From: an uncultured virus (IMG/VR IMGVR_UViG_3300008108_000202)
Taxonomy: Duplodnaviria; Heunggongvirae; Uroviricota; Caudoviricetes
Length of the DNA: 64,000 nt
IMG/VR virus record: IMGVR_UViG_3300008108_000202
Strand: one strand, 5' to 3'
A program made the position numbers and the translations under genes. This document shows positions 1 through 64,000 of this stretch, piece after piece. The notes beneath the pieces are model-generated. The model had not been told where the DNA came from. It worked only from the letters and a program-made list of their open reading frames with translations, and made no database searches. How positions within the stretch are numbered: position 1 is the first letter of the stretch; each line of letters begins with the position of its first letter.

Positions 1-222
1 ATCATATCCTTTATTATCTTGTAACCATTTTGCTCTTTCTTCTAAACTCAACTCTCGTTCTTGAATTTTTAGTCCCCACTTTTCAGAGAACTCAGGATCC
101 GTTTTACATTTGTTGATGAATTCTTCTTTAGTCCAAGCAGTATCTTTATACAGAATATGATTTTTTTCTCTATAACTCTCATACGCCTCATCAATAATCT
201 GATTGTATCTTTCTTTACTCAT
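1..222 (-). CDS. ESYE-family paralog (partial, runs off window)
   Basis: Hand translation MSKERYNQIIDEAYESY...KEEFINKCKTDPEFSEKWGLKIQERELS shares the family blocks. Confidence 0.85.
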   Translation of the reverse strand, partial: MSKERYNQIIDEAYESYREKNHILYKDTAWTKEEFINKCKTDPEFSEKWGLKIQERELSLEERAKWLQDNKGYD

Positions 223-403
223 AACTTTCTATTTTATATCTTATATCTGTTCTATATTCATGTCTATCATAATAAGGCCAAATCATCTGACCTTCTTCAG
301 TTTCTTTAAACATTATTTCTATTTGAAAAGAATCTAACTGATACATATCTTCAGTAAACCATTGATATCCATTGGAAAAATATCTTATTTGTTTCTTACT
401 CAT
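215..403 (-). CDS. hypothetical protein ending in the ESYE junction repeat
   Basis: 62 aa ORF with stop/start overlaps at both ends. Confidence 0.75.
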   Translation of the reverse strand: MSKKQIRYFSNGYQWFTEDMYQLDSFQIEIMFKETEEGQMIWPYYDRHEYRTDIRYKIESYE

Positions 404-809
404 AACTTTCTATTGTTTCGTTGTTATATGTTAGTGTGATTAGTTTGGTTGGTATGTTATTTCTATCCCAAGATTCAACCGTCATGGGTGATACAAACTC
501 AGAATCATACTTAGCCAATTTTCTTCTTTCTTCCAAACTCAACTCTCGTTCCTCAATCTTTAGTCCCCACTTTTCAGAGAACTCTGGATTGATTTTACAA
601 ATATTAACGAACTCTTCTTTTGACATCTTTTTACCTGTACCAGGAATACAATCTTTCTCAAAATTCTTATACACCTCATCAATGATCTGATTGTATCTTT
701 CTTTTGATGTGATGTATTTATTAACAATTCTCTCAATCCCGATTGAGGTGTACCCAAGTTTTTTGTCTTGATTAACCCAAGTCATAAAGTCCAATAATTC
801 TTTATTCAT
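396..809 (-). CDS. ESYE-family paralog
   Basis: YNQIIDE / FSEKWGLKIEERELS / PTKLITLTYNNETIESYE blocks. Confidence 0.9.
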   Translation of the reverse strand: MNKELLDFMTWVNQDKKLGYTSIGIERIVNKYITSKERYNQIIDEVYKNFEKDCIPGTGKKMSKEEFVNICKINPEFSEKWGLKIEERELSLEERRKLAKYDSEFVSPMTVESWDRNNIPTKLITLTYNNETIESYE

Positions 810-1191
810 AACTTTCCAGTGTTTCTTTGTTGTATGTTAGTACTGTTAGTTTGGTTGGGATGTTTTGTTGGTCTAACTCAAAATCTTTCCAATCAGATTT
901 CATAAAAGGGTTATTACCATTTAAATGAATTTTAAACCACTCATTTCTTTCTTGGGTACTCAACTCTCTTTCCTCAATCTTTAATCCCCACCTTTCAGAG
1001 AACTCAAAACCTGACTTACATTTGTTGATGAACTCTTCTTGTGATAATAATCTAGGGGTTGCATGGTAAATAGGTCCTTCTACAACTATAATGTCTTTAT
1101 TGATTTCTAAATTAAGATTTAATCCTTTGGTTTTATCAATAAAATTCTTATAAACCTCATCAATAATCTGGTTGTATTTTTCGTTATTCAT
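802..1191 (-). CDS. ESYE-family paralog
   Basis: Same three blocks; start moved to MNNEKYNQ at 1191. Confidence 0.88.
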   Translation of the reverse strand: MNNEKYNQIIDEVYKNFIDKTKGLNLNLEINKDIIVVEGPIYHATPRLLSQEEFINKCKSGFEFSERWGLKIEERELSTQERNEWFKIHLNGNNPFMKSDWKDFELDQQNIPTKLTVLTYNKETLESYE

Positions 1192-1192
1192 A

Positions 1193-1555
1193 TTACCATC
1201 TATTTTGTTTCCATTTATCATCACCCTGATCTTCCAACTTTCTAACGATACTTAAGGCTTCTTGTGCAGTTGGTGTTTTAACATCAAAATCATAAGCAAT
1301 TCTACCGACAGAATAAACTAAATACTTGAGGTATTTTCTTTCTAATTCAAGTGTATGTTCAGAATCATAAGGTATTTTCATTGCAGAATTGTCATCAGAA
1401 AAATATAAAGACATATAAAAAGGGTTGACAATATCTAATAATTCCGTAAACCATTCTTTTGATACCCTTTCAAATGTTTTTCTACTGGCTGATGTAATCC
1501 AGGTATTGGTACTACTCCATTCCTCTTTTGTTAATGTTATTGATATTTTATTCAT
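1193..1555 (-). CDS. hypothetical protein
   Basis: 120 aa ORF coupled to neighbours. Confidence 0.75.
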   Translation of the reverse strand: MNKISITLTKEEWSSTNTWITSASRKTFERVSKEWFTELLDIVNPFYMSLYFSDDNSAMKIPYDSEHTLELERKYLKYLVYSVGRIAYDFDVKTPTAQEALSIVRKLEDQGDDKWKQNRW

Positions 1556-1907
1556 ATGTCTCTATTGTTTCGTTGTTGTATGTTAGTGTGATTAGTTTGG
1601 TTGGACCAGGTAAGCTTTGTAATATAGTCATTAAATTAGATTCAGACAACTTATCTATATCTATTATCTTGGATTGATGTTTGGGATTGTAGTTTTGTTT
1701 TTCTAACCAATTATTATAAGCATGTGCTTGTTCCTTTAAGGATAACTCTCGTTCCTCAATTTTCAATTCCCACTTTTCAGAGAACTCAGGATCTGTTTTA
1801 CATTTGTTGATGAATTCTTCTTTAAGTAGAAAAGTAAGGTACATCACATGCTTATTTTCTTGATGGTACTTTTCATACACCTCATCAATAATCTGTTCTT
1901 TATTCAT
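1548..1907 (-). CDS. ESYE-family paralog
   Basis: Same three blocks. Confidence 0.9.
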   Translation of the reverse strand: MNKEQIIDEVYEKYHQENKHVMYLTFLLKEEFINKCKTDPEFSEKWELKIEERELSLKEQAHAYNNWLEKQNYNPKHQSKIIDIDKLSESNLMTILQSLPGPTKLITLTYNNETIETYE

Positions 1908-2197
1908 AACTTTTGTTTAATTTTTTCATATGATTTTTCTAAAGTGGAAAGTAGTTGTTCAACGGCATTTTCTCCTTCTCCAATAGCAATTTCTTCGTTA
2001 TTGTCTCCACATCCATCCACAATTTCAGAGGAAAATCCTGAACGATGTTGGTCTAAAGAAATATTAAACCAATGACAACTATGGGGGTATTTTTCGTGAT
2101 ACTCACCATCATAGTTTTTACCATAGAATACACCTAAATCTTCTAATTTAGTCATAATATCTATGAATCTTTTTCCTATCATTTCTTCTTTACTCAT
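1904..2197 (-). CDS. hypothetical protein
   Basis: 97 aa ORF with overlapping stop/start. Confidence 0.75.
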   Translation of the reverse strand: MSKEEMIGKRFIDIMTKLEDLGVFYGKNYDGEYHEKYPHSCHWFNISLDQHRSGFSSEIVDGCGDNNEEIAIGEGENAVEQLLSTLEKSYEKIKQKL

Positions 2198-2678
2198 AAC
2201 TTTCTATTGTTTCGTTGTTGTATGTTAGTGTGATCAGTTTGGTTGGGATGTTTTTTTCATTTAACCATTGGGTGGTTTTTTCATCTTCCTCCATTAATAA
2301 AGGTGCATTGGATTTTAAAGAATTAACAATGTGTTTTATTCTCTCGTTAAAACTCAACTCTCTTTCTTCAATCTTTAGTCCCCATTTTTCAGAGAACTCA
2401 GGATCTGTTTTACATTTGTTGATGAATTCTTCTTTATCCAATTCCCATTGTCTATCATCTCTCATATATTCGTAATAATTCTCATAAGCCTCATCAATAA
2501 TCTGATTGTAGATATTTACTTCATCCCATTCTTTGTGTTCGTTATCACCAACTAGTTTATAGTATTTACCTTCATATTCCCATATACAATCCCAATTTTC
2601 TTTTACTCTTGGATTATTTGGATATGCTCTACCTGATTGGTCGTAATTCAATTTTCCTTTTTTAATTTTCATAATCAC
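2190..2678 (-). CDS. ESYE-family paralog with unrelated N-terminal extension
   Basis: About 55 unique residues, then the family blocks. Confidence 0.88.
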   Translation of the reverse strand: MIMKIKKGKLNYDQSGRAYPNNPRVKENWDCIWEYEGKYYKLVGDNEHKEWDEVNIYNQIIDEAYENYYEYMRDDRQWELDKEEFINKCKTDPEFSEKWGLKIEERELSFNERIKHIVNSLKSNAPLLMEEDEKTTQWLNEKNIPTKLITLTYNNETIESYE

Positions 2679-2688
2679 TCATAACTTT

Positions 2689-2931
2689 CTATTGTTTCGT
2701 TGTATTTCCAAAGTGTGATATATCATAGGATATTTTTTCTGTTTCTTCAACAGTATTATCATCTTTTATTTTACCAATGGCTCTTGATGATACCCAAATT
2801 GTTTGATTTTGAGTAAGTAGTTCATTTACCTTTTTTGATGACTCACCATCATTAAATTGAATGGTCTTTCCTTCGTCTGTCGTGTATCCGACAATTTCAC
2901 CATTATATTTTACAGGGATATCTTTACTCAT
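2689..2931 (-). CDS. hypothetical protein ending TTKQ in the junction repeat
   Basis: 80 aa ORF; reads the junction repeat in an alternative frame. Confidence 0.75.
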   Translation of the reverse strand: MSKDIPVKYNGEIVGYTTDEGKTIQFNDGESSKKVNELLTQNQTIWVSSRAIGKIKDDNTVEETEKISYDISHFGNTTKQ

Positions 2932-3475
2932 AACTTTCTATTGTTTCGTTGTTGTATGTTACTGTGATTAGTTTGGTTGGAACCAATGTAGTACTTCCTT
3001 TTAACATTGGATTTGTTTGGTCTATTTGTTTCAATATTTCTCGTTCTTCAATCTTTAATCCCCACTTTTCAGAGAACTCAGGATCTGTTTTACATTTGTT
3101 GATGAATTCTTCTCTTAAATAAAGGTGATGTCTAGGACTACCATCAAAATAGAAATCTTCTTTCATCCACTTTGTGTCCAAACAATTTCTTAAATAATTT
3201 GTATTAGCCTCATCAATGATCTGGTTGTATGTTCTACTCACATCTTCCAAGTTTTCACCAGTAAAAGATTTGAATCTGATTTTAAGATTATCTATTGTAT
3301 CAAGTTCAATACCATAAGGTTCGTGGTCTGTGTTTAGTTGATATAGTTCTTTATCAGGTGTTATGATAATCTTAAAATTATCATTTTCTTTGTGAAAGAA
3401 CTTATGTCCGAGTTGTTCATCTTTTCCGTATTGAACAAAGTATTGTGTTATTTGGTTCAAATCTTTTATGTCCAT
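2924..3475 (-). CDS. ESYE-family paralog with unrelated N-terminal extension
   Basis: About 80 unique residues, then the family blocks. Confidence 0.88.
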   Translation of the reverse strand: MDIKDLNQITQYFVQYGKDEQLGHKFFHKENDNFKIIITPDKELYQLNTDHEPYGIELDTIDNLKIRFKSFTGENLEDVSRTYNQIIDEANTNYLRNCLDTKWMKEDFYFDGSPRHHLYLREEFINKCKTDPEFSEKWGLKIEEREILKQIDQTNPMLKGSTTLVPTKLITVTYNNETIESYE

Positions 3476-3513
3476 CTTTTTATATTTTTAGTTGATTAAA
3501 TTTTTACATACTT

Positions 3514-3563
3514 ATAACAAATGATAAACAACATTAAAACGATTGTTGATCATCGGACGTTAT
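3514..3563 (+). repeat. attC-like site A (short type)
   Basis: ataac-aa-atgataaacaa-loop-ttgttgatcat-cggac-gttat. Confidence 0.8.
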
Positions 3564-3571
3564 ATTCAATA

Positions 3572-3859
3572 TTAATTTTTTAACTTATGTTCAAAGTATA
3601 ATTCTCTGTACATCTTATGTTGTTTTCCGTAAAAATCAGCTAAGAAAAAATTCCAATTATCATCACCATTTTTACCTATTAACATAGCATGTATATTTTG
3701 TAGTTTCATATACATCATCGCAACTTTCCCATAATTGTCAGGATTATTTTTTAACTTATTAATATCATCCAATTGTTTTTCTAATTCAGTTTTAGGTATA
3801 ATCAACCTCATAAACTTTAAAAAATAATCCTTAATTTTTTCTTTTGTTTTCATAATCAT
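3572..3859 (-). CDS. cassette-borne hypothetical protein
   Basis: 95 aa ORF filling the A-B interval. Confidence 0.8.
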   Translation of the reverse strand: MIMKTKEKIKDYFLKFMRLIIPKTELEKQLDDINKLKNNPDNYGKVAMMYMKLQNIHAMLIGKNGDDNWNFFLADFYGKQHKMYRELYFEHKLKN

Positions 3860-3881
3860 AATCCAAAAATTAATACTAAAT

Positions 3882-3962
3882 ATAACAACAAATATAAGAA
3901 ATAAATCTTACTTTGTCTAATTTTTAATGAAAAGATTTACTTCTCATATTTGCAGACGTTAT
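3882..3962 (+). repeat. attC-like site B (long type)
   Basis: Stem caaatataagaaataaatctt / aagatttacttctcatatttg (19 of 21; both mismatches G-T on the minus strand) between ataac and gttat. Confidence 0.8.
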
Positions 3963-3970
3963 GTGTAATA

Positions 3971-4168
3971 TTATTTTTGTTTTGAGTTATCAGTTAAATA
4001 GTTTAATATTTTTTTGATTTTAACTATTTGTCTTCTCCAATTTAATTTTTGTTCATAACAATATATTGAACTAAAATAAATTAATATGGATAAATTTAAA
4101 TTATTATCTTCATTATTTAATTGAAACCCCATTCGTTCTTGGAACTCTTCAAAACTTTCTTTTTTCAT
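3971..4168 (-). CDS. cassette-borne hypothetical protein
   Basis: 65 aa ORF ending SKQK, filling the B-C interval. Confidence 0.75.
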   Translation of the reverse strand: MKKESFEEFQERMGFQLNNEDNNLNLSILIYFSSIYCYEQKLNWRRQIVKIKKILNYLTDNSKQK

Positions 4169-4210
4169 ATACTTAATTTTTTAATCGGTAAAACAAAAAT
4201 AATACAACTT

Positions 4211-4260
4211 ATAACAAATGATAAACAACATTAAAAAGATTGTTGATCATCGGACGTTAT
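4211..4260 (+). repeat. attC-like site C (short type)
   Basis: Near-identical to site A. Confidence 0.8.
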
Positions 4261-4330
4261 ATGTAAGTGTTCCGTTCATCGTTCTAATCAACTCGTTGAA
4301 AATTTTAAAAGAAAAATCCCACTCACTTTT

Positions 4331-4843
4331 TTAGACGACTCTTATTTCAATTTTACCTCTACCATCTATGTAGTAATCATATATATCTTCATCACTTTTA
4401 TATATATCATCCAACCATTGTGAAACATCAAGTTTTTCTCCACCATATTTAGTTATCAATTTGTCAAGAACCTTTGTAGCATATTTACTTCTTTTCTGAG
4501 ATATTTCTTTACTGAATAATTGACTAACAAAACCTTTCATACCAATATCTTTTGAAGTTTTATATAATGTTTCATATATAGAAAATCCAATTCCTTTCCC
4601 AATATAATCATTATACAATTCTATATTATCAATAACTAACCAATTTTCCTCTATATAAAATCTTAATGTTCCGATTTTTTTATTATTCATATATAAATCT
4701 AAATTATCGGAGTAAGTTTCTATAAATGATATATTTATTTTTTTGAAGTTATTTTTCAATTGTTCATTAAAACTAATGTTCTCAATATTTTCATTCAAAA
4801 ACTCTCGTATCGTGGTTTTAATAAAATTTCTCAAATCTTTCAT
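4331..4843 (-). CDS. cassette-borne GNAT-like acetyltransferase
   Basis: IDNIEL...YIGKGIGFSIY acetyl-CoA loop; phage-type N-terminus IKTTIREFLNE. Confidence 0.65.
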   Translation of the reverse strand: MKDLRNFIKTTIREFLNENIENISFNEQLKNNFKKINISFIETYSDNLDLYMNNKKIGTLRFYIEENWLVIDNIELYNDYIGKGIGFSIYETLYKTSKDIGMKGFVSQLFSKEISQKRSKYATKVLDKLITKYGGEKLDVSQWLDDIYKSDEDIYDYYIDGRGKIEIRVV

Positions 4844-4958
4844 TTGTTTTTCTTTATATATAAATATTCAGAATTAAATCTTCCACCCATCTTTTTCTTT
4901 TAAAATTTTTGTTCAGTTCTCCGATTAAACATTCTACCTTAATTAACCACACCTACAC

Positions 4959-5050
4959 ATAACAAGGTGTATAAGAAAGTTTGCCATAAAGTTTAAGTGG
5001 TAATTTTGAAAGTTCATCTAAGCAAACCTTCTCATACACCCAACCGTTAT
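4959..5050 (+). repeat. attC-like site D (long type)
   Basis: Stem ggtgtataagaaagtttgc / gcaaaccttctcatacacc between ataac and caacc-gttat. Confidence 0.8.
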
Positions 5051-5058
5051 ATGAAATG

Positions 5059-5214
5059 TTATTTTTGTTTTGAGTATATTTCACTTGTTTTATTCACAGC
5101 ATCTTGCACACTCTCCATCCAAGTTTTAAGTATTGGTCTAAAATTGAAAATAGACATTTCAGCATCCCAAATAACTTTTGGTATTTCAATTTTAATGATC
5201 TTTCGGTCTTTCAT
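5059..5214 (-). CDS. cassette-borne small protein (51 aa, not in ORF track)
   Basis: Hand translation MKDRKIIKIEIPKVIWDAEM...EIYSKQK fills the D-E interval. Confidence 0.7.
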   Translation of the reverse strand: MKDRKIIKIEIPKVIWDAEMSIFNFRPILKTWMESVQDAVNKTSEIYSKQK

Positions 5215-5258
5215 AATTTATATTTTTTTAATAGGTAAAACAAAAACAACACATTCAT

Positions 5259-5308
5259 ATAACAAATGATAAACAACATTAAAACGATTGTTGATCATCG
5301 GACGTTAT
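5259..5308 (+). repeat. attC-like site E (short type)
   Basis: Identical core to site A, including downstream gttatattcaat. Confidence 0.8.
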
Positions 5309-5314
5309 ATTCAA

Positions 5315-5557
5315 TTAAACAGTCTTACCCATTTTATTTCGTTCATACCATACCCACAGACTATCTCTCCAAGGTGTGTCATTCATACCCCATTTTTGAG
5401 CATCAATTCTCATATCTTCTGGTAATTCCCAAAATAATTGTTCCATTTCTTCTTGGTTTAGATTTACTTTACCATTATCCCAAGTTACATCCAATATAAC
5501 ATCGTGGAAATGCGCCCAATCATTTTTGTCAAAGTTGTAATCTTCTATTTTATTCAT
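5315..5557 (-). CDS. hypothetical protein
   Basis: 80 aa ORF starting in a junction repeat. Confidence 0.75.
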   Translation of the reverse strand: MNKIEDYNFDKNDWAHFHDVILDVTWDNGKVNLNQEEMEQLFWELPEDMRIDAQKWGMNDTPWRDSLWVWYERNKMGKTV

Positions 5558-5563
5558 AACTTT

Positions 5564-5683
5564 CTATTGTTTCGTTGTTTTTAATAATTTAATTAACTTC
5601 TCATATTCATCAGGTGATTCTTTTTTTATTACCTCTAATTGATATGCGAGTGGTGTTAAATATTTTTCCTTTTTCTTACTCAT
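5564..5683 (-). CDS. 39 aa ORF between two junction repeats
   Basis: Hand translation MSKKKEKYLTPLAYQLEVIKKESPDEYEKLIKLLKTTKQ. Confidence 0.65.
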   Translation of the reverse strand: MSKKKEKYLTPLAYQLEVIKKESPDEYEKLIKLLKTTKQ

Positions 5684-5689
5684 AACTTT

Positions 5690-6076
5690 CTATTGTTTTG
5701 GTTTAACAGACCAACTCCAAAGTTTTATCCAATCTGGGTTTCCATTAATGATTGCCCGGTGTTGCCACTTAACCTCTCTCAAAGTTTGGTATGGTTTACC
5801 ATTATCATCACCATTGAATATTAATTTATCTCCTTCCCACACAGGTTTACCTTCAACATACATAACAGGATAAGGGTTTTCACTAACATCATTGTCGTTC
5901 ATATTGGGGTTTTCCATCCATTTCCGGAAATCCCACACCTTATTGTCAGGTGCAATTATATTATAATCTTCTTTATTCATATCTTCTTTCAATAGTTTTG
6001 ATGCTTTACCCTCCATCATTTCGGCAATATTTATTTTTGTTGTTGACGTATCATTTAAACCCATTTTGTCTAACAA
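5690..6076 (-). CDS. hypothetical protein
   Basis: 128 aa ORF ending PKQ in the junction repeat. Confidence 0.7.
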   Translation of the reverse strand: MLDKMGLNDTSTTKINIAEMMEGKASKLLKEDMNKEDYNIIAPDNKVWDFRKWMENPNMNDNDVSENPYPVMYVEGKPVWEGDKLIFNGDDNGKPYQTLREVKWQHRAIINGNPDWIKLWSWSVKPKQ

Positions 6077-6299
6077 CTCTCCGTCTTTGTTTTACCAGTA
6101 TTGTTACATTATCACCTTTTATCCCAAATGATTTCATAAACCATTCAATGGATTCTACCTCACCAAATATCCCATCAATTTCTATTTCATCACCGACTTT
6201 TATGTCAGGACAATTGTTATCAATAACATTGAATGTGTAAGTATCTCTCTGTAACACACTCATAAAGAACTTTTGGTATTTTTCTATTTTATATTTCAT
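6051..6299 (-). CDS. hypothetical protein
   Basis: 82 aa ORF. Confidence 0.7.
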   Translation of the reverse strand: MKYKIEKYQKFFMSVLQRDTYTFNVIDNNCPDIKVGDEIEIDGIFGEVESIEWFMKSFGIKGDNVTILVKQRRRVVRQNGFK

Positions 6300-6733
6300 T
6301 TTTTTTAATTCTGTTTTTCATAGATGTTTCTATTCTGTTCCATTTTACTGAAACCATCAATTTGTCCCTGTGTTAGTTTTTCAACCCACTCCTCAAAGTA
6401 ATGTACATATTTTGCGTGGTTGTGTCTAACCCAAGTTTCGTGTAACCACCTATAAAGTTCATCTGTCATCTTTTAAAATATGATTTAATTTTCATCCACA
6501 CTATTTCCGGATAATTCCATAACCACCAAAAAAATATATAAATTTTTTTCATCATAATCAAATGGTTTATCTTTTTGACCTTCCAATATTTTATCCAGCC
6601 ATTCTACAGCTTTTTGTTTCATATGATTTGTTTTAAGCAAACATTAACCAACCTATTGTTATTCCAGCAAATATGCCAACTATGGTACCTAGTATATACC
6701 ATTTCTCATTAAAGTCTTTCATCTTATTTTGAT

Positions 6734-6961
6734 TTAAAGCTTAATAATTTCACAATCATCTAAATATTTATAAGGTATTGTGACTCTGTGTTTTCCTCTG
6801 GGTGGTGAAAGTTTAATTAAATGACTATCATCTGCCTCTAAAATTAAATAATCATTTGTTTTTTCAATTACAAACCAAATTTTCGTTTTATCATTATGAC
6901 TGTAAAATCTTTTAGATGTAAAAGTTACAACATCACCAACCACACATTCTTCTTCTGTCAT
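6734..6961 (-). CDS. hypothetical protein
   Basis: 75 aa ORF flanked by 18-bp direct repeats. Confidence 0.7.
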   Translation of the reverse strand: MTEEECVVGDVVTFTSKRFYSHNDKTKIWFVIEKTNDYLILEADDSHLIKLSPPRGKHRVTIPYKYLDDCEIIKL

Positions 6962-6962
6962 C

Positions 6963-7481
6963 TTATTTTGATTTAAGTTTAAGTATTAAACAACCATCTG
7001 CATCAAGTTTTGGTTTAGGCTCAGGAGTATATTTGTCTCCTATAGCAACTTCTTCCATCTCAATCTCCACATCCCATTCAGTTTGTTGTCCACCAAAAGA
7101 ATTTATTAACTGGTCAAATAGCGTCCCACTTCTGTTTGTGTTGTATGCCACAAGCATCTGTTCCAAACTAAACTTCTTATCACCAAGAATTTCAAGTGCT
7201 TTTTGGAAACCTTTTTTAAACTCCAAAAGATTTGATTTATATAAAGCATATACAAACGAAGATGCTTTATTTAATTCTTCTTCTGTTGGATTCCCTAGAT
7301 GTTCTTTAGCCAATTCATCCAAATCATAACCATTCTCAATTGCTTGGCAGTTCTTTATTGACAATTTGTTATACTGACTTTCCCTTGATGTACCCAACGT
7401 ATAACCATCATCGTAAGTTCCTTTGGTTGGATCTACAAGGATATAATTTTCTTTTTCTGTTTTATAAAGTTTTGCTTTCAT
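6963..7481 (-). CDS. NCQAIE-family protein (paralog of 18391..18891)
   Basis: KLSIKNCQAIENGYDLDELA / QQTEWDVEIEME / PKLDADGCLILK blocks. Confidence 0.85.
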   Translation of the reverse strand: MKAKLYKTEKENYILVDPTKGTYDDGYTLGTSRESQYNKLSIKNCQAIENGYDLDELAKEHLGNPTEEELNKASSFVYALYKSNLLEFKKGFQKALEILGDKKFSLEQMLVAYNTNRSGTLFDQLINSFGGQQTEWDVEIEMEEVAIGDKYTPEPKPKLDADGCLILKLKSK

Positions 7482-7751
7482 CTTCTTCTTGTTCTTTTTC
7501 CATATTAATATTATACGCAATAGTTTAATATTTGTTACTTAATGAGTTAAGAATTTTTCTTTTAAGCCACAATCGTATTGTTTTTGAGCGGATGTTAGAT
7601 GTTGTGGGATGATGTTTTCCCAATCAATGTATAAATGAATAAATCTACCTAACCTCAAACGATCTTCTCCAACTTGAGGAATATACCACGTTTCCCCATT
7701 ATTTTTTTCTTCTATTTTAATTCTGTAGTGACTCATTTTTATTATAAATGT

Positions 7752-8087
7752 TTATTGATAAAATATAATAACTTCGTCTTTATAAATCAATTTGATTAGT
7801 TTGGTTGGTGTTGTTGGTTTGAAAGCTTCTTCTGTAATGTAAAGATTTTCCAATTCAACGTCAGTATACTTCATAACCCATTGGATCTTTTCTTCAAAGG
7901 TAATCTCCCGTTTATTAAGTCGGATTCCAAATAAAAACCCGAAACCATAGTTATTGGTTATTTCATTAACAAATTCTTCCTTTGTAAGATCCATTTCTTC
8001 CTCCAAGATAAATGGTTCATAATGATGAGTTTCATGATAATAATCATAGACCTCATCAATTATCTGATCGTATCTTTCTTTATTCAT
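7752..8087 (-). CDS. diverged ESYE-family paralog
   Basis: RYDQIIDEVY, KEEFVN and PTKLIKLIY blocks. Confidence 0.8.
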   Translation of the reverse strand: MNKERYDQIIDEVYDYYHETHHYEPFILEEEMDLTKEEFVNEITNNYGFGFLFGIRLNKREITFEEKIQWVMKYTDVELENLYITEEAFKPTTPTKLIKLIYKDEVIIFYQ

Positions 8088-8886
8088 CGTCTCTCAAATC
8101 AATCGTAATATACTCAGGGAAAAGTTGATCCATCCCCACACCCAAACAAACTTTAAATAATTGCGTGTCATCCGATTCCTCACTTATATAAGGTAAGTCT
8201 TCATCAGGTAATGTATTAGAAACCCCCTCAAGGGCCTTATCTAATTTAGCGTTTTCTTGAGCGGCTTTCATAATTTTATCCGTTCCTTCTTTAATAGCCG
8301 CTTCTGCTCTATCATTTTTCCAATCTTCACTCATATTTATCTTTGTTTTGAAGTTCTTTCAATTCCTTTTTATACTCGTCTATCAACCTACCATTTTTCA
8401 CAATCGTTTCTGTAAATAATCTTGAATCTTTTTGTGACGCCTCGATAACATCATTCTTTAGATGCCGTATGATAATTTTAATTTCATCTACTCTATCCAT
8501 ATTTTTCAGTGTTTTTTCTTTATTCATTTTTATCTTTGTTTTCAAATTTTAGTATCATTAACATTAGACAAGATCCAACACCTTCAGCCGCCTTCCAATC
8601 AAACCCTTCGCTTTCAGGAGTCCAATTTTTATATTCCCACCAAAGTTCAAAAGTTTCTATGGCTAACTCTTTAATTTTATCAGGCAGATTCATATTTTGA
8701 ATTTTTAATCTACCGTCTTTATAGTTTAACCCATCAAATCTCTTCTTTGCCAATTCTTTAAGTTCTTTTTTATTCATCTGTTCCTAAGTTTTTTAATCCT
8801 TCAATAACTTCCTTATTATCATCTGTCTTCTCACTCCAAAACATCATATGTTTGAGTAAGTCATTTCCATCAATTTTAATATTCAT
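8080..8886 (-). other. run of small coupled hypothetical ORFs (8080-8334, 8327-8545, 8520-8777, 8770-8886)
   Basis: Overlapping stop/start junctions; two end in NKDKxE. Confidence 0.7.
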
Positions 8887-8892
8887 AACTTT

Positions 8893-9141
8893 CTATTTTT
8901 CGTTGTTGAATGTTGGACCACTGAATCCAGGAATATACATAATTCGCATAGCTGTGGTTTCTGCTTGTTCTTGGCTATATCCTTTATCTAGGTACTTTTG
9001 AATCAAGTCGTTCTTTATTTTAATTTCTTCATCAATACTAACTTTAAATTCTTCTACTGACATCCCTCTGGATTTAGCTATACCTTCAATTGAATATCGT
9101 TCTGCTAAACTTCTTCTTGGTGAAAATTCTTCTTTATTCAT
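8893..9141 (-). CDS. hypothetical protein
   Basis: 82 aa ORF between two junction repeats. Confidence 0.75.
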   Translation of the reverse strand: MNKEEFSPRRSLAERYSIEGIAKSRGMSVEEFKVSIDEEIKIKNDLIQKYLDKGYSQEQAETTAMRIMYIPGFSGPTFNNEK

Positions 9142-9526
9142 AACTTTCTATTGTTTCGTTGTTGTATGTTAGTGTGATCAGTTTTCTGGGTATGGAATTG
9201 TCCATATCAACTGTTTCTCTAATCATATTCCATCCAATTCCACCTCCATTTTCGTAATCATATCCAGCAAAAATTATTCGTTCTTTTTCACTCAATTCTC
9301 TTTCTTCAATCTTTAATCCCCACTTTTCAGAGAACTCAGAATCGGTTTTACATTTGTTGATGAATTCTTCTTTTGATAATAATTCAATAAGAATAACTCT
9401 TACTCGTTTCCCTTGACTCCTTAATCTATTAACTTCTTCTTTCTGTATTTCCCTTTGACGAATAATTTCTTTCTTGTAATTCTCATACGCCTCATCAATA
9501 ATCTGGTTGTATATTTCTTTATTCAT
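9134..9526 (-). CDS. ESYE-family paralog
   Basis: Same three blocks. Confidence 0.9.
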   Translation of the reverse strand: MNKEIYNQIIDEAYENYKKEIIRQREIQKEEVNRLRSQGKRVRVILIELLSKEEFINKCKTDSEFSEKWGLKIEERELSEKERIIFAGYDYENGGGIGWNMIRETVDMDNSIPRKLITLTYNNETIESYE

Positions 9527-9580
9527 TTATTGTTTGGTTTATTTTATCTACTTTTTCTTTCAATTGTTCTTTATGCATTT

Positions 9581-10588
9581 TTATCCATTATAATATTCAG
9601 ACTGTAAAATACCCCCATTTCTTGACACCACATACCCATAGAAATTTTCATCATCTTCCACATCAAAATAACCTTTAGGTGAACGATAGAAAAATACTTT
9701 TTCAGCATTCGGTATATGTTTTTTAACATCATATACTGAGAATGGGTATGAAACGGATGTAACTACTCTCCATTTGGTGTCCCAGTATTTATTGGGGTCT
9801 AATGGTTTTATTTGTCCTGTATAATAATTAAACATATACGTGTGTGGTGTGAGAGTGTAATGCTTACTCATCTTTATCTTTGTTTAAAAATTCTTCTTCT
9901 GTTAATAACTCTCTTCTTTCTATTAAATTCCCCACACTACCATAATATATGTCTATTGTATTTCCTTTTTTAAACCTTTTTAGTAAGTTATCTTCCATAA
10001 ACTCAAACACATCTTCAAGGGTACTTAAATCAGATCTGTATTTAAGTTTAATCCACTCACCGTCATTGTCTTTATAATACCATATATTATTCATCTTTGT
10101 TTTGGTTTTCTGTTATTACAACATTTATTAAATCGCCAGGCGAATAATCATCACAATCATAAAACGTTGTGTGTTTTTCTTTTAAGCAACGTTCACATAT
10201 TTCATATAATTCAATACTCCCATCACATTCTTTTGAATAGTGTGCGTCCGTGAATTTATGTCCAACAATTTTACACCATAAATAACAAAACAACATTGAC
10301 CCACCAAACCAAATAAGACCCAAAATAATAAAAGGAATCTCAAGTATAATTCTTAGTACTTCTTTTTTACTCATCTTTATCTTTGTTTTGGTTTAAGATA
10401 CCTAACTGTTTTAATAGGGTTGGTAATTCATTTATATTTTTGACGTGACCCTTAAATATTTGCATATTTCCTGATTTGATTCGTATATAATGATCATCAA
10501 ACTCTTTAAAATAAATGGTATAACTATCTTTTTTACATGGACCACCTAAAAATCTAAACCCTAAGCTCTCAAAATATTCTTTATACAT
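9581..10588 (-). other. four small coupled hypothetical ORFs (9581-9871, 9864-10094, 10087-10374, 10367-10588)
   Basis: Coupled through NKD(KD)E-stop/ATG junction repeats. Confidence 0.75.
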
Positions 10589-10592
10589 AACT

Positions 10593-10835
10593 TTACATTC
10601 TTACAAATCTATAAATTGCTATCTTGATGGATGGATGAGATTGTGTTTGTTCCTCTCTAACTTTTTCATGCCACTCACTATACGGACGAGCGTGAAATCC
10701 TCCAAACGAAAGTGATTTATATATTACAAGTATTTCATTTGTTTCTGTATGGTTACACATACAAACAATTTCGTATTGGCCACCTTTATAATGTTGCCAT
10801 TTTTCTCCTGGTTGTGGGTAATGTCTATTTTCCAT
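10593..10835 (-). CDS. DUF1653 family protein
   Basis: WQHYKGGQY...HTETNE.LVIYKSL...ARP motif. Confidence 0.85.
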   Translation of the reverse strand: MENRHYPQPGEKWQHYKGGQYEIVCMCNHTETNEILVIYKSLSFGGFHARPYSEWHEKVREEQTQSHPSIKIAIYRFVRM

Positions 10836-10919
10836 ATTTTTTTCTTAAGTATGCTGCGTATCTATTTCTTTTACGTAGGGGAATAAATAAGATCCCCCAA
10901 TTTAATTCAAACCATTTTA

Positions 10920-12940
10920 TCATTTTATAACTCGTTTTTCTAGTAAATTAATCAATGATTGGACTTCTTCAAATTTATGGAAACGGATGATCGGATCTGA
11001 TTCAAAGAAATCCACATACCATCCTTCATCTTCTTTTAATTCATCATTTGCGTTTGAGATGAGTTCAAATCCATCCACCACTTTATATGAGTAATAATAG
11101 AATGGGAATTGAGGATCATCCTCAACTTGTTTTTCAAAACCCAATAATTGTACTTCTTTTTCTGTCATGTGTTTTCGTTTACTTGTTTTGATTTATCATC
11201 TTCCTTCGCCTTGATCTTATCGTGTTTCATTTTGAATTCATATAAAATTCTTATGAACTCTTCAATTGTGTCAAATGACCATCTCTCCGTTTCAATAACA
11301 AAGAAATCTCCTCCACCACCATTATCCGTTTTAATGGTTAAATATTGTTCATTAGATGTTGTACAATCGGAATCTTGAGTAAATGTGATTTTAAGTTCTT
11401 GACTTAATAACCAAGGTTTTTTATTTTCCATAATTTATTTTTTTACAAAGATAATAAAAAAATTAATACTCAAACATATCATAACACCAAATTGGTGTTT
11501 TTTCTCCAACATAGGATCCTGAAACATTGTAATAGAAGTGTTCAAGAGCACTCTCAATTGTTTCGCCTTCTGAAACCAATATTTCAATACATTTTTTAAC
11601 GGAATATACTACTCTCAAAGAGTACTCATCAATCCCAATGATCGCATCGTCAAAACCTGTTGCTAACAAAATTTCTTCATCTGGGAATCTTTCATTTATT
11701 TCTTCTACCATAACTTTTTTTTAAAAGATAAAACAATTGAAATTATAAATCAATTTATCAATTTATTTTATCCAAAATTATTTGTATTGCAATAACGATT
11801 ACCGTAAAAGATACGGCAAATAAATGTAAAAGTTGTTCAAATAGTATCATATCCATAGTTTTTAATTTTTCTTTTCATAGACTTCAGTCCAATTATAATT
11901 CCCACATTGATTACAAGAATCACCATCATCAGATCTTTCGGTATTGTATTCATATTCACCTGAAAGTTGGACAACCCATTTAGCAATTTCAGCCCAGTCA
12001 TTCATACCTAACCCTTGTTTTAGTTCGGTTAGTTTATTCAGCAACTTATCTTGAAGATCTTCAATCATTTTTGGATCTCTATTATCATATTCATGCATGA
12101 ATAATGATTCACCATCAATTGTTACGTCTTGACCAAAACAACCTTCACTTATTATAATTTCATTCATAACCCTAAATTACTTGTTCTATTCATATCCAAA
12201 ATATATTTCTTTAGATTCTTAACCATTTCTTCGGCATCCATCTTTTTATAAAGTTCAGGATATCTTTCAGATAATAGTTTGGATTCCTCAAGTTCATCAC
12301 AACTTACCAAAATATCCTGTAACATTGATTTATAAATATGTTCCTTATCTTCCTTGAGATCTCTTTCAAATTTTTCACCTTCAAGTTCTCGGCAATAATC
12401 AATAAGCATCTCAACAGGATGTAAGTCCATTAAATGTTCGTTCCCTTCAAATATCTGATGTATGCTGGTCATATTATTCTTTATTTGATTCAATCATTAT
12501 TTAATAATTTATCAAGTTCTTTACCGTACTCTTTAAGCAATCTCTCTCGCTCTTGTGATTGACGGATCTTTTCATTTATTAATTCTTTTCTTTCTTTAGG
12601 TCTAACATAAAAGACCATTGTTATAATATATCCAATGATCATACAAAAAGCCCCCACACACATTAATCCAATTATATTCATATTATTTTTTTTAAAATAT
12701 ACCAAGTTCTAATTCTTTCAACTTATACTCACAAATAAGACAGGTTAGGATCGTATCAAATTTTGCCAATTTTTCAACTTTCTTCCAAGATGTTTTTGAT
12801 AGACCGTGCCCGTATCTACCAAGAATATTATTAGGATTACCATAATAGTTATTAGGATATTTTTCCTTGATGTGTCCAATAACTTTATCCTCTATTTTAG
12901 CCAAGGACATAACTTGACCGTATGTGAGATTGTCTTTCAT
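10920..12940 (-). other. cluster of small hypothetical ORFs (10920-11168, 11165-11431, 11463-11711, 11862-12167, 12164-12493, 12490-12705, 12692-12940)
   Basis: Co-directional, tightly packed ORFs with phage-like composition. Confidence 0.7.
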
Positions 12941-12941
12941 A

Positions 12942-13259
12942 TTAAAATTGTTTTAGTTTGTTAAGTGCTTTTTCGTGCCGATCATACTTCTGATTAGCAT
13001 GATACACTTGAAGGTGGGAAAACTCATCGTAGTTATCTGTAACACAATAATCGTGCGAGGACAAATATCCCCCAAGCAAAATTTTACACTCTTCTTTGGT
13101 ATATTTCTGAGTTCTCCTATCCAACAATTCTTTTAGTTTGTCAAACCCTCTTTCGGTATGTTCATTTTCTGGAAGGTGAGATCCGTCCTCCTCGTAGGAT
13201 TTCCAAATAGCCGACTTGTTGATCCCCAAATCGTTTTTAAGATGAATTAGTTTTTCCAT
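12942..13259 (-). CDS. hypothetical protein
   Basis: Starts just downstream of a TAnnTTTG box (13264-13271). Confidence 0.7.
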   Translation of the reverse strand: MEKLIHLKNDLGINKSAIWKSYEEDGSHLPENEHTERGFDKLKELLDRRTQKYTKEECKILLGGYLSSHDYCVTDNYDEFSHLQVYHANQKYDRHEKALNKLKQF

Positions 13260-13277
13260 ATCACAAATATACAAAAA

Positions 13278-13688
13278 TTATTTTAATTCATTCAAAATTT
13301 CCAAACAATTTTCTTTCCAATCAGGATGATCAACATTTAATGGTTTACAAGTATCTTTACTTTCCATTATAAGAATTAATTCGTGTAAGTCATCATCTAG
13401 GTGAAAAACAAAACCTTTATCTTTTAAATAGACAATTTTATCTTCACCATTAGTAAAATGAATATGTTCTTTTTTTATATTACATTTTTCAGAAACATTA
13501 TATAAGTTTTTGTTTTGTTCAATAATCCACCACCAAGCTTTTGACTTTGCGCTTTGGTTAGAATGTCTTGAAGTAACAATCCAAACCTCATGTCCTTGTT
13601 CAACCAATTCTTTAGCGAACTTCTGAACATCAGGTCTAGATAAAGTTCCGTCAAAGTCAAATGATACTTTTTTTAATTTATTACTCAT
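13278..13688 (-). CDS. HAD-superfamily phosphatase-like protein
   Basis: SFDFDGTL, VTSR, K and HLDDD motifs. Confidence 0.8.
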   Translation of the reverse strand: MSNKLKKVSFDFDGTLSRPDVQKFAKELVEQGHEVWIVTSRHSNQSAKSKAWWWIIEQNKNLYNVSEKCNIKKEHIHFTNGEDKIVYLKDKGFVFHLDDDLHELILIMESKDTCKPLNVDHPDWKENCLEILNELK

Positions 13689-13809
13689 CTTTAAATCTAT
13701 CTTTAAATGGGTGATTATAATCTCTACCTTTAATTATAAAGATACAGATAAAAACCAATAAAAATATAATAACGTTATAATTCATTTTTTATTTTTTTTA
13801 TAAACAGAA

Positions 13810-13833
13810 ATCCCCAAACTTTCATTTGGGGAT
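13810..13833 (-). terminator. intrinsic terminator-like hairpin
   Basis: atccccaaa-ctttca-tttggggat followed by a T-rich run on the minus strand. Confidence 0.7.
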
Positions 13834-13836
13834 CTG

Positions 13837-14017
13837 TGATATGAATTAATTGTGAGATTTGTTTTTAGTTAGAAAAAAGAGTTTTAAGTGTTAAATATAA
13901 CGAATGTTGAACTCTTGAAATTTGAGTTTGGGAAACATTATCATTATCTTACATCAACCATAGCCGGTTCTGATCAAGAAGTACACTAAAAACGCCTACC
14001 CACCTCAATCCACATCA
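13837..14017 (-). ncRNA. candidate structured RNA downstream of a DIP1984-like gene
   Basis: 13-bp closing stem with three G-U pairs plus 5- and 8-bp helices enclosing heptamer-like repeats. Confidence 0.55.
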
Positions 14018-14449
14018 AATTTCTGTTGTTGCGTTGTGGTGATCCAATTTGTCCTGCAACTCTTCAATTCTGTTTTCAATCACATCAATCATTTCATTTC
14101 TGCGACGAACTGAAATCACAGATTCCTTAATTGATTCCGCATCAAAGCGATATCTATCGCCAGTTGATTTACCTTCGGTACAATCCATTTTTTTCAATGC
14201 TTTCACATTTGATTTAAGCTCTGACATTTCAAAGATCATTTCAAATACATTCACATTTGCTCTGTGAATTTTTGATTTCAACTCAATCAATTGTTGGGTC
14301 AATTCATTAATTTGATCTACCAAAGTAAGTGGATCATATGGTCTTGGATTACCAGCCTCAACAGAATTATACTCCTGTAGTAGTTTGGTTTTGTCGGTGA
14401 TTTCCTTGATAAGTTTGTTTTTAAACTTAAGTGCTTGTCTAATTGTCAT
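14015..14449 (-). CDS. DIP1984/DUF6847-like coiled-coil protein
   Basis: MTIRQALK.K..., LKSKIHRAN and LQDKLDHHNATTEI resemble the family. Confidence 0.6.
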   Translation of the reverse strand: MTIRQALKFKNKLIKEITDKTKLLQEYNSVEAGNPRPYDPLTLVDQINELTQQLIELKSKIHRANVNVFEMIFEMSELKSNVKALKKMDCTEGKSTGDRYRFDAESIKESVISVRRRNEMIDVIENRIEELQDKLDHHNATTEI

Positions 14450-14517
14450 ATTGTTTAATTTATATGTGAAATGATATTTAATTTATTTTACACTATCAAG
14501 TGTTTTCATAAAAAAAA

Positions 14518-14929
14518 TTAAATTTCTTTTATTGTTTTAGGATCCACAGGCCAAATTGGCGTTCTATTTATTGTTACTTGGAATTTATGATGTAGTAAAT
14601 TGTTAATTCCTGCAAAATCAAGAACACCAACCATCCTTTTACCTTCACTATTTAAACACTCAACCCTTTTTCCGATCAAATGTTTAAATCTATCATCAGT
14701 CCTTTCATATAACCCTTTGTTTGTCATACTTACCATTTAAAATATCCACAATTTTTTTTGCCGAATCTTTTTCTGTGGTATGGAAATGTTTTTCCTTACC
14801 ACTCAAATAATTTCTACTCCATTTTTTATGGAATAAAAGATTTATCTTTTTTTCAATAACATATCTTATATTGTCATTATTTTTTTCTTCAACAATCCTG
14901 TATTTTACCATACCATTAAACATCTTCAT
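14518..14929 (-). other. two small hypothetical ORFs
   Basis: 14518-14736 and 14705-14929. Confidence 0.65.
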
Positions 14930-14987
14930 AAACCAAATTTAAATTATTTGCCAAAGGTAATGATATTATTTTTAAATGACAAACTTT

Positions 14988-15935
14988 TTATGGTAGATCG
15001 TCAGTATTATTGCGCCCCATCATTTCAATTACTCTATCTCCCCTATAGAGAGGTATACGTTCTATTAGTGGTAGTCCCATTTCAGGTTCATCCGCCACCA
15101 TAGGTGCTTCTTCACTCCATCGTTGTTCTGGTGTTATCTCATAAAAATGTTTTCTTGATTTTTGCTTTTCATCCTCAGAAAACAATTCATAATTATTAGG
15201 GTTAATTGAAAAGTCTACTAAATTAACCAAAATATCTAATCGTTCTCTATTCATATCCATTTCATATGAATCCACCTTATCATCTTTTTCATTATATATT
15301 GAAATTTTTGTTTCAATATCACTATAAACGCCAAACTTCCTTTTATTTTTCTTATTAATTACATAGATAAGAACTCCTTTAGATGAATGTTTATAAAAAT
15401 AATGTGGCTCGTTTATCATTGATGTACACCATTTTGTACCATAACCATATGTAACGGACGCTTCATGTGTCATAGGTTTAATAAATAACCATTCTTCATC
15501 ATCATGAACAATAATAATATCTTTCTTCTTCATTTTAAGAAGAGATTTAACTGAAGCCATGGATATCTGACGACTCATTTCATCAAAATTTTTATAAGTT
15601 GTTATGTCATTATTCTCAATAAGATCTCGTTCAAGAAGTTCAGTAAATTCCGGTATTTTCTCAATATTTTCAGGACGAAAAATATCATACAATACTCTAC
15701 TCAACAAATATTTTTCTATCAAATTATTTTGATTTACAAAAATATTTTTAATATAAAAATGTTCGCCAAGCACATATTTACCCAAATATTCCATCTCCTC
15801 TTTTAATCTATCCTTAAATACTTTCAACAAAAAAGGTGTTATTTTTTTTGTTGGTGTAGGATCAAATTTAGAAATTAAATCAATAAAATTAACACTCAAA
15901 CCAGGATTTTGAGATTTTAGATGTTTTGTTCCCAT
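14988..15935 (-). CDS. hypothetical protein with YG.GTKWCTS domain
   Basis: Domain shared with 46246..48090 (GRPWCTS...LYYVID). Confidence 0.75.
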   Translation of the reverse strand: MGTKHLKSQNPGLSVNFIDLISKFDPTPTKKITPFLLKVFKDRLKEEMEYLGKYVLGEHFYIKNIFVNQNNLIEKYLLSRVLYDIFRPENIEKIPEFTELLERDLIENNDITTYKNFDEMSRQISMASVKSLLKMKKKDIIIVHDDEEWLFIKPMTHEASVTYGYGTKWCTSMINEPHYFYKHSSKGVLIYVINKKNKRKFGVYSDIETKISIYNEKDDKVDSYEMDMNRERLDILVNLVDFSINPNNYELFSEDEKQKSRKHFYEITPEQRWSEEAPMVADEPEMGLPLIERIPLYRGDRVIEMMGRNNTDDLP

Positions 15936-15939
15936 AATA

Positions 15940-16362
15940 TTATTTTTTTCTTTCTTGTTTAACAATAGTTAAAGCATTTGATAATGTCCAATATGAATCC
16001 CAAAAACCACCACGATCATCAAGAAAAATATTAGCATATATTTTACCACTCACACCATAATGTTTATCCCATTCTGGATGCATTTGATTTACCCCATGTA
16101 CCACAATTCCAAGTTCCTCTACTTGTTCTTTACCTCTTTCTAATTGATGATCAGCCCTTGCGGTATTAATTAAAAATATAATACCTTCTTCTTGACACTC
16201 CAATATAAGATCAACCATCTTCTGACAATTCTCTTTAACTTCTTCATTATATGGGATAATAGTATCATCAAGATCACAACCAATTATAATCTTTCCATTC
16301 TTTAACCATTCGGTTGCGAGACGGTTTGTATAGAAATTTGCATGATGTCTAATTTGTTTCAT
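15940..16362 (-). CDS. HAD-like protein
   Basis: GCDLDDTI, NTAR and KIYANIFLDDR motifs. Confidence 0.75.
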   Translation of the reverse strand: MKQIRHHANFYTNRLATEWLKNGKIIIGCDLDDTIIPYNEEVKENCQKMVDLILECQEEGIIFLINTARADHQLERGKEQVEELGIVVHGVNQMHPEWDKHYGVSGKIYANIFLDDRGGFWDSYWTLSNALTIVKQERKK

Positions 16363-16394
16363 ATTTATATTTATAATAAAAATTGATGACTCCA

Positions 16395-16907
16395 TCAATG
16401 GGAGTCACCAACGTTATGTTTTTCACTGAAAATACTGTAATCAGGATTTATTATTTTTGCAACTTTACTACGTTCACCAGTTACAGATTTCACAACAACA
16501 CCTTCATGTGGAACTTTAGTCCCTTCTATAAAGTTGTTGAATACGTGTTTATCTTGTTCTTCTTTGTTCCAAGTTCCTTTATATAATACCTCAACACTTG
16601 GGAGTCCCAAACAATCAAAATGAACGGTTTCTTCAAGATGGGGTTGGTAAACACCATCAACCTCAACATCAAATCCGACAAATTTTATTTCATCCAAACC
16701 ATATTCATAGTTTTTCTGTATTCCCTTACCGTATATTTCACCATAGATTATGAAACCTTGTTCTAAATCTTCAGGATTGTAAGTATCTTTAATATGTTGC
16801 CACATTTTTTCTTTTATGTCATATTTTTCATTTACTTCAGACCACACGTCTGTTGGATAACAGTGTGTTTGTTTTTTCTTAAAAATTTTACTAAATAACC
16901 TTTTCAT
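16395..16907 (-). CDS. RNA ligase (DRB0094-like), C-terminal half
   Basis: IYGEIYG.GIQKNY, GFDV, HEGVVVK and KIINPDY nucleotidyltransferase motifs. Confidence 0.85.
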   Translation of the reverse strand: MKRLFSKIFKKKQTHCYPTDVWSEVNEKYDIKEKMWQHIKDTYNPEDLEQGFIIYGEIYGKGIQKNYEYGLDEIKFVGFDVEVDGVYQPHLEETVHFDCLGLPSVEVLYKGTWNKEEQDKHVFNNFIEGTKVPHEGVVVKSVTGERSKVAKIINPDYSIFSEKHNVGDSH

Positions 16908-16934
16908 ACTTTTTTTATCCAAAGATAATTAAAT

Positions 16935-17603
16935 TCATACATATTTCCAAATAAACCCACCTGCAGATTTTACTTTATTTTTACAACTGGCGTTGATATT
17001 TGCCTGGTCAATATTAAGTACCCTTGATGCTTCAGCACCTGATTCCCATCTTTTTATAAAATTACCATCTTTAGTAAATTGATTTATTGGTTTTGTGTTT
17101 TTTCTATTCATTTCTGAAAGGTCTGGTCTTTTTATACCTTTGTTACCGTTAGGTTTTCCTTTATTCCAAGGTTCCTTTCCTTTGGCAAATAAATTAGGTA
17201 TTCCTTTGTTCCAAGGAATACGACCTTTCAATGGGCTTATTCGTCCTTTTAGTGATTCAGAATTGGCTTTGTTTTTTTCTTCTTTTAATCTTTCGTATGT
17301 TCTTGATCTGACTTTATAGTCTCTATTTTGACTACCACTTTTCCCAAATAACATAAACCACGTTGCGTGTTTTAATTTAAAATTTTTTGGGTATATTTCT
17401 AAAAGTAATAAATGAGCGATAAAATGCTCTCTAGGAGTTAATAAAACAATATTGGGGTGTGTTCTCCATTGGTGACATTCTCCTTCACCACCTAAACACT
17501 TGGGTATTATGTGGTGAGCTTCGTATGATGTACCTTGTTTTTTCTTTCTATTTTCATTTTTTGCACGAAAGACTAATTGGTTGTATATTTTTTCATAATC
17601 CAT
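16935..17603 (-). CDS. HNH homing endonuclease with NUMOD-type DNA-binding repeats
   Basis: EAHHIIPKCLGG...LTPREHFIAH; PWNKG repeats; C-terminal KSAGGFIWKY. Confidence 0.88.
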   Translation of the reverse strand: MDYEKIYNQLVFRAKNENRKKKQGTSYEAHHIIPKCLGGEGECHQWRTHPNIVLLTPREHFIAHLLLLEIYPKNFKLKHATWFMLFGKSGSQNRDYKVRSRTYERLKEEKNKANSESLKGRISPLKGRIPWNKGIPNLFAKGKEPWNKGKPNGNKGIKRPDLSEMNRKNTKPINQFTKDGNFIKRWESGAEASRVLNIDQANINASCKNKVKSAGGFIWKYV

Positions 17604-17708
17604 AAAAAAGAAATCCCTAAAGAAACTAAAAAGGTACGAGCTTTTTAACTCAATAGGGTTTCTAATAAATTTATTTAAGTTCTCGTACAACCTATAATAT
17701 TATAAATA

Positions 17709-18389
17709 TCATAATGATTGTATATCTTTTAAAACATTATGACTTCCTATATGAAATTCATATTCACACCACTTCCATTTATCACCACCGATACCAAAAT
17801 TGGTGTTTAAGAATATTTTCATCTTTTCAATAAAAGATATTTTTTGTTTCCTTAAAATAGCATAACGGGCATTAGTTCCGTGTATCTTACGAGTGATAAC
17901 TACCTCATCTTCCTCGTTAAACATATCAGGGACATTTTTCATATTTGGGAACTTGTAATAGATGTGAAAATTGGGGTTTTCATTTCTTTTTACTTTACGT
18001 CCATTTCCACCCAAAGTTACCATTTTAACTGGTGGTTCGTATTTGAATATCTCCAATAGTTCCATAACATCAGAACCTTCGTAACGATACTTTTCAGGTA
18101 TGAAACTTATTGGTAAGATCAAACATTCAGAGTAAATTCCACGAAGTTTCACGGTTCTTACTCTTTGTCCTTTACGAAGATATCCAGTAACACCCATACG
18201 ATCAGATATCTCTTTGGGTATTACCGCATCAGTTGTTGTAACGATTACAAGATCACCTTCTTTGTATTCACCCTTTTTGGTTATTGCCATCCAACCATTA
18301 ACACTTACTAATTCTATATTATCAGCACCAGGTATTTGAGTTGGTACTCCAACTTTACCTATATATGCAACACTATTTTGATTTTCCAT
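17709..18389 (-). CDS. RNA ligase (DRB0094-like), N-terminal half
   Basis: IPGADNIE, RVRTVKLRGIYSE and motif I RKIHGTN. Confidence 0.85.
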   Translation of the reverse strand: MENQNSVAYIGKVGVPTQIPGADNIELVSVNGWMAITKKGEYKEGDLVIVTTTDAVIPKEISDRMGVTGYLRKGQRVRTVKLRGIYSECLILPISFIPEKYRYEGSDVMELLEIFKYEPPVKMVTLGGNGRKVKRNENPNFHIYYKFPNMKNVPDMFNEEDEVVITRKIHGTNARYAILRKQKISFIEKMKIFLNTNFGIGGDKWKWCEYEFHIGSHNVLKDIQSL

Positions 18390-18390
18390 A

Positions 18391-18891
18391 TTATATACGT
18401 TTTAAAATTAGACATCCATCTTGGTCAAGTTTTGGTTTTCTTTCAAAACACCCACAATTATGAGCTGGTGAATCTTGAAAACAACCATCATCATTGTTAC
18501 CATTACATTCGCCAATGTACTCCATCTCAATATCAACATCCCATTCAGTTTGTTGTTTCATATGTCTGTCAAACCACTCTTCAAATTCATAAGCGATACT
18601 ATTTTTGCCTATATGTCTTGCAACTGCAAATGCTTCACGTATATCCTGGAAGCCTTTTTGAAACCCTAACATAAGACTTAACTTATGATTATCACCACCT
18701 GTTTCTTGATTTATAGTATTTTTCATACATTCAATAGCCAACTCATCCAAATCATAACCACGCTCAATTGCTTGGCAGTTTTTGAGGGATAGTTTACTAC
18801 CATCGGTACTACCACCAGTGATACCTAAAACATCTCCTGACTCTGATCTCAATAGATATTGATTTCCTGTCTTAATTAGTTTTCCTTTCAT
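18391..18891 (-). CDS. NCQAIE-family protein
   Basis: Paralog of 6963..7481. Confidence 0.85.
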   Translation of the reverse strand: MKGKLIKTGNQYLLRSESGDVLGITGGSTDGSKLSLKNCQAIERGYDLDELAIECMKNTINQETGGDNHKLSLMLGFQKGFQDIREAFAVARHIGKNSIAYEFEEWFDRHMKQQTEWDVDIEMEYIGECNGNNDDGCFQDSPAHNCGCFERKPKLDQDGCLILKRI

Positions 18892-20040
18892 ACTTATTTA
18901 ATTTTTTCAATTCATTAAGAAAATCAAGTAATTGACCCGTCATAAACGCATCAAAGTCTTCTTGATTTTCCCTTGGAAATGCCGATAAAAAGGTCTTTTC
19001 AAAAGGATCCATAGGATAAAAATAAAATCCTTTTTTTATCTTCTTCTTTTTCTTTCTTGGTATTCTAAATTTTTTCATGTTATTTATCATAAACTTTTAA
19101 ACCATATTCTCCCGACTCTGACTCCCATCCACATTCCGGATCCATATTGGTACAGAAGTAGAACTCATAGTCTCCATTATCATCGGTGGCTATATCATAT
19201 GATCCACAGTTAGGGCATGGTATAGCATCATCTTCCATTTGTTTTGTAATGTCATAAATAAAATCCATGAATTTATCACCCGTATTATGTTTCATATTAT
19301 TCTGATTTTCCATTTTATATTATTGTTTCTTTAACTATCACACCATCAATAAATCTTGACACAACAAAAGATTCAACAGATTCTTCTGAAGTTTGTAGTA
19401 ATGTAATTTCTTGTTGTAGGGCATCAAAGTCTTCTTGGGTAATTAATGTTCCTGACATAGATCCACCACCATTAATCATCTTTATCTTATAAGAACCATA
19501 TGGTTCTGTGTGGTGTTTTTCAACAATAATCAAATTATCATATTCAAAACCCTTTGATTCGTCCAATTTAACTAATTTACCATCATCATTTCTTTTATAA
19601 AACGCACTTCTGTGATAACCACAATCAGGACAAGATGAAAATAACTCACCTGTTTTGTAATAGAAATCCTCAAAACAACTTTCAGATTTACATCTTGGAC
19701 ATTCAACATAACTAATAACGCTTCCCATAATTTATTTTTTTGTATATTTTCTAATTAAATTAAATATTTCTTTGATGTCTGTAAACTCTGATGGTGGTGA
19801 GTCATTTCTTCCTGGTAAAAACATCACTGTAAATCCGTGATTTGCTTGGAAGGTTTCGGTAACTCGTTTACCGCAGATCTCATTAAGATAAATCCAAGGA
19901 AAGTTTCCTGATAGTTTTACATCAATTCCTATTTTTTTAAGCCTTTCAATAAACACACCAAGTTTATCAGTACTTATTTTTGTGCTGTTTTTTGTTTCCA
20001 TTGTATATGTTCCAAATTTAGTTTTTACTTCTCCCTTCAT
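18872..20040 (-). other. four hypothetical ORFs (18872-19090, 19080-19313, 19315-19728, 19732-20040); two have CxxC zinc ribbons
   Basis: CPNC...FC and CPRC...CPDC motifs. Confidence 0.7.
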
Positions 20041-20488
20041 GATTTAATTACTTGGTCTCTAAAATAAACATCACTAATTACCATTCCGTCAATATTCTTA
20101 CCATTGCCAAGATGAATATAATTACCTTCAATTTTGGTAATCATACCATAATCTTCCACCAATCCTGTAATCCTATTAACCACCTTAACATAGTCACCTA
20201 CTTTGATGTCCCTTCCGTTTTCTGAGGTTTAATATTACTTCAAATTTTGATTACAAATTTCGTAATAATTCGTCTTTTTCATCTTTAAATCCTTGTTTTA
20301 TAAGGGTTTTTGAATAGGTGTTGATATATTATAGTTAGGTTCAATCATTAATTTGTTTTGAGTTTATTTCTTTTTTCATATTATACATTGCAAAACCACA
20401 CCAAATTAATTGTAGTGTTAAATAAATAATTATTCCTGTTTTCATATTCTTATTTTTTACAAAGGTAAAACAAATTAATGACAAAACC

Positions 20489-20537
20489 TAACAAATGATA
20501 AACAACATTAAAACGATTGTTTATCATCGGACGTTAT
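20489..20537 (+). repeat. attC-like site F (short type)
   Basis: Perfect 11-bp stem atgataaacaa / ttgtttatcat. Confidence 0.8.
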
Positions 20538-20740
20538 CGGCAATTCCTTTGTCGTTCCAATAGCCATTGTACTCCTTCTTCAAACCCATTTGCGTAATCA
20601 TCCATCCTTTGAACTGGTTCATCTCTGAATTTGTATGAAGCGTCAAATGATGCCTGTTCAATTTCCTTTTGCGATGGAACTGCCGATAACACCGTATTTG
20701 TGCTATTGGCGGTTTCGTTTTTCAAATTATCTTTTTCCAT
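20534..20740 (-). CDS. cassette protein starting inside the loop of site G
   Basis: 68 aa; stop TAA is formed by the GTTA core of site F. Confidence 0.75.
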   Translation of the reverse strand: MEKDNLKNETANSTNTVLSAVPSQKEIEQASFDASYKFRDEPVQRMDDYANGFEEGVQWLLERQRNCR

Positions 20741-20811
20741 ATTTTCAAGTTTGGTTTTTCAAATTAAGTTCTGTGGTTAAATCGCCAACAGACACAAATA
20801 CTTTTTCGTTA
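20686..20811 (+). repeat. attC-like site G (long type)
   Basis: gtatttgtg-ctattggcggttt / aaatcgccaacagacacaaatac with one extrahelical base. Confidence 0.8.
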
Positions 20812-21114
20812 GCAGAAATGTTTCTCCCCACAATTGTTACAGTACAGATACCTTACCGTTATTAGGTTATTTGAGGTATTTGGCTCGTCCGAACCATCAT
20901 CGTATTCTAATTCACTTACTATTTCTGTATCTGTACTTTCACAATCCTTACAAACACATCTGCTAACATCATGTATAAGCAATTCATTATCGCTTAAATC
21001 AATCTTGTAATTTTTCAAGTAAACGTCAACAACTCCTGTTGCATTTGCTTCATTTTCAAGCGACATCCAATTATTCACTCGAAGAAATTCTATTAGTTCC
21101 GTTCTTAAATCCAT
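20809..21114 (-). CDS. cassette protein starting inside the loop of site H; zinc-finger C-terminus
   Basis: 101 aa, CKDC...CNNC; stop lies in the GTTA core of site G. Confidence 0.75.
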   Translation of the reverse strand: MDLRTELIEFLRVNNWMSLENEANATGVVDVYLKNYKIDLSDNELLIHDVSRCVCKDCESTDTEIVSELEYDDGSDEPNTSNNLITVRYLYCNNCGEKHFC

Positions 21115-21155
21115 TGTAAAATAATATTAAACTGCTTATACATGAGTAACGTTAT
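20964..21155 (+). repeat. attC-like site H (coding loop of about 145 nt)
   Basis: Perfect 13-bp stem tcatgtataagca / tgcttatacatga. Confidence 0.75.
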
Positions 21156-21264
21156 AAACAATAAATTAAAATTTGTTCCACCCTAATCTTTCAACCCAAT
21201 CAGAAAAAGATTTTTCTTTCCCCTTATCAATAGGTTTATCTTCTCTCAAATGTTTTGGTATGTT

Positions 21265-21352
21265 ATAACAAGGTATATGTGAAATACCTCATAAAGTTTC
21301 TACTAAATTTAAATTTCTGTGGTAAGGTACTTCACATATACCCAACCGTTAT
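21265..21352 (+). repeat. attC-like site I (long type, related to D)
   Basis: ggtatatgtgaaatacct / aggtacttcacatatacc; caacc-gttat end as in D. Confidence 0.8.
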
Positions 21353-21359
21353 ACACAAT

Positions 21360-21617
21360 TTAATCTACAACGTGAATTTTCTCCTCAATTTTAACTATAC
21401 TTCTTTTATCGTGTTTTATGATTTCCATAGCATCATTATAACCATCATTAGGTAATCCACCTTTATTTAGCGTTATCCACCCATCAACTTCATCAAACAC
21501 TACCTGTTTTTTATCTAAAACACTTCTACGTTGTTCCAACACTCTACCTAAAAATTGAGGATAAAATTCACTCCTACCATCTTCAAACTTTTCTTCTTTA
21601 ATTCTATATTTTTTCAT
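21360..21617 (-). CDS. cassette-borne hypothetical protein
   Basis: 85 aa ORF filling the I-J interval. Confidence 0.8.
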   Translation of the reverse strand: MKKYRIKEEKFEDGRSEFYPQFLGRVLEQRRSVLDKKQVVFDEVDGWITLNKGGLPNDGYNDAMEIIKHDKRSIVKIEEKIHVVD

Positions 21618-21656
21618 TTTATTAAATTTTAGTTGTTAATTCCGATTAAACTGTGT

Positions 21657-21704
21657 ATAACAAATGATAAACAACATTAAAACGATTGTTTATCATAGGA
21701 CGTT
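21657..21704 (+). repeat. attC-like site J (short type)
   Basis: Near-identical to F; ends gacgtt. Confidence 0.75.
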
Positions 21705-21871
21705 TTACTTCCATAACATTCAAGTTTCTTATCCGTTACATTCCACAAATCTTTTTTTCCTTCCGTCATATGACAATTGTGTTTCTTTCCGGTTCTTTTT
21801 CCGAACTCCACAATCATATCATTATGACGATTACGGATGAGGTGAGGGCACTCTTTACAGGGTTTTTTCAT
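21677..21871 (-). CDS. small Cys-rich protein whose 3' end runs into site J
   Basis: MKKPCKECPH...HNCHM...C. Confidence 0.7.
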   Translation of the reverse strand: MKKPCKECPHLIRNRHNDMIVEFGKRTGKKHNCHMTEGKKDLWNVTDKKLECYGSKTSYDKQSF

Positions 21872-22088
21872 TTTCGTACTTTTTGGAAATTTCATCAACT
21901 CTTTTGATAATTGATGTTTTGGATCTATAATCCTGACAGAATATAGTTTTACCATCAAAGGTAATGGTCATAAAGACATTAAATCTGTCTTGACTTACAT
22001 TACGTAGTTTGATTGATAAATTACCATAGGTGAAGTACATAGTCCCTTCACTTTTAAGTTGTTTGTAATTAAAGTTGAACTTTTCCAT
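21855..22088 (-). CDS. hypothetical protein
   Basis: MEKFNF start just downstream of a TATCTTTG box (22093-22100). Confidence 0.7.
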   Translation of the reverse strand: MEKFNFNYKQLKSEGTMYFTYGNLSIKLRNVSQDRFNVFMTITFDGKTIFCQDYRSKTSIIKRVDEISKKYENEKTL

Positions 22089-22123
22089 ATCACAAAGATA
22101 TGAAAATATTTTTAACTCACAAA

Positions 22124-23368
22124 TTATTTTTTGAAATTGTACGTGTTTTCTATTGGTCTTTTTCCGTATTTTTTTTCCATCATTTTTTGATGTAGATCCC
22201 AATCCAATATTGACTCATTGGTTTGCGTTTTATCTTCTTCAGGTAGAAGGGAATATACTTTTGATATTTTTTTCATCACTTTTGTTGCAATATAATTAAA
22301 CTTTTCACACTCATCTTTAAAGAAATCAATTTCTCTACCTTCATATTTAATAACATATCTAATATATTTATCTCTAATTTTTTCTTTCTCTTCTTGATTT
22401 GGTGCTTGTTCCATAAACATTTTAACCAAAGGCCCCATCTGTTGTACCATCATATCATAATGATCAAAGAAATAATTATCAAAAGCCTCCATTTTGGCAT
22501 TTACAATATTAACATAAACAATTATCAATACTTCCTCAATTTTTTTCTCAATGGACATTGTTTTTGGTTTTAACCCAACAAACTTCAATAATTCATCACA
22601 TCTACCCATTTGACTTTTTAAACCAGAAATTAAATGTTCAAATGAGAAGTTTTTTATTTCTTTTAATTCATCATAAACAATATCATTTGTTATGAACTCG
22701 TAAAACTCATCTCTTGTTATACCTTTTTTAATCATTCTTGTTGCAATCTCTGTAGGTCTCACCAAGTTTTCGGCATTTTGAATAAAATAACTATTCCTCA
22801 TAAATTCTTCAATCACCGGAATACCAAAAGACATTCCTTTAGAATAGGCCTGATAATCCGCCGTTCCACCAACAAGTTCTACCTTCTTTTTTAATCTATC
22901 AAATCTATGTTTTAATTCGTGAGCCATTACTGATATGGTATTAACCTCATCCCTAACGAATCTATCGTATAGATCCTTTGGTTCCCACTCACTTGATGTA
23001 ACAAAATTCACATTTAATTCTATCTCACTAGATGTTTCATTAATCTGCATTAAAATACCTCTATCAAATTTAAATGCGTATGAAACTCCCATTGATGCAA
23101 TCTCCACTTTTCCTTTATACCCAGCAAGTTCTTCGGTATGTACAGAAAGTTTTAAAGTCCTTAAAACTTCATCACCAATTGGTAGATTTACGTTTGTTTT
23201 TAGTTTATATTCGTCTTGTTTTTTATCTATCTTTTTTAGAAATGCCGACACAATACCATATAATTTTTCCGCAGAATCCATAACGAATTCAGGAACCCCA
23301 ACGGCTTCACTAATCAAACTTTTTGATATTAGATCATATTGTGTTTCTGTTATAATAACTTTTTTCAT
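22124..23368 (-). CDS. hypothetical protein with HExxH motif
   Basis: 414 aa; MAHELKH; MKKVIITETQ N-terminus. Confidence 0.8.
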   Translation of the reverse strand: MKKVIITETQYDLISKSLISEAVGVPEFVMDSAEKLYGIVSAFLKKIDKKQDEYKLKTNVNLPIGDEVLRTLKLSVHTEELAGYKGKVEIASMGVSYAFKFDRGILMQINETSSEIELNVNFVTSSEWEPKDLYDRFVRDEVNTISVMAHELKHRFDRLKKKVELVGGTADYQAYSKGMSFGIPVIEEFMRNSYFIQNAENLVRPTEIATRMIKKGITRDEFYEFITNDIVYDELKEIKNFSFEHLISGLKSQMGRCDELLKFVGLKPKTMSIEKKIEEVLIIVYVNIVNAKMEAFDNYFFDHYDMMVQQMGPLVKMFMEQAPNQEEKEKIRDKYIRYVIKYEGREIDFFKDECEKFNYIATKVMKKISKVYSLLPEEDKTQTNESILDWDLHQKMMEKKYGKRPIENTYNFKK

Positions 23369-23380
23369 ATCAATACTTTA

Positions 23381-23698
23381 TTAACAATCATCAGAAATTT
23401 CATTCCAGAGTTCAACGAAATCGTCATAATAGTCATCAAACATTAACTTTTCAATTTCCTCTCTACCTTCATTTCTTTCTTCATCTGAAAATACATCATC
23501 ATCCCTTTCATAGTCTTCATCACCAAAAAAGAATCTCATACCTTCATTAATACAAAAATGAGCGTATTCGTCACCATCACTAAAATTACAAGGATCCTGA
23601 ATTTGTACTTGGAACTGAATAATATCTCTCAATTCTCCGATTCTCCTAATTCTTTTGAGGAATTTATTTTGTGACTCTGTAATGATATATTTCTTCAT
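23381..23698 (-). CDS. hypothetical protein (ITESQ N-terminus)
   Basis: 105 aa ORF; ATATTTAT upstream. Confidence 0.75.
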   Translation of the reverse strand: MKKYIITESQNKFLKRIRRIGELRDIIQFQVQIQDPCNFSDGDEYAHFCINEGMRFFFGDEDYERDDDVFSDEERNEGREEIEKLMFDDYYDDFVELWNEISDDC

Positions 23699-23724
23699 AC
23701 AAATAAATATATCGGAGTTGCGAT

Positions 23725-24395
23725 TTATCCCACAACTCCGAGTTTACCATCCAAATGATGATCATCCAAGATTTCAGACGCAACCATCCTTTTATCCATT
23801 ATTTTAATGATTTCGTCAATACTATATGGTTTCATACCATTGCCATCAACACCAACATCCATTTTCTTTCCATTCCCAAACTTTCGGTGTTCAGGTAGAT
23901 GAACGTGTCCGTGAAGATGGATAACACCTTTATTCATTCCATTCCAACTTTGGAGTGGATAATGACACATAACAAAAGAATGATCTCCAATTTTAACCTC
24001 CAAATAATGTTGGATACTCAAAAACTTATCTTGGATTCCGCCTCGGTCATTCTCAATGTGATGATCGTGATTACCAAGAATCAAGTGGATGTTTTTACAA
24101 ACCAACCTATCCAAAAATAATCCAATATTATCAAACCCACCAAATGAAACATCACCAAGCATAATTAATGTATCATCTTGTCCAACAACAGAGTTAATGT
24201 TGTTTACAATTGCATCATTCATTTGTTCAATTGTTTGAAAATCCCTTGTTGAGTTCTCCGGAACTTCACCATCATGGGTTCTCCAGTTTGTAACACCACG
24301 CACAATATTTTTGTGACCGAAATGAGTTAAGTATCCGAGGTAATCCACACTCTACCTGTGTTTCCCTCGGATATTATTTTTTTAAATTTTAACAT
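23725..24395 (-). CDS. calcineurin-like metallophosphoesterase interrupted by a 5-nt insert in the DxH motif
   Basis: MLKFKKIISEGNTGRVWITSDT* then HFGHKNI...LGD...GNHD...HGHVH in another frame. Confidence 0.85.
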
Positions 24396-25323
24396 ACTTA
24401 TTATTTTTTATTTTACAAATATAATCATTTTTATTATATCTTTCACCGTTTTTATAATTATTTATCAATTCAAGACATAAGGATTGTTCAAAATATTCTA
24501 ATCCCCAATTTATTATTTTATTAAAAAGTTCATTTAGTTCTATTTCAGAGTCATTATTTTTAAAAGATTTTCTAACATTATCTCCGTGGGTAATTAGTTG
24601 ACAATTTGACGGATGTCTAATGATTTCCGGAAAAACCCCCATATAAAATCCATTTTTTCTACCAAAAATATGATCTCTAACATAAAATGGTTTATTTTTA
24701 TTTTTATTTTCTTTATTGAATAAAACACCGTTTTTTAAATTTTCAACACCAATTGTATTTTCGGTTATAACTTGTCCAACCCAATTGGAAATTTCACGGT
24801 AAAACTTATAATCATCTTTTTTTTCTAACGGAATCCAAACACCATTTTTTTCGTTTATAACCCTCATTTTTTGTTTATACTCTTCAGTGAATTTTAATGA
24901 AGATTTTTTACCAATTTTTTCTTTGGTTTTTTCACTCATTTCTGGTTTAACATATCCATTTAATATTTTTAAACTATTTGTTATTTTTCTTTTATTTTTA
25001 GCATCTTCAGAAACTTTTTTCCCTTTCATCCCTTTTGAGCATTTTTTTCTATAATTTTCATCAACTCTACTTTTAGTTAGTTCAGAAAATTTTTTTCGTT
25101 TTTCTATTGACCATTTTTTTCCAAAATTAGGATTACCCTCTCCGTGTAACTTACATTGTTTACAATTAAAAGTAACCAAATCTATTCTTCTAACATATCC
25201 TGCGGATATTTCACATTCTTTTCCACATTTTTTACATAAAATTTTATGTTTTTTATTTGTACAAATATTACACAAAATTTTTGATTTACCAACTAATTCT
25301 TTTTTACAAACTTTACATTCCAT
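24382..25323 (-). CDS. putative homing endonuclease (zinc fingers, NUMOD3-like, HNH-like C-terminus)
   Basis: CxxC pairs, GEGNPNFGKK, RDH...HPSNCQLITH.DN. Confidence 0.65.
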   Translation of the reverse strand: MECKVCKKELVGKSKILCNICTNKKHKILCKKCGKECEISAGYVRRIDLVTFNCKQCKLHGEGNPNFGKKWSIEKRKKFSELTKSRVDENYRKKCSKGMKGKKVSEDAKNKRKITNSLKILNGYVKPEMSEKTKEKIGKKSSLKFTEEYKQKMRVINEKNGVWIPLEKKDDYKFYREISNWVGQVITENTIGVENLKNGVLFNKENKNKNKPFYVRDHIFGRKNGFYMGVFPEIIRHPSNCQLITHGDNVRKSFKNNDSEIELNELFNKIINWGLEYFEQSLCLELINNYKNGERYNKNDYICKIKNNKYVKI

Positions 25324-25384
25324 AACCTCTTTTATTATAAATACTTCAAGTTATATTAAAAGTCGGTGTCGTTTGTGATTTATT

Positions 25385-25789
25385 TCATAATTTTATACTA
25401 AATCTATTTTTCATTTGTTCTATCTTATCTTCAGGTACATTATGATCATTTTTATTATCATGCCTTTTTTCCACAACAACACAAAATACCATATAACCAA
25501 ATTCTTTTGCCATATCAAAATATGGTTTCATTTCCCACTCTTGGGTGAATGTATTTGATACCGCAATTTTTGAGATAGATGACATCATTGCTGATCTGAC
25601 ATTATCTTGACATTCAGCATGAGCTTCTTTTATTTTGGATGGATCAAACTTATATACACCCTCACCATATGGATCATCATATACCATAAAGTATTGATCA
25701 GCCTCAAAGACGTTTGAGGTTAATTGTTTTGCGAAAGTTGATTTTCCTGAACCAGGTATTCCTCTTACTATATATAAAACTTTTTCCAT
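25385..25789 (-). CDS. AAA_33 / polynucleotide-kinase-like P-loop protein
   Basis: RGIPGSGKST, EADQYF, VSNTF and HNVP motifs. Confidence 0.85.
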   Translation of the reverse strand: MEKVLYIVRGIPGSGKSTFAKQLTSNVFEADQYFMVYDDPYGEGVYKFDPSKIKEAHAECQDNVRSAMMSSISKIAVSNTFTQEWEMKPYFDMAKEFGYMVFCVVVEKRHDNKNDHNVPEDKIEQMKNRFSIKL

Positions 25790-25793
25790 ACCA

Positions 25794-25801
25794 CAAAGAT
25801 A
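25794..25801 (-). promoter_or_regulatory. Bacteroidota-type -7 promoter box TAnnTTTG (representative copy)
   Basis: TATCTTTG just upstream of starts; also at 11446, 22093, 27483, 28958, 45066, 58360, 58795 and 60203. Confidence 0.7.
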
Positions 25802-25822
25802 GTAAAAAAAATGTAATAAACA

Positions 25823-25846
25823 AAAAAAGGAACCTAAGTTCCTTTT
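25823..25846 (-). terminator. intrinsic terminator
   Basis: aaggaac-ctaa-gttcctt with A/T tails. Confidence 0.7.
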
Positions 25847-25871
25847 AAATTATTCGTTCTTTGATGAGTAT

Positions 25872-26633
25872 TTAATTACCCATGTTTCGGACTTCGTTAT
25901 CCATGTCAGGGGCATTATTTTTACTAATTACATTTTTACTATCCGGTGATGTTGGTATTGGTGGAAGTGTTTCATCATCACTAATTACAGGTGGGATAAA
26001 AGCCAAAATATCTTTCAACGATTTGCAACTAGATTTTAATAGGGTAGTTGCCTTACTATTATTTGTAATATCAAACCAATCAATACCATTTTTAGATGCA
26101 AACCATCTATCTTTTTGTTTGGCATACTGCCACACATTGTCGTTAGGTAATAAACATTTTTCTTCGTCAGATAATGTTAACTTAATTGTTTTTGATTTTT
26201 GTTTTGTTTCCGTCTTTTTAGTTTTTAAAATATCACCACCACAAAACATTTTATTAATTGTGGTTTTAAATGGTTGTCCAGTGTCTGGCGCTTGTTGATA
26301 GGTTTGGCTACCAACGTTTATAATATTTTGACCACAATTTAATTTACCTTTACTACCCGATAGTTTAAATTGATTGTTTTCTTTATAATAAACATTAAAT
26401 ATAACTGATTTACCATCTTTATCTGGATATACTATAGTATCTTTTCTAACATAAACTTTTGATGCTGATCCACCTAACTGCTCACCACTACTATAAAATA
26501 CTTGATCACGTTTAACCACATATGTCCCATCAGAGTTTAATGTTTGTTCAGAGATAACATCTTTTTTCACACCATATTGTGATAATATATCTTTCTTTTC
26601 TTGTTCGGAAATTAAAATTCTTCTAATATTCAT
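25872..26633 (-). CDS. hypothetical protein
   Basis: Likely start MNIRRILISEQEKKDILSQY after ATATTTAT. Confidence 0.75.
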   Translation of the reverse strand: MNIRRILISEQEKKDILSQYGVKKDVISEQTLNSDGTYVVKRDQVFYSSGEQLGGSASKVYVRKDTIVYPDKDGKSVIFNVYYKENNQFKLSGSKGKLNCGQNIINVGSQTYQQAPDTGQPFKTTINKMFCGGDILKTKKTETKQKSKTIKLTLSDEEKCLLPNDNVWQYAKQKDRWFASKNGIDWFDITNNSKATTLLKSSCKSLKDILAFIPPVISDDETLPPIPTSPDSKNVISKNNAPDMDNEVRNMGN

Positions 26634-26663
26634 AACTTGTTTATTTATAAATATATGATAAAC

Positions 26664-26750
26664 AAAAAAAGGAACCATTTCTGATTCCTTTATCGGGATC
26701 GTCCATTGGAGAACGAACTGCCACCACCTTGTTTTTCTAAACAAGGAAAC
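26664..26750 (-). ncRNA. candidate small structured RNA plus terminator
   Basis: Hairpins CCTTGTTT/AAACAAGG, TCGTTC/GGACGA and AAAGGAATC/GGTTCCTTT-T7. Confidence 0.4.
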
Positions 26751-27206
26751 TTATATCTTATGCATCCACAAATAATAATTTGTTTGGTTTGAGGATCCCA
26801 TTGTAACATCAACGAATTTCAATCCATTTATGACTCCATTATTGATATTACCATCATAAATAGTTCCACTCAAGTTACCCCATGGTGTATAATTCATTGT
26901 TAGATTATATGCCGATGCGGTGGTATAGAACGAATACGTTGCACCATTACCATTGAAGGTATATTGATTAATCGTATTAAACGCAAGAGTATCATTTGTA
27001 GGGATAATACTTCCGATCTCACTGACACGATAACCGGTAATTACCCAACTTTCCCCAACCATATTTAGTGCGGTGTCCATTACAATTGTATCATACACAA
27101 TTGGTTGTGGTGGAAGTGGTGGATCATTGGGTTGGATGTTATCCTTCTGACAGGACATTACTCCCAACCCAATACAAATAAACAAGAACATTTTTTTCAT
27201 AATCAT
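26751..27206 (-). CDS. putative lipoprotein
   Basis: MKKMFLFICIGLGVMSC lipobox-like signal. Confidence 0.7.
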   Translation of the reverse strand: MIMKKMFLFICIGLGVMSCQKDNIQPNDPPLPPQPIVYDTIVMDTALNMVGESWVITGYRVSEIGSIIPTNDTLAFNTINQYTFNGNGATYSFYTTASAYNLTMNYTPWGNLSGTIYDGNINNGVINGLKFVDVTMGSSNQTNYYLWMHKI

Positions 27207-27478
27207 TTCGTTACAAGTGCTTCAATTTTACTTTTGATAGGTTCAACCATATCAATATCTTGTGTACCAGTCACAATGATGGAGTCTTCCAAAAACCGGA
27301 ATGGAATATTGATCAAAAATGTACCTCCATTGAAGAATCTCAAATCATTTTTAAGTTCCAAACATCCGTGAACCATTTCCAAGAAGATCTTGAACTGAAC
27401 CTCATCAATAAATACTTCATTAAGAAGTTCTCCAAACTTCTCGTTTATAATTCTAACTTTATATCCTACCTTATTCAT
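27203..27478 (-). CDS. hypothetical protein
   Basis: 91 aa ORF after a TATCTTTG box. Confidence 0.75.
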   Translation of the reverse strand: MNKVGYKVRIINEKFGELLNEVFIDEVQFKIFLEMVHGCLELKNDLRFFNGGTFLINIPFRFLEDSIIVTGTQDIDMVEPIKSKIEALVTK

Positions 27479-27503
27479 ATTACAAAGATAAAAAATATTT
27501 TTG

Positions 27504-27770
27504 TTATTTCAAAACAATTTCACCTTCAATAATACCAAAAGAACTATGTTCTCTGAAATGACATTCACCAGTAGTGGTGTCCTTTGTTAGAACCCACATA
27601 TCATCACCTTTCCAAGTGATATTCATTAGAACCTCATTTTTTTTAAGACTAACTTCTTCAGTACCACCCCAACTTCTTGCTCTTTGGTTATCAGTACAAG
27701 ATGTGATCATAATCACACCCAAAACAACATACAAAACTTTTTTCATACAATTATTATTTATTTTCAACAA
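27504..27770 (-). CDS. putative lipoprotein
   Basis: MKKVLYVVLGVIMITSCTDNQRARSWGG. Confidence 0.75.
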   Translation of the reverse strand: MLKINNNCMKKVLYVVLGVIMITSCTDNQRARSWGGTEEVSLKKNEVLMNITWKGDDMWVLTKDTTTGECHFREHSSFGIIEGEIVLK

Positions 27771-28134
27771 TTTCTAATAACTTATCAAGACAAGCAAGTT
27801 CTGCTTTTTCGTAGGTTTTATAAGCTGATAAGTCATTGAATTGTTTATCTATGAAATTAGGGTTTGTTGTGGCAATTACATATTCAAACTTTGCAACACC
27901 ATAATTAGATTCAATCCAAATTCTCAAATCATACTTCTCTCTAAACCATCTAAATGCTTGTGAGAATGTTGGAGCTAATACTCTATCTTCAATATTATTT
28001 AAAAATGAAATTGAATATATTGAGCGGATTTCATGAAATGTAGAATCGGGGTCATAAACACCAAAACAAGGCTCATCAAATCCAAGTGCTTTCATTCTTA
28101 AAGCCAACTCATAAGGTACAAATTCTTTTTCCAT
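27754..28134 (-). CDS. MEKEFVPY-family paralog 3
   Basis: LGFDEPCFG / APTFSQAFRWFREK / AELACL blocks. Confidence 0.88.
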   Translation of the reverse strand: MEKEFVPYELALRMKALGFDEPCFGVYDPDSTFHEIRSIYSISFLNNIEDRVLAPTFSQAFRWFREKYDLRIWIESNYGVAKFEYVIATTNPNFIDKQFNDLSAYKTYEKAELACLDKLLEIVENK

Positions 28135-28135
28135 A

Positions 28136-28555
28136 TTATTTTGATTTAGATTCAACAATTTCAATTAATTTTTCCAAGCAAGCAAGTTCTGCTTCTTCGG
28201 GAGTGTTATATCCATATTTTTTACCAATTAGTGATACTACTTCCATCTTATTCAAATCAACTAATTCAAATTCCCAACCTAGATTTTTCCACTTACAATC
28301 AATAAATGAGTGTAAGTTATGCTTCTCTCTAAACCATCTAAATGCTTGTGAGAAGGTAGGGGCTGAAACTTTTTCCTTTAAATCACCATAAAAATTTAGC
28401 TGAGTATTGTTTCTGAATTTATGATTTTTTCCTTGGAGTATTGTGTCATAATAAATATCAATATCACCTAATTTATAAAACCCAAAACAAGGTCCATCAA
28501 ACCCAAGTGCTTTTAATCTTAAAGCAAGTGGATATGGTACAAATTCTTTTTCCAT
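28136..28555 (-). CDS. MEKEFVPY-family paralog 2
   Basis: Same blocks. Confidence 0.88.
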   Translation of the reverse strand: MEKEFVPYPLALRLKALGFDGPCFGFYKLGDIDIYYDTILQGKNHKFRNNTQLNFYGDLKEKVSAPTFSQAFRWFREKHNLHSFIDCKWKNLGWEFELVDLNKMEVVSLIGKKYGYNTPEEAELACLEKLIEIVESKSK

Positions 28556-28556
28556 A

Positions 28557-28940
28557 TTATTTTGATTTAGATTCTACAATTTCTAATAGCTTTTCAAGAC
28601 AATCAAGTTCTGCTTCTTCGTATGTATTAAAAATCTTTCCATAAAAATCTTCAAAATTATTCAGGTTCAATATTCTAAATGAATATGAATGTATCACAGG
28701 TATTTTACCATTATTCAATCCTCTATCATAAACCTCAGAAGAAAATAAATCATGCTTCTCTCTAAACCATCTGAAGGCTTGTGAGAATGTTGGTGCTGAA
28801 ATAGAAAAACCATGGTCTGAGTTCTTATACCTTCCTTCTATTATTAATTCATCATATTTGTAATATCCAAAACAAGGTTCATCAAACCCAAGTGCTTTAA
28901 GTCTTAATGACGGAGCATAAGGTACAAATTCTTTTTCCAT
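28557..28940 (-). CDS. MEKEFVPY-family paralog 1
   Basis: Same blocks. Confidence 0.88.
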   Translation of the reverse strand: MEKEFVPYAPSLRLKALGFDEPCFGYYKYDELIIEGRYKNSDHGFSISAPTFSQAFRWFREKHDLFSSEVYDRGLNNGKIPVIHSYSFRILNLNNFEDFYGKIFNTYEEAELDCLEKLLEIVESKSK

Positions 28941-29117
28941 ATCTTTAATTATTTCAACAAAGATACATAAAAAATTATATTAAACAAAAAAAATCCCAAA
29001 TAAATTCAACTAAGAACCATTTGGGATTTTCAAGTTTTTAAACCAACAATAAGTAAGAAAGGGGAATTTGTTGTTGTATGTTATAAATATTACAATGTTT
29101 ACGAAAATTCAATTTTT

Positions 29118-29549
29118 TTACAAAATTTTCAATATAATTTTGAATAATTGATCCTTATAATCATCAAATGGTAAATCAATCATCCCAAAATACCCGCATT
29201 CACTATGTTCGTATCCGTCTTCAGCATTTTCAAGATCAGGATATATTTCCTCATCAACTTCAATGAAATAAACATACATAACACCCTTTAAATGTTTACC
29301 ATCCTTCGTATATCTATTTATAACACCAATCAATTTTAACTCATCAGGATCCTCAATAATAATGTTTGTCTCTTCAAAGAATTCTCTAACCGCAGCCTCC
29401 CTTGGTGATTCACCATTCTCAACACTACCACCAGGTATTGACCATTTTCCGGGTAATGATTGATCAGGACTTCTTTTACATAGTAACACTTTATCATTAC
29501 ATTTAATCAAGATACCTGAAAATCTATCCAATTTTTTATTTTTATTCAT
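29118..29549 (-). CDS. NUDIX hydrolase
   Basis: Nudix box [23 protein letters not shown]. Confidence 0.92.
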
Positions 29550-29559
29550 ATTTATCTAT

Positions 29560-29904
29560 ATGGAATTAATAATAAATAACAATCTATTCAATGTAAAATG
29601 TGTTTTAACAAAAAAAGACATTGAAGAAGGTATGATGTATAAGAAATTTGATGATACCTTTGATGGAATGTTATTTTTTATGAGAGATGGTGAACATCAT
29701 TTTTGGATGAAAAATTGTGTTATACCTCTTGATATAATTTTCATAAAGGCAAATACTATTTACAAAATACACCATAATTGTAAACCATGTTTTACAAATG
29801 AGTGTGATCACTATTCAGGAGAAGGTGATCTTGTTCTTGAAGTTCTTGGTGGAACTTGTAATAGATATGATATTAAAGAGGGCGATAGAGTTTATTTTGA
29901 CTGA
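29560..29904 (+). CDS. DUF192 family protein
   Basis: GMLF...FWMKNC.IPLDIIF...VLEV. Confidence 0.88.
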   Translation: MELIINNNLFNVKCVLTKKDIEEGMMYKKFDDTFDGMLFFMRDGEHHFWMKNCVIPLDIIFIKANTIYKIHHNCKPCFTNECDHYSGEGDLVLEVLGGTCNRYDIKEGDRVYFD

Positions 29905-31349
29905 TAAAGATATTTCTCATTCCCACAATTAAAGATTCTATAATACCTCAATCCATCCATTATTTCAACTTCAGTTAAATTTTTATCGTAACCTTGTTTA
30001 ACTAATTTATGTTTTTGATAATTAATCCTATTCTCACGTTTACCATTAATAACATAATGATAATTAGGTTTACTTAACCCAATTAAATCAAATCCAAGAT
30101 TTTTATACAAATCACCATTAGCCCAAGATATATCACAATAAGATAACACACTAATAGGATTATAATCTTTAATAAATTGTTTAAATAATTTAGATGCTCC
30201 TCCGATAACGGAAACTCCAACTTTATTACAAAATCTAACTAACTCATATTCATCGTCTTTTTGATTTTTATTCAAAATCTTTCTTGTCTTCATAAAAGTC
30301 ATCAACGATATTAACTCACCATTATAATATAATCCATAATTAATGTTAGTATTAACAAAACCTTGTAAGTGATTTTTGATCAAAAATTCTTTAACTATAT
30401 TTTTATCTTTAATGATTTTTATGTTTGTTTTTCTGGCATATACCCTATTTGAGGTATTTAAAATATTTCCAATTATTGACTTAACAATATCATATTTAAA
30501 ATCAAAATCATCTTCAAATATATGAATCAATCTGACACCATTCTCATTACATATTTTGGTTTTTTTAATGTGGTAATCGTTCTCAACGAATAATTCAGAA
30601 TGCCACCTAAGACCATTAAATTCAAATCCTATTTTTAATTTAGGTAAATAAATATCAATTTCTTTACGATTAATTTTGTATGATTGGATAATCTCACCAT
30701 CATATAATTCACTTATTAATTTGAATAACAAAATTTCTTTACCCGATACGTTACTATCAACCGGATTACATTCACAACATAGTTCAGTTTTAATTATTTT
30801 CCTGTTAGCAAATAAACCTTTAGGTATTTTGGATTGTCCGTGAATATCACACTTCACAATAAAATGTTTTTCATCTTGATCAATCACTTGGGGGTTATCA
30901 ATCAAAAATTGTTTAAATATTGTTTCTTTTCTTTTTTCTTTTTCTTTACCCCCATTTTCATATTTCCATTTTTCACTTTGTCTAAAATGTTCCGTACCCC
31001 ATTTTAATAAACTAGTTTTTTTTGATTTTTCTTTAAACTCCTTTGTCTTGAAGGGGGTTTTTTCTCCGTATTTTTCAACACAGGTATTTTCTCGTTTTGT
31101 TTTATTGCAAACAGAAGAACAAGTATAATACCCACCTCTACTAATTGATTGATTATATCTTCTATATTGAATTTTTACTTCTTTACCACAAACATCACAA
31201 ACCGCATCAACGATTAAATGACTTTGTGGATTAACCAACTCAATTGGTAATTCGTTATACTCATTGAGTATAACATCTATATTATTTTTTCTATAGTAGT
31301 CGGCAACATTTCCAGTGATCCTTATTTTGAGTGTTTTTGTTAAAAGCAT
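29892..31349 (-). CDS. putative homing-type endonuclease (PD-(D/E)xK-like core, zinc fingers)
   Basis: EIDIYLP...GFEFNG..WH, RLIHIFEDD; C-terminal NHLQG...GGASKL domain. Confidence 0.7.
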   Translation of the reverse strand: MLLTKTLKIRITGNVADYYRKNNIDVILNEYNELPIELVNPQSHLIVDAVCDVCGKEVKIQYRRYNQSISRGGYYTCSSVCNKTKRENTCVEKYGEKTPFKTKEFKEKSKKTSLLKWGTEHFRQSEKWKYENGGKEKEKRKETIFKQFLIDNPQVIDQDEKHFIVKCDIHGQSKIPKGLFANRKIIKTELCCECNPVDSNVSGKEILLFKLISELYDGEIIQSYKINRKEIDIYLPKLKIGFEFNGLRWHSELFVENDYHIKKTKICNENGVRLIHIFEDDFDFKYDIVKSIIGNILNTSNRVYARKTNIKIIKDKNIVKEFLIKNHLQGFVNTNINYGLYYNGELISLMTFMKTRKILNKNQKDDEYELVRFCNKVGVSVIGGASKLFKQFIKDYNPISVLSYCDISWANGDLYKNLGFDLIGLSKPNYHYVINGKRENRINYQKHKLVKQGYDKNLTEVEIMDGLRYYRIFNCGNEKYLYQSK

Positions 31350-31404
31350 AAATAGATATTTACTATAAATATAGTAATCAATCCATTAATGTCCACCGAT
31401 TTGA

Positions 31405-32805
31405 TTATTCTTCACCAATTTTTTCTTTCAATACTCTAACAAATTCTCTTTGTATCATTTTTGTGAATTTAACATACGCAGCATCTTCACTATCTTTTTG
31501 GTATTTGTATTTACCTGATGGAGGTCTTTTAGATCTACCAAGATAACTTAAACCTGAAATGTTAGTTATACATTTGTGCCCACCACTATTAGAAACAATC
31601 ACATCCCAAGCACTTACAGTGATATTATCCAACATACTCATTTCCTCTTCAGTTAAATCACTAAATGGTTTGGACATTGCGGTTTCAATGTCTTTCATTA
31701 ATGATTTTCCACTCTCACTTTTTGATTCAAATCCATATAATGCTTTGAAATCTTTAAACGTAAACCCAACTGACTCAGATCCAAAATCTTTACCTGATTC
31801 TGAAACCCACTTTATTGTTGATAATGGTATTTGTCTATCCTTAAGTTGTGATTCCCACTTCGCAAGAACCTCATCTTTAATTTCACCTAAATTAACACCT
31901 TTAAGTGCTCTTTCTTTTTTAAACGGATTACAAGATGCTTGAACCAATCCCAAAGGCCAAGCAATAACCAAGAAATCGGCTTCAGGATTATTTCTAAATG
32001 GTGTGTATCTATCATAAGATCCTGGTTTCATCATTGATCCTCCACCATATTGAACTATTATATTACCTTCAATCTGAACATTTGGGTGACTTTTCATTGT
32101 TTGAACATACTCTTCCTTGTGTTTTTCTAAAGATTCAACTCCAGCATATCCTTTTTCCGCAATTTGAGATCTAATGTTATTTAATATACTAATTAATGAT
32201 GGTTTCGCATTTAAAACGATTGAATCCAAGAAACCTGGTTTGTTCTTATAAGCCAACAATAATTTATTAACAACCAACCCCATTAACATTTTGTTTCTTT
32301 GTAATGATTTGTCTTTATCAAGTTTAAAAAGATAATTCATTACTTCCTCGGGGGTAATATCAAATCTTGCATAATCCGCAGAATCTACTGTTGAAATTAA
32401 CTGAATATCTTCAGGTGAAAATATTTCTTTTGGGGAAATAATTTGAGATATTGTTTCAACATTTGACCTTGAGGATCTAAAACTTGTTGATGTTCCTTGC
32501 TCAACACCAGCTTGTGTATCGTGGTGATCAGTATGGATTACAAACATTGGACGGCCATGGGCAAAATCAACCAAAACCGGCATTACATCCCCATTTGCGT
32601 CCATTTTTTTTATTGCAAATTCTTTATCACCATATTGTATTATTTCAGCATCAACAACTTTAATCCCGTTATTTTCAAGATAATGTTTCATTGCCAATGC
32701 GGTTGTTACTCCGTCAAGTCAAAGGTCCTGGTGAAAGTAGATTTTCGCTTTTGGGTATCTTCTAGCGAGAGATGTGATATCTCGTAATCCACTTTCAACC
32801 AGGAC
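31405..32805 (-). CDS. DHH/DHHA1 phosphoesterase interrupted by in-frame TGA-CTT in motif I; start codon not visible
   Basis: VLVESGLRDI...YFHQDL*LDGVTTALAMK; VLVDFAH, HTDHHD and SGGHK motifs. Confidence 0.8.
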
Positions 32806-33078
32806 GTGTCTATTTTTATTTTTTTATCCTTTGTTTCCATTTCTTTGGTTGCAGGGTTTTATATTGGTTCAGCTTATAATAGTAAGTATGGGCCTCAGAA
32901 ACCTACGATCCATACCGTAAAGGTAAACAGGAGTCAAGTCAATCTTGCTCTTGATGAACACAATCACCTGATAATTATTGATAAGAAGACGGGAGATTAT
33001 ACCGTATATCAAGATTCAATTGGTGTTTCCGTATTTAAACTCTATGCGAGAAATATTTTTTCTGACGTTTCAAAATAA
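32806..33078 (+). CDS. membrane-anchored hypothetical protein (possibly 5'-truncated)
   Basis: N-terminal hydrophobic stretch; no room for a promoter against the divergent DHH gene. Confidence 0.65.
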   Translation: MSIFIFLSFVSISLVAGFYIGSAYNSKYGPQKPTIHTVKVNRSQVNLALDEHNHLIIIDKKTGDYTVYQDSIGVSVFKLYARNIFSDVSK

Positions 33079-33084
33079 AAAATT

Positions 33085-33636
33085 ATGTTCAAGTTTTCAT
33101 CAATCCTTAAATTATCATATCTTGTAGGATGTGTCTCAATTATTGGGTTTCTTTCAAGTATGAATAACACTTTTAGTGAACCAGATAACACTATGTTTGT
33201 TGGTGATCCATCTGACATTAAATCACCAAAATGTATTCAGATGTATGAACTGATTGAGAAATACTCAGAAAAATATAATGTCCCAAAATATGTTGCATAC
33301 AATGTGGCATATAAAGAAACAACTTATCGTGGGCCTTTTGATTGGAAGTATAATCCAAGTAGAACTTCTTGTGTTGGGGCTCTTGGCCCGATGCAAATTA
33401 TGCCAAATACTTCACTTTATATTAATAAAGTTCGTTATTCCAAATATAAAATAATGAATGATCTAAAACTGAATATTGAGACAAGTATGAAGTTATTAAG
33501 AAAACTACATAACAGATATGGTAATTGGGGTGTTGCTTGTGGTTATTATAATACCGGTTACCCAATCGTTAATGATTATGGTAGATATTGTTCTACCAAT
33601 AAGGATTATAAATCAAAATGGTTATCTCTTAAATAA
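33085..33636 (+). CDS. lytic transglycosylase (SLT domain)
   Basis: Catalytic ET, GALGPMQIMP, NIE and YYNTG motifs; N-terminal TM. Confidence 0.88.
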   Translation: MFKFSSILKLSYLVGCVSIIGFLSSMNNTFSEPDNTMFVGDPSDIKSPKCIQMYELIEKYSEKYNVPKYVAYNVAYKETTYRGPFDWKYNPSRTSCVGALGPMQIMPNTSLYINKVRYSKYKIMNDLKLNIETSMKLLRKLHNRYGNWGVACGYYNTGYPIVNDYGRYCSTNKDYKSKWLSLK

Positions 33637-33662
33637 AAAAACCCACTCAAAAAGTGGGTTTA
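33636..33662. terminator. bidirectional terminator
   Basis: aaacccact-caaaa-agtgggttt between convergent genes. Confidence 0.8.
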
Positions 33663-33690
33663 ATATTTTGAAACCTTGTTGTTATTTTTA

Positions 33691-34677
33691 TTAGTCAATT
33701 ACTACCGCTCGGATCGTGTCTCTTCCGATTGAGCTGGTTTTAAGATAAATTAATTTATTTTTATGTAATTCAAAGAATTTATCCAATTCCATTCTATAAT
33801 CTTGCATCATATATCGTTTACCGTTATGGTCAACATAAATTGAATCAATGTAGTTAATTTCAGTTTTTGTCCTCACCAATTCATTCCCACACTCAGGACA
33901 AAATTTCCAAGATGACTTTTTTATCTTTGTTAAACACTTTGGGCATCTTTCAATTAAATCCTTTTTTTCAACAGGTTTTTGAGATTCCGGTAATATCTTC
34001 CATACTGATGTTGATATAGTCCAAGAGTTAAAATTTTTATTTACGGTCTTGAATGTTTGATCACTTGATGATCCCTTTTCAACTCTACCTGTTTCAACCG
34101 ATTTAGTTTTTTTAAATAAACCTCTACTTCTTGGTTTTTGTTCAAATTTATTTGATCGTGGATTGTTACTAAAACCTAATGTGTCATTAAAACTGGTTAA
34201 ATTTACATCTACATTGGATTTTGAATCGTAATTTATACTTGTATTAAAATATGTGCCAATAATATCATTATAATTATTTGTCGTATAAGTAGGATTCCAA
34301 GATAAGGTATTTATTCTAACATCAATAATGTCCTCTTCCTCATAAAATAGAATCTCAACGTCACCATTATTTGCAATCGCATTCATGGTTTCATTTGTGG
34401 TCTCTACGGTATAAGTTTCATACTTGAATTTGTGGGGGACATCAATGTACCTCTCAAGAAATACTCTCTCACCTGGACGTAGTACAATACCACCACCTGT
34501 AATGAACTCTCCATTGATTTTTATTTTTGATAGGACGGTTTTTCTTGATGGGTTGTAAAGTTCTATTTCAAACTCTGATCCGTCTTTTAGATAAACATTC
34601 TGACCGAATTGTTTAATTCTTTGTTTTCCTTTTGTGATATAAGCACATGGCTTATCACTGATTTGATTGTAATACAT
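33691..34677 (-). CDS. hypothetical protein with zinc ribbon
   Basis: 328 aa; CPKC...FCPECG. Confidence 0.8.
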   Translation of the reverse strand: MYYNQISDKPCAYITKGKQRIKQFGQNVYLKDGSEFEIELYNPSRKTVLSKIKINGEFITGGGIVLRPGERVFLERYIDVPHKFKYETYTVETTNETMNAIANNGDVEILFYEEEDIIDVRINTLSWNPTYTTNNYNDIIGTYFNTSINYDSKSNVDVNLTSFNDTLGFSNNPRSNKFEQKPRSRGLFKKTKSVETGRVEKGSSSDQTFKTVNKNFNSWTISTSVWKILPESQKPVEKKDLIERCPKCLTKIKKSSWKFCPECGNELVRTKTEINYIDSIYVDHNGKRYMMQDYRMELDKFFELHKNKLIYLKTSSIGRDTIRAVVID

Positions 34678-34700
34678 TTTTCCTTATTTTTATTTTTTAT

Positions 34701-34770
34701 GTTTATTGAACTCCGAATCGTTGGTCTCTCTCCAACTCAAATGCCTCAAGGACACTCGGAACCCAGTAAC
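34701..34770 (-). promoter_or_regulatory. candidate three-way-junction 5' leader RNA
   Basis: GGGTTCCGAGT/ATTCGGAGTTC closing stem; inner GTTGG/CCAAC and GTC/GGC hairpins. Confidence 0.5.
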
Positions 34771-34814
34771 AAGGTTTCAGGAATAAATATATTATTGTTT
34801 TATTTTATGTAAAT

Positions 34815-34843
34815 AAAAAACCCACCTTTAATTGGTGGGTTTC
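34815..34843 (-). terminator. intrinsic terminator
   Basis: aaacccacc-tttaatt-ggtgggttt. Confidence 0.8.
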
Positions 34844-34848
34844 ATATT

Positions 34849-35265
34849 TTAACAATTGTTACCTTTAATGAGAGAAGCAATTAATTTTGTTTTATCTTTA
34901 ATCGACAAACCGTCATTCTGAAGAGTCTTTAGGGTTTCATACACCTTAAATTCATCCTCATCGTATTCGGTGGCACCCACCTCATTCATCCATTCTATTT
35001 TGGATTTAAGGCAAAAGAGTTTTTCCTCCATTTCTTTGATCTCATTTTGGATGTCTTGAACTGTTTGTACCCCTTCAATTTCATATTCGTATACCCATCC
35101 TGCCGTGTGACCAAAAGAGTTACAAATACCGTATCCATTATAACAGTTACCAGTAACCCAATTACTACTAATTCTAAATAACCCATCACTACCAATGTTA
35201 GGATTACCCGATGAGGGTTTTCCTGATGGTGTACATTTAACCAATTTTACATTTTTTCCAATCAT
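34849..35265 (-). CDS. hypothetical protein
   Basis: Likely start MIGKNVKL. Confidence 0.7.
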   Translation of the reverse strand: MIGKNVKLVKCTPSGKPSSGNPNIGSDGLFRISSNWVTGNCYNGYGICNSFGHTAGWVYEYEIEGVQTVQDIQNEIKEMEEKLFCLKSKIEWMNEVGATEYDEDEFKVYETLKTLQNDGLSIKDKTKLIASLIKGNNC

Positions 35266-35572
35266 TTTGTTTTTTGTTTTTACTCGTTTAAAAAATAATT
35301 TAATTTTAAATATTAATCTTTTCATTTCTATCCAATTTTAGGTATTATTAATGATTATGTCAAATATATTTAAGATGATTTTTTATAAACATAAATCGTA
35401 ATTATATCATTTTTATTATGTATATGAACATCATAGATCATTGTATGGTATTTAAACTTATTTAGTCCTTTATCTATAATAATAGTGTAATCACCCTCAA
35501 TGGTAATTGCAATCTTACCACACTCTTCTTTGAACTTTTCAAATGGTTTTTTTCTCATGTATAAATCAGTTA

Positions 35573-36421
35573 TTAAACAATATCATCCCTCATCAATTCC
35601 AACGTCTTGAAGTAATTAACTCTTGTATTAGCAATATTACAATAATTTGGTGATAATTCAATTCCCAACCATCTTCTTCCCAATACTTCCGCAGCAACCA
35701 ATGTAGTCCCACTACCAGCAAATGGATCTAAAATTACATCATTTTTGTAGGATAAAATCTTGATAGCTTTGGTTGGGATGTCCATTGAGAACGTTGCTTT
35801 GGTGAGTGACTTAGTATCTGCAAAGTAATTCCACTGACCAAAAACAAGCTCCATAAACTCCTTCTTATCCGTTTCTTCATACACAACTTTCTTTTTTATG
35901 GTTCCATCCTCCTGTTCAATTTCAGTAGGTGTCCCTTTCCACTGAGGTTCTCCTTTAACCTTTTTAATATGGTGTTTTTTGTATGCAAGTATTACACACT
36001 CCTTTGGGTTATATATGTAGGGACTAGACGGACTCATCCAAGATCCCCAAGCAGTTGTTTTACTTCTGTGTGGTGATTCTTCTTCCAAATCAACAATACC
36101 GAAGAAACCAAATCCAATTTCCTTCATAATTTGCCACATCTCCGATACAAAGAATATTCTTCCACCTTTCTTTTGTCTGTTGATTTCGTATGGGATATTC
36201 AAAGCAATTCGTCCATCGTCTTTTAATACATTATATGCTTCAGTTAACCAATTTTTACTAAACACTTTGTATTCCTCAAACTCAACATCATCTTCGTGTA
36301 CATCATAATCAATACCAACCCCATAAGGACAGCTGGTTACAATTAAATCCACACTACCTTCAGGTAATGTTTTCATTACCTCAATACAATCCCCATTAAT
36401 TATTCTTCCTGTTTCTATCAT
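35573..36421 (-). CDS. DNA methyltransferase, N4/N6 beta class
   Basis: GDC, TSCPY (SPPY variant) and LDPFAGSGTT motifs. Confidence 0.9.
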   Translation of the reverse strand: MIETGRIINGDCIEVMKTLPEGSVDLIVTSCPYGVGIDYDVHEDDVEFEEYKVFSKNWLTEAYNVLKDDGRIALNIPYEINRQKKGGRIFFVSEMWQIMKEIGFGFFGIVDLEEESPHRSKTTAWGSWMSPSSPYIYNPKECVILAYKKHHIKKVKGEPQWKGTPTEIEQEDGTIKKKVVYEETDKKEFMELVFGQWNYFADTKSLTKATFSMDIPTKAIKILSYKNDVILDPFAGSGTTLVAAEVLGRRWLGIELSPNYCNIANTRVNYFKTLELMRDDIV

Positions 36422-37242
36422 TTTTTCTCTAATGTTTCAATGTGATGTTGTAAGTACCATAAGGCTTTCTTTAGATCCTCAAGTTCTTTATCCTTATTCT
36501 TTTTTCCTGCTCTTGAGATATACTTTACGGTATTACCCAAACTGAACCCTAAGTCCCACGCATCAATCACCTTGATGGCTTCATAAAGATTATCCGATCC
36601 TCCATAATGACTTGGGTGATTAACTTGTTCTTTATTGTTTTCCATTTTATTGTTTGTTTTATGAGCCCAAAATACTCCATCAATATAATAGGTATTAAAT
36701 CCATACCAGTCAAATGAATCAACAACTTTATTTACCCCCTCTGTTGGGTCTTTTGAGGATTTATAATCATCCAAATATATTATACCATTATCGCTTACAA
36801 AATTAATCAGATTATTTAAATCTCCCCTAACACATTCTTCAAAATGACACCCATCAATCTCAATAAAATCAAATTTACTTTTTACCGTATCTAAAACTCT
36901 TGGGACAACTTCAAGTGAGTTACCGGGAATAAGATTCAAATGTATGTTAAATTTTTTATAATGTTCAACAAGAATTTCAAAGTTATTAATCACATTATCA
37001 TGCTTGCAATCATCAAAGATTAAAATTCTAATTGGTTCTTGATTAAAGTTTGGGTCATCGTTTTTGAGTTTAACCAATGAATCACATATTAACTTCATTG
37101 AATGTCCTTCGTTAAAACCTACCTCAATAATATTTTTTGGTTTTGTTTGATATACAAGATCTTGTAAGGTGTACATTCTTTCGGGATACCAACTAATGTT
37201 ACCTTCACCGCAACCAACTACCATTCCTTTTAATAACTCCAT
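36418..37242 (-). CDS. class I SAM methyltransferase (Methyltransf_24-like) fused to DUF3310-like domain
   Basis: IEVGFNEGHS, IDGCH, LDDY; C-terminal VNHPSHY...GNTVKYISRAGKK...DLKKALWYL. Confidence 0.8.
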   Translation of the reverse strand: MELLKGMVVGCGEGNISWYPERMYTLQDLVYQTKPKNIIEVGFNEGHSMKLICDSLVKLKNDDPNFNQEPIRILIFDDCKHDNVINNFEILVEHYKKFNIHLNLIPGNSLEVVPRVLDTVKSKFDFIEIDGCHFEECVRGDLNNLINFVSDNGIIYLDDYKSSKDPTEGVNKVVDSFDWYGFNTYYIDGVFWAHKTNNKMENNKEQVNHPSHYGGSDNLYEAIKVIDAWDLGFSLGNTVKYISRAGKKNKDKELEDLKKALWYLQHHIETLEKK

Positions 37243-37243
37243 T

Positions 37244-37639
37244 TTAATCTTTTTTTTCAATTATATATAATGGATGTATTGTTTCCGATTTAACAATAAA
37301 TCTTAATTTTGTAATTTTAAATTTATCTTTTGCGTATGACACTTTTTGTTCAAAATTCATCCCTTTTATGTCAAACTTTAACCCATTGATTACCGCACCT
37401 GTTGGATCTAAATATTGAATTTTTACCCCAACAATATTAAAAAACTCTTTTGGATTAACAACATCCTCAGTTGTTTCAACAAACTCGGTTGTGAAAATGA
37501 TGTCTTCACCTTCGTTGTAAATTTTATATTTCCTGAAAAGGTATGGTTTGATATCCATCCCTTCCAATTCAATCAACCATCTATTTGTTTTGAGTGGTTC
37601 ATACATTCTAAAGTCTGTGGTAATTATTTTTTCAGCCAT
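37244..37639 (-). CDS. hypothetical protein, weakly tail-tube-like
   Basis: YEPLKTNRWLIE...LDPTGAV. Confidence 0.5.
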   Translation of the reverse strand: MAEKIITTDFRMYEPLKTNRWLIELEGMDIKPYLFRKYKIYNEGEDIIFTTEFVETTEDVVNPKEFFNIVGVKIQYLDPTGAVINGLKFDIKGMNFEQKVSYAKDKFKITKLRFIVKSETIHPLYIIEKKD

Positions 37640-37955
37640 TTATATTAAATTTTATATATTTTATGATTTCATCCGTGTTAATATTCTCACAATACATCTT
37701 ATAAACTTCCTTTGAAAATTCATCAGAAATTATGATGCAATCCGCAGAGAGATACGTTTCAAGATTATGTAGATTATTGATGATATTTTCTTTTTTTAAT
37801 ATCCGTTTGTTGAACCCCATTCTTCCTTTATCTTTTCTTGGTTTTCTTCTTTGTTGATTTTATTGATTAAGGATCTAACTTCTTTTCCTAAATCATAATC
37901 ATTTGGATTTTTTTCAACCAAATATTTAATTAACAAAATCAAATTTTCTTCCATT

Positions 37956-38744
37956 TTATAATATTTTAATATTTTCAAATTTTTCTTCATCAAATTGAGA
38001 TTGACGAATAGTATTAATTAACTTTCTTTTGAATAGTGGTAGTAGGGTTTCATTAATGGGGAATATATCACTACACGTCATCTCAAAAACAGGTAATGAA
38101 GATCTTTCATCCTCACCATTCCATTGTGAAAATGTATTTATTATTTTCGGTATTGTCAATTTTAGTTTTGGTTCAGAATATATTAAATTAACTAATGTCT
38201 TTTCTTCTGATGATTTTTTTGCCGCAGATTTAATATTATATTCCCAAAGATAAAGATTACCGGATTTCTTCTCGTTATAATAAAAATACCCTTTTTTAGT
38301 TTGTAGATTTTTTTTGTTTTTCTTTATATTGATCCCGATAGTATCAAATACTATTGACCATATTGACTTGGCAATGTTAAAGTATTCCAAAAGTCTGGGT
38401 GCAGTAAATGTTAATATCTTAACAAATTCCTCATTCTCGGTTTGGGACATTTCGGGAATCTTTTTTATTTTGAGATCTCTAACTAATAACTCATCATCAA
38501 TTGAGTCAAATTTTTTGTCAGTGTAGATTAACTTTTTTTCTCTGATTAAAGTTTGGACATTCGCCAAATGAAGGGATAACTCAATAAATCCAGGGTATAA
38601 TTCCATATTATCAAGCTTTTCTCCCATCTTTTGGAAATAACTCAATAATTTATACTCTTTGTGTTCTCTATCTATCGGATCTTCAAATAACCAATCGGTA
38701 TCCATTAGAAATTCTATCTTCTTATTTTTTCGTTTTCTTGTCAT
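37956..38744 (-). CDS. hypothetical protein
   Basis: 262 aa; PIDREHKEYKLLSY. Confidence 0.8.
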   Translation of the reverse strand: MTRKRKNKKIEFLMDTDWLFEDPIDREHKEYKLLSYFQKMGEKLDNMELYPGFIELSLHLANVQTLIREKKLIYTDKKFDSIDDELLVRDLKIKKIPEMSQTENEEFVKILTFTAPRLLEYFNIAKSIWSIVFDTIGINIKKNKKNLQTKKGYFYYNEKKSGNLYLWEYNIKSAAKKSSEEKTLVNLIYSEPKLKLTIPKIINTFSQWNGEDERSSLPVFEMTCSDIFPINETLLPLFKRKLINTIRQSQFDEEKFENIKIL

Positions 38745-38789
38745 TTAGACAAAAATATAACACAGATTATGTTATCTGTAAATTGTTGA

Positions 38790-40256
38790 TTAGCCAATTC
38801 TCATAACAATATAACCATCATAATAATCATATGTTCCATCATAACCATTTAAATTACCATAATCCTCATCATTAGATAAACCTCTTATAAAATCATCTTT
38901 GTCAATAAAATATTTAATTTCCAAACCATGATCTTTGATCCATCTCAATGGATCGTTTCTAACTTCATCCTTTTTATCCTCAACAATTTCTTCAACCGAA
39001 TCTTCATCCAAATCCCCTTCAGGATTTTCTTCAATTTCTTGTATTTCATATTCTATATCAGAAATTCTACTTTCACGATCATCTTGGTGATCATCAGTGT
39101 CTTCATCATCATATAATTGTCCTGGTTGTACTACAGAACCATCTTTATATAATACCCATCTTGTTCCATCATATTTTAATTGGAATCTGTTATCATCTTC
39201 ATCCATAAAATCAAAGATATTCCCACTTTCTCTGGTTTGATATTGTATTGGGGCTCTAACACCACCCTTTTCATACACCCATTTTTCCATTTTAAGAAGC
39301 CAAATCTCATCTTCTTGATAACTACTTAATTCTCTTTTTACATCATAACTTTCCGGTGATTCATATATATCATCTCTAAACATATCTTCAAGATAATCAG
39401 CGAGAGAATCTTTATCAATATATTCTTCAACTATATAACTATGAAAACTTTCATACCCAATTTCATCAATAAGATTTTCATTGTAGTCATATAATGATTT
39501 TCTAGCATCATCCTCACTACTAATCGCATATTCAATTCCTTCAGATAGTGATTCAAAAACATTCATTCTATAATGACCATATTTTCCTGGGATTAGATCA
39601 TAAACATCAACGTATTTACTTAACTCATCAATTCTTTCTTGGATCTCATCATATTTTTCACTTAACTCATCGTAAAGTTCCTCATCGTCTTCAACTTCCA
39701 TTCTTGATTCTACAGTCTCAAGTTCTTCTTTCAAATTATCTAATTCAACTTTTTCTTCATCAGACAATGCTTTAAGTTCGCCTTCTCTAACCGCATAGTT
39801 AAAAACAATATTCGCCATTAAACCTTCTTCATCAGTATCTTCAGGATCCCATATATTATTTTCTCTCCTACTATTAGCTTCATCAATTATTTTTTGTCTT
39901 GCAATTCTATCTAACTTATCCTGATATGGTGTACTATAATGAGATATATTACCAGTAACCGTAACATCATCAAGAGTTTGTATTTTACTACGCTGCAAAA
40001 ATAAATTACCAACAACATATAATTTACCTAAATCTTGAACTGGAGTACTAGATAAATCCAAATTACCGAGAACTTTAATTGGTTTACCTTCAAATCTTTT
40101 TATTTTAGATAACACTCTACCATTGTAACCTGTGGCAGATAACAATTGTTTATATTCGCTAGCGGGAATTTCATAATATTCCCCCTCTTGTTCGTTGATC
40201 ACATTTTTTATTATATTAATCAATTTTGATTCGGTAAGTTTTACAACTTTTTTCAT
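38790..40256 (-). CDS. acidic hypothetical protein (KLTES N-terminus)
   Basis: About 488 aa; ATATTTAT upstream. Confidence 0.8.
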   Translation of the reverse strand: MKKVVKLTESKLINIIKNVINEQEGEYYEIPASEYKQLLSATGYNGRVLSKIKRFEGKPIKVLGNLDLSSTPVQDLGKLYVVGNLFLQRSKIQTLDDVTVTGNISHYSTPYQDKLDRIARQKIIDEANSRRENNIWDPEDTDEEGLMANIVFNYAVREGELKALSDEEKVELDNLKEELETVESRMEVEDDEELYDELSEKYDEIQERIDELSKYVDVYDLIPGKYGHYRMNVFESLSEGIEYAISSEDDARKSLYDYNENLIDEIGYESFHSYIVEEYIDKDSLADYLEDMFRDDIYESPESYDVKRELSSYQEDEIWLLKMEKWVYEKGGVRAPIQYQTRESGNIFDFMDEDDNRFQLKYDGTRWVLYKDGSVVQPGQLYDDEDTDDHQDDRESRISDIEYEIQEIEENPEGDLDEDSVEEIVEDKKDEVRNDPLRWIKDHGLEIKYFIDKDDFIRGLSNDEDYGNLNGYDGTYDYYDGYIVMRIG

Positions 40257-40350
40257 ATACAATAAATATGTTATTCATATTAAAATTATTTACATATTAT
40301 CTTGTGTTGTGATATTTATATTAAAATAAACACATTAAAAACAATTGATG

Positions 40351-40497
40351 ATGGGGTGTGGATGCAAAAATAAGAACAACGGTGGAAATACCACTACTCA
40401 ACAATCAACAGCTCAGGGACAGCCTCAGCAAGTAAAAAATGCCACTGTTCAAGAGTCCGTTAAAAAAATTGTTGAGAAGTATTATAACAAAAGATAA
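40351..40497 (+). CDS. 48 aa MGCGCK protein (not in ORF track)
   Basis: Hand translation; ATATTTATA upstream and terminator at 40518-40547. Confidence 0.75.
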   Translation: MGCGCKNKNNGGNTTTQQSTAQGQPQQVKNATVQESVKKIVEKYYNKR

Positions 40498-40561
40498 TTT
40501 ATTTCTACCAAGAAATTAAAGGTGGTTACGTTAGTTTCCACCTTTTTTAATATTTATTAAT

Positions 40562-41584
40562 ATGAGTACAGGATTAGAAAAATTTATAAATCAATTTAAT
40601 AATGGTGACTGGGATGAGTTTTCATCGGCATTTGGTAATGATGTTTCCAAATTTTTATCGTTAGTTAAAAGAAGAGGTTTATTAGATAGAATAAGTTTAG
40701 AAACGATTGATTATAACGATCCTGAATTAGTAAATTCTGTAATGCTAGCTCTTATTAACGATGACCCATCATATATAAATGAAATAATTGAATATAGTTT
40801 AGGTGATGTACAAATTCGTCCAGATGGGTATTATCTAAGATTAGATCGTTTAAACGAACTATCTGAATTTTTCAAAGACAATCAATATTCAATAGATTAT
40901 AATGATAGGGATATTGTTGAAAAAGCGTTAGATGAGGACTGGTGGGAGCCTTTTTCAGATACGGTTTATGATGTTTATGATGATATTATAAAAGAACTTG
41001 ATGAAAAAAATATTAAATTACTAGAAGAAAGAGTTCTTGAAATAGTTGGTAATCAGGAATTTTCTTTGGATGAATATTCAAGTCCTTATTTTAAGGATAT
41101 ATCTGACAACAATGGTAGATTTATAATAACCGAATCAAATATAGCGTCTATAGTTGGAGATAAGGACTCTATGAACTCTTTATTTAAAGGAGATCTATAT
41201 GATTTAAAAAATCAACTTCGTTGGTTGGGTGATGAAGCTTATAATCAAGCATATAATGATGAGGTTTATGAAGATGTATTTAACGAACTTTCAACATTAT
41301 TCATTGGTAGACACGACTGGGTTCAATCAAAAAAAAACGAAAAAACCATACATACACCTTACATAAAAATACGAGACATACGTAGTGATATAATAAATTT
41401 TTTAGTTGAGTTTAAGGGGACAAATAAAAATCTTTATTCCGATATGTTAACATACACCAGTATGGTTACGGAATATATGTATAGTGCCGATGAATGGTTA
41501 AGAATTAGTGTTTCAGATTATGCTGATCATACAAAGGTTTCTCAATACATTAATGAAATGCTTCCTGATCGTCTTTATATGTAA
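40562..41584 (+). CDS. hypothetical protein
   Basis: 340 aa acidic ORF. Confidence 0.8.
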   Translation: MSTGLEKFINQFNNGDWDEFSSAFGNDVSKFLSLVKRRGLLDRISLETIDYNDPELVNSVMLALINDDPSYINEIIEYSLGDVQIRPDGYYLRLDRLNELSEFFKDNQYSIDYNDRDIVEKALDEDWWEPFSDTVYDVYDDIIKELDEKNIKLLEERVLEIVGNQEFSLDEYSSPYFKDISDNNGRFIITESNIASIVGDKDSMNSLFKGDLYDLKNQLRWLGDEAYNQAYNDEVYEDVFNELSTLFIGRHDWVQSKKNEKTIHTPYIKIRDIRSDIINFLVEFKGTNKNLYSDMLTYTSMVTEYMYSADEWLRISVSDYADHTKVSQYINEMLPDRLYM

Positions 41585-41632
41585 ACTATTTATAATGTTA
41601 ATTTAATTTCATACAAATTGTAAAAAAAATAT

Positions 41633-42328
41633 ATGAGATTAATTAACAAAAATTCAAGAAGAGGTATTGTCAACCTATTTGCAGATTTCATTCTTTCTAA
41701 AATTGACAAAACAAATAAATCAATAATCCAAGTTTCTGATTGTGGATCTTTTATGGTTGTTAATGGTCTAACAACAAGTGAAACTCAATTAGATCTTATG
41801 GATATAAAATTAGAATTCATTGAAAAATTTGATGAACAACTAAAGGATCTTGAATACGGTCAGATTAATGTGATTGATATTATCAAATATGGTCAAGAAA
41901 TTAATCCGATCTCTAAAGTTTGGTTTAAAACAAATAAATCTCCGTTTGTTGAGGAACCCGAACCAATAAGTGAATTATCAATAAGTTCAGAATTCCCATA
42001 TGGTTACTCTTTAAATTGTGGTAGATCCGCTATCTATTACTCTCACTATATTTTTAATCATATGTTTAATTTAATGAACGTTGATGAGGTTATGTTTTTC
42101 TACAATACAGATATTGATGAGTCGGAAGATTTTAAAATTAAAATTGTTTCAGATTCTAAAATACACAAAGAAAGGATAAAATCTCTTATATTAGATGTCT
42201 TTGATTTTGATTTAACCTCATTTGAGGATCGTATAAAGGATTATAATCTTATTGACGATATACTTGATCCGAATGGTGAAAAACCATATCTTAAACAGGA
42301 TCTATTGGAACACGTAATTTTATTTTAA
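41633..42328 (+). CDS. hypothetical protein, possibly a degenerate SAM-synthetase-like fold
   Basis: ADFIL...VNGLTTS and GRSAIYYSHYI loosely recall MetK; catalytic motifs absent. Confidence 0.45.
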   Translation: MRLINKNSRRGIVNLFADFILSKIDKTNKSIIQVSDCGSFMVVNGLTTSETQLDLMDIKLEFIEKFDEQLKDLEYGQINVIDIIKYGQEINPISKVWFKTNKSPFVEEPEPISELSISSEFPYGYSLNCGRSAIYYSHYIFNHMFNLMNVDEVMFFYNTDIDESEDFKIKIVSDSKIHKERIKSLILDVFDFDLTSFEDRIKDYNLIDDILDPNGEKPYLKQDLLEHVILF

Positions 42329-42331
42329 AAA

Positions 42332-42360
42332 GAATCCCCACCTTTTGAGTGGGGATTTTT
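42332..42360. terminator. bidirectional terminator
   Basis: aatccccac-cttttga-gtggggatt between convergent genes. Confidence 0.8.
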
Positions 42361-42361
42361 A

Positions 42362-42646
42362 TTATCCATTAATCCATTTCTTTATTATTTTAACACCTTC
42401 ATTGATATCCTCAAAATCTCTATCAGGGGCAAACAATTCACTTTTGGGATCTGTTTCAGGTTCTTCTATTAATATGAAAGCTGGCACATATTCATTGTTT
42501 GTTATTTCAACAAACAAATTATATTCTTCCTCATATTCTTCAATATCTCTATCAACGAAATCAATATTTTCTTTTACCAACATTTCTTTCATGTCTTCAC
42601 AAAAAGGACATCCTTTCATTGTGAATAAAACAACAACCTTATCCAT
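42362..42646 (-). CDS. glutaredoxin
   Basis: FTMKGCPFC...YVP. Confidence 0.88.
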   Translation of the reverse strand: MDKVVVLFTMKGCPFCEDMKEMLVKENIDFVDRDIEEYEEEYNLFVEITNNEYVPAFILIEEPETDPKSELFAPDRDFEDINEGVKIIKKWING

Positions 42647-42953
42647 TTATTAATTCTTGAACCAAACCTTTTATTTCATTTTCTTGTAGAACTCCTACTT
42701 TTGTATTTGTTACATTTCCTCCGTTGAATACTTTAATTGTTGGTACGCTCCTAACCCCTAATGCCATTGCAACTTCTCTATTTTGATCAACATCCATTGA
42801 GTACATTTGAACGTCTGTTGTATTTTCCGCAGCAACTCTTTCAAATATTGGTTTCATTGACCGACAGGGTTGACACCAGGACGTTTCTAATTTTAGAATT
42901 ATTTTTTCACCATTTTTAATTTTTTCTAGTAATTTTTCTCCTGTAATTTCCAT
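42639..42953 (-). CDS. trxA: thioredoxin
   Basis: WCQPC and VRSVPT. Confidence 0.88.
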   Translation of the reverse strand: MEITGEKLLEKIKNGEKIILKLETSWCQPCRSMKPIFERVAAENTTDVQMYSMDVDQNREVAMALGVRSVPTIKVFNGGNVTNTKVGVLQENEIKGLVQELING

Positions 42954-42958
42954 AATTT

Positions 42959-43627
42959 TTAATTTACGTTTTTCCAACTTCTACCATTTTTTAATTCATA
43001 GAAAAAACCTTTTCTAATTTGCGGGTAGAGTTCTGTTAATTGTTTAATTTTTATCCCCTCATTTATTTTTTGTTTTATTTCCTTAACTAATTCAACCCCA
43101 TATTTTGAGTTTTTTTGTTTAGTTTCATAAATTTTACTAACTCGTTTTTCTTTTTCTTCTTTTGATATTGATCCCCAACCTTTTTTAACTGATAATCTTC
43201 TTTTTTCTCGTTCTTCGTCCGCCTTGTCCCCATATAACTCTTCATAAGTTTTACCTTTGTGTGAGTTACCATTTTTAGTATTTTCCGAAATTTTTTTCCT
43301 TATTTCAGGCGAATGAACATATCCTAAACACCCTTCACCACCAAATGTAGAATTTAATCCATTTTTATACGTTTTGAATTCGGTAATATAAAATTTTTCT
43401 CTTTCATAAATATTTAATACATTACATTCTTCAATTATTTCTATATTAAAATTTTCAACCCCATATTTTCTAATAGAATTACAAAATTTAGTATTAGAGT
43501 CAGTTTTTAAACATCTGTAAACGTGTTCTTCAAATCTTTTATTTATAGAATTAATCGTACATCCAATATATTCTTTTTTGTTTATTAGATTTGTTATTTT
43601 ATATATGTGTCCTTTTTGTGTGCTCAT
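42959..43627 (-). CDS. GIY-YIG homing endonuclease
   Basis: HIYKITN...YIG...R...E...GLN; NUMOD3-like HSPEIRKKIS. Confidence 0.88.
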   Translation of the reverse strand: MSTQKGHIYKITNLINKKEYIGCTINSINKRFEEHVYRCLKTDSNTKFCNSIRKYGVENFNIEIIEECNVLNIYEREKFYITEFKTYKNGLNSTFGGEGCLGYVHSPEIRKKISENTKNGNSHKGKTYEELYGDKADEEREKRRLSVKKGWGSISKEEKEKRVSKIYETKQKNSKYGVELVKEIKQKINEGIKIKQLTELYPQIRKGFFYELKNGRSWKNVN

Positions 43628-43673
43628 TGGTGTCTTTTATTATAATTATCACCAAGTAGCGTAAAAAATAATA

Positions 43674-43895
43674 TTATTTTAATCTCATTAAATTTTTTAT
43701 GAATAATATAACCTCATCAAGTTGTATTACATCGTATATTATCTTTATCTTATAAGTAGTTTCAACTTCTGTTTTTGATAGGTAAATATAAATTCCTGAT
43801 TGATGTCTAAATATACCATCTAAATGAACTAAACTACCACCATATGACTTACTATTTAAATATTCAGTTGTAAATTTTTTATCTGTAAATAAGAG
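43674..43895 (-). pseudogene. 3' fragment of a gene lacking its start
   Basis: Open frame LLFTDKKFTTEYLN...LMRLK* with no start codon before an upstream TGA. Confidence 0.6.
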
Positions 43896-44244
43896 ATTCG
43901 TCTGTGCAGGGTGTGAGTCCCCTCAAATTATAGGTTTCCTCCAACGTGGAATAAGAGGAATACTGAAAATAGTAGGGTGTGAGTCCCCTCAAATTATAGG
44001 TTTCCTCCAACCATATCTTCAGGATATCCTGTATTTGTTGATATTCCATACCAAAAATGGTTTCAAAAAGTAACCAAATTCTTTTATAACTCACATAAAA
44101 AAACCCATTTTTTTTATCATGACAATAAAATAATAACGGTAATCTATCCTTATCAATGTAAAATGTTTTATCACCTCTAACTACTTTAGTTAAATTACCA
44201 AACTCCTTGTTTAACCAATTTATTATAATGTTCTGTTTTTTCAT
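43879..44244 (-). CDS. small protein whose C-terminus is encoded by a repeat-spacer array
   Basis: 121 aa; LEETYNLRGLTP occurs twice. Confidence 0.8.
   Translation of the reverse strand: MKKQNIIINWLNKEFGNLTKVVRGDKTFYIDKDRLPLLFYCHDKKNGFFYVSYKRIWLLFETIFGMEYQQIQDILKIWLEETYNLRGLTPYYFQYSSYSTLEETYNLRGLTPCTDESLIYR
43910..44011 (-). CRISPR. CRISPR-like mini-array (two 36-nt repeats, 30-nt spacer), type VI-B-like
   Basis: Identical GTTGGAGGAAACCTATAATTTGAGGGGACTCACACC at 44011-43976 and 43945-43910; no cas genes in window. Confidence 0.6.
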
Positions 44245-44251
44245 ATTACCA

Positions 44252-44277
44252 AAAAAAGGAGGGTGATTAACCCTCCG
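44252..44277 (-). terminator. intrinsic terminator
   Basis: ggagggt-gatta-accctcc with T run on the minus strand. Confidence 0.75.
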
Positions 44278-44283
44278 TTGTTT

Positions 44284-45039
44284 TTAAATCATTTCTTCGG
44301 CAAGTTCCCAAAGTTTTGTGTTGATTGTATTAACCGCCATAATACTTTTAAGATCTCGTAGTTTTGATTTACGACCCGTATTAGTTCGGTAGTCAAAACC
44401 TCCTCGTACAAACTTCTCTTGTACCACGTTGAATGTTGTCCACAAGTCGTTCTTATTGTCCTCCACACGATTTGGTGTAAGGATATCAACGAGTTGGTTG
44501 TCACTTGGGATTGACCCTTCCGCCCATCGGATTTTTGATGCTTTCTGAACGTATTGGATTTGTTCATCAATTGTGAGTTCTCGTTCCATCATTCGTCCAA
44601 CAGATCCTTGGATCAATGGTAATTTCTTTGAGAACCCGTCCATCAATCGTTTTACATCGTCAAGTTCAAACCCGCTATGTCTTACGTTGAATTTGTCCGC
44701 AACTGATGTGGGAACCGTCAATCCGTTTGAGCAACATACTCTGTGTAATCCTGCGGAAACTGATAATGTTGACATTCCATTGTGAGAATTTTTAATGATT
44801 GCCTCAACCAATGTATCCCCTACAGGTGGAAGTTCTCCATTGCGAAATCTTACTTGGTGTGTTGCGTGAATTCCTTTTCCTGTTTGTTTAACATCTGAAA
44901 TTTGCCAACCTTCACGATCAAAATATTCAATAAGTTGGTCTGTAGGTACGAATACGTATTTATTAGACAACTTATTAGACGCTGATGTTGCAAAAATTGA
45001 GGGTGCCACTGATTTGATAAGTTCTGGTGTGTAGATCAT
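44284..45039 (-). CDS. DUF932 family protein
   Basis: APSIFA...SNKYVFVPT, NSHNG, GLHRVCCSNGL and LWTTFNVVQE. Confidence 0.88.
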   Translation of the reverse strand: MIYTPELIKSVAPSIFATSASNKLSNKYVFVPTDQLIEYFDREGWQISDVKQTGKGIHATHQVRFRNGELPPVGDTLVEAIIKNSHNGMSTLSVSAGLHRVCCSNGLTVPTSVADKFNVRHSGFELDDVKRLMDGFSKKLPLIQGSVGRMMERELTIDEQIQYVQKASKIRWAEGSIPSDNQLVDILTPNRVEDNKNDLWTTFNVVQEKFVRGGFDYRTNTGRKSKLRDLKSIMAVNTINTKLWELAEEMI

Positions 45040-45157
45040 AATATTTTGTTTTTTTAAGTATAAAACAAAGATAGTAAATAATTTATAATAACCAACTAAC
45101 ATCAAAAAAAATTTTAAAATTATGGGGTGTTTATACCAAACCCATATATTTATATAT

Positions 45158-45937
45158 ATGAGATGTTATGTTTATTTACACAGAAGATTAGACAATAATG
45201 AAGTTTTTTATGTTGGTAGAGGAACCGTTAATATAAAAGCTAGTGGTAAATGTGATACCAACACATATAGTCGTGCTTATGCTATTCATAAACATAATAA
45301 ATATTGGATTAGAATAACAAATAAAGTTTCTTGGTCGGTTGAGATTATTGAGGATTTTTTAACTTGGGATGAATCCATGTTATCAGAAATTAAATACATA
45401 AAAAAGTATGGTAGGAAAGATTTAAATGAGGGGACTTTAGTTAATTTTACAGATGGTGGTGAGGGATCTAAAGGTGTTATTGTTTCAGAATTAGTTAAAT
45501 CAATACAAAAAAATCGGATGAGTTCAGATGACAATCCAATGAAACTACAACATAATAAAATAAAACAAAGTATTAGAATGAAAAAAAATAATCCAATGAA
45601 AAATAATGAAACCAAAAAAAAAGTTAGTGAATCACAAAAATCCATTTGGTTAAATGGGACTGAAAATCATCCAAGAAAAAATAAACCTAGAGAAGATTTG
45701 AGGTTGAGAAACCTAACTAATAATCCAACTAAAAACCCAGAAGTTATTGAGAAAATAAGACAATCAGCATTAATGAGGGATAATAAAGGCGGTAAAAGTC
45801 CTAACGCAAAAAAAGTAATGGACGTAAATTCAGGTAAAACATACACATCAATAAAAGAATGTATGGAAGGAATGGGTATTTCTCACACTTCAATTTATCG
45901 TTATTTAAAAAATGGTAAAGTTATTTATATTAATTAA
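45158..45937 (+). CDS. GIY-YIG-like homing endonuclease
   Basis: YVYLH...FYVGRG...R...E...LVNFTDGGEG; NPMK repeats; C-terminal HTH. Confidence 0.8.
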   Translation: MRCYVYLHRRLDNNEVFYVGRGTVNIKASGKCDTNTYSRAYAIHKHNKYWIRITNKVSWSVEIIEDFLTWDESMLSEIKYIKKYGRKDLNEGTLVNFTDGGEGSKGVIVSELVKSIQKNRMSSDDNPMKLQHNKIKQSIRMKKNNPMKNNETKKKVSESQKSIWLNGTENHPRKNKPREDLRLRNLTNNPTKNPEVIEKIRQSALMRDNKGGKSPNAKKVMDVNSGKTYTSIKECMEGMGISHTSIYRYLKNGKVIYIN

Positions 45938-46233
45938 TTTAATCCTATTAATCCGAACTTTGTTTTTTGGAAAAACTTATCAATACTATGTGCAACAACA
46001 TTTCCTTCTCTCTCTACTTCACCAAACTTAAGTTCTAATACAATATCAACTATTTGGGTTCTAGTTAAACTAATGTCTTCGCCATTTTTCAAATTATCCT
46101 CACACTTCTCTTTAACTTTCCTATAAAAGTCATCCTTTTGAACTTCTCCGATTAATTCCATTAGATCGTTTGGATTATTCTCAAAGAAATTAATTAGTTG
46201 CGATAGATAAATTTCAACGTCAACATTTCCCAT
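45934..46233 (-). CDS. hypothetical protein
   Basis: 99 aa ORF. Confidence 0.75.
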   Translation of the reverse strand: MGNVDVEIYLSQLINFFENNPNDLMELIGEVQKDDFYRKVKEKCEDNLKNGEDISLTRTQIVDIVLELKFGEVEREGNVVAHSIDKFFQKTKFGLIGLN

Positions 46234-46245
46234 AATATTGTTTTT

Positions 46246-48090
46246 TTAAGATTCGTGATCAATGTGATAGAATCCGTCTCCTTCTTCCATCATTTTTCTT
46301 CTAAGTCTTTCCGGTATTTGAACATTCGGGCTTGATCCTGACAATGAAATCAATTCCAAGAAATCAAGATCAGCCAAAGATTCAGGTAAAGATACCAAAT
46401 TAGGATTATTCTGTAAAGTTAAGAACATTAAAGAATCTATTTGTCCAATTTCTTCAGGTAATGTTTTAACACAATTTTCAAGAACCAACGCAATTAAGTT
46501 TTTGAACTTGGAAATTGATGGTGGTATATCCAAATTTAAAGTATCTGTTGATTTATTAACCAAAGTAAAATATGATATTGTATCAGGTAAATTTTTAAAT
46601 AACTCATCAAAACCAAACAATGCGATGTATTTTGAGCTGTCATCGTTAGGATACTTAATATCAACTATTGAATCTCCTCCACTTGTTACTTGACCCGCAT
46701 ATTTAACTTTTAATTCCTCTTTCAAGTTTTTCAATGTTGGCATATTGATCAACGTAACATCCGCACTTGTAAGTTGTGATAAAGATTTTGTTCTCAAAGA
46801 ATCAATCTTTCTTGCCAAATAATATTTAACAACTTCAGGTTCGGAGTTCTTAATCATATCACCAGTTAAATCCATACCCAATGAAATGTATTTCTTTTTA
46901 AGTTCAACAGGTAAATTAATATAAACATTAGGTCTGTTTGTTAGATTTGGACTTGATATTTCAAGCCAAAATTCAGCATCCTCAACAGATCCAAGTTCCT
47001 TAACCGCATCATCTTGGATGGAGATATTTTTGTACTTTCTCAATAACGCTTTTTCTCTATCAGTTAGAGGATCTGGAGTAAACAAATATTCTTTATCTGC
47101 CAATTTAGGAACTTTTTCTGAAATTGTTCTCCAATTCTCAACTCTATGTCCTGAGAATCCTCCCGCCATATTTTTACCGTCAGCAATTCTTTTTCCACCG
47201 TAAGTATCAACAAGAATAACAACAGCAAAGTTTAGATCATCATATGGTTTATCTCTATCAATAACATAATAAAGTGTTAGGTTGTTCTCCAAACGATAGT
47301 TATAGTAAAGGTTACCTCCACCTATTCTTGATGTACACCAAGGTCTACCATGTGCCAATCTAATACATTGTTCTTTCCCGTTTGGTTTAAAGATATATAA
47401 ATTATCCTTATCATAGATAGTTTCAATATCACCAAAATCATCTGTTTTCTTTGTTTGAGTATCATCACCATCAGGTAAATGGTCAAGCGCAGCCTCAAGA
47501 TCATCAAATGACATTAATAAAATTGGTGGAGTTCCTGGTTCTAATCTATCATACAGATCAATATATCTTTCCACATATGATAATATCTGCTCATTAGTTA
47601 AGTCACTTCTTTCCTTTCTAAACTTATCATAAGCATATTTTGTAATTAGAGTTGGGAATTTGTTTTGAATTAATTCACTTAATCTTAAATATGAATATCT
47701 CATTAAATCTCTCTCACCTTTAGGAAGTAGATCTCTAATCTCCAAAAACTTTTTGATCAATCTCTTTACAACTCTTTGATCAGATCCTTTTACTTTTGGC
47801 ATATACTTTTTGAACAACTCCCCTTCTTCTTTCTTGATTCTTTTAGACCTAATAGTAGAAACCAATTGTTCATAACTATATTTTGTAATATCTCTTTTTT
47901 CTGCTGGTAATCCGGCTTTGATCTTTTCAAAGTCGTTAATATATGTTTTAATTTGATCTTCAGCATCTTCAGTTTCCTTACTGAACTTTACAATTAGTTG
48001 ATTCATCAATTTATTTGATATCTCGGTCAACTTCAACTTTGGGGTAACTTTTTCTTGTACTACGGATGATAAAATTTTTACTAATTCCAT
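46246..48090 (-). CDS. large protein with WCTS domain and C-terminal leucine-rich repeats
   Basis: IPPSISKFKNL, LPEEIGQIDSL and LPESLADLDFL repeats. Confidence 0.8.
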   Translation of the reverse strand: MELVKILSSVVQEKVTPKLKLTEISNKLMNQLIVKFSKETEDAEDQIKTYINDFEKIKAGLPAEKRDITKYSYEQLVSTIRSKRIKKEEGELFKKYMPKVKGSDQRVVKRLIKKFLEIRDLLPKGERDLMRYSYLRLSELIQNKFPTLITKYAYDKFRKERSDLTNEQILSYVERYIDLYDRLEPGTPPILLMSFDDLEAALDHLPDGDDTQTKKTDDFGDIETIYDKDNLYIFKPNGKEQCIRLAHGRPWCTSRIGGGNLYYNYRLENNLTLYYVIDRDKPYDDLNFAVVILVDTYGGKRIADGKNMAGGFSGHRVENWRTISEKVPKLADKEYLFTPDPLTDREKALLRKYKNISIQDDAVKELGSVEDAEFWLEISSPNLTNRPNVYINLPVELKKKYISLGMDLTGDMIKNSEPEVVKYYLARKIDSLRTKSLSQLTSADVTLINMPTLKNLKEELKVKYAGQVTSGGDSIVDIKYPNDDSSKYIALFGFDELFKNLPDTISYFTLVNKSTDTLNLDIPPSISKFKNLIALVLENCVKTLPEEIGQIDSLMFLTLQNNPNLVSLPESLADLDFLELISLSGSSPNVQIPERLRRKMMEEGDGFYHIDHES

Positions 48091-48140
48091 TTGATTGTTT
48101 TTTACTATAAATATAACAAAAATTAAAAATGTTTAACTAA

Positions 48141-48992
48141 TCAATAATTCATTATGAGTAACTCTTCTCCCATGTTTTGTTTCTCACCTTTTTTTGCCGA
48201 TGCCGCCTTGGCAAATTGTTTCTTTTCCCATCTGTATTGATCTTCAGGGAACCATTCGTGAAGTAGTTCAAAGTCATAATATGAAAGACTAAACTTACCT
48301 TTTATATTGTGTAATGTTTTGGCTAATCTCTCATGATCATTTCTATCAAAGTCGTGATTTGAGTAATAATTCCCTTCTCCAACCACATAATAAGGCGGGT
48401 CAACATAAAAATATGTCGTTGAGGTATCATATTTTTCAATTACGTTTTGGAAGTCCATATTTTCAACAAAATCTATTCTTTCAAACATTTTTTGCCAATT
48501 TTCATTTTTTAACTTATTTTTAAATGATGTGAATTTAGAGTGATATTTACCCTTTAAATCAATGAATTTAGATTTAGCAGGGTTAGATCCTGAAAATACT
48601 TGTGTTAATACATAAACATATTTGGCTGCGGTTTCATAATCATAAGCTTTAACCCTGAAATTTTCATCAAATATTTCAGCCTGAAACCTGGCGAACAATT
48701 CTCCACAAATTGGATTAGTCGGGTAAACTCCTTTTTCTTGAATTAACAACTTCTCACATTCCTGAAGGAGTTGTTTATGATCCTTTAAGCATTGATACAT
48801 ATTATAATTCAATTTATTAAAATCGTTATAAACGACAGTTTTTAAATTTGGGTAGTCTTCCAAGTTCATTTTAAAAAATGTCCAAAATTGACCACTAAAT
48901 GGTTCAACATACGTTTCAATATCTTTTGGGATATTAGGGATTATTAATTGTGGGGCGATTTTTGACTTACCACCTATATAACTTACACACAT
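48141..48992 (-). CDS. dam: Dam-like (D12 class) DNA adenine methyltransferase
   Basis: YIGGKS, YVEPFSG, VYND and DPPY motifs. Confidence 0.9.
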   Translation of the reverse strand: MCVSYIGGKSKIAPQLIIPNIPKDIETYVEPFSGQFWTFFKMNLEDYPNLKTVVYNDFNKLNYNMYQCLKDHKQLLQECEKLLIQEKGVYPTNPICGELFARFQAEIFDENFRVKAYDYETAAKYVYVLTQVFSGSNPAKSKFIDLKGKYHSKFTSFKNKLKNENWQKMFERIDFVENMDFQNVIEKYDTSTTYFYVDPPYYVVGEGNYYSNHDFDRNDHERLAKTLHNIKGKFSLSYYDFELLHEWFPEDQYRWEKKQFAKAASAKKGEKQNMGEELLIMNY

Positions 48993-49076
48993 AATTTATT
49001 TTTTCTTATAATTATAATTTATTTATAGTGGTAAATCAATTCACTTTTATATTTATCTTAAATATTATTACTTACT

Positions 49077-49235
49077 ATGGAAAAGAAAAAAGCAACTCAA
49101 GTAACAGGTTGTAGAGTATGTAAAAAAGGTTTAAGTAAAAATCAGTGGGGTATGGTTATAATCGGTTCATACATATTTGGGACATCGGTATATGGAACTA
49201 TTGAAATAATAAAATTAGTGTACTCCCTATTTTAA
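49077..49235 (+). CDS. 52 aa CxxC + TM protein (not in ORF track)
   Basis: Hand translation [18 protein letters not shown]...LVYSLF. Confidence 0.65.
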
Positions 49236-50164
49236 TCCCTTTCAAATCTTACATGCTGATTAATTAGGAGATCCCCAATGACTTCATTTTTAAACCCTTT
49301 GGATTTAATTCTCAATGGTTTTGTTGTATCAAATACTTGTGGTAATTTAATAGATAAATCACCATCAGGATGTGGTATTACAAGAGTATCTTTTTTAAGA
49401 TCTTCATAATTAAAATAAGCATTGTAAACCAAATGTTGTCCTAATTTTTCAAAATTATTATATGGAATCAACCTTACTCTAATAACCAAATTACCATAAA
49501 TCCCATTCCTAAAATCACCAACACCTTGTAGTCTTACAAATTGACCATCATCAATACCTTGAGGTAATTGTATTTCAACAGATTTCATTTCGTCTTTTGT
49601 TCCACTTCCATGACAATTATAACAAGGTTTAATAATCATTTGACCAGTACCATTACAAACATTACAAGCAACCTGAACTATTTGAACAAACATTCCTGAA
49701 CCCATTTGTCTAATAGTATGACCTTGACCTCCACACCCATTACAAACAACCTTATCTCCTCCACCACCATTACAAGGATCACATTTTATTTTTCTTTTGT
49801 ATGTAATCTTTTTGTTTGAACCCAAATAAGATTCTATAACATTTACTTGAGTATCAATAACTAAATCATGAACTCTATTTCTTTCTCTTGTACCACCAAA
49901 TGCTTGATCATACATTTTTTGAAATAAGTCATTATATCCTCCTCCGCCTTGACCAAATGGATTCTTTCTTTGGAAGTCATATTCTTTTCTCTTGTTTTCA
50001 TCTCCTAATGAGTCATAAGCAACTGAAATCTTTTTAAATGTTTCTTCATCCCCACCTTTATCAGGATGGTTTTCTTTAGCTAATTTTCTATATGCTTTTT
50101 TTATGTCTTCTTGTGTTGCGTTTTCATCAACACCAAGTATTTCATAATAATTTTCAGTATTCAT
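49232..50164 (-). CDS. dnaJ: DnaJ chaperone
   Basis: J-domain HPD, four CxxCxGxG repeats, C-terminal domain. Confidence 0.95.
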
Positions 50165-50224
50165 TTATTTGTTGATTAAATTATATTTATAATTCACGAT
50201 ATTCAACTGCAAATATAGTAAAAA

Positions 50225-50863
50225 ATGGACAACTATACAATTGTACTTTTTAAAAATAAAGTAAAAAAAAGAATTATAAAGAAGTTCAAAACTTTTAATA
50301 ATGCTAAAAAATTTTTTGATAAAATTAAAGAGGATAATAAATCCGTTATTTTTGATGTTAAAACTGAAAATGGTAAATCATCTAATTATGAAATCACATT
50401 AGTAGGTAAAAAAACAAATGAAGGTAACCTATACGTGAGAGATGAATTTGGTAGACAGATTAAAATTGAGATTGAAGATCCTGATTTTAGTATATTAGAA
50501 ATATCTCCATTTAAAAAAGAAGAATATATTTTTGATATTAAAAATTCAAAGAGGATACCAGTATCAATATTTTTAAGAAAATACCTACCTAAAGTTGGTG
50601 TTAAATTAGTTTCTAAAATAAATCATAAAATATCTGTTCAACAGGATAGTAATATTGATCTTTTCTCATTAAAAAGTGAGGAAGATTGTGATAGATTTAT
50701 TGATCTAATGTCTCAATATTTTATGGAACAAGGTAGGATAGATACAATTTGGGTTAAAGATACGTCAATTGAACAAAAAAAATATTTATACAATATTTTA
50801 GAATCTCAAGGTTATTCTAAATCAATTCTTTACCGAAGATTTACCACTTTTTCTAAAGAATAA
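50225..50863 (+). CDS. hypothetical protein
   Basis: 212 aa ORF. Confidence 0.8.
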   Translation: MDNYTIVLFKNKVKKRIIKKFKTFNNAKKFFDKIKEDNKSVIFDVKTENGKSSNYEITLVGKKTNEGNLYVRDEFGRQIKIEIEDPDFSILEISPFKKEEYIFDIKNSKRIPVSIFLRKYLPKVGVKLVSKINHKISVQQDSNIDLFSLKSEEDCDRFIDLMSQYFMEQGRIDTIWVKDTSIEQKKYLYNILESQGYSKSILYRRFTTFSKE

Positions 50864-51894
50864 TCTATCCCAAATACTCTTTTTAATTGGTTCTATTTTT
50901 TTTGGTTCTTCTTTAACCAATGTGTTCTCTAAAACAAAAATTATTTCAGTACCAGATAGATCAATCTTAAATTGTTCATACATACTATCCACGTCCCTGA
51001 AGTTTTTTTGTATTTTTTTATATTCTTTATAATCCAACTCAATAATTATGGCAGTTTTTCCATTTGGGAATAAGTTTTGTAACCCATCTGTAATTAGAGC
51101 TAATTTTTCAATCACCCCACTATTATTTTCTTTATTTTCTCCCATAATGTTAATTTAGGTTTATTTACTACTGGTTGGACAATATCTTCTTTTTTAAATT
51201 GTTTGATCTCATTAAGAAATTTTAGTTTTTCTTTTTCAACATCAATCTTATCCTTTTCAATTTCACTCCTCAACCACTCTTGCATCCCTTCCGTGCGGCT
51301 CACTGTCTTCTTCATCATCTTCCAACTCTATTTTATTTTCACCCATCTCAAACTTCAAAGATTGTAGGTTATTTAAATTTTGTCTTTCAAATATTGATTT
51401 TAACTCATTTACCTTTGATTGAAATAGTCTGTCTTTCTCTTCTCTCTCTTTATTATAAGCAATCACATTCTTAATACTATCAGTTATTTCATTAACAGAT
51501 TGCTCGTTAAATTCGGCAACAAACGAAAAAAATCTATAACCTACGGTATTTTTTTCATTTTCTACCACAGATTTTTCATTAACGTATTTTTTTGGTAATT
51601 TCCAATTTTCAGGAAAATGTATATCAAAAGATAAATAGTTTTTTAGTTTCCTTACAGATTGTAGGTAAGGAAATAATATGTTAAATTCGTTGAACAACCC
51701 CATTAGTTAGTTTGTATTAAATAAGTTATTATGTAAGTAATAAATAAACCCATAAAAATGGTTTCCCTACTACTAAAAACCAATTTTTCAGGGTTCTCTT
51801 GTAGTAGGGAAATAATAAACCTGAATACAGATCTAAAAATAGCAACCAATGAAAAGACAAAAATGAATAAATATATTGTGTCTATACTAGTCAT
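50822..51894 (-). other. four hypothetical ORFs (50822-51145, 51112-51318, 51263-51703, 51703-51894 membrane protein)
   Basis: Overlapping co-directional ORFs. Confidence 0.7.
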
Positions 51895-51895
51895 A

Positions 51896-52069
51896 TTAAT
51901 CCTTTTTTCTTGCTTCCAAAACTTCACCTCTTAATTGTTGCAAAAGTGATTTCAATTCTTGAGATGTTTTTCTAACACGAGTTCCAGCGCTTTTGTTACC
52001 ATTTTCAAATTTAGTAAAATCAACACTAAGTTCTTCTGTAAGAGTTTTAATTCTTTCTATTGTTTCCAT
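51896..52069 (-). CDS. histone H1-like protein (Hc1 family; not in ORF track)
   Basis: Hand translation ...DFTKFENGNKSAGTRVRKTSQELK.L.Q.LR. Confidence 0.85.
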   Translation of the reverse strand: METIERIKTLTEELSVDFTKFENGNKSAGTRVRKTSQELKSLLQQLRGEVLEARKKD

Positions 52070-52135
52070 GTTCAATATAAAAAAAAGTTTATTTATGTTA
52101 TTTCAAATCTACACCACAAATAGTTAATGTAAAGA

Positions 52136-52600
52136 TTATAGATTCATATTTTTATCTAATGATTTGTATATTGCGCTTATCATATCAAGATCAGATTTGG
52201 TAAAGGATTTATTTCTATCAAATAGATCTTTGAAGAATGTTCCTATTGAGTTCTTTATTTTTATTTCATTTTGATTATAAAATATATCAGTAAAGAAATT
52301 TAAAAAATACTCGTAATGTTCTCCTTTTTTATTAAAAACAATTTCTTCTTTTTTAAAGTTTTTGATTGTTTGATCCCAACACCATTCAAAATGTTTTTTC
52401 TTATCCTCATCATTTAATAACAATTTAGTCTCACCGTTATTATCATCACCAAGATATGTCTCAATTATTAATTGGTATAATGAAAAACTAAAATCATAAT
52501 ACAATTCCATTTTTTCAGGAATAATATTATTAACTCTAAACCAAATATCAACATCTTCTTGGTTCATTGGCTTTGTAATGTAATTAAAAAAATTCTCCAT
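52136..52600 (-). CDS. hypothetical protein
   Basis: 154 aa ORF. Confidence 0.8.
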   Translation of the reverse strand: MENFFNYITKPMNQEDVDIWFRVNNIIPEKMELYYDFSFSLYQLIIETYLGDDNNGETKLLLNDEDKKKHFEWCWDQTIKNFKKEEIVFNKKGEHYEYFLNFFTDIFYNQNEIKIKNSIGTFFKDLFDRNKSFTKSDLDMISAIYKSLDKNMNL

Positions 52601-52648
52601 AGAAACTAACCTATGGAGAAATTATAATACACAATATTTTTTTGTAAA

Positions 52649-53788
52649 TTATTGAGTTTTTTTGGTGTAAGACATTAAGTTTTTAATTCTATCAAATTCC
52701 TCATTAAGTTTAATTCCCTTTTTTTCATCAATGGATTCTACTTTAATGTCAATACCTTGACCGGCATTTTCACCAACACCATCAGTAACAGGCTGTTTTG
52801 ATTTTCTATAAGCTTGTCTTTTTGCTTTGGCGTATTTATTGGCCTTTCTTTTCTTATTAATTTTTTCACCTAAATCAGTTTCAACTGCGTTTGCCCATTC
52901 AGGATTATTTCCGGTTCTTGACGATCCTTCAATATTATCTTTCATCCAATCTTCATCAGGATGTATTTCATCATAATCAAGATTTTCCATTCCTGGTCTC
53001 ATAAAATCATCCAAAAATTCTTTTCCGTCATCAGACATCGTATATTTTTTAGCCTTCATTTTTTCAAGTTCTCCGTTTCCTTTTGGGAAATGTTTAGGGT
53101 TCATATCAAAATCTCCTTTAGATCCATCCTTTAGATAATCTTTCATTTTCTTTGCAAGAAGTTTCATATAATCATCCTCTTCCTTACCAGACCCTTTATG
53201 AGCCTTTTCATAATAAGTATATCCCGCCGGTGTTGGTGTATTTTTAATATTATTTTCTTCTTTAATAATTCTTTCAATAATATCAACCATTTCATCTTCG
53301 GTAAATAAAGCACTATCCTCAATATTTTCTAATCTATATAAAACCTCATCATCATTTGATTCTTTTACGTGATATTTTTTACCATCAACTTCAAAAGTGT
53401 CTTTACCTTCTTTTTTCGCCCTTGAAAGTGCTCCAGTAAAAGCGTTGCCTTCCTCCATTTCATTTTCACCCATACTTGATTTCTTACCTTTTCTTAATAG
53501 TTTGAAATCTCCCGCATCTATTTTGTTATTCTTATTTAAATCAAGTTTTCTTTGTTTTCCATGAAGTTTTTCCATCACCTCACCTTCTTTCATAGAACAT
53601 TGTTCACAAACACTACCTTCCATAACTTCACCACCACATTGTTCACAAACACTACCTTCTTGTACATAATCAAATGAAGATCCAGGAGGATTAAATTTCA
53701 ATTTTTCCATTATTTCGTTTGCCTTATCTTCCAAAGTTTCATTTAAAACTTTTTTTAATAAATCATCAATATATTTATCTTTTCCCAT
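52649..53788 (-). CDS. hypothetical (possibly virion) protein
   Basis: 379 aa; EGSVCEQC duplication; EF-hand-like DLNKNNKIDAGD. Confidence 0.75.
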   Translation of the reverse strand: MGKDKYIDDLLKKVLNETLEDKANEIMEKLKFNPPGSSFDYVQEGSVCEQCGGEVMEGSVCEQCSMKEGEVMEKLHGKQRKLDLNKNNKIDAGDFKLLRKGKKSSMGENEMEEGNAFTGALSRAKKEGKDTFEVDGKKYHVKESNDDEVLYRLENIEDSALFTEDEMVDIIERIIKEENNIKNTPTPAGYTYYEKAHKGSGKEEDDYMKLLAKKMKDYLKDGSKGDFDMNPKHFPKGNGELEKMKAKKYTMSDDGKEFLDDFMRPGMENLDYDEIHPDEDWMKDNIEGSSRTGNNPEWANAVETDLGEKINKKRKANKYAKAKRQAYRKSKQPVTDGVGENAGQGIDIKVESIDEKKGIKLNEEFDRIKNLMSYTKKTQ

Positions 53789-53800
53789 TTTGTTTTTTAT

Positions 53801-53809
53801 TATAAATAT
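53801..53809 (-). promoter_or_regulatory. phage promoter candidate ATATTTAT(A) (representative copy)
   Basis: Recurs shortly upstream of starts on both strands, e.g. 4859, 26647, 31364, 40262, 40312, 40550, 48106, 57880. Confidence 0.6.
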
Positions 53810-53811
53810 CT

Positions 53812-54813
53812 TTATTTATTCAATTTTTTAAACTCATTAGAAATAATATCAATTATTAGATCTTTGTGAATATCATATTTATCACTTATTTCATTAATAA
53901 CCTTATTTAAGGTTTGATTTTCAAAAATTTTAAGAGCTTTAATATCCCCTTGATTACAATATGGAAAACGTTTACATTTTTTTTTAACCTGAACGAATTT
54001 TCCTCCAGGTATTTGTGTTTTTGATTTTCCTCTCCAATGTTTTTTACTTGTAGTTTTTGCCCAAGCGGCGGGTGTTTCATACGCACCAACTCCAGCACCT
54101 GAAGATGTTGCCTCTTTAGTTTCAACTTTCTTTAATTTGTCATAATAATTAGGATCCTCAAACAAATGATCCAAAGCAATCTCTTTAGCCTCAGATTCAT
54201 CATCAGTGTGTTCCGTTTCAACTTTAATACCTTTATTAAGTTGTTTTAATAGTTCTTTTTTAATCTCACCAATATCTTTTCCTTTTATTTTGTTTTTGTT
54301 CACTAAATCAGTAAAAGTTTTTTTATCTGCCTTTCCTCCTTTTAATTTTTCTTCTTTCATATCACCGAATAAAGGAGTATCGTACGCACCAACTCCACCT
54401 CCTGATGCCGTCGCTTCCTTGTTCTCATTTCTACTACCAACAACACCTGAAACGGATCCTGTATATTTACCAACGGTATCATCTAAAGACACATCTTCAT
54501 TGGTTTCCTTTCTAATAAATGATTTTAAAAAATCATTGAGTTCTTCAGAGTTCTTAAGTAATTTTTTTATTTCTTGTTTAATTTTATTATTACTTAATTT
54601 TTTGTTCTTAACTAATTCATAGACTTGTTTAAGTGTAACGCCATCTTTAAGATAATCAGAAGAAGACTCTCTTTTATCATTACCTTTATCCTCATTCTCA
54701 TTCTGAGGTGCAAAGTCTTTTCTGGTTGATGTTAAATCAGACCCCATAATACCCGCTAAAGCGGATTCTCTTCCTAATTGACTCTTAAATTGATCAATGA
54801 TATTTGTTTCCAT
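53812..54813 (-). CDS. hypothetical protein with DUF5661-like domain
   Basis: GIKVETEHT...EIALDHL.EDPNYYDKL flanked by duplicated EAT.SG.GVGAY.TP. Confidence 0.75.
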   Translation of the reverse strand: METNIIDQFKSQLGRESALAGIMGSDLTSTRKDFAPQNENEDKGNDKRESSSDYLKDGVTLKQVYELVKNKKLSNNKIKQEIKKLLKNSEELNDFLKSFIRKETNEDVSLDDTVGKYTGSVSGVVGSRNENKEATASGGGVGAYDTPLFGDMKEEKLKGGKADKKTFTDLVNKNKIKGKDIGEIKKELLKQLNKGIKVETEHTDDESEAKEIALDHLFEDPNYYDKLKKVETKEATSSGAGVGAYETPAAWAKTTSKKHWRGKSKTQIPGGKFVQVKKKCKRFPYCNQGDIKALKIFENQTLNKVINEISDKYDIHKDLIIDIISNEFKKLNK

Positions 54814-55058
54814 TACACTCCTTTGAATCTTGATTCCCAGAAACTTCTTTGTTGATACATTATCGTGTAGAACTCTCTGAATGATTTTATGATTAAATCC
54901 TTGATGTCTTTTTCAAGTTTACCTCTTTTTACATCTTTTGAGATTTTATCCATTAATTTATCCTCAAACTGTTTGACAGTAGTTGATCCTAAGAAATCTT
55001 TTATTTCTTTTCTGATCATAGTTTCAATTTCTTTTTTATCAGATTGAGTAAGTGCCAT
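54813..55058 (-). CDS. hypothetical protein
   Basis: 81 aa ORF. Confidence 0.75.
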   Translation of the reverse strand: MALTQSDKKEIETMIRKEIKDFLGSTTVKQFEDKLMDKISKDVKRGKLEKDIKDLIIKSFREFYTIMYQQRSFWESRFKGV

Positions 55059-55060
55059 TT

Positions 55061-55693
55061 TTATTTTTTAAATTTAATTTTCCAATACATCCCTCCTTGT
55101 ATTGAAAGTGTTTTAGCGTTATTATAACCTATTCCTAATGAGTATACTTTATCTTTTTTATCTTTTAACATTAAAGTTGGTCCGGCAAAGTTTATAATAT
55201 CAACTTTATCAAATCCTATTACACCACCAAAATAAAATTCTAATCTTTTAACAGGTTCAACATAAACCACTTCTTTTATCTTAATTTTATTAACATTAAC
55301 ATCAAAATGTCTATTCAAAATTCTATTTTTAAATATTGTGTCTCTAATCGCAATATACCCTAAACTATCTTTAAGACGTAAAGTATCTTTGTATGTATAT
55401 TTAGCATAATAGTCTTTCAATATTTCCGCAGTGTCAACATTTGGTGGTACATTGACATAAATGGGTACATCAACATAAATTGTCTTTCCTGGTCTAAATA
55501 TAGTATCGTGAGTCGGTACATATACGGTATCAATCTCTCTCTTAATAACTGTATATTTTTTACCGTTTATTTTAATGTTATCGTCTGGATTATTACCCGT
55601 ACCTGTAGATGTACACATCCTCATTAACAATAAGACAATCACCAATCCTATGATTGTTAAACTTTTAAGATCTAATTTTTTAATAAATTTCAT
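55061..55693 (-). CDS. membrane-anchored protein, possibly spanin-like
   Basis: N-terminal TM, DTV repeats, C-terminal beta strands ending YWKIKF; near the amidase. Confidence 0.55.
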   Translation of the reverse strand: MKFIKKLDLKSLTIIGLVIVLLLMRMCTSTGTGNNPDDNIKINGKKYTVIKREIDTVYVPTHDTIFRPGKTIYVDVPIYVNVPPNVDTAEILKDYYAKYTYKDTLRLKDSLGYIAIRDTIFKNRILNRHFDVNVNKIKIKEVVYVEPVKRLEFYFGGVIGFDKVDIINFAGPTLMLKDKKDKVYSLGIGYNNAKTLSIQGGMYWKIKFKK

Positions 55694-56316
55694 TATTTCT
55701 CAGGTGTTTTCTTTTTAGCAGCAATAACTTTTGACCATTTTGATTTAAACTTCTCATAGAAAACTTGTAATTTATTTACAAAGTCAAGAAAATCATCATC
55801 AAGTTTGATCATCGTTCCGTTTATATATACCCCTTTTGATTCTCCAATTGACAAGAAAAACTCAATATCAAGTTCAGTTACTTTACCCGACCACTCAACA
55901 TTATTATCGTAAACGTTTAATTTATTGAAGTCCACAATCTCAGCCACTTCAGCAACAAACTCATCCATACTTTCTTGGAATGCTCTTTTATCATCAGTAG
56001 TTAACTGAACATCAGCCTCATCTGTCCCATGTAAAACCAATATACCTCCAGATATTCTGTAAGCCTTTTTTCTTTCACTTTTTGAAGTCTCCTTTTCATC
56101 AGAATCGGCGGTTTCATATTCTGCTCTTTTTTCTAAATCTTTTAACGGATTAATTTTTGTAATTGGGTTAATCATTTCGGCATCTTCATCTCCTTCCTGT
56201 TCATTAATTAATCCATGACTTTTTTTAATGTCAGAAACTTGCTCTTGAAGGATATTACCACCCAACAAAGATCTTGTTGTTTTTAACATTTTTTGTATTT
56301 GCTCGTAATCACTCAT
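55693..56316 (-). CDS. hypothetical protein
   Basis: 207 aa ORF. Confidence 0.8.
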   Translation of the reverse strand: MSDYEQIQKMLKTTRSLLGGNILQEQVSDIKKSHGLINEQEGDEDAEMINPITKINPLKDLEKRAEYETADSDEKETSKSERKKAYRISGGILVLHGTDEADVQLTTDDKRAFQESMDEFVAEVAEIVDFNKLNVYDNNVEWSGKVTELDIEFFLSIGESKGVYINGTMIKLDDDFLDFVNKLQVFYEKFKSKWSKVIAAKKKTPEK

Positions 56317-56905
56317 TTTCTATATAATTTATAAATTCATCAAAATTAAATGCTGGACTTAAATCAGTGTATTCACTATTAAAATTACTTCTAGTGACTA
56401 TTCCTTCATATTTTTCAACACCATTAACTCTAGTGTTGTGACCTACACATTCTTTATTTATTGAAAGTTTATTTGTTAGCTCTTTACACAATTTTGCGGT
56501 TTGAATAACCTGTATTTCAGTGTATGGTTGCCAAAAAAAATAGTCTCTCCATTTTTTTTCAAAAACCTTCTCATTATAAATATTACCAATCCAGTTAATG
56601 TGTGAATTTTTTAATGGTTGTTTTTCCAACCAACCTAAATTTTCCAATGATATGACAATTGAATTCCTATTTACGTTTTGAGTTGGAAAGAAATTACTAT
56701 GTTCGTTATCGTTCAATAACTTTATTATTTTACCCTCTCTATCTACAATGTAATTTGGTATTTTATCGTATCTTCCATTGTACCTATATTTCAATGACAT
56801 CAAATATGTATTAACTTCTCTTGATGTGTGAGTTAATATAATTTGTTTTTTCTTCTTTTGTTTACCTGTTGGTTTGAAGTTTCCAAATTCAATAATATCA
56901 AACAT
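56309..56905 (-). CDS. N-acetylmuramoyl-L-alanine amidase-like protein
   Basis: IILTHT, NYIVDREG, SIVISLEN, VGH and DLSP. Confidence 0.75.
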   Translation of the reverse strand: MFDIIEFGNFKPTGKQKKKKQIILTHTSREVNTYLMSLKYRYNGRYDKIPNYIVDREGKIIKLLNDNEHSNFFPTQNVNRNSIVISLENLGWLEKQPLKNSHINWIGNIYNEKVFEKKWRDYFFWQPYTEIQVIQTAKLCKELTNKLSINKECVGHNTRVNGVEKYEGIVTRSNFNSEYTDLSPAFNFDEFINYIENE

Positions 56906-57831
56906 CTTTCTTTGTGTATACTAATCTTTTAGTTTTTTTTTCTTCAGGAAAAAATACATCCTCTTGGAAAAATTCCTCATTATCTGATTTACTCTCAATT
57001 TCATATGGGGTAAACGCAAGTGCGGTTGGTTCTTCTAAAACTTCTTCTTCAGTTGGTGGTGGAGGTAATTTACCTTCCTCTCTAAGTCTACGAACATTAT
57101 CCCACACCTTTTTTGATTCTTTCTGTAAATCAGTCAATTGTTCAACTCTTTTTTCATCAATTACTTGGTCGGTACTTGGTTGATGACACTTCTTCAGACT
57201 CCATATCAAGTATCGTAACATCAAGTTCGGTAATACTATCATTAATCGCATCAAACTTATTTCCAAGTTCATCTCTTCTTATTTGTGCCTGTTTTAATTG
57301 ATCCTCAAATGTTTTTCTATTTGCATTATTTGCTCTTGTTATTAATTGTCCTGTTGTTCTATCAACACTTTGAGTTGTTGTATTTTTTGAAAGTCCATCC
57401 CTTAAGTTTGTTATGTCTCCGTCAAGTGTTCCTTTCTCTTTTGATATATCTTTTTTTATTTCCTCAAATCTTTCTTTTTTAACCTCAATGTTTTTTATTT
57501 TCTTATTATTAATTTCAAGTTTTGCAATGTTCTGTTGGAATCCGCTACTCAATAATCCATAGATCCCCATTGAAGTTATTACGGATAATATAACAAGGGC
57601 AATTGTTAAATATATTTTTAAAATACCATAAGTTTCTTTCCATTTATCATGAAGATAAGTCGCAATTGCGATTTTTGATATCTCCAAAAAGGATCCCATT
57701 ACTATAACAGGAATCGCAACACCAATAAACACTATTGATAACCCATAAACACTATAAAATGCCGCAGCACCCGATAAACCTAATGCACAGAACAATAAAA
57801 ACCAAGGTAAAAATTTCTCTTTCATAATCAT
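56898..57831 (-). pseudogene. membrane/coiled-coil gene broken by a frame-changing junction near 57180
   Basis: ORFs 57157..57831 and 56898..57272 overlap in different frames at an ACCAAGTA repeat. Confidence 0.55.
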
Positions 57832-57891
57832 AAATTATAATCAATAAATATCAAAAAATAAAATAAAGAAGTTAATATGATATTTATTATT

Positions 57892-58287
57892 ATGTCAACG
57901 TTAGAGGGATTAATTAAAAAAACTTTATTACAGGAACAGAAATTTCATGAGATAAGTAATGAGATTACTTTTGATTTTGATTTATACCATGATGAATATG
58001 GTCATACGCAACAAAGAAAGTGGAGACATGGATCTGAACATAAAATAAGTGATTTTGATATTGTTAAACTACTTAAACAGGCTTCAGATGAAATTGTATA
58101 TAATATTATTGACGGTAATATTAGACACAAAAGAAGATTTATTGTGTCAAGAGAGAAAGGGGATAACTTGAATCTTGTTATAGATCCTGAAAAAATAGAG
58201 TCCACATATTGGAATCTGATCGTTATCACGGTAATGAAAAAATCTGACTTTACTGTTGGTAAGGGTCAACTTCAAATTTTCGTATAA
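57892..58287 (+). CDS. hypothetical protein
   Basis: H..QR.WRH...VITVM; ATATTTAT upstream, terminator downstream. Confidence 0.75.
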   Translation: MSTLEGLIKKTLLQEQKFHEISNEITFDFDLYHDEYGHTQQRKWRHGSEHKISDFDIVKLLKQASDEIVYNIIDGNIRHKRRFIVSREKGDNLNLVIDPEKIESTYWNLIVITVMKKSDFTVGKGQLQIFV

Positions 58288-58293
58288 AAACAA

Positions 58294-58317
58294 AACCACG
58301 GTGTTCTGACCGTGGTT
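58294..58317. terminator. terminator hairpin between convergent genes
   Basis: aaccacggt-gttctg-accgtggtt. Confidence 0.75.
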
Positions 58318-58377
58318 GTTCTTAATGTATTCTGACATAAAGAACTTTTGTTTGTTTTACAAAGATATATATTTTTT

Positions 58378-58770
58378 TTATTTTGCCAAAATTTCTTCCA
58401 ATTTTTTTACACGATTTGTAAAAGTTGTGTTGTAGAACCCCTCAAAATCATTTTTAAGGTAATTAAATCTGATTTGAGTGCCTCCAGGTATTTTATTATA
58501 CGCACTACCCCAATTCATTCCGTTATTAACCATATCAATCACTGATATACTAATATATGATGTCCCAATATTACCGATGCGAACTGACACTTTCAGTTCA
58601 GAGTTGTATAGACCTCTTTCAAAGTCTTTTCCTCGTGGATCGGTTACAAATCCTCTTTTTTTAAACTCCTCAATAACGAAATTAAACATATCTATATTGA
58701 AGTTTTTTTTAATTGAATTAATCTCTTTGGTCAACTCTTGTAGTTTTGTGATTTTTTCTGTTACCGTCAT
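58378..58770 (-). CDS. hypothetical protein
   Basis: 130 aa ORF after a TATCTTTG box. Confidence 0.75.
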   Translation of the reverse strand: MTVTEKITKLQELTKEINSIKKNFNIDMFNFVIEEFKKRGFVTDPRGKDFERGLYNSELKVSVRIGNIGTSYISISVIDMVNNGMNWGSAYNKIPGGTQIRFNYLKNDFEGFYNTTFTNRVKKLEEILAK

Positions 58771-58833
58771 GTCTTATCTTATTTGTTTGTCTTACAAAGA
58801 TAATGGATATTATTTAATTGGCAAAATATTTTT

Positions 58834-59634
58834 TTATAAATATTCAAATAATTCTGAAGAGTCGTTTCTTAATTTACGTAATGCTTTCTCCTTAATTTGT
58901 CTAACTCTTTCCTTTGTAAGCCCAAAATCACTACCAATATCTTCTAAAGTTCTTGGTGTACCAGTCAATCCAAAATAATCCTCAACAATTATTCTTTCTC
59001 TCTCATCTAACACATCCAAAGTTTTCATCAATTTATCCTTTAGGAGATCTTTAGTATTAAATGCGGAATCAGGAGCGTCCGCATCCATATTTGGAATCAT
59101 ATCAATCAAAGTATCACCCTCTTCATTGATATTCATATCCAAGTCAATAGTACTAGGTAAGGTTGAAAACTTATCGGATAATTTACCTCCATTGTTTTCA
59201 ATCTCCTTCTTAGATTTTTGTAATTCTTGAACCACATTAACCGGTAGTCGTATAGTTCTCGCATGATCATTAAGAGATTGAATGATTGACTGTTTAATCC
59301 ACCAAACGGCATATGAAATAAGACGTAGATTTTTACTCCAATCAAAATTTTTGATCGCCTTTAACAACCCAAAATTACCTTCATTAATTAGATCAGGTAG
59401 AGGTAAACCTTGATTTTGATATTGTTTTGCCACAGTAATGACGAATCTCAAATTACCAATAAGTAATTCATGTTCAACTTCCTTTCTTTGACGTTCTGTC
59501 AAATTTTCAGACATCATAATTTTTGACAACTCCTTCTCTCTTTCAGGTGTCATCACTTTAATTCTTCTAATATCTTTCAAGTAATGAGATATCTCTTCTT
59601 GATTAATAGGTGCTCCTGTGTTCTTTTCTTTCAT
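58834..59634 (-). CDS. RNA polymerase sigma-70 family factor (RpoD/RpoS-like)
   Basis: NLRFVITVAKQY, DLINEGN.GL, SYAVWWIKQSI, RTIRLP and TLEDIG...LTKERVRQIKEKALRKLR. Confidence 0.95.
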   Translation of the reverse strand: MKEKNTGAPINQEEISHYLKDIRRIKVMTPEREKELSKIMMSENLTERQRKEVEHELLIGNLRFVITVAKQYQNQGLPLPDLINEGNFGLLKAIKNFDWSKNLRLISYAVWWIKQSIIQSLNDHARTIRLPVNVVQELQKSKKEIENNGGKLSDKFSTLPSTIDLDMNINEEGDTLIDMIPNMDADAPDSAFNTKDLLKDKLMKTLDVLDERERIIVEDYFGLTGTPRTLEDIGSDFGLTKERVRQIKEKALRKLRNDSSELFEYL

Positions 59635-59640
59635 ATATAT

Positions 59641-60186
59641 TTATTTTGAATATTCCTCCAACTTTTTTCTTTCAATATCACTTAATGAGTTAATACCATG
59701 ATCCGCAATCTTATCAAGTAATTCATCCAATGTCATTTCACAAATAACTTCTTTCTTTTTTTTGCCAAAAGAATTATTAGTATCGTTTATCATTCCAATA
59801 AACACATCAAAAATCGCATCGTCATTCAATAAAACCTCATCTATTTCAATTTCAATTCTGTTTTTATCTGTCTTATTTTTTTCAAGACCAACATCCAAAA
59901 GATGTTTCATCCTATCGTCATCAAAGTTAGATGAAATTTCTCCATTAAAAGGTAATAATACAAATAAAAATTCAGGGAAAGAATCAATTACCATGTCGGC
60001 ATAAATTGTCATTTCCTGAAAACTCAAATCAGAATTAAAATGAAAAATAGCATTTTCATCACCAAAAACATATTTTATACTTGATCCATCAGTTGTAACT
60101 GGTTGTAGTTCTTTACCAATTTTTGTTGTGATGTCTTCACTATTGATGGATTCACTTGATCCATAAACGAACATTAGATACTTCAT
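59641..60186 (-). CDS. hypothetical protein
   Basis: C-terminal LDELLDKI...GINSLS..E motif. Confidence 0.75.
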   Translation of the reverse strand: MKYLMFVYGSSESINSEDITTKIGKELQPVTTDGSSIKYVFGDENAIFHFNSDLSFQEMTIYADMVIDSFPEFLFVLLPFNGEISSNFDDDRMKHLLDVGLEKNKTDKNRIEIEIDEVLLNDDAIFDVFIGMINDTNNSFGKKKKEVICEMTLDELLDKIADHGINSLSDIERKKLEEYSK

Positions 60187-60219
60187 ATTCTATTATTTCT
60201 TACAAAGATAATTAAAAAA

Positions 60220-62601
60220 TTAAACTTGCTGATATATTTCTGAAATATTATTTTCTTTTTTGATTTTTATTATGGAATCCGCCCATTGACTGATCATAGG
60301 ATTATGGGTGATAACAAAAATTTTCTCAAAATACTCTTTTATTTTAATGAAAAATTCAGATACCATATCTAAATTATCATTTGATATTTTACCAAAAACC
60401 TCATCAAATACAACAACATTTGGTTTAGGTAAAGAACATATTTTACTTAAAACTGATCTCAAAGCCAAAGATGCAATTGTTCTTTCATATCCAGATCCTG
60501 ATGTCATTAGTTTTTCAATACCCGTACTATTATCTATCATAATGAATTCAACCTCATTTTTATCATTAATCCTAATTTCTAATCTGAAGTATGAACTATC
60601 CTCCATTAATCTTTGTAATTCAGAATTTATCAAAGGCATCATTGTTTTCATAATAATTTTTGATACACCATTTTTACCAAAAGCCTCCAAGTAAATCTTA
60701 TAAAGTTTTTCTTTTTCAGACTCTTCATTTATTTTAATGATAGTCCTCAAGTTGGTTTCTATTTTAGATCTAAGATTATTAATTTCAAATTCGTTTGAAG
60801 TTATTTTATTTTTTTTATCTGCCTTTTCTCTTTCCAAATCATCAATTCTCATTCCAGCTTTAATCAACAAACCTTCAATTTTTTCATTTTCTTTAATTTT
60901 ATCAAGAAGTTGGTTATATCTTTCCATTTTCTGATTGAGATTTTGGGTCTTCAAATCAAAACTTTCAACACTTAATTCGTATTTTTCTCTGATAAGTTTG
61001 TTTTTTTCATACTCATCAAATTCTTTTTTCAACCTTACAAATGTTTGTTCTATGCCTGTTAAAACCTGCATTGTTGTCCAAATTGTATCTTTTTGCATGA
61101 TAAAACCATCAAGTTCTGAAATTTTTTGATTGGTGATCGCTGCGTTTATTAACTCAATTCCACAATGTTCACATTTAATTCCACCTTCAACTGAAGTTTT
61201 TAATTTTTCAATTTCTTCAATTTTTGTTTCAAGTTGGATCAACTCTTTATTTAAATTGTTATATTGTTCTTTTGCTTCGTCGTGTTTATCTTCGTGATAA
61301 TATTCAGATGGTTCAATAACATTTATTTCATTCATTTTTTTAAGAACTTCATCTTTTTGATAATTCAATGAATTAATTTCTTCTTGAACTTTGGTTGGGT
61401 TTGTTTGCGCAATTTCATTATCAATATCTGTATGTTTTTTTCTCAACATATCATCGCGATAATTTTTACCCACCTTTAATTTTTCTTCAATATCAACAAG
61501 TTCAACATTAAGAGTTTTAATCTGATTATTAATATTATTAATGTCTTCCTCATACTGTTTATTGTCTTGTTTTAATTGTTCGGTATTATAAACATTTGAT
61601 AACATTGATTTTGAAAAGTCCGAATACAATGTTTTTGCAACTTCTTCTTTTCTTTTTAAGAATTCAAGACCCATAAATCTTGAGAGGACTTGACCCCTAG
61701 CCGTAGGCTTGGAGTCAATGAGATCCTCAAGATTGGTTGCGGTGGTTAGAATCGTCATCAAAAAATCTTCTTTGGTTCCGATTGAGGACTTAATAAAGTT
61801 TTCAGTTTCTCTTCTTTGTTCACCAGTAAAATTCTGTAAACTCCCATCCGCAAGTTTTTTGAAAAAGTCCAATTCAGTTTTAACATTCCACTCACCTTTT
61901 TTGGACATTTTTCTTTCAATGTTTCTTACTATGATATACTCTTCACCATCAATAATAACATCTCCCTTAACAACAACCTTATCCTTGTTTGTAAATCTAT
62001 TAAAGATTTCCTCTGCCTTTGTCGTTTTTGTTGTTTCGTTAAAGAATAAAAACATTAGTAGATCCACACTTAATACCGTTTTACCCCCAAAATTTGGTGG
62101 ATTTGATTCAATAATAGTTATACCATTACATTTGTCAAAATCAATTTTTTGGTTATCACCATAAGATAGGAAATTAGAAAACTCAATGTTTTTAATATAC
62201 CATTTTTTGAATGATGTTGCTTCATCATAGGATTCAGAAACTTTATTTTCAACAATATTATTAATTGATAATATCTCATCAGTTTGAGATTCAAATCCTT
62301 TTGATTTTAAAAATTCACGAAGTAGATCAATCTGATAATTACTATCCATTATGTTGACGGATACATCAACACTTTGCATAGTATCTTGCTCAACATTTTT
62401 AACTTTAGTTACTACATTTACATTTGTTGAGTTGTACTTTTTCTGAAAATATTGTTTTACACTTTTTATCTTGTCTTGCGTAAAATTTTCTTGTATATCT
62501 TCCCATACAACTTGTATTGTTGGGTTTTGAAATTCAGAAAAATCTAAATCGTTTATCATAATTTTATAATTAAATGGTTTTGGTGGATTAAATAGATCCA
62601 T
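60220..62601 (-). CDS. SbcC/gp46-like SMC ATPase (recombination nuclease subunit)
   Basis: NFLSYG, NFGGKT, CEHC hook, SGSGYE signature, FDEVFG and VITH. Confidence 0.92.
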   Translation of the reverse strand: MDLFNPPKPFNYKIMINDLDFSEFQNPTIQVVWEDIQENFTQDKIKSVKQYFQKKYNSTNVNVVTKVKNVEQDTMQSVDVSVNIMDSNYQIDLLREFLKSKGFESQTDEILSINNIVENKVSESYDEATSFKKWYIKNIEFSNFLSYGDNQKIDFDKCNGITIIESNPPNFGGKTVLSVDLLMFLFFNETTKTTKAEEIFNRFTNKDKVVVKGDVIIDGEEYIIVRNIERKMSKKGEWNVKTELDFFKKLADGSLQNFTGEQRRETENFIKSSIGTKEDFLMTILTTATNLEDLIDSKPTARGQVLSRFMGLEFLKRKEEVAKTLYSDFSKSMLSNVYNTEQLKQDNKQYEEDINNINNQIKTLNVELVDIEEKLKVGKNYRDDMLRKKHTDIDNEIAQTNPTKVQEEINSLNYQKDEVLKKMNEINVIEPSEYYHEDKHDEAKEQYNNLNKELIQLETKIEEIEKLKTSVEGGIKCEHCGIELINAAITNQKISELDGFIMQKDTIWTTMQVLTGIEQTFVRLKKEFDEYEKNKLIREKYELSVESFDLKTQNLNQKMERYNQLLDKIKENEKIEGLLIKAGMRIDDLEREKADKKNKITSNEFEINNLRSKIETNLRTIIKINEESEKEKLYKIYLEAFGKNGVSKIIMKTMMPLINSELQRLMEDSSYFRLEIRINDKNEVEFIMIDNSTGIEKLMTSGSGYERTIASLALRSVLSKICSLPKPNVVVFDEVFGKISNDNLDMVSEFFIKIKEYFEKIFVITHNPMISQWADSIIKIKKENNISEIYQQV

Positions 62602-62604
62602 TTG

Positions 62605-62850
62605 TTATTCATTAACACTTTCTTCGTTTGTTACAGAAATTTCAGTTGTTTGTTCTTCTTGACCATCAACAAATTCAAAGTTCAATGGTTTATCACCCAT
62701 TTGAATATTCAATTCCTCATTTTGCTGAAGTTTGTCCATTTCTTCCTTTAGGAGTTTATTAAATTGTCTTTGCACTTTAGTTTTTTCCTCAGAAATTCTT
62801 TGATTTCTTTTTGCAACTTTTTTTCTGTGTTCTTTGGTTTTCTTACCCAT
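62605..62850 (-). CDS. hypothetical protein
   Basis: MGKKTKEHRKKVAKRN. Confidence 0.75.
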   Translation of the reverse strand: MGKKTKEHRKKVAKRNQRISEEKTKVQRQFNKLLKEEMDKLQQNEELNIQMGDKPLNFEFVDGQEEQTTEISVTNEESVNE

Positions 62851-62997
62851 CGTTTTTATTTTTGATTGTTTAAAAATTATTCCTCTTCTTCGGTCTCATC
62901 CTCTTTTGAAATGGCGATCTTAATCGTTTCAGGAAATATCTGATTAATTCCTACCCCAACTTGTACTTCAATGTAATTTTCTTCCATTTTTTTTTAA

Positions 62998-63357
62998 TTA
63001 TAAAACATTATTATTTGGTCTATTTTCTTCAAACCATTCTATTATTGCATTTATCGCCCATACCGATCCTGATGATAAAATACCATCAAAAAACCAACTA
63101 ATACCTACTGGTGTTCCAAATAAATCAAATGTTGGTGAAAATATAACCAACGATAAAAACCATCCTCCGTGAAATCCAAAACACATAGGACAAGATAGAA
63201 TTCCAGATATAAATTCACCAAATGGTCTTAATGGGGCGTATTCATTTTCTCCCCATTTTTTAAAAAAATTTCTTAATCCCGCAAAAATTGAGGAAAAAAC
63301 CATAATGTTCATAAGCCCATAACTTAAAATGAACCATGTTAAAATGTTAATTGTCAT
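62998..63357 (-). CDS. DUF1360-like membrane protein
   Basis: SSIF..LR...LSCPMC.GF with TM segments. Confidence 0.7.
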   Translation of the reverse strand: MTINILTWFILSYGLMNIMVFSSIFAGLRNFFKKWGENEYAPLRPFGEFISGILSCPMCFGFHGGWFLSLVIFSPTFDLFGTPVGISWFFDGILSSGSVWAINAIIEWFEENRPNNNVL

Positions 63358-63358
63358 A

Positions 63359-64000
63359 TTATAATCTTTGTGTTAAATTTGACCCCTTAAGATAAACTGC
63401 ACCTTGACTTACCTTAATTGATTCTAATTGTTTATTTATTGTTTCCAATTCTTTTATTTTTTCTTCTTTTAATGATAGTTCTTTTCTCAATTTCTGTAAA
63501 GTATCGGATAACATTTTTAATTTTTCATTATTCTCCACTTCCTTTATTACTTCTACTTCTTTAATGATCTCAACCGGTGGTTTGTCTAAAAGAATGTCTA
63601 AATTACGTCTAAGTTCGTCTAATTCTTTATCCTTTTTAGACATTTCATTCATCAATTCGGCAACTTTTTTTCCAAGTTCATCTTCTGTTGTTTTGTCACA
63701 AATATATTCTACTTTTGTGACAACTTTTTCCACAACAACTTCCTTAATCACTTCAACAGGAACCTCAACAATTTTTTCAACCTCTCTGATGACTTCAACA
63801 GGTATTTCCACTCGTTTTTCAACTATTACCTCTTTTTCCACCCATTTTTCTTCAATCCCGTCTATTTTTAAGTGTTTTTCACCTTCATTAAGTGTTTCTC
63901 CCAATAATCCATACTTTTCAATATTGAACCCTGATTCAAAACATTTCTTTATAAACCCGTTAACATCTTCAATATTATTGAGTTTACAATATGCAGACAC
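63359..64000 (-). CDS. coiled-coil protein with VEK/VEV repeats (partial)
   Basis: Open to the window edge. Confidence 0.75.
   Translation of the reverse strand: MSAYCKLNNIEDVNGFIKKCFESGFNIEKYGLLGETLNEGEKHLKIDGIEEKWVEKEVIVEKRVEIPVEVIREVEKIVEVPVEVIKEVVVEKVVTKVEYICDKTTEDELGKKVAELMNEMSKKDKELDELRRNLDILLDKPPVEIIKEVEVIKEVENNEKLKMLSDTLQKLRKELSLKEEKIKELETINKQLESIKVSQGAVYLKGSNLTQRL

Follow-up and report, generated by a model that had tools for sequence, protein, structure and literature searches.

Two probable cassette arrays of an integron-like recombination system in a giant lake-water phage

Introduction

The integron is usually seen as a device of bacteria, and lately also of archaea, whose defining component is a single specialised integrase. 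The type closest to the elements described here is the sedentary chromosomal integron with its homogeneous attC sites (e.g. the Vibrio repeats), whose ends we take to resemble the TAACAA...CGTTA termini of our sites. A segment specific to the integron integrase IntI, the IntI insert, is tied to hairpin recombination in the part of PMC4792948 considered here.

A survey of 10,705 genomes with IntegronFinder and HattCI (Qi et al. 2023) yielded 17 CALINs and 3 complete integrons; according to the portion of that paper used here (PMC9892861), the integrases were all canonical IntI and belonged to temperate phages. The CALINs, i.e. integrase-free clusters of attC-type sites, were found in virulent phages, one of which infects Polaribacter (Bacteroidota), and an assay showed that IntI1 can recombine some of their sites. 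In this portion of the paper they differ from the arrays described below, with no Xer-like recombinase of the phage's own, no attI-like junction and no giant-phage family being reported. Our literature search for phage systems of this kind found only such IntegronFinder-type CALINs.

Two other systems share features with our locus. The PeSLs of T4-type phages are conserved modules of a stem-loop and a promoter, located among small accessory genes in plastic regions, for which modular shuffling and mini-circles have been proposed (PMC2839356 and PMC4122927, in the sections considered). The Xer recombinases (XerA, XerC/D) act at dif-type double-stranded sites, whereas the Xer-like gene described below belongs to phages and lies beside arrays of hairpins, not beside a dif site.

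The window analysed here, i.e. the whole 64-kb stretch (64,000 nt) of the uncultured Caudoviricetes record IMGVR_UViG_3300008108_000202 (IMG/VR), comes from a giant lake-water phage and carries two short rows of single-gene units parted by DNA hairpins, with ten sites in total. Both rows probably represent arrays of cassettes that belong to an integron-like system of site-specific recombination borne by the phage. The integron-like interpretation given in a preliminary description of this DNA is largely supported. As in integrons, imperfect hairpins with AAC...GTT feet fold with a single-strand polarity, each cassette holds one small gene and many sites are near-identical. The crossover maps to G/TTA, so that the bases with which a unit starts are complementary to the far foot of the site belonging to that unit, and a recombinase gene with an adjoining hairpin-less junction is found at the array end in relatives.

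Results and Discussion

The two arrays of the window

Array 1 (positions 3515-5307) comprises sites A-E, all of them foot-closed hairpins of the form TAAC-A...C-GTTA (Table 1). Sites A, C and E are one identical 48-nt sequence ("type A"), while B and D are longer. A 35-nt pattern derived from the 48-nt site had 5 matches in the window versus 0 in 100 shuffles. All five AAC...GTT hairpins of the preliminary description were recovered, with a single minus-strand ORF in each of the four intervals between them, and its count of ten sites holds when F, X1, X2, G and H of the second row, array 2 (20334-21705), are added. Further pattern matches at 16303, 19569, 22571, 27454, 40485 and 63320 were rejected as sites, having no foot-closed fold. 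Searches of Pfam and PHROGs assigned no family to the eight cassette ORFs. The ends of the cassette 3 unit are seen again in loci L056 and L024, flanked by other hairpin types, and those of the cassette a unit recur in several loci; a search to the right of site E found no partner for its end.

Table 1. Features of arrays 1 and 2 (window positions). The last column gives the bases matched, out of 16, between the two ends of the unit
Feature	Position	Strand	Description	End match
Site A	3515..3562	-	attC-like hairpin of type A, 48 nt; TAACAA...CGTTA on the plus strand, fold on the minus strand	
Cassette 1 unit (GTTA...TAAC)	3559..3886	-	ORF 3572..3859, 95 aa, familyless	14
Site B	3883..3961	-	79-nt hairpin	
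Cassette 2 unit	3958..4215	-	ORF 3971..4168, 65 aa	12
Site C	4212..4259	-	Type A hairpin	
Cassette 3 unit	4256..4963	-	ORF 4331..4843, 170 aa	9
Site D	4960..5049	-	90-nt hairpin	
Cassette 4 unit	5046..5263	-	ORF 5059..5214, 51 aa	10 (ungapped)
Site E	5260..5307	-	Type A hairpin marking the right edge of array 1	
Xer-like recombinase gene remnant	20235..20282	-	Start codon and ~16 codons up to a stop; alignable with the 5' end of the L021 gene, which is intact	
attI-like hairpin-less junction	20306..20337	.	...GATATATTATA-GTTA; first cassette joined here	
Cassette a unit	20334..20492	-	Small membrane-like ORF 20341..20484	13
Site F	20489..20536	-	Type A hairpin	
Cassette b unit	20533..20690	-	Body of ORF 20534..20740; its TAA stop is the complement of GTTA	12
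Site X1	20687..20811	-	125-nt hairpin; loop contains start codon and leader of ORF 20534..20740	
Cassette c unit	20808..20967	-	C-terminal part of ORF 20809..21114	11
Site X2	20964..21154	-	191-nt hairpin; loop contains N-terminal half of ORF 20809..21114	
Unit d	21151..21269	-	Short, without convincing ORF	7 (poor)
Site G	21266..21351	-	86-nt hairpin, D type	
Cassette e unit	21348..21661	-	ORF 21360..21617, 85 aa	13
Site H	21658..21705	-	Degenerate type A, ends GTTT, foot open; right edge of array 2	

Hairpin anatomy and the folded strand

The exact type A 35-mer pattern occurs in 112 IMG/VR stretches. Foot-closed TAAC...GTTA hairpins numbered 406 in 809,025 bases from 113 oriented sources, versus 42 in the reversed sequence, and the site lengths range from 48 to 190 nt. 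The anatomy of attC sites, i.e. imperfect inverted repeats with AAC/GTT cores and a fold of one strand, is present both across the relatives and in the window.

The integron-like interpretation predicts that the minus strand is the folded one, and this is borne out. The fold of site B is more stable on the minus strand than on the plus (-30.3 vs -18.2 kcal/mol; z-score -7.3), as is that of site D (-42.9 vs -21.4 kcal/mol; z-score -6.6), and the stabler fold is that of the minus strand in 177 of 187 non-type-A sites; the 48-nt site by itself folds weakly (z -1.7). Anchored arms contain 444 positions with A.C on the plus strand versus 22 with G.T. The related statement that most stem mismatches are A-C on the plus strand is correct for the transition-type mismatches of sites A-E (14 A.C versus 1 G.T) but not over all unpaired positions, 15 others lying in bulges or at loop edges. 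One arm has a net excess of 3 nt in 158/187 sites, mostly AAC, AAA or AAT on the plus strand. The base following TAAC is A in 173 of 185 sites, and that preceding GTTA is C in 165 of 185. The enrichment of G.T pairs is equally compatible with the folding of RNA and of DNA.

Complementary unit ends

It had been claimed that the sequence following each GTT pairs with the flank of the next site rather than with that of its own. Within the window we compared the 16 nt beyond GTTA and TAAC, setting the next-site partner (Table 1; the value for the junction and site F was counted from printed flank strings) against the flanks of the same site. The own-flank values were 7 for A, 12 for B (a tie with the next-site value), 6 for C and 7 for D, and C matched E at 11 positions. 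One consensus is common to all flanks, and the rule is therefore clear within array 1 alone only for A/B. The relatives bear it out decisively: among unique consecutive site pairs, 40/90 match at 8 or more of 12 positions, compared with about 6% for shuffled partners and 9/176 for own-site flanks. Units with matched ends numbered 282, versus 57 in the reversed control. Roughly half of the neighbouring site pairs lack matched ends, for which missed sites account in part.

Breakpoints among related phages

Comparison of cassette order between related phages had been proposed as a check on mobility. The order is not kept, and identity between contigs begins or ends exactly at CGTTA. Windows at GTTA ends make up approximately 1.6% of the sequence, and 31 of the 76 unique right ends of homology blocks fell within 15 nt of a hairpin GTTA end in both loci, while 20 of 78 left ends lay at such an end in at least one locus; other block ends (33/76 right, 53/78 left) are located elsewhere, and 8 right ends lie at TAAC in both loci. 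At base level, identity switches at CGTTA in L059/L073, L039/L040, L024/L080 and L004/L021, including cases in which the hairpins are otherwise unlike. A crossover at G^TT is thus indicated by the covariation of unit ends, the CGTTA switches, and the 31 right and 20 left block ends.

A minority of switches occur at the other foot, TAACAA, between hairpins without further likeness, and the hairpin is therefore not always carried with one cassette. Site pairs sharing only the left flank had the same hairpin in 24/36 cases and a different one in 12/36, and those sharing only the right flank had the same hairpin in 4/17. The 12 differing hairpins, together with the 8 right ends at TAAC, show that a single fixed crossover point is insufficient. 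The pairs used for flank linkage and breakpoints are phylogenetically non-independent; the flank-based tests were used since a strict unit-based linkage test had just 8 homologous unit pairs, too few for the purpose. A search at megablast stringency for near-identical contig pairs with whole-cassette indels gave one case only, which was uninformative.

It is necessary to consider whether such shuffling calls for a dedicated recombinase at all. The hairpins could be PeSL-like modules of a terminator and a promoter, exchanged by general homologous recombination as in T4-type phages. The near-identical 48-nt type A sequence in 112 stretches, with about 100 nt conserved between unrelated units, would suffice for homologous recombination in phages, the genes of the units are small and familyless, shuffling and mini-circles have been described for PeSLs (PMC2839356 and PMC4122927, in the sections considered), and some breakpoints (e.g. 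L014/L056) lie within units instead of at a foot. In those sections, however, PeSL exchange is homology-based, whereas the units here break exactly at the 4-6-nt feet of unrelated hairpins. Switches at CGTTA join hairpins sharing just 5-6 bases, those at TAACAA are of the same kind, and exchange by homology within the repeat was not seen at these breakpoints, the hairpins having only CGTTA or TAACAA in common. Exchange driven by homology also leaves unexplained the covarying, unit-specific complementary ends and the hairpin-less junction of fixed side and strand beside a recombinase gene, which belong to the arrays described here. We therefore consider this explanation unlikely, and favour site-specific recombination at the hairpin feet.

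Contigs from public sequencing runs (at least 90% likeness) leave the window exactly at 20808 (one contig), just past 21154 (two runs from different studies) and at 21706; they are short assembled metagenome pieces, and the same metagenomes contain relatives. Most joints listed from these contigs have sides of 20-31 nt and may derive from repeats or relatives, and they were set aside as evidence. The nearest record, a 33-kb fragment (G001), has no type A site.

The Xer-like recombinase and the attI-like junction

A tyrosine recombinase, which the preliminary description had suggested looking for, adjoins the arrays of relatives. It is present, whole or as fragments, in 23 of 80 related loci, each taken with 5-kb flanks. 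The full-length gene encodes 266 aa on the minus strand and is located to the left of the array in 13/13 distinct cases; upstream of it, in 12 of the 13 distinct loci, lies a hairpin-less ATA..TA-GTTA junction followed by a cassette end. This junction resembles attI, the primary site without a hairpin that adjoins an integrase gene and at which cassettes join, and it putatively has the same function. The window retains a remnant of the gene and the junction. It can be aligned with L021 from the 5' UTR through the start codon and on for about 16 codons, and an alignment of seven sequences including window positions 20306-20337 has invariant columns through TAGTTA.

The catalytic motifs (R, K, HxxR, H and Y) are all visible in the enzyme, and its best matches are Xer recombinases: the XerA family NF040815 (195 bits, below the cut-off of 220) and PDB 4A8E (131 bits). 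The family TIGR02249 gave 161 bits in two stretches, versus a cut-off of 265. Aligned with IntI4 (2A3V), query residues 174-209 stand opposite chain residues 177-260, the phage enzyme being about 48 residues short where the IntI insert lies. An integrase of the IntI clade with its specific segment was thus not found, and since the enzyme is Xer-like and lacks the insert, the system does not strictly belong to the integron family. The idea of mobile cassettes handled by a hairpin-recombining tyrosine recombinase gains from the Xer-like gene beside the arrays of relatives, but this gene is not of the IntI type and the copy in the window is reduced to about 16 codons.

No intact recombinase was found within the 64-kb window; PF00589 is absent among its 116 ORFs, and tblastn likewise gave no match. 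With five sites in 1.8 kb and no integrase, array 1 resembles a CALIN, its sites having been called by hairpin anatomy. Because only about 16 recombinase codons and the junction are retained, array 2 represents a platform in decay, with array 1 as an outlier of CALIN-like type. The system of the window is therefore orphaned, with a platform minus its recombinase and a detached cluster, and represents an end state in which arrays have outlasted their recombinase. Two complete relatives (G003 and G004) have likewise kept arrays with only recombinase fragments, and the G002 copy is interrupted by a GIY-YIG gene, which suggests that many arrays may be fossils.

That several complete relatives have arrays without an intact tyrosine recombinase also fits the idea that the hairpins are moved by an enzyme of another class (REP/RAYT-like, an IS200/IS605-like HUH enzyme, or a host enzyme), the Xer-like gene being a passenger, and the strand-specific imperfect hairpins with fixed 4-nt feet fit it as well. 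The Y1 HUH transposase domain (PF01797) was found, however, in none of five related records, three of which are at least 98% complete, and a passenger gene does not account for the constant side (13/13), strand (13/13) and junction (12/13) noted above. AAC/GTT feet with matched unit ends are moreover the signature of integrons and not that of IS200/IS605 elements. It is thus highly improbable that an enzyme of this kind, and not the Xer-like recombinase, acts on the sites.

Bacterial homologues of the recombinase show no general association with such hairpins, their 80 genome loci containing 40 relaxed AAC...GTT hairpins versus 38 in the reversed control. Only two of the loci, on a MAG contig (L128) and on a Maribacter chromosome (L167), have arrays that are convincing and whose unit ends match. 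Homologues with 35-41% identity are also encoded by the cultured Cellulophaga phage Ingeline and Polaribacter phages Freya and Leef. In Freya_10, approximately 4.08 kb beside the integrase start are unmatched in the examined Freya_1 stretches; the hairpin finder detected no TAAC...GTTA hairpins in this region, and a repeat scan gave few candidates only.

Genes, promoters and start codons

The genes of the window are encoded on the minus strand, antisense to the layout of canonical cassettes, as had been noted. The integron arrangement, i.e. a promoterless ORF followed by its attC site and read from a common promoter, was not found, the genes here being on the opposite strand. The site instead lies upstream of the gene, and many hairpin loops contain the gene promoter and start codon; of 184 unique hairpins, 47 have an ATG from which an open frame continues across the foot and into the unit. 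Conservation between unrelated units extends over about 100 nt, the upstream region of the gene included. A sigma-70-like match in type A (a TCACA-type -35 and TATCAT) was rejected as a promoter, such matches being at chance level (12 found, 18 expected).

These features recall elements acting at the RNA level only, such as terminators, processing sites or stabilisers, in which case the pairing of unit ends would form processing stalks and the phage mosaic would be unrelated. With the genes on the folded strand, all sites are transcribed in read-through RNA, where the wobble pairs become G.U, a stop codon lies within the foot and start codons lie within loops. The breakpoints in DNA at the feet, the adjacent recombinase with its junction and the preference for the GTTA foot are nevertheless unexplained by RNA function. 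An Rfam scan of positions 3000-6000 gave no family match near threshold, and no terminator-like match fell on the sites in a scan limited to loops of 3-8 nt. A purely RNA-level explanation is thus very unlikely, although the hairpins of these recombination sites may have an additional RNA-level role.

Proposed mechanism and significance

We infer the following course of events from the sequence features described above. Each hairpin would serve as an attC-like site. On the minus strand, a foot of 5 bp (TAACG/TGTTA) leads into a long stem, the 5' arm is longer by about 3 bases, and the loop is variable. In the direction of this coding strand, the putative cassette begins with the hairpin, which often has its own promoter and start codon within the loop or shortly behind it, and would end with a TAA stop codon that is part of the next foot. 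The 266-aa Xer-like recombinase would cleave the minus strand, folded and single-stranded, at AA^C (G^TTA in plus-strand terms); the partner in the exchange would be a second hairpin or the attI-like junction beside the recombinase gene. A unit released in this way would form a circle, its two ends pairing and lengthening the foot, and this would keep the ends complementary. A rarer exchange at the TAACAA foot would swap the hairpin module itself. Present mobility in the window would need a recombinase from elsewhere in the genome or from a co-infecting relative.

Such a system would differ from integrons in several respects besides its shorter enzyme and the orientation of its genes. The pairing of unit ends covers 12-26 nt versus 7 in integrons, a one-sided 3-nt bulge is present, perhaps in place of the extrahelical bases and unpaired central spacer described for attC, and the system is encoded by lytic-type giant phages and has a minority exchange at the second foot. 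To our knowledge, exchange at a TAACAA-type second foot is not known for integrons.

A more specific proposal, to which we give somewhat less than an even chance, is that an insert-free Xer-type enzyme performs integron-style recombination of folded single strands in giant Bacteroidota phages. Acting at both feet since the strand-enforcing insert is absent, it would shuffle genes, and promoter/leader modules against protein bodies, from a cassette pool common to many phage lineages and some Flavobacteriaceae chromosomes. If this is true, the integron mechanism needs no IntI-specific domain and arose or persisted outside bacteria. The same cassette logic would operate with a plain Xer-like enzyme in giant phages of the lytic type; an active system would explain the turnover of the many small orphan genes of giant phages, and would offer a natural means of testing whether hairpin recombination requires the IntI insert. 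The system is also compact, consisting of a 266-aa enzyme and a 48-nt site.

Hairpin sites and cassette units

The hairpin array reported at 3508-5315 was confirmed: it consists of five sites (array 1), separated by four single ORFs, all on the minus strand, for which no matching Pfam or PHROG family was found. Sites A, C and E are copies of a single 48-nt sequence (type A), whose 35-nt pattern is matched five times in the window and not once in 100 shuffles. Its other two copies belong to array 2, a further row of sites at 20.3-21.7 kb that comprises type A sites F and H, the D-type site G, and the long hairpins X1 and X2. Six further pattern matches in the window were rejected because they gave no foot-closed hairpin (i.e. 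one with paired TAAC...GTTA ends) on folding; with these removed, there remain the ten sites originally counted.

Positions of the array 1 hairpins, the attI-like junction and the long hairpins of array 2 (plus-strand coordinates)
Feature	Position	Plus strand reads	Form
Site A	3515-3562	TAACAA...CGTTA	type A
Site B	3883-3961	TAACAA...CGTTA	hairpin
Site C	4212-4259	TAACAA...CGTTA	type A
Site D	4960-5049	TAACAA...CGTTA	hairpin
Site E	5260-5307	TAACAA...CGTTA	type A
attI-like junction	20306-20337	ATA..TA-GTTA	hairpin-less
X1	20687-20811		long hairpin; start codon and first part of adjoining minus-strand gene in loop
X2	20964-21154		long hairpin; start codon and first part of adjoining minus-strand gene in loop

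According to the preliminary description, the sequence after each GTT is complementary to the flank of the next site rather than to that of its own. We compared the 16 nt that follow each GTTA with the reverse-complemented 16 nt ahead of the next TAAC. Consecutive ends matched at 14, 12, 9 and 10 of 16 positions in array 1, at 12, 11, 7 and 13 in array 2, and at 13 (counted from the flank strings) between the attI-like junction and F, versus mostly 3-8 of 16 for own-site and off-diagonal comparisons. Within array 1 the contrast is clear for A/B only, because all flanks share a consensus; it was the relatives that decided the matter. The type A pattern occurs exactly in 112 IMG/VR stretches; 111 loci were read, and the comparison set comprised 113 oriented sources (809,025 bases). 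In this set, 40 of 90 unique neighbouring site pairs had ends that matched in at least 8 of 12 positions; this was so for 9 of 176 when the two flanks of one site were compared with each other, and for about 6% with shuffled partners. GTTA-N9...N9'-TAAC units numbered 282, versus 57 in the reversed sequence, and the five bases beside each foot agree inside a unit and vary between units.

The finder for foot-closed hairpins returned 406 sites, versus 42 in reversed sequence. Folded as the minus strand, they have a short foot and a long stem, with a bulge on one side only, and end in a loop of 10 to about 150 nt. The minus strand folds more stably at sites B (-30.3 versus -18.2 kcal/mol) and D (-42.9 versus -21.4 kcal/mol), and in 177 of 187 unique non-type-A sites. 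The anchored arms of the latter contain 444 A.C mismatches on the plus strand (G.T on the minus) and 22 of the opposite kind, which bears out the bias first noticed in the window; a net excess of three bases on one arm is seen in 158 of the 187. Stability, wobble positions and arm excess therefore identify the minus-strand fold as the one under selection, a strand bias that fits a DNA or an RNA fold equally, since the genes are on that strand. Of 185 unique sites, 173 have an A immediately after TAAC and 165 have a C immediately before GTTA. Variants of the 48-nt site have quite different, compensating stems but one loop (CATTAAAACGAT on the plus strand); the type A loop therefore seems to be conserved in its own right.

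Exchange of units between related phages

Cassette order is not kept between relatives. In two pairs of loci (L059/L073 and L039/L040), base-by-base comparison revealed no relation until CGTTA, then 97.6% and 87% identity, respectively, across one unit and its right-hand hairpin, with the likeness ending again after the GTTA of that hairpin. Two further pairs (L024/L080 and L004/L021) switch in the same way. Homology blocks (at least 85% identity) were then delimited in pairs of oriented loci, which, here and in the linkage counts below, are not phylogenetically independent: of 76 unique right block ends, 31 fell at the hairpin GTTA end in both loci, 8 at the TAAC start in both, 4 were mixed and 33 lay elsewhere; of 78 left ends, 20 coincided with a GTTA end in one or both loci and about 5 with a TAAC start, the other 53 lying elsewhere. 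The 31-nt end windows used (i.e. within 15 nt) cover about 1.6% of the sequence.

Of 36 site pairs sharing the left flank only, 24 had the same hairpin, compared with only 4 of 17 sharing the right flank only; thus the hairpin mostly moves with the unit on its left (plus coordinates), which is what a crossover at G^TT would predict. Three pairs (L001/L081, L037/L041 and L030/L070), as well as window cassette 1 and its L039 copy, break with equal sharpness at the other foot, being identical through TAACAA and different afterwards; this foot must therefore be accepted as a second exchange point, used more rarely. Recombination of the plus-strand hairpin would yield such breaks.

The nearest phage precedent is the homology-driven shuffling of promoter-early stem-loops (PeSLs) in T4-type phages (PMC2839356, PMC4122927). 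Exchange by homology accounts neither for switches between hairpins with no more than five or six bases in common nor for the matched ends of units.

A Xer-like recombinase beside the arrays

Searches with PF00589 in five large related records revealed a tyrosine recombinase in two, in both cases adjoining the array; no HUH Y1 transposase was found in the five. The intact enzyme (266 aa) best matches NF040815 (XerA/integron integrase; 195 bits, cut-off 220) among NCBIfam models, and scores 161 bits against the integron integrase model TIGR02249 (cut-off 265). Its best PDB matches are XerA (4A8E), followed by IntI4 (2A3V), relative to which it is short by about 48 residues exactly between two aligned blocks, and so lacks the IntI-specific insert. 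Public data contain more than 120 clusters close to it, on contigs of up to 566 kb, annotated as XerD or integrase.

A tblastn search of 80 loci, retrieved with 5-kb flanks, detected the recombinase, whole or in pieces, in 23. There are 13 distinct full-length copies; every one is encoded on the minus strand, with the array to its right and no hairpin site on its far side, and 12 of them have the attI-like junction upstream of the start codon, with a unit end immediately after it. Decay of this gene is common in relatives. Two complete records (G003 and G004) contain fragments only, and the copy in a 465-kb relative (G002; L113:1162-2588) is interrupted by a GIY-YIG gene, which may represent a homing insertion or an intron. 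The break follows residue 174; the 261-aa GIY-YIG protein is encoded on the opposite strand and the last 32 residues lie downstream.

A phage-encoded tyrosine recombinase, one of the two sources previously proposed, is present in relatives and reduced to a remnant in the window. Positions 20200-20345 align with the 5' end of the L021 gene, which is intact, across the junction, 5' UTR, start codon (20282) and about 16 codons, followed by a stop and divergence; array 2 is therefore a platform with a deleted recombinase, and array 1 is a detached cluster 15 kb away. PF00589 searches of window ORFs and tblastn revealed no recombinase in the rest of the 64 kb, and the enzyme appears to have been lost at the platform in the present phage. 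Contigs from lake-water and other public runs (at least 90% likeness to the window) we regard as supporting evidence only, because they are assembled pieces and the samples also contain relatives. One leaves the window exactly at 20808 (GTTA of X1), and others, from runs of two studies, right after 21154 (GTTA of X2). In a contig from run X13, position 20221 is linked to 21706 through 16 letters of other sequence, so that the remnant, the junction and array 2 as a whole are missing; the entire platform hence behaves as one indel.

Homologues of the recombinase (30-55% identity) are common in Bacteroidota genomes, hairpin arrays beside them being evident in only 2 of 80 loci. In the complete chromosome of a Maribacter (L167, oriented 7616-11207), four ACAAC...GTTGT-footed hairpins with matched unit ends adjoin a 37%-identical recombinase; therefore the same design, with another foot, exists outside phages. 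The cultured Polaribacter phages Freya_10 (L119) and Freya_1 (L120/L121) encode an integrase 36% identical to the recombinase. Immediately upstream of its start the two are distinguished by some 4 kb of small same-strand genes, a region in which the finder detected no TAAC...GTTA hairpins.

Relation to integrons and organization of the genes

The phage system follows the logic of an integron: the recombinase lies at one end of the array and is adjoined by a plain junction, the AAC/GTT sites are folded, and crossing over at G/TT leaves every unit with ends that match. It departs from integrons in two of the features that define them, namely the IntI insert and the polarity of the cassettes. We therefore file it as integron-like in its working and not as a member of the integrons. 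A classical integron cassette carries a promoterless gene and then the site; here, as the preliminary description held, the order is reversed, the coding strand reading hairpin (containing or preceding promoter and start), gene and TAA, with this stop being the complement of GTTA at the left end of the unit. Of 184 unique hairpins, 47 contain an ATG whose reading frame crosses the foot and extends for 150 nt or more into the unit.

The integron-like cassette reading is thus largely supported at the level of sequence; catalysis, single-strand substrates and circles are proposed parts of the recombination model. In a survey of 10,705 phage genomes (PMC9892861), Qi et al. (2023) found 17 CALINs (attC clusters without integrase) and 3 canonical integrons, a phage-own Xer-like system not being among the cases in the available part of that report. 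Our full-text literature search found no description of one.

Several other features of the window were noted. Just before minus-strand start codons, at 13252-13290, 22081-22122, 25782-25823, 45060-45095 and other positions, there is a motif, ACAAAGATA, whose coding-strand form, TATCTTTGT, fits the Bacteroidota -7 promoter consensus (TAnnTTTG) and so points to a host of this phylum. Eight or nine tandem paralogous minus-strand genes (1-3475 and 9134-9526) have in common a conserved gene junction that reads TTACTCATAACTTTCTATTGTTTCGTTG..., as well as internal blocks (repeat families D1-D10). The final member (2924..3475) has a cassette-type right end ahead of site A; its 5' portion is found again, together with this site, inside the L003 array. 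Three further paralogous tandem genes, of about 130 aa each, lie at 27737-29014 (repeat families D6, D11 and D12), and a free-standing GIY-YIG endonuclease gene (42962-43627; Pfam 2.1e-06) adjoins thioredoxin and glutaredoxin genes.

Follow-up and report, generated by a model that had tools for sequence, protein, structure and literature searches.

A probable remnant of an integron-like gene-cassette platform, without its recombinase, in a phage genome

The block at positions 20032-21702 of the 64,000-nucleotide stretch of viral DNA analyzed here (the window) is probably the worn-out, recombinase-less remnant of an integron-like gene-cassette platform borne by a phage. Five sites (F-J), spanning 20489-21705, share one architecture that reads on the + strand as TAAC, 1-3 nt, stem, loop, stem, 5-6 nt and GTTA, and each of the units lying between them possesses its own GTTA...TAAC inverted ends (Table 1). 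The array comprises five cassettes, including one situated beyond F and a decayed one between H and I. A sequence-only reading of this DNA had proposed a cassette array in which the sites resemble attC and each cassette has complementary ends of its own, and both the end-pair scores and the strict scan given below confirm that F-J is real. That reading placed the sites about one base off, and it overlooked the conserved platform locus and the recombinase stump of this 'second' array.

Table 1. Positions of the two arrays and of the features of the 1.67-kb block in the window
Feature	Position	Strand	Remarks
First array	3515..5307	-	sites A-E; one ORF per cassette
Sites of first array			A 3515-3562; B 3883-3961; C 4212-4259; D 4960-5049; E 5260-5307
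9-nt direct repeat GAAGTAAAA, upstream copy	21703..21711	-	conserved part of the 93-aa gene ends here
Site J, short hairpin	21658..21705	-	last array site; DNA fold -7.4 kcal/mol, z -4.8
Unit I-J	21348..21661	-	85-aa ORF 21360-21617; own inverted ends, 17/18 matching
Site I, 86-nt hairpin	21266..21351	-	18-bp stem; sense -14.6, antisense -12.4 kcal/mol
Unit H-I, 119 nt	21151..21269	-	decayed cassette remnant; 166 nt lost
Site H, 191-nt hairpin	20964..21154	-	stem ~18-22 bp; sense -22.8, antisense -17.3
Unit G-H	20808..20967	-	body of 101-aa ORF (20809-21114)
Site G, 125-nt hairpin	20687..20811	-	stem ~18 bp, one bulge; -14.5 vs -13.3
Unit F-G	20533..20690	-	body of 68-aa ORF (20534-20740); stop codon within the GTTA border
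Site F, short hairpin	20489..20536	-	exact match to the commonest form among IMG/VR hits
Innermost unit beyond F	20334..20492	-	34-aa hydrophobic ORF 20341-20445; 26-nt inverted ends
Array-end junction, attI-like region	20283..20337	-	conserved before the recombinase gene in relatives
Tyrosine recombinase gene remnant	20232..20282	-	MKKTNYYEICNQNLK, then stop (translation)
Trailing module	20032..20231	-	small ORF 20037-20183 or a longer frame; no site
9-nt direct repeat GAAGTAAAA, downstream copy	20023..20031	-	opposite end of the 1.67-kb block

With borders set at G|TT, every ORF falls wholly within one cassette. All cassette ORFs are encoded on the - strand, facing the junction, and two of them start inside hairpin loops, namely the 101-aa ORF in the loop of H (start at 21114) and the 68-aa ORF in that of G (start at 20740). 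The stop codon TAA of the 101-aa ORF coincides with the TTA of the GTTA border; this ORF has a homologue in other assemblies (93% identity, 99% coverage), and three clusters are related to it. No Pfam family was found for the cassette ORFs, and the 85-aa ORF of unit I-J matched no Pfam or PHROG family; the 80-aa ORF at 5315-5557 alone gave PHROG matches, which were weak and of unknown function. Many loops in relatives likewise hold an ATG plus about 20 codons. In addition, the type represented by site I recurs in several other contigs, and the arms of the innermost unit are present in locus L001 around a different ORF.

Given a G+C content of 30%, inverted repeats might arise by chance in such AT-rich DNA; many weak ones (70-80% complementarity) are indeed present in the same regions, and a relaxed scan returned 7-12 hits per 64 kb in controls. 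The strict architecture scan, however, detected 8 + strand sites in the window, all within the two arrays; the - strand and the reversed sequence each gave 0, and 20 Markov simulations together gave 1 (0.05 per simulation). The same strict scan of 81 related loci (381 kb) found 303 sites, compared with 1 when the opposite strand was scanned and 5 in the reversed control. These controls already refute chance, which also fails to account for the covariation and for cognate ends that score far above non-cognate ones; we give it practically no credence. Sites G and J were detected under the relaxed criteria only, for which the background is the 7-12 hits mentioned above; G has a bulge and spacers of 3/6 nt, and J ends in GTTT.

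The short hairpin, with an 11-bp stem and an 11-nt loop, occurs five times in the window (+ strand positions 3521, 4218, 5266, 20495, and 21664), where none is expected from 100 shuffles. A mismatch in the stem of the A, C, and E copies goes with weak folding (z about -1). The sequence-only reading had counted these five copies correctly and had taken F as an end of its array, which does not hold: a further cassette (20334-20492) and then the junction lie beyond it. Its proposal that arrays occupy more than one locus per genome is borne out by the two arrays in the window and by two short-class clusters in each of two complete relatives (G005 and G006). Among 13 short-class sites in five genomes, the only one outside a cluster is the single copy in G004. 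The first array of the window has neither the junction motif nor a recombinase remnant.

In the related loci, 151 unique non-canonical sites have the architecture in common and not the sequence, and the short site is one of many interchangeable hairpins of one architecture. Site lengths range from 48 to 301 nt, with a median of 89 (167 unique sites). A first degenerate pattern had no match in G001 (33 kb) or in LR756500.1, having been too strict for the variant in the latter, and blastn against a phage collection gave a single hit of 87 nt.

Selection acts on the structure of the hairpin, not on its sequence. Among 24 short sites, 9 of the 11 upper-stem pairs have changed on both sides, pairing in the upper stem is 98.3% versus 78.9% in shuffles, and the covariation score of 0.499 (0.120 in shuffles) was reached in 0/500 shuffles; neither the loop nor the TAAC/GTTA borders vary. 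The stems are also strand-biased. Mismatches read on the gene-sense strand of 167 sites are mostly G.T (168) and T.G (32), versus A.C (6) and C.A (5), and the unit ends show the same bias (G.T 114 and T.G 29, versus A.C 4 and C.A 1). Long sites fold better on the gene-sense strand. More specifically, conserved G.T pairs are found in the 167 sites 110 times at stem positions 13/14 and 29 times at position 8, and position 11 of the unit ends is a conserved G.T pair in 100/119 units. No regular bulges were found in the inner stem across the 167 sites, G having one.

A strong bias of the G.U type on the transcribed strand, in stems and unit ends alike, would also suit RNA elements on sense transcripts, that is, processing or stability sites between cistrons, with long-range pairing bracketing each cistron and the recombinase as an unrelated neighbour. 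The model for such elements is the RNase III sites of T7 early RNA. The stem-internal loop-stem shape is compatible with this explanation, and a metatranscriptome contig runs over 20808-21122, from the 101-aa ORF to the border, although such libraries may contain DNA. We nevertheless regard the explanation as improbable. Rfam at permissive thresholds returned only a chance-level SL1 match and no family, and the loops contain start codons and apparent upstream signals, so that transcripts starting there would be without the 5' arm. It also leaves unexplained the presence or absence of whole cassettes at the borders, the conserved junction, and the 146-to-0 distribution of sites around the recombinase gene (see below). 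An RNA role would, moreover, be compatible with a role in recombination, since the two are not exclusive; integron attC sites are described as weak terminators as well (PMC9892861, section 3.4).

The units carry ends that are specific to them. A cassette's start pairs over 15-26 nt with the inverse core of the site that belongs to it, and cognate ends have a mean score of 9.6 (9 units), versus 1.9 (sd 2.2) for 72 non-cognate combinations. A score of at least 7 is reached by 72% of 170 units in relatives and by 3.7% of non-cognate pairs. The pairings proposed earlier for F/G (20533-47 with 20676-90, 15 nt, 93%), G/H (20808-23 with 20952-67, 16 nt, 88%), and I/J (21348-65 with 21644-61, 18 nt, 94%) are sound, and a fourth one that had been overlooked pairs 20334-59 with 20467-92 (26 nt, 88%). 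The ends of H/I, already described as weak, score 3. The view that H-I is a decayed cassette also stands, as locus L046 has the full version of the unit, 166 nt longer and with an 80-aa ORF, and contigs from sequencing runs X1 and X9 have 166 additional letters at 21262/21263. What the window lacks is the 5' region together with the start codon and the first 52 codons.

Two other mechanisms were dismissed. Invertible-promoter switches (invertons) were dropped because the inverted repeats differ from unit to unit, and the Y1 HUH transposase (PF01797) of an IS200/IS605-type mechanism was unmatched in 5/5 giant genomes.

Comparison of relatives shows where units are exchanged. Loci L021 and L026 have a unit in common that extends from TT|GTTA to TAAC| and is flanked on both sides by unrelated hairpins; a unit that is identical (100%) in L076 and L077 stops after TAACGGTTG; and in the unit common to the window and L046 homology reaches TAACGT. 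The 3' border of exchange lies at or just after TAAC (plus 0-5 nt) in 5/6 unit pairs, but the 5' border lies at TT|GTTA in only 2/6 and inside the 5' region or the ORF in 2/6, so that some exchange took place away from the sites, which speaks against the platform reading. The outer box of site J is part site and part flanking gene (+ strand ...GGACG|TTTTAC). The 3' borders of the unit pairs would fit a crossover between G and TT of the R' box, as would G|TTTTAC at J next to TAG|TTTTTAC in the empty allele, TATAG|TTA at the junction, and the ACGTTAT shared at a metagenome joint. Histograms of HSP end points over all loci mostly reflected the conserved sites themselves and did not discriminate between mechanisms.

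Contigs from lake metagenomes contain array variants broken at site borders. Joints were found at 20530>21149 (7 shared letters, ACGTTAT), 20537>21704, and 21353>21656, and within the innermost unit at 20359-64>20439-53; loose ends lie at 20331-4, 20537, 20808, 21154-6, and 21353. The runs were read as assembled contigs, and most joints have sides of <30 letters, which may stem from other organisms or repeats; parts of the stretch that runs X9, X10, and X15 leave uncovered carry no information. A joint at 20537>21657 (run X1) would give two short sites in tandem.

Some of this variation could be produced without a dedicated enzyme if the sites were regulatory repeats resembling the PeSLs of T4-like phages, which were reportedly described by Arbiol in 2010; the hairpins would then be composite terminator/promoter signals between small early genes, and the genes would be shuffled by general homologous recombination between these repeats. 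The short site itself is nearly invariant in >100 contigs, where a few recurring types of upstream region precede different ORFs. A metagenome contig joined at 20537>21704 shows a collapse between F and J, which are identical; part of the exchange borders fall within 5' regions or ORFs; and arrays occur in genomes without a recombinase. The 151 non-canonical sites, by contrast, share architecture only, and most sites therefore offer no homology to general recombination; units move between unrelated hairpins that have just TAAC and GTTA in common (L021/L026), and the cassette-specific inverted ends would be without a role. Moreover, 0/5 of the sites F-J score as an intrinsic terminator, and promoter-like matches do not exceed those in shuffles (10 versus 10.9) in a scan for sigma-70-type promoters only. 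Nor would such repeats explain why the sites are so closely linked, on one side only, to a tyrosine recombinase and a conserved junction, and we consider this explanation unlikely.

The linkage to a recombinase supports the cassette platform. The array ends at a conserved junction, TAAC|TATAATATATC (20323-20337), after which comes a 15-codon remnant of an Xer/IntI-clade tyrosine recombinase gene (20282-20235). This stump aligns with L162 and with G002, whose recombinase starts MKKTNYYEICK. The junction, as TAAC|TATWATATATA, abuts the recombinase gene in 22/22 aligned relatives, and its only exact match in the window is the one at the end of the second array. In 41 recombinase loci (homologues of 54-100% identity), 146 sites lay upstream of the gene on its own strand; downstream there were none, and the opposite strand had 1. 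Where at least 500 nt of upstream sequence was available (34 loci), 30 loci had a site, and 39 control loci with distant integrases gave 5 sites in 281 kb. Among 68 short-site loci of at least 4 kb, the recombinase or part of it was present in 20. A gene merely bordering a variable region would give an equally one-sided pattern of sites.

These results do not support the earlier suggestion that the short site serves as a docking site in place of attI. It is the junction that abuts the recombinase gene and ends the second array, the site next to the same flanking gene in L046 is of the I type and not the short type, and the short site is interchangeable with many others. Empty alleles, which were proposed to retain a single short site between the flanking genes, were found and contain zero short sites.

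Arrays also occur where an intact enzyme is absent. In the window, 0/87 ORFs match a tyrosine recombinase, and a Phage_integrase match is absent from 3/5 near-complete giant genomes that carry a short-site match; one of these three (G006) keeps a 39-aa recombinase stump, and the gene in G002 is split by a GIY-YIG gene. Because giant genomes without an intact recombinase still carry arrays, arrays persist without the enzyme. The window comes from a large lake-water phage, and related phages carry the system intact with the recombinase.

In these relatives, for example in L138, the recombinase is 268 aa long with the domains Phage_int_SAM_4 and Phage_integrase, and its closest solved relative is archaeal XerA (4a8e, E 9e-33). 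Its alignment with IntI4 (2a3v) forms two blocks, between which query 179-213 (34 residues) faces IntI 180-262 (82 residues); the phage enzyme thus lacks the insertion carried by IntI and has roughly 48 residues fewer at this point. It scores 156.7 bits against TIGR02249 (IntI), below the cut-off of 265, and 178.8 against NF040815 (XerA), below that of 220.

In relatives at 49% identity, the two flanking genes abut with no site between them; the 1.67-kb block as a whole is thus either there in full or missing altogether. Empty alleles are seen in L134-L137 and as joints at 20022>21703 in runs X9 and X10; the same two runs contain a joint at 20221>21706, with 16 letters between, linking the trailing module and the 93-aa gene. 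In other strains, the trailing module directly adjoins the 93-aa gene, and it had no relative among the loci compared. The 9-nt direct repeat at the two ends of the block suggests that it was gained or lost by ordinary microhomology and not by a site-specific route.

We postulate the following mechanism for the cassettes. Read as the 'top' strand of an integron, the + strand presents the left-pointing recombinase stump, the attI-like junction (...TATAG|TTA), and then five cassettes, each a unit with its own hairpin site, in which the order is R'' (TAAC), a short spacer, stem, variable loop, stem, a 5-nt spacer, and R' (G|TTA). In relatives, the small Xer/IntI-clade tyrosine recombinase at the array end would recombine the folded hairpins, probably on the gene-sense strand, equivalent to the 'bottom' strand of integrons, after it folds as single-stranded DNA. 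Crossover would take place at the conserved AAC/GTT triplet, perhaps at the bar drawn above, and cassettes would be excised as circles and re-inserted at the junction or at other sites. The linked recombinase is the putative enzyme. In the window, its gene is reduced to 15 codons, and the array could therefore change only through a recombinase acting in trans or through general recombination.

More broadly, we are inclined to the joint view that large phages with Bacteroidota-type hosts operate an integron analogue of their own, in which a short Xer-like enzyme captures and reshuffles single-gene cassettes at folded sense-strand hairpins footed by AAC/GTT; that the loops carry gene start signals and N-terminal leaders, so that recombination would swap leaders too; and that repeated decay through stumps and homing-endonuclease insertions leaves orphan arrays, of which the two in the window would be examples.

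Integrons, especially sedentary chromosomal ones, and CALINs are the closest known systems. A CALIN consists of two or more attC sites without an intact integrase nearby, with attC judged by the covariance model of IntegronFinder, and recombinase-less arrays are common there, as here. Both have single-gene cassettes, imperfect hairpin sites in which structure counts over sequence, an AAC...GTT pair at the foot of the hairpin with an unpaired spacer and a variable loop above it, and first cassette bases complementary to the cassette's own site. In both, an Xer/IntI-clade recombinase with Phage_int_SAM_4 and Phage_integrase stands beside the junction at the array end, and the better-folding strand here corresponds to the integron bottom strand.

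The differences concern the enzyme, the sites, and the setting. Integron integrases are marked by an IntI-specific insertion near the C-terminal catalytic region, a domain thought to enable them to use hairpins, whereas the phage enzyme is without this insertion (~48 residues) and falls below the IntI cut-off. The R boxes here begin GTTAY...; the consensus GTTRRRY fits just 9/167 unique sites and RYYYAAC 17/167, figures that test only the outer three positions because the scan itself requires TAAC and GTTA. The complementary ends extend over 15-26 nt, compared with 7 in integrons, the spacers are asymmetric (5 nt against 1-2 nt), and conserved G.T pairs at fixed positions take the place of identifiable extrahelical bases, which in the inner stem of integron sites set the choice of strand. 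In integrons, promoterless cassettes are read from a shared promoter and their genes point away from attI; here the genes are antisense to that convention, pointing to the junction and in some cases starting in the hairpin loop, and the array resides in a phage genome.

Xer recombinases use folded single-stranded DNA in the CTX-type integration of phages at dif. The phage enzyme proposed here might resemble them, by analogy, in acting on a one-strand hairpin without the IntI insertion; there, however, a whole phage enters one chromosomal site, with no arrays or cassettes.

Clusters of attC-like sites have been reported in virulent phages, including the flavobacterial Polaribacter phage P12002L, and IntI1 recombined 5/6 tested phage attC sites at G|TTRRRY (Qi et al. 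2023, PMC9892861). In the sections consulted, that study treats the CALINs of 21 phages as parts of bacterial integrons carried by phages, and these sections report no phage-encoded Xer-like recombinase, junction site, or arrays of the present kind; it is by this description that we set the two apart. PeSLs, in turn, are small repeated stem-loop motifs between small genes that mark points of gene gain, loss, and swapping in the hyperplastic parts of large lytic phage genomes, and in T4-like phages shuffling is attributed to homologous recombination between the repeated signals (Comeau 2014, PMC4122927). As far as that account goes, the present system differs in that most sites vary in sequence, each unit brings inverted ends of its own, and the arrays are linked to a recombinase gene. 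The literature searched described attC clusters in phages only, and a recombinase-linked phage cassette system was not found in it.

The usual view of integrons is that they are bacterial devices relying on a single specialized integrase. If our reading is correct, hairpin-based cassette capture arose or survives without the IntI-specific domain in lytic giant phages, which would provide a concrete mechanism by which small ORFan genes come and go quickly in the hyperplastic regions of phages. These genes probably serve host takeover or counter-defence, but none of those here belongs to a known family. It would also mean a new small recombinase with short structured sites. The window adds a stage of decay, with an enzyme-less platform, a platform-free allele in relatives, and cassette variants in the lake population. 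Cultured flavobacterial phages with related recombinases, such as the Polaribacter phages Freya and the Cellulophaga phages Ingeline, render the idea testable. In the Polaribacter phage Freya_10, a relaxed scan showed only two clear sites of this architecture in 4.2 kb, versus 6 weaker ones on the other strand.

In the region, which belongs to an AT-rich stretch (30% G+C) of a large phage, every gene is on the - strand. Products encoded in the window include a sigma factor, DnaJ, DNA methylases, an RNA ligase, and a lysis amidase; a tyrosine recombinase match was obtained for none of the 87 window ORFs scanned. The short site, which the sequence-only reading had proposed as a possible docking site in place of attI, folds into a hairpin whose stem is 11 bp long and whose loop is 11 nt long. 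Five copies are indeed present (A, C, E, F, and J, at 3521, 4218, 5266, 20495, and 21664), where chance predicts none. The pairings of unit ends (i.e., the ends of the DNA between two sites) claimed for the second array, sites F-J, are likewise real (14/15, 14/16, and 17/18), and a further 26-nt end pair around 20334-20492 had been overlooked. Cognate unit ends in the window had a mean score of 9.6 vs 1.9 for non-cognate ends (sd 2.2, n = 72). In addition, at least seven small genes in window 1-9526 are paralogous and form a run; they have a stop-start overlap motif in common and contain repeated 50-120-nt segments, and the first array (sites A-E) is embedded among them.

On the + strand, all ten sites read TAAC, 1-3 nt, stem, loop, stem, 5-6 nt, and GTTA, with stems of 11-22 bp and loops of 11-133 nt. 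A strict scan for this architecture uncovered 8 sites in the window, in a single orientation and all within the two arrays; the controls yielded 0 sites on the opposite strand, 0 in the reversed window, and 1 in 20 Markov simulations. Sites G (bulged stem, 3/6-nt spacers) and J (terminal GTTT) were detected under relaxed criteria only, where the background is 7-12 hits per 64 kb. With DNA parameters all sites fold as hairpins, the gene-sense strand of the long sites folding more stably (e.g., -22.8 vs -17.3 kcal/mol for H) and the fold of short-site copies A, C, and E being weakened by one mismatch.

A 19-nt piece of the short site matched at least 131 stretches of IMG/VR contigs (4-465 kb) and one 462-kb uncultured phage; across the matches listed, the core is near-invariant and the flanks vary. 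The strict scan of 81 loci (381 kb) among these listed matches revealed 303 gene-sense sites; the opposite strand gave 1 and reversed sequence gave 5. Of the 303, 208 (151 unique) were other than the canonical short site. Some short sites keep the loop TCGTTTTAATG on stems that are wholly different yet compensated. In 24 sites with the kept loop, two-sided changes affect 9 of the 11 upper-stem pairs, 98.3% of cells are paired vs 78.9% in shuffles, and the covariation score is 0.499 vs 0.120, a level reached by 0 of 500 shuffles. Inverted unit ends are general as well: among 170 units of related loci (median length 301 nt), 72% of cognate vs 3.7% of non-cognate pairs score at least 7.

Stem mismatches on the gene-sense strand comprise 168 G.T and 32 T.G vs 6 A.C and 5 C.A, and unit ends show the same bias, position 11 being G.T in 100 of the 119 units. 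This bias in stems and unit ends indicates that it is the sense strand that carries the structure, either as DNA or as RNA. The hairpins may also have a role as RNA. The G.T pairs occupy fixed places (hairpin stem positions 13/14 and 8 in 167 unique sites, and position 11 of unit ends in the 119 units) and may be recognition marks. Many long hairpin loops (in related loci L006, L018, L065, L027, L076, L077, and others) encode an ATG and ~20 codons, and the 3' arm of long sites encodes a recurring peptide end (e.g., ..NLNISDV) that continues into the next unit; L076 and L077 share one protein body with two different leaders. Another locus, L127, hosts a fully palindromic short-site variant with both spacers complementary (...ATCATCGGACGTTA).

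Counted genome-wide in five near-complete relatives, the short-class pattern occurred 0-5 times per genome (13 in total), always in one or two clusters, and the adverse outcome, a repeat present elsewhere as isolated terminators only, was not found in them. Two of five near-complete giant genomes with a short-site match have a Phage_integrase match, both directly after an array, and a Y1 transposase was found in none of the five. For the 268-aa gene product (Phage_int_SAM_4 and Phage_integrase domains), the best-scoring families are XerA, at 178.8 bits against a cut-off of 220, and integron integrase, at 156.7 bits against a cut-off of 265; XerA 4a8e and IntI4 2a3v are the best solved relatives. 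The HxLRH and IYTH conserved blocks align with IntI4, and 34 residues stand opposite 82 of IntI4, which means that the IntI insertion is absent.

A protein search with this recombinase recovered 41 loci (54-100% identity), which host 146 strict sites upstream of the gene and on its strand; the opposite strand yielded 1, and the 181 kb downstream yielded 0. Several loci are near-identical, and these counts are therefore not all independent. At least one site was present in 30 of the 34 loci having at least 500 nt upstream, and 39 control loci with distant integrases yielded 5 sites in 281 kb. Among the 68 short-site loci that span 4 kb or more, 20 contained the recombinase gene or a piece of it, 4 of the 20 with short stumps only; stumps were seen in the window, L015, L036, L050, and L039. 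In L139 (1162-2456) of the large phage G002, the recombinase gene is interrupted by an oppositely oriented 261-aa gene of the GIY-YIG type; in L180 it is split in much the same way. In L138 (2032-2727) of G005, a 310-kb phage, the next gene downstream of the recombinase encodes a Sir2-family NAD-dependent deacylase.

An alignment of 22 relatives places the end of the last unit at TAAC/TATWATATATA (the slash marks the border) and the start of the recombinase 45-60 nt further on. The sole exact window match to this junction motif is at 20323-20337, window 20337>20232 is alignable throughout to the 22 relatives (L162 being nearest), and 20282-20235 encode MKKTNYYEICNQNLK and then a stop, i.e., the N-terminus of the G002 enzyme. 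We infer that the second array of the window represents a platform in which a recombinase stump is left. Read on the + strand, its order is stump (leftward), junction (...TATAG/TTA), and cassettes, the same as the recombinase-junction-cassettes order of an integron, and the integron "bottom" strand corresponds in this frame to the sense strand of the cassette genes. With borders drawn at G/TT, every ORF lies entirely within a single cassette, and the ORFs of cassettes 2 and 3 start in the hairpin loop and stop at the border TTA. The 26-nt inverted arms and the upstream region are constant and the ORFs differ among window 20334-20492, LR756500.1 (L001 2812-3056), and metagenome contigs, which suggests that the ORF is replaceable inside the arms.

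Cassettes of the second array (borders at G/TT), platform states in related loci, and variants in metagenomes; 93 aa and 102 aa are the genes flanking the array
Group	Feature	Position or source	Strand	Detail
Cassette	1	20335-20533	-	34-aa ORF
Cassette	2	20534-20808	-	68-aa ORF
Cassette	3	20809-21151	-	101-aa ORF
Cassette	4	21152-21348	-	decayed
Cassette	5	21349-21702	-	85-aa ORF
Platform state, same neighbourhood	array-recombinase-93 aa-102 aa	L043, L180
Platform state, same neighbourhood	recombinase-102 aa	L163-L166
Platform state, same neighbourhood	93 aa-array-102 aa	L013, L046		without enzyme
Platform state, same neighbourhood	93 aa-site-cassette-C-terminal stump-102 aa	L039
Variant	empty allele	20022>21703		9 shared letters; runs X9, X10
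Variant	empty allele	20032>21703		run X1
Variant	trailing module joined to 93-aa gene	20221>21706		16 letters between
Variant	hairpin F joined to unit H-I	20530>21149		ACGTTAT shared
Variant	F/J collapse	20537>21704
Variant	I-J unit replaced	21353>21656
Variant	H-I unit	metagenome contigs		166 nt longer
Variant	innermost unit	metagenome contigs		ORF replaced within constant arms

The variants were read from lake and freshwater metagenome contigs aligned to 19900-21900; many of the joints are short-sided, and other organisms may be the source of such joints. The empty allele had been anticipated as a single short site between the flanking genes; in L134-L137, which show 49% identity on the 414-aa gene next to these, homologues of the 93-aa and 102-aa genes abut and no site separates them. 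Compared with these loci, the window has 1672 bp extra (~20032-21702), with the 9-nt direct repeat GAAGTAAAA at the bounds. The suggestion that H-I is a decayed cassette was confirmed by L046, which has the full form (80-aa ORF); the window keeps the last 119 nt, the loss being a clean 166-nt deletion. In L046, an I-type site adjoins the 93-aa gene directly. Freshwater metatranscriptome contigs of run X15 cover the 101-aa ORF, beginning a little ahead of its ATG and extending to the border (20808-21122), as well as the innermost unit (20334-20462); one of them runs on into another context, which indicates that the run X15 contigs come from a related strain.

Exchange borders were inspected in six pairs of homologous units whose neighbours differ. 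On the 3' side, five pairs have the border at TAAC or at most 5 nt past it, and one has it 12 nt before TAAC; on the 5' side, two pairs have it at TT/GTTA, two within hairpin arms or a hairpin common to both units, and two inside the 5' region or ORF. The orientable events (i.e., the joint of F to H-I, and L046 without the J hairpin plus I-J unit) are consistent with a cassette made up of a hairpin and its downstream unit in gene sense, which agrees with ORFs starting in loops. Homologous shuffling of the PeSL type, a concept outlined in PMC4122927, may add to turnover at identical short sites, but it leaves unexplained the exchange between unrelated hairpins, the inverted unit ends, and the linkage of arrays to the recombinase; moreover, none of the second array's sites qualified in terminator scoring.

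Considered by analogy, the phage cassette system would work like an integron but fall outside integron membership on several points. The phage recombinase lacks the defining feature of the integron enzyme (the IntI insertion), the full integron R-box consensus was found in just 17/167 and 9/167 phage sites, and the system departs from integrons in both gene orientation and common-promoter dependence. Qi et al. (2023, PMC9892861) report attC clusters in 21 phages, a Polaribacter phage included, and show that IntI1 recombines 5 of 6 tested sites. Full-text literature searches turned up no account of a cassette platform with a phage-encoded Xer-like enzyme.

The cultured Polaribacter phages Freya_1 to Freya_10 (records of 43,978-48,920 bp; loci L221, MT732472.1 1-6000, and L222 and L223, MT732463.1) encode a 35.6%-identical recombinase. 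Immediately upstream of this gene, Freya_10 has a 4,079-bp stretch in which ten small ORFs all point the same way; the 3.5 kb that precede the gene in Freya_1 contain no counterpart of them. At 900-1023 and 3791-3978 of Polaribacter phage sequence, two sites were seen whose architecture is similar.

Follow-up and report, generated by a model that had tools for sequence, protein, structure and literature searches.

Two phage genes that begin inside hairpin sites as probable mobile cassettes of a decayed integron-like array

Integrons comprise an IntI integrase, an attI site and cassettes bounded by attC sites, with homogeneous attC sites being characteristic of sedentary chromosomal integrons. 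Their cassettes are promoterless sense genes that are expressed from Pc beside intI, and it is the folded bottom strand of attC that is recombined. Such arrays have been viewed as a cellular device that depends on one special integrase. The Xer/dif system, archaeal XerA and the pdif modules of Acinetobacter plasmids rely on XerC/XerD-type enzymes and on 28-bp duplex sites (11-6-11). Arbiol and colleagues are said to have described, in 2010, promoter-stem-loops (PeSLs) that serve as mobile regulatory cassettes in T4-type phages.

According to the part of one study on which we draw, an IntI-specific element brought single-strand recombination to integron integrases (PMC7790495). For 21 phages, canonical integron parts have been reported by Qi et al. 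(2023; PMC9892861), with sites that were found with IntegronFinder and were recombined by the bacterial IntI1. The main text of that paper does not mention Xer, and the parts of it that were examined describe neither a Xer-like recombinase platform nor sites that encode leader peptides. We scanned MW202573, the freshwater CALIN phage of Qi et al. (PMC9892861), and found none of the sites described here. The full-text literature that we searched, most of it outside subscription journals, contained no description of the present system.

The DNA analyzed here (the window) is a stretch of 64,000 nucleotides from an uncultured virus (IMG/VR record IMGVR_UViG_3300008108_000202). It is AT-rich (~30% G+C) and phage-like, and nearly all of its genes are located on the minus strand. 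The plus strand between 20334 and 21705 consists of a regular chain of five cassettes, each with GTTA at its start and TAAC at its end, and terminal inverted repeats of 14 to 26 nt bound every unit of this chain (Table 1). An imperfect hairpin lies between each TAAC and the next GTTA, with a spacer of 1 or 2 nt on the left and of 5 or 6 nt on the right. A conserved 33-nt hairpin occurs at 20495–20527 and a second time at 21664–21696; the latter copy forms the last site of the array, in cassette E, where the core is degenerate (GTTT at 21702) and the array ends. More than 20 loci contain the hairpin of cassette D between flanks that differ from those in the window. An RNA-library contig starts to match the window at 20334, and its preceding letters, which end in CCAACC, differ from those of the window.

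Table 1 Features of the two arrays in the 64,000-nucleotide window.
Feature	Coordinates	Strand	Description
Recombinase stump, 15 codons then stop	20238..20282	-	MKKTNYYEICNQNLK; tblastn with the L133 recombinase
attI-like motif ATATATTATA-GTTA	20324..20337	+	GTTA at 20334 is the start of the first cassette; 51 nt from the start of the recombinase stump
Cassette A	20334..20532	+	26-nt terminal inverted repeats 20334-20359 / 20467-20492; minus-strand ORF 20341-20484; conserved hairpin site F
Site F	20489..20536	+	TAAC-AA-(conserved 33-nt hairpin)-CGGAC-GTTA; 5 copies in window
Cassette B	20533..20807	+	GTTA to next GTTA; terminal repeats GTTATCGGCAATTCC / GGAACTGCCGATAAC at 20533-20547 / 20676-20690
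ORF B	20534..20740	-	68 aa, ATG in loop of site G; stop is TAA of GTTA 20533-20536; contains TANSTNTVLSAV
Site G	20687..20811	+	125 nt, TAAC to GTTA; gapped arms ~20694-20717 and ~20779-20803
Cassette C	20808..21150	+	GTTA to next GTTA; terminal repeats GTTAGCAGAAATGTTT / AAACACATCTGCTAAC at 20808-20823 / 20952-20967
ORF C	20809..21114	-	101 aa, ATG in loop of site H; stop is TAA of GTTA 20808-20811; contains NELLIHDVSRC
Site H	20964..21154	+	191 nt; arms 20969-20990 / 21124-21145 (22 nt, 86% complementary, 133 nt apart)
Cassette D	21151..21347	+	Hairpin site 21266-21351 (hairpin 21272-21342); no minus-strand ORF of at least 30 aa
Cassette E	21348..21705	+	Minus-strand ORF 21360-21617, 85 aa; terminal repeats 21348-21365 / 21644-21661
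Second array	3515..5307	+	Five sites, four cassettes between them

A generic site scan was set up to require TAAC, a short spacer, a 12-nt arm with at least 10 matching positions, the opposite arm, a spacer and GTT. It returned 13 sites on the plus strand of the window and 1 site on the minus strand, whereas 40 dinucleotide shuffles averaged 2.9 sites and never exceeded 7. Ten of the 13 plus-strand sites fell in two clusters, 3515–5304 and 20489–21702. Neither an attI-like motif nor a recombinase stump was found for the second array, at 3515..5307. No Rfam family matched the window at the gathering thresholds, and GTTA did not stand out when terminal inverted repeats were counted for every 4-mer core. 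A search of a phage collection with window positions 19000–24000 yielded a single 89-nt match (LR756500.1), and the nearest record, a 33-kb fragment (G001), had no match to the recombinase or to the array stretch.

A tyrosine recombinase gene (PF00589) was located 0.6–3 kb from conserved hairpins in three of five large records, with its side and relative orientation being constant. The protein is Xer-like and has a length of 266–268 aa (266 aa for the L133 protein). The best NCBIfam model was archaeal XerA, at 196.7 bits for a cut-off of 220, and the protein scored below every NCBIfam cut-off, including those for XerC and XerD. The integron-integrase model TIGR02249 matched in two stretches with 163.7 bits (cut-off, 265). 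In the comparison with IntI4 (2a3v), residues 18–178 of the recombinase aligned to 17–181 and residues 214–262 to 265–313. A segment of 83 aa in IntI4 thus corresponds to one of 35 aa in the recombinase, which therefore lacks the IntI-specific domain (I2 helix). The closest solved structures were XerC-like 4a8e (E 5.9e-39) and XerA 5hxy.

Relatives of the recombinase in viral contigs numbered 151. The regions around the recombinase gene were scanned in 80 loci. In 309 kb of upstream DNA, 337 sites were on the strand opposite to the gene and 35 on its own strand, and 412 kb of downstream DNA contained 15 and 13 sites, all of these counts being without de-duplication; arrays reached 14 sites. 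The motif [AT]TATA-N2-7-GTTA was present upstream of the start of an intact recombinase gene in 57 of 64 distinct regions, with the first cassette beginning at its GTTA, and the distance from this attI-like GTTA to the recombinase start was mostly 51–52 or 63–67 nt. The nearest relatives of the recombinase in cells also have sites upstream: arrays of two to five sites occurred in 6 of 11 loci with an identity of at least 48%, although upstream DNA was almost absent from 2 of the 11. Of the six array-bearing loci, five belong to Bacteroidota assemblies (one of them from a Flavobacterium isolate) and the sixth carries the label Bacillota. Among 13 cellular loci scanned at an identity of 44% or less, there was no case of more than a single site at the corresponding place.

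The window contains the attI-like motif together with a recombinase stump of 15 codons, 13 of whose 15 residues were identical, by our own count, to the first 15 residues of the L133 recombinase (MKKTDYYEICNQKLK). No other credible recombinase fragment was detected in the 64 kb by tblastn, and no recombinase domain was apparent among the 100 ORFs of the window. On the basis of the motif, the stump and the lack of a further fragment, we interpret the array as a platform whose recombinase gene has been deleted. With the gene reduced to 15 codons, the array is probably inert, frozen in its present state unless another copy of the recombinase resides elsewhere in the genome.

Minimum-energy DNA folds recovered the hairpins of the array, including those of site G (–16.1 kcal/mol, z of –2.3) and site H (–17.4 kcal/mol, z of –1.8). 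The z-scores of single sites were modest, from –1.6 to –2.8; the weight of the site evidence lies in the arrays of related contigs. Viral contigs, many with a length of 100–465 kb, contained at least 131 stretches that match the 33-nt hairpin with its flanks, TAACAA...C[G/A]GAC-GTTA[T/G]. Across 108 distinct contexts the hairpin was invariant, whereas its flanks on either side reassort freely, and a k-mer comparison of hairpins with their flanks showed that most hairpin families occur with both flanks unrelated. The sites fell into length classes of 48, 80–89 and 120–129 nt, the last of which was common (188 sites, not de-duplicated); the long class to which site H belongs was rare. Sites follow an arrangement of TAAC/GTTA cores, arms and unequal spacers, with the RYYYAAC/GTTRRRY consensus being lost beyond TAAC/GTTA. 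The distance between the core and a TATA-like box also differed between the two sides of sites. The sequences of the arms vary widely among site families yet remain complementary across at least 20 nt. Covariation in an alignment of 90 sites arises partly by construction and is not independent evidence, because these sites were picked for paired arms.

The two ORFs identified in the first-pass annotation were both present on the minus strand with the coordinates and peptides that it had given. As it had also proposed, each starts in the loop of its own site (ATG at 20740 in G and at 21114 in H) and stops on the next core, at the TAA of GTTA. For site H, the ATG indeed lies inside the loop, but the distance between the arms, which had been put at ~145 nt, is 133 nt. 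Each ORF is thus read from a hairpin loop via one stem arm and the TAAC core to the next GTTA. The first further Met of ORF B is residue 46 of 68, and the sole further Met of ORF C is residue 17, which is again encoded by the loop. ORF B had no relative in viral contigs, and a large protein collection returned only ORF B itself; its leader stretch, 20678–20767, showed 78% identity to a site in another locus, L062. ORF C contains CxxC...CxxC motifs and is a near-orphan, with three clusters only. No clear match to a Bacteroidota-type promoter motif was seen when the loops of G and H were inspected by eye. An RNA-library contig that covers ORF C (20808–21122) ends at 21122, and DNA contigs continue; this contig, one from a single study with a depth of 4, may be DNA and is at most a weak hint of a transcript.

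The two ends of a cassette match each other. A 4-nt barcode beside the core was fully complementary between the ends of the same cassette in 271 of 417 non-identical cassettes, compared with 16 of 412 for barcodes across a hairpin and 22 of 417 for random pairing, and 84 different barcodes were present. The paired arm also has a conserved mismatch at position 7, where complementarity is only 11%. The only full-length DNA relative of ORF C, in locus L132, has a protein identity of 91%. The homology block in L132 corresponds to 20804–21162 (93%) and thus contains cassette C, hairpin H and 12 nt of the next unit, between unrelated flanks. Both arms of cassette C have changed together in L132, from GTTA-GCA to GTTA-TAG on one side and from TGC-TAAC to CTA-TAAC on the other. 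This compensatory triple change alters the protein, with VSR becoming VIG and the COOH-terminal C becoming L, and a third homologue of ORF C retains the SRC...HFC pairing. Outside the barcode positions, ORF C and its L132 counterpart differed by 15 nucleotides and by only 6 residues (our own count).

The terminal inverted repeats of 14–26 nt on every unit would also be expected if each GTTA...TAAC unit were a miniature transposon that inserts into hairpin targets. We regard this explanation as extremely improbable, however, given that genes cross the TAAC end into the hairpin, that cassette C travels with hairpin H, that there are no target-site duplications and that no transposase was found in the window.

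Breakpoints were examined in metagenome contigs of three DNA runs. A joint of 20530 to 21149 drops exactly cassettes B and C and links the nonhomologous hairpins F and H via 7 shared letters. A second joint, of 20537 to 21704, drops cassettes B to E, and a third, of 20221 to 21706, was present in each of the three runs and has 16 different letters in place of the entire platform. Contigs also diverge from the window straight after 20537, 21154 and 21156 and straight before 20808. The body of cassette B, window 20556–20723, was without contig cover in four runs, an observation that carries no weight. Among locus pairs with a common left-hand body and a different hairpin, 5 of 12 break right after TAAC; among those with a common right-hand body, homology begins 1 nt before GTTA in 8 of 16. 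The five pairs that break at TAAC indicate that exchange is not limited to the GTT side and that the GTT-to-GTT segment is not the sole unit of exchange. Given that the same body is found behind different hairpins in these pairs, a hairpin is not always fixed to its own cassette.

A serious rival explanation for these breakpoints is that the same elements are exchanged as double-stranded DNA, in a Xer-like mode with the hairpin halves (R-box, spacer and L-box) serving as dif-like duplex sites, as in Xer/dif systems or pdif modules, or by plain homologous recombination of one repeated hairpin with another, with no folded strand being required. Such duplex exchange, which we consider possible but on the whole improbable, would suit a recombinase that is Xer-like and without the IntI insertion, as well as breaks on both sides of the hairpin (five at TAAC, eight just before GTTA). 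The joint of 20537 to 21704 could likewise have arisen by homologous recombination, because the two hairpins that it connects are conserved and identical. However, the arms of the site families differ widely and are still complementary over at least 20 nt, the joint of 20530 to 21149 connects hairpins that are not homologous through only 7 shared letters, and the paired arms of cassettes retain the mismatch at position 7. Spacers of 1 or 2 nt on one side and of 5 nt on the other would also give the two duplex halves different central regions. The retention of pairing despite variation in sequence, the unequal spacers and the conserved mismatch are indirect hints that a folded strand may be the form that is recombined.

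The hairpins might instead be mainly regulatory stem-loops (terminators or promoters), similar to the promoter-stem-loop cassettes of T4-type phages, with shuffling being a by-product of homologous recombination. Their location between codirectional genes and just upstream of gene starts would fit such a function, as would the invariance of one 33-nt hairpin in more than 100 contexts. This explanation is nevertheless very unlikely in our estimation, given that it does not account for the barcodes, the compensatory change, the fixed geometry of recombinase and attI-like motif, or the joints between unlike hairpins. An additional regulatory role for the hairpins, beside one in recombination, is possible.

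We then considered cassette genes across the related phages. Defined as the longest ORF from an ATG of at least 30 aa, a rule that may set some starts too far upstream, the gene of a cassette was antisense in 361 of 417 cassettes and sense in 27, and was absent from 29. Starts inside the site were observed for 129 of the 361 antisense ORFs, and stops fell within 26 nt of the G of the left GTTA core for 268 of them. A stop on the core TAA itself was found for 68 of the 361, which is not above chance, being below the one in three frames that carry this TAA. Of 524 array sites, 209 had a minus-strand ORF running across TAAC and 82 had one running across GTT, the plus-strand background being 54–56. 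ORFs thus often cross TAAC and cross GTT at a rate near background, which supports both a unit running from GTT to GTT and the antisense orientation of its gene. The proposal of the first-pass annotation that the cassettes are in plus orientation with antisense genes is consistent with these counts.

Frame use among the 179 ORFs that start in a site was 116, 44 and 19, with the 116 reading the core as GTT (Val). The 178 distinct products with a start in a site formed 107 leader clusters and 167 body clusters. Leaders of 22–28 aa were common to unrelated bodies, with one 22-aa leader being present on 13 bodies and others on 10 and 6, and those bodies behind common leaders that were inspected were mostly without an early Met of their own. 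The patterns '..L[NR]I[SH]DV..' and '..N.AN.[LV]L.A[VG]' occur in many unrelated cassette ORFs. Such peptides may, as had been suggested, be imprints of a DNA site rather than protein motifs, but the loop-encoded part of the leaders is conserved as well, even though the loop needs no pairing. The underlying claim that a recombination site overlaps coding sequence is borne out by the oriented arrays beside a Xer-like recombinase, by the homology blocks and joints that end at GTTA and by the joint change of the arms in L132. It had further been asked whether the peptide is always accompanied by a matching inverted arm in the DNA, and the homologue indeed has the peptide together with its inverted-repeat partner.

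It is also conceivable that the ATG codons in the loops are not used, in which case the ORFs would be shorter or not genes at all and the leaders would be open frames left by conserved site sequence. The hint of expression comes from one RNA-library contig, ORF B is an orphan, and the frame use of 116, 44 and 19 can follow from stop codons that are fixed in the site. We judge this explanation to be quite unlikely, however. ORF B offers no alternative Met ahead of residue 46, the alternative one in ORF C (residue 17) is also in the loop, and bodies behind common leaders mostly have no early Met. Moreover, an antisense ORF fills the unit in 361 of 417 cassettes, compared with 27 for sense ORFs, and residue changes in ORF C are fewer than nucleotide changes outside the barcodes.

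We conclude that ORF B and ORF C are probably cassette genes, each belonging to one mobile cassette of a decayed, integron-like array, and that this array is part of a system of large phages. A cassette extends from one G|TTA core to the next. Its left arm is composed of GTTA, the 4-nt barcode and ~7 nt, and is followed by a minus-strand gene body, by a complementary right arm (the inverse barcode and TAAC) and by an imperfect hairpin (arm, loop and arm). The gene runs from the hairpin toward the left arm, with a start codon in the loop in about a third of cassettes, B and C among them, and with its stop in the left arm or on the core TAA. For genes predicted to be translated from a loop ATG, the first 17–50 residues would be specified successively by the loop, a single stem arm, the core TAAC and the right arm. 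In related phages the recombinase gene lies just beyond the attI-like GTTA, and its product would presumably excise and insert cassettes at GTTA cores. Cassettes would leave as circles, the matched arms extending the hairpin, and would be inserted again either at the attI-like site or at the site of another cassette, with a folded single strand as the putative substrate. The chemistry may differ from that of integrons, as is suggested by the absence of the IntI domain and by exchange at TAAC.

A more speculative reading, about which we are doubtful, is that the site is a module for expression and tagging. The hairpin would provide start signals and a common leader of 20–30 aa, in frame through GTT (Val), so that captured fragments would be expressed as fusions, a form of exon shuffling at the DNA level by a phage recombinase. 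The leader might then act as a tag in sorting or regulation, such as virion packaging or timed degradation.

In the system of mobile cassettes proposed here, the cassette logic of integrons would be run by a plain Xer-like recombinase, with sites that also encode the first residues of cassette proteins. Its distribution covers large phage contigs, in the hundreds, as well as several Bacteroidota genome assemblies. If our interpretation is correct, it would represent a second case of cassette capture, with a bearing on the origin of integron integrases, and would provide a mechanism for the fast turnover of small accessory genes of phages. The leader peptides together with the GTTA/TAAC barcodes would then be a practical handle for finding such genes. 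With regard to annotation, the recurring NH2-terminal peptides of these phage proteins should not be taken as evidence of homology between proteins.

Like the PeSLs of T4-type phages, these arrays combine small accessory genes of a large phage with repeated stem-loops that lie between them and are shuffled among relatives. PeSLs differ in that they are without a recombinase, matched cassette ends and GTT/AAC cores, and in that their exchange is thought to be homologous. With Xer/dif and pdif modules, the phage system shares a recombinase that is nearest to XerC-like 4a8e and XerA 5hxy, and modules bounded by inverted recombinase-binding sites. However, no dif-like 11-6-11 site was seen in it; its sites are long hairpins that vary in sequence while retaining pairing, and its recombinase is dedicated to the adjacent array.

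The phage CALINs treated in part of the work of Qi et al. (2023; PMC9892861) resemble the window in that clusters of attC-type sites are present in phage genomes with no integrase nearby. In terms of the definition of a CALIN (at least two sites and no integrase nearby), the window holds two arrays and only a 15-codon stump, its sites not being canonical attC.

The likeness to integrons themselves extends to a tyrosine recombinase gene beside an attI-like GTT core, to a one-sided array and to sites whose common orientation is the reverse of that of the recombinase. As in integrons, each site forms an imperfect palindrome with an AAC...GTT core and a loop of variable size (48 to ~190 nt), a cassette starts with bases that are complementary to the inverse core at its own end, and breakpoints occur at G|TT. 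The cassettes are, in addition, mostly single small orphan genes. The phage system differs from integrons in its recombinase, which is Xer-like, 266 aa in length and without the IntI-specific domain, and in its cassette genes, which are antisense to the integron convention and codirectional with the recombinase. The paired cassette ends reach ~15 nt and include a conserved mismatch. Finally, the carriers here are large phages, whose sites supply start codons and common NH2-terminal leaders to the genes that they bound.

In three DNA runs, contigs were found in which position 20221 of the window is joined to position 21706 via a different stretch of 16 letters. Hence, the recombinase stump, attI-like site, and entire array of integron-like cassettes are missing from close relatives, and there is an insertion/deletion polymorphism of the platform itself. 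In five related loci (L157, L155, L001, L025, and L039), the homologue of 21702–21873 lies between the homologue of 19802–20001 and an intact recombinase gene. Given this order, the window represents a rearrangement that took out the body of the recombinase. An ORF crosses the last core of the array (GTTT at 21702). In a further locus, L135 (1162–2456; record G002, 464 kb), a GIY-YIG–type ORF on the opposite strand breaks the recombinase gene after approximately 174 residues, with the COOH-terminal end of the recombinase resuming about 1 kb beyond the break. The window also carries a GIY-YIG endonuclease ORF (42962–43627), which is free-standing amid phage genes and directly adjoined by a thioredoxin gene (42642–42977).

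Further ORFs of the window, with positions and distinguishing characters
Feature	Position	Type	Character
Apparent RNA ligase part	16398–16922	ORF	Pfam RNA_ligase match
Intervening ORF, 251 aa	16938–17690	ORF	HNH-like HHIIPKCLGG stretch
Apparent RNA ligase part	17712–18389	ORF	match to PHA02142 OB-fold domain
ORF crossing last core	21677–21958	ORF	end inside last hairpin

An RNA ligase gene (16398–18389) appears to be split in two. The HNH-like stretch of the intervening ORF, which has no Pfam match, and the location of this ORF between the two ligase parts suggest that it is an inserted homing-endonuclease gene.

A second array, 15 kb from the first, was observed at 3515–5307. It comprises five sites, three of which are the invariant hairpin; neither an attI-like motif nor a recombinase stump is present in this array, and its outermost arms have no matching partner.

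In loci L162, L164, L014, L020, and L047, we observed "empty cassettes" of the form GTTA-barcode-CATTAAAACGA-barcode'-TAAC, where the barcodes are the matching 4 nt beside the cores, with a core-to-core distance of approximately 25 nt. The central letters of these cassettes are identical to those in the loop of the 33-nt invariant hairpin, a hint that this short conserved hairpin and the minimal cassettes are related. Across related loci L001–L216, the arms of the cassettes retain a mismatch at position 7 after GTTA, where the left arm has A and the complement of the right arm has G; this position is complementary in only 11% of pairs, and the arms are otherwise 64–82% paired. The mismatch may serve as a mark of strand or orientation.

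Follow-up and report, generated by a model that had tools for sequence, protein, structure and literature searches.

A probable natural stop-hop in catalytic motif I of a DHH phosphoesterase gene from large AT-rich phages

The window, by which we mean the whole 64-kb stretch of phage DNA analysed here, contains a gene for a DHH/DHHA1 phosphoesterase whose motif I is broken by an in-frame stop codon. The break is most likely a miniature natural counterpart of the T4 gene 60 jump, at which ribosomes would hop over a short gap. Judging from comparisons of related sequences, we consider it likely that translation is programmed to bypass the stop here, by a 'stop-hop', and that the element belongs to a homing-endonuclease cassette. 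A preliminary description of the window had proposed a hop at CTT-TGA-CTT, and the proposal draws support from orthologues without the insert, from the recurrence of the insert in relatives, from covariation of an upstream RNA stem, and from a check on downstream start codons.

An in-frame stop codon in motif I

At the break, the minus strand reads TTT CAC CAG GAC CTT TGA CTT GAC GGA, and CTT-TGA-CTT (32724-32716, minus strand) lies within motif I of the DHH phosphoesterase, as had been described. The break and the gene behind it consist of the following parts:

32722..32724, minus strand: take-off codon CTT, Leu32 of motif I H-Q-D-L-D-G (from the sequence)
32719..32721, minus strand: in-frame stop TGA, a 3-nt coding gap that would occupy the A site at take-off (from the sequence)
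32716..32718, minus strand: landing codon CTT, after which GAC (Asp33) would be decoded next (from the sequence)
31405..32715, minus strand: remainder of the DHH/DHHA1 phosphoesterase gene behind the landing codon, including its stop (from the open ORF, its motifs and an AF2 model)

A hop from the first CTT to the second was predicted to restore the canonical HQDLDG without two extra residues, which is the arrangement in 18 full-length alignment rows of homologues. A one-residue spacer between the two aspartates of motif I is present in 214 of 270 fetched homologues and a longer spacer in none; in the other 56, the motif is missing from the first 200 residues. The junction peptide expected from a hop without extra residues is IYFHQDLDGVTT.

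The stop could instead be read as an amino acid, by readthrough, by a suppressor tRNA or through reassignment of TGA, and the product would then be HQDL-X-LDG, with two additional residues. The window's allele is in frame, making a full-length protein possible by this route, and phages with reassigned stop codons exist. However, the lengthened spacer has no counterpart among the 214 motif-bearing homologues, TGA is the terminator of 7 of the 43 long ORFs (≥150 aa) in the window, and no tRNA genes were found within the 64 kb. Across the whole window, a single case of an in-frame TGA inside a long ORF was seen, which is not the picture given by an alternative code, where TGA stands in frame across many genes and is unused as a terminator.

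The site also resembles the +1 frameshift site of prfB (RF2), which is CUU UGA C with an upstream SD-like element: it has the same slippery Leu codon, the stop and the following C, and a purine-rich, SD-like AGGA lies just upstream. A +1 frameshift at CUU UGA C was nevertheless rejected because, unlike in prfB, the +1 frame here reaches TAA after four codons; the protein would be restored only by a +6 move.

The preliminary description had counted this break as the second of two in the window. Scans of the 64 kb for in-frame interruptions, for codon-stop-codon arrangements, and for matching codons separated by as much as 90 nt did not bear out another convincing case, and otherwise returned ordinary gene junctions. 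A candidate at 17714-17676 was rejected because an HNH homing-endonuclease ORF interrupts an RNA ligase gene there. No break was seen in the stretches upstream of two methyltransferase genes (48850-49260 and 36380-36520).

An allelic series in related phages

The insert is not unique to the window. The same design occurs in 53 viral contigs and at least eight metagenome contigs, the metagenome count being a lower bound of at least eight related loci among the matches listed. The +6 form is found in 40 of the 53 viral contigs, as CTT TGA CTT (17), CTT TGA CTG (9), CTG TGA CTT (7), CTT TAG CTT (6) and CTT TAA CTT (1). The remaining viral contigs have a +8 form (2 contigs; CTT TGA CG CTA/CTG), a +9 form (5 contigs; CTC TGA/TAA GGG CTT) or a +11 form (6 contigs; CTT TGA GGGAA/CGGGT CTT). 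The non-coding gaps between the two codons are 3-8 nt long and comprise TGA, TAG, TAA, TGACG, TGAGGG, TGAGGGAA and TGACGGGT.

Each of the 53 viral contigs has CTT, CTG or CTC at take-off, and in every allele, those with 5-, 6- and 8-nt gaps included, the landing site is a CTN directly before GAY GGN. Both codons are therefore of the CTN type expected for the same tRNA throughout the 53 viral and at least eight metagenome contigs, with a differing third base in some take-off/landing pairs (CTT/CTG, CTC/CTT, CTT/CTA). In a scan that allowed any middle codon, the middle codon was a stop in 40 of 40 viral contigs, and it is a stop in all eight related metagenome contigs listed; TGA, TAG and TAA all occur. 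The pattern scans demanded F-H-Q-D and D-G, and alleles decayed at those codons would have escaped them. The broad metagenome pattern scan was dominated by an unrelated FHQDLNGDGVIG repeat.

Two of the forms, +8 and +11, with gaps of 5 or 8 nt in eight contigs, shift the reading frame, and the ORF after their CTN landing codon is open for at least 436 aa. These forms therefore rule out readthrough or reassignment of TGA. From the sequences, HQD-L-DG would be obtainable in every form only through re-pairing at the landing codon. Moreover, all three stop codons are found at the site, and readthrough needs no matched flanks, yet a CTN always flanks the stop. Taken over the whole series, decoding of the stop as an amino acid has a probability close to negligible.

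The insert is also supported by sequencing, being spanned without difference by contigs from four runs of four studies. Insert-less alleles co-occur in the same runs, where they appear as loose ends at L004 position 4109. In a blastn search against deposited phages, two uncultured huge-phage records matched, over parts of the gene body only.

A covarying RNA structure upstream of the break

The region between the 5' end of the gene and the take-off codon is predicted to fold:

32725..32805, minus strand: 81-nt RNA structure with a 19-bp closing stem and two small inner hairpins (from folding and covariation)

An inverted repeat of about 19 bp had been reported here, and its arms, GTCCTGGTTGAAAGTGGATT (32805-32786) and AATCTACTTTCACCAGGAC (32743-32725), are present with the one bulge (a U) and the one G-U pair ascribed to them. 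The stem had been said to end immediately ahead of the take-off codon, and the last base of the 3' arm does lie directly 5' of CTT. The 81-nt fold has a free energy of -34.2 kcal/mol (z = -7.76), and none of 200 shuffles was equally stable. The fold contains the further inner hairpin that had been noted, as GAGAU/AUCUC, plus a second one. The C/G-ending codons of the arms, described as unusual, are indeed rare by the codon usage of the 43 ORFs of at least 150 aa, in which GTC accounts for 4% of Val, CTG for 0.5% of Leu, CAG for 16% of Gln and GAC for 16% of Asp codons, and GC3 is 0.22.

Over 31 unique alleles, 97.5% of the cells of the stem are paired, compared to 35-51% in slid controls, and RNAalifold recovers the same 19-bp stem. 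The stem covaries, a point that the preliminary description had named for checking: GC and AU are exchanged at two pairs (in 3 and 12 of the 31 sequences), and G-U intermediates are present at four further pairs. The covariation amounts to the two exchanged pairs, and few evolutionary events may lie behind them. The inner hairpins are formed by MFE in most alleles and shift register between lineages. They showed no column-by-column covariation, helix 2 being 78% paired, and therefore only the outer stem is claimed.

The preliminary description had left room for a hairpin that orthologues keep without the insert. It is absent from all 46 unique insert-less alleles, which fold with an average MFE of -9.8 kcal/mol and make 7-14 of the 19 pairs, whereas the 24 unique insert-bearing alleles have a mean MFE of -34.7 kcal/mol and form 17-19 pairs. 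The MFE ranges are disjoint (-40 to -29.4 kcal/mol with the insert, -17.5 to -5.6 kcal/mol without; Mann-Whitney p 9e-12). Synonymous divergence is suppressed in the stem region in insert-bearing alleles only, and synonymous sites 3' of the landing codon diverge freely; part of the low divergence may be due to the module having spread recently, and not to constraint on the RNA. The L091 group (5 contigs) is the sole allele type without the 5' arm, and it also has a TCA to TAA nonsense change at an invariant Ser. In the 19-bp covarying stem, the site thus has a 5' mRNA structure that would be able to re-form behind the ribosome. It has no stem-loop containing the take-off codon, the conserved stem ending one base before it.

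A strong, conserved RNA structure abutting the gap would also suit removal or correction of the gap before translation, by RNA editing, by excision of a tiny processed segment or by transcriptional slippage, with the structure serving as guide. Among the sequencing runs listed as containing the stretch, none was of RNA. We regard removal or correction of the gap as exceedingly unlikely. The matched CTN codons and the obligatory stop are signatures of tRNA re-pairing that excision does not need, the gap sequences differ from allele to allele, there is no homopolymer run for slippage, and we know of no RNA-level removal of 3-8 nt in bacteria.

A conserved gene behind the break

The protein encoded around the break has motifs I (DxD), II (D), III (DHH) and IV (D) and the GGGH motif of DHH/DHHA1 enzymes, and in 42 diverse homologues no change is seen at H29, D31, D33, G34, D82, D95, H96, H97, D143, G410, G411 or H412. 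The AF2 model (pLDDT 91.6) has the two-domain DHH fold and matches 75 PDB chains at E≤1e-3, led by DhhP, PggH, GdpP, RecJ and NrnA. In sequence searches, PF01368 scored 22.5 bits on homologue P0004, below its gathering cut-off of 28.1, and the window's read-through protein gave no DHH match in a Pfam search. The family is a divergent, phage-only branch of DHH.

Purifying selection acts on the part of the gene behind the break, with dN/dS of 0.05-0.27 at dS of 0.1-2.4 in clades that consist only of insert-bearing alleles. In 27 of 28 unique alleles, the 35 codons 5' of the stop are open and in frame and retain the family residues E-S-G...R-Y.

These observations bear on the reading that the gene is simply broken, either a pseudogene or the source of a truncated protein from a downstream Met or TTG, with the hairpin and the insert as scars of nuclease-driven recombination. 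Gene callers do place the start at MKHY (429 aa) in six close homologues, the window's copy has no start codon, and the L091 group resembles a decaying gene. However, selection on the gene bodies holds over near-saturated synonymous divergence, the upstream codons are open with their family residues retained, and the stem covaries. A protein from the downstream Met would be without strand beta-1 and both motif I aspartates. The preliminary description had itself raised production from the downstream start alone, which the relatives make unlikely: the Met at that start is replaced by Ile or Val in the L087/L111, L105, L117 and L385/L405 alleles, and the gene body lies in another frame in eight contigs. 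A broken gene is, on balance, very unlikely as an explanation of the series.

Missing 5' end of the window's copy

The start codon of the window's copy had been described as not visible, and we found that 190 bp carrying the ATG are missing from the window:

32806..32823, minus strand: 5' coding remnant with codons 5-8 of the relatives' MTTSKNRH, ATG missing (from comparison with relatives)
32816..32818, no strand: junction of the 190-bp deletion relative to three near-identical contigs (from comparison with relatives)

The 190 bp are present in six loci of the three near-identical contigs (L002/L115, L004/L107 and L005/L098), where they carry the ATG of a product that begins MTTSKNRH.... Their absence removes the start codon and the promoter region of the DHH gene, and also takes the start of a divergent plus-strand membrane-protein gene. 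The DHH gene may be dead in this particular genome, or the assembly may be wrong.

That the bypass is real in the phage group and the window's copy non-functional, through a genuine deletion of start and promoter, is possible, though we hold it with some doubt. The presence of the 190 bp in the six loci and their absence here fit this reading, as does the beheading of the neighbouring membrane-protein gene by the same event. On the other side, the deletion joint appeared in no contig of the four sequencing runs examined, none of them a run flagged as a possible source of the window. Moreover, outside the 190 bp the window and the intact contigs agree at 99.7-100% identity, so that a deletion here would be either very recent or an error of assembly.

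Nuclease genes and mobility of the module

An endonuclease-like ORF had been noted immediately downstream of the gene, and it matches phrog_3339 'homing endonuclease' (E 2.7e-98):

29892..31349, minus strand: free-standing homing-endonuclease-like ORF of 485 aa, just downstream of the gene (phrog_3339; phrog_559 'HNH endonuclease')

The suggested connection between the break and a nuclease gene holds, but for another gene than the one indicated. The downstream ORF is sporadic and only weakly associated with the insert (4 of 20 insert-bearing versus 2 of 46 insert-less unique alleles). The connection applies to an HNH-like ORF directly upstream of the gene in relatives, which accompanies 13 of 27 unique bypass alleles versus 3 of 52 insert-less alleles, the three being short, divergent relatives. 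Another 13 of the 27 bypass alleles, the window's included, have no HNH-like ORF upstream. The upstream ORF spans about -1011 to -91 nt, in the orientation of the DHH gene, and it has the fixed site and the sporadic distribution of a free-standing nuclease gene.

The product of the upstream ORF (~300 aa) contains a Y-H-L-D-H...N-L...N..K motif plus Cys pairs; H242, D244, H245, N267, N276, K279 and four Cys pairs are invariant. In a VIA-align comparison with 48,161 chains, the two best were HNH endonucleases, at Z scores (5.0 and 4.7) under the tool's reliable level, and HNH, DUF723 and NUMOD3 clusters are among its atlas look-alikes, as leads only. The ORF had no match in Pfam, NCBIfam or PDB sequences, Foldseek returned nothing under E 0.25, and hhalign comparison with two further nuclease ORFs from the window gave nothing. 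The putative HNH assignment, suggested by the motif and by structural comparison, is weak.

On the gene-body tree, the insert requires at least nine changes, of which at least six are forced by well-supported branches. By this phylogenetic evidence, the N-terminal module moves between gene lineages. Starting ~30 nt past the landing codon, the gene bodies of L114 and L010 are near-identical, but L114 has ~950 bp extra upstream, with a 297-aa ORF that is the HNH-like ORF described above.

Discussion

We suggest that the ribosome would translate 35 codons and reach CUU (Leu) with the stop codon in its A site. As the 3' arm leaves the ribosome, the 81-nt structure would re-fold and pull the mRNA forward, and the AGGA within the 3' arm may pair with 16S rRNA. 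Decoding would resume at GAC, with nine nucleotides yielding one Leu and the metal-binding motif HQDLDG being made. The module proposed to travel with the upstream HNH-like homing-endonuclease gene would comprise the break, the hairpin and ~45 recoded codons at the start of the gene. An insert in this motif would shield its carrier from cleavage, because the amino acids of the motif are fixed and cannot change. In the window's lineage, the HNH gene would have been lost and the bypass module alone left. The hop, the part played by the stem, and both targeting by the nuclease and immunity to it are inferred from the patterns of conservation described above.

To our knowledge, programmed bypassing has been proven at the bench in one bacterial or phage example, T4 gene 60, and in one mitochondrial system. 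A 2022 preprint describes the 50-nt bypass of T4 gene 60 as part of a mobA (HNH) homing-endonuclease cassette (Manning & Atkins, bioRxiv 10.1101/2022.08.31.505936, citing Bonocora et al. 2011). By analogy, the proposed protection by the insert would match what was shown for T4 mobA/gene 60. Both sites have a stop codon directly after take-off, and both breaks lie near the 5' end of the ORF, with a short nascent chain (35 aa here, 46 in gene 60), and in or beside a metal-binding motif of a conserved enzyme. In both, the distribution is sporadic and mosaic, an HNH-type free-standing nuclease gene (here putative) lies directly upstream and is often lost while the bypass stays, and an mRNA structure 5' of take-off is the proposed driver of forward movement. 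The two differ in the distance between the codons (3-8 nt here, 47 nt in gene 60), and the DHH site has no take-off stem-loop and no room for an internal SD before landing. Furthermore, the DHH gene is not split in two, it encodes a phosphoesterase and not a topoisomerase, the nuclease is of another family, and there is no sequence homology. The 5' structure is large, conserved and covarying, unlike the 5' stem-loop of gene 60 homologues, which the same preprint reports as not conserved (bioRxiv 10.1101/2022.08.31.505936).

The +6 alleles are also like synthetic stop-hops, as presented in a 2016 review (PMC5009743), in consisting of a codon, a stop and the same codon and in giving a product that lacks two residues of the readthrough form. 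In the synthetic cases, hopping occurs at low efficiency in artificial constructs, whereas the DHH site is natural and conserved, lies within a catalytic motif and has a dedicated upstream RNA structure. The review states that natural in-frame stop hops were not known (PMC5009743), and the preprint states that similar bypassing in other phages was unreported (bioRxiv 10.1101/2022.08.31.505936). Our search of the literature, made outside subscription journals, found no paper that describes a DHH-gene bypass or a stop-hop of natural origin.

Short non-coding inserts in essential genes, tolerated by bypassing, are described for mitochondrial Byp elements of Magnusiomyces capitatus and for terminase candidates of Streptomyces phages (as covered by PMC5009743 and bioRxiv 10.1101/2022.08.31.505936; see also PMC10732093). 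There too, the third bases of take-off and landing codons need not match, as with CTT, CTG, CTC and CTA here. Unlike the DHH site, the Byps are 27-55 nt long, mitochondrial and dependent on an unassigned codon, and the Streptomyces phage cases depend on UUA, a rare codon, and have been proposed to serve regulation. In those sources, neither is linked to a homing endonuclease, which sets both apart from the DHH module.

We lean, with little more than even confidence, towards a broader view, in which large AT-rich phages would harbour a class of portable 'micro-bypass' modules, each made of a strong 5' RNA structure and a stop-led 3-8-nt gap between same-tRNA codons, and planted by free-standing homing endonucleases in invariant catalytic motifs. 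If so, the modules would confer immunity to cleavage without cost to the protein, in places at which silent substitutions by themselves are unable to weaken the nuclease site. The DHH series (+6, +8, +9 and +11) would likewise indicate that a 5' structure alone drives efficient hopping, without a take-off stem-loop or an internal SD.

If the bypass is confirmed, the DHH gene would provide the first natural stop-hop and a case independent of T4 gene 60. Its natural variants comprise four gap lengths, three stops, five take-off/landing pairs, stem variants and one stem-less allele, and this natural series opens the mechanism of forward mRNA movement to direct testing. In annotation, genes of this kind are now called as truncated ORFs, as are the six close homologues called from MKHY. 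The logic of gene 60, a selfish nuclease coupled with a protective bypass, may be a recurring strategy and not a one-off.

The break in the DHH phosphoesterase gene

Within motif I of the DHH/DHHA1 phosphoesterase gene, the minus strand of the window reads ...AAA ATC TAC TTT CAC CAG GAC CTT TGA CTT GAC GGA GTA..., and the frame around the TGA comprises 34 open codons upstream and 437 downstream. An inverted repeat ends on the base preceding the first CTT. The preliminary description had reported this CTT-TGA-CTT arrangement and the repeat, and both were recovered at the same coordinates. It had also called the C/G-ending codons of the arms unusual; in the 43 ORFs of ≥150 aa in the window GC3 is 0.22, GTC makes up 4% of Val codons and CTG 0.5% of Leu codons, so that codons of the stem arms are indeed rare.

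Features at the break (window coordinates; window sequence unless stated)
32805-32786 and 32743-32725, minus strand: arms of the inverted repeat
32724-32722, minus strand: take-off codon CTT
32721-32719, minus strand: stop codon TGA
32718-32716, minus strand: second (landing) CTT
32816-32818: absence of 190 bp relative to three near-identical contigs

A Pfam search with the window's protein gave no recognition, and a full-length homologue scored 22.5 bits against PF01368 (DHH), under the 28.1 cut-off. The AlphaFold model (pLDDT 91.6) matched 75 PDB chains at E≤1e-3, led by DhhP, PggH, GdpP, RecJ and NrnA. Across 42 diverse aligned homologues, H29, D31, D33, G34, D82, D95-H96-H97, D143 and G410-G411-H412 are invariant, which we take to be DHH motifs I-IV and the DHHA1 GGGH. 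The break therefore lies between the two metal-binding aspartates of motif I, at the nearly invariant Leu32.

The start codon, described earlier as not visible, is truly missing from the window: the ATG (MTTSKNRHVLVESG...) sits in 190 bp that the nearest virus record, G001, has in addition at window position ~32817, while being 100% identical on both sides. This segment is present in six loci of the three near-identical contigs and also carries the start codon of a divergent membrane-protein gene (plus strand, MKEKFVKFF...). The deletion joint was not seen in four sequencing runs. As relatives carry the segment, either the window copy lost it in a real, recent deletion or the assembly is wrong at this point, and the window's own copy of the gene may be inactive.

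Recurrence of the break in relatives

Of 7999 candidates scored in a protein search, 4139 matched at E≤1e-3. When 24 matches were aligned with the window's protein, HQD-LDG stood in all 18 full-length rows; the gene calls of six close homologues, which share 81-91% identity with the window's protein, begin only at MKHY. Of the 80 best viral loci, 70 have HQDLDG, one has HQDSDG and six have Leu-stop-Leu (one with TAG); three were unmatched by the search expression. Scanning for NNN-TRR-NNN in the DHH gene identified 40 viral contigs, with three further, unrelated matches. As a control, a scan that left the codon between the two CTN codons free recovered the identical set of 40 contigs, so all 40 have a stop in that position. 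Further gap forms came from a search with the relatives' upstream ORF, followed by a variable-gap pattern. The insert is thus not unique to the window, being found in 53 viral contigs with four hop lengths and, when any 9 nt were accepted at the site, in at least eight related metagenome loci among the matches listed, all Leu-stop-Leu.

Gap forms in viral contigs
+6, 40 contigs: CTT TGA CTT (17), CTT TGA CTG (9), CTG TGA CTT (7), CTT TAG CTT (6), CTT TAA CTT (1)
+8, 2 contigs: CTT TGA CG CTA or CTG
+9, 5 contigs: CTC TGA or TAA GGG CTT
+11, 6 contigs: CTT TGA GGGAA CTT (3), CTT TGA CGGGT CTT (3)

Every gap form has a CTN codon immediately before GAY GGN. The gene body of the +8 and +11 forms is out of frame with the first 35 codons, yet open for at least 436 aa. 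In these eight contigs the frame cannot be regained by readthrough, suppression or reassignment of TGA, mechanisms that would also leave the use of all three stops and the constant CTN flanks unexplained. TGA terminates 7 of the 43 long ORFs in the window. A readthrough product would have three residues between D31 and D33; among 270 homologues, exactly one residue separates the motif I aspartates in 214 and more in none (56 are without the motif in the first 200 residues), which agrees with the earlier proposal that hopping restores the canonical HQDLDG. Production of the protein from a downstream Met is unlikely, since this codon is ATA, ATT or GTG in alleles of loci L087/L111, L105, L117 and L385/L405, and the product would be without strand beta-1 and both aspartates. 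Gene decay is rejected for the group, with dN/dS of 0.05-0.27 at dS of 0.1-2.4 in insert-only clades (11 pairs). Judged from sequence, every allele would give the canonical enzyme only if the peptidyl-tRNA(Leu) left the take-off CTN and re-paired with the landing one.

A conserved RNA structure upstream of take-off

The 81 nt of the window are predicted to fold at -34.2 kcal/mol (z = -7.76; as stable in 0 of 200 dinucleotide shuffles) into a long stem with one bulge, enclosing two small hairpins. Insert-less orthologs do not keep the hairpin. Over the 90 nt before take-off, 24 unique insert-bearing alleles averaged -34.7 kcal/mol (-40.0 to -29.4) and 46 unique insert-less ones -9.8 kcal/mol (-17.5 to -5.6), with ranges that do not overlap (Mann-Whitney p = 9e-12), and 17-19 of the 19 stem pairs are formed in the former versus 7-14 in the latter.

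In the stem alignment (31 of 32 unique alleles, the stem-less L382/L091 type being left out), 97.5% of cells are paired; slid controls gave 35-51%. Covariation occurs at two pairs (column 10:90, GC 27, AU 3, GU 1; column 16:84, GC 19, AU 12), G-U variation at four more, and RNAalifold independently recovers the same stem with 16 pairs. The 5' arm is created by amino-acid changes, V-L-V/I replacing L-I-x. Because the stem covaries and amino-acid changes create its 5' arm, the alignments argue for selection acting on pairing. Synonymous divergence between insert-bearing pairs is 0.00-0.50 in the 27 stem-region codons versus 0.34-0.74 just downstream, and insert-less pairs have no such drop (0.43-0.85 versus 0.52-0.70). 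Recent spread of the module could be a partial source of the drop.

A single allele type with a replaced 5' arm, found in five contigs (L091, L099, L112, L123 and L124), provides a natural control for the stem. CTT-TGA-CTT and the 3' arm are kept, the 5' arm is of the insert-less type, and therefore no stem forms (MFE -10.3). A TCA to TAA nonsense mutation removes an invariant Ser in this allele, and many further positions that are otherwise invariant have changed; the allele is probably a decaying recombinant.

Proposed mechanism and comparison with known systems

Termination would be slow while CUU occupies the P site and the A site holds the stop, whose following C makes a poor termination context. 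The peptidyl-tRNA would then unpair, the mRNA would advance by 6, 8, 9 or 11 nt, and pairing would resume at the next CUN. The third base varies between CUU, CUG, CUC and CUA, which suggests either a tRNA(Leu) able to read the whole CUN box or two-out-of-three pairing. At take-off the 3' stem arm would be inside the ribosome, and by re-pairing with the free 5' arm on exit it could pull the mRNA forward. A Shine-Dalgarno-like pull may come in addition from an AGGA located one base upstream of take-off, and the G-rich sequence of the longer gaps (GGG, GGGAA, CGGGT) may act likewise. A forward-pull role is also proposed in preprints for the 5' stem-loop of T4 gene 60 and for 'pairing of mRNA exiting ribosomes' (Manning & Atkins, bioRxiv 10.1101/2022.08.31.505936; Wills et al.).

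For T4 mobA/gene 60, the Manning & Atkins preprint states that the insert shields its carrier from MobA and that the endonuclease is often lost while the bypass is kept (bioRxiv 10.1101/2022.08.31.505936). The logic of the DHH locus matches, its linked ORF being a putative nuclease. Unlike gene 60, the DHH gap is 3-8 nt, the site has a conserved 5' structure and no take-off stem-loop, and host gene and nuclease are unrelated. The +6 allele is identical in architecture to the synthetic 'stop-hop', for which a 2016 review knows no natural occurrence (PMC5009743). A literature search for a bypass locus in a DHH gene found no description.

Mobility of the insert

On the gene-body tree, built from 73 unique sequences of which 23 have the insert, at least nine insert changes are required, at least six of them forced by well-supported branches. 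L114, an insert-bearing locus, and L010, an insert-less one, are near-identical from ~30 nt past the landing codon to the gene end and wholly different upstream, with ~950 extra bp in L114 that include a 297-aa ORF. Of 27 unique bypass alleles, 13 have an ORF of this type ('MIKSVWKP...') immediately upstream and in the same orientation, and one further allele has a fragment of it; among 52 unique insert-less alleles, 3 have it upstream, as short relatives (33-38% identity) beside other N-terminal variants. Its invariant features are Y-H-L-D-H, N-L, N..K and Cys pairs. In a comparison of its model with 48,161 chains, the top two matches were HNH endonucleases with weak Z of 5.0 and 4.7, and family libraries gave no match, so we label this predicted nuclease HNH-like and not proven HNH.

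The nuclease link proposed in the preliminary description thus holds for this upstream ORF of the relatives and is weak for the ORF downstream of the gene. The latter (485 aa) is endonuclease-like as claimed, matching phrog_3339, a different homing-endonuclease-like gene, and accompanies 4 of 20 insert-bearing versus 2 of 46 insert-less alleles. The window's lineage is without the HNH-like ORF; in intact relatives the stretch just before the ATG reads LDGLIQITKYLYEKQ*, which by eye resembles the C-terminus of that ORF, LDELIQQTKYLYKNN. A shorter relative (257-259 aa) of the HNH-like ORF stands upstream of some insert-less genes, and the enzyme also occurs in another N-terminal form (…VVIVTHQD[LS]DGVVSG…), with about the first 100 residues swapped; one or the other was noted at loci L029, L032 and L034 and in proteins P0003, P0006, P0015, P0019 and P0049.

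Including the 485-aa ORF, the 64-kb window has four homing-endonuclease-like genes. The interrupted RNA ligase gene may be a split gene or hold an intron-borne endonuclease. Two further stretches, ~87% alike and ~420 bp apart, probably belong to small paralogous genes in tandem, comparable to the MNKQKIILKWLNKE... series of L010.

Other homing-endonuclease-like ORFs and repeats in the window
16395-18401, minus strand: RNA ligase gene (phrog_968), interrupted
16938-17603, minus strand: HNH homing-endonuclease ORF interrupting it (phrog_655)
16395-16928, minus strand: RNA ligase continuation, a separate ORF
42962-43627, minus strand: homing-endonuclease-like ORF, GIY-YIG type (phrog_314/5123)
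45122-45934, plus strand: homing-endonuclease-like ORF, another phrog_314 member
28056-28199 and 28478-28620: similar stretches

The 5' end of the DHH gene looks like a hotspot of nuclease-driven exchange. Contigs of other phages with insert-less alleles (…TTCCACCAAGATTTGGAT…) share sequencing runs X3, X4, X5 and X8 with the insert-bearing phage, as seen from loose ends at position 4109 of locus L004, and such co-occurrence is what homing would require.
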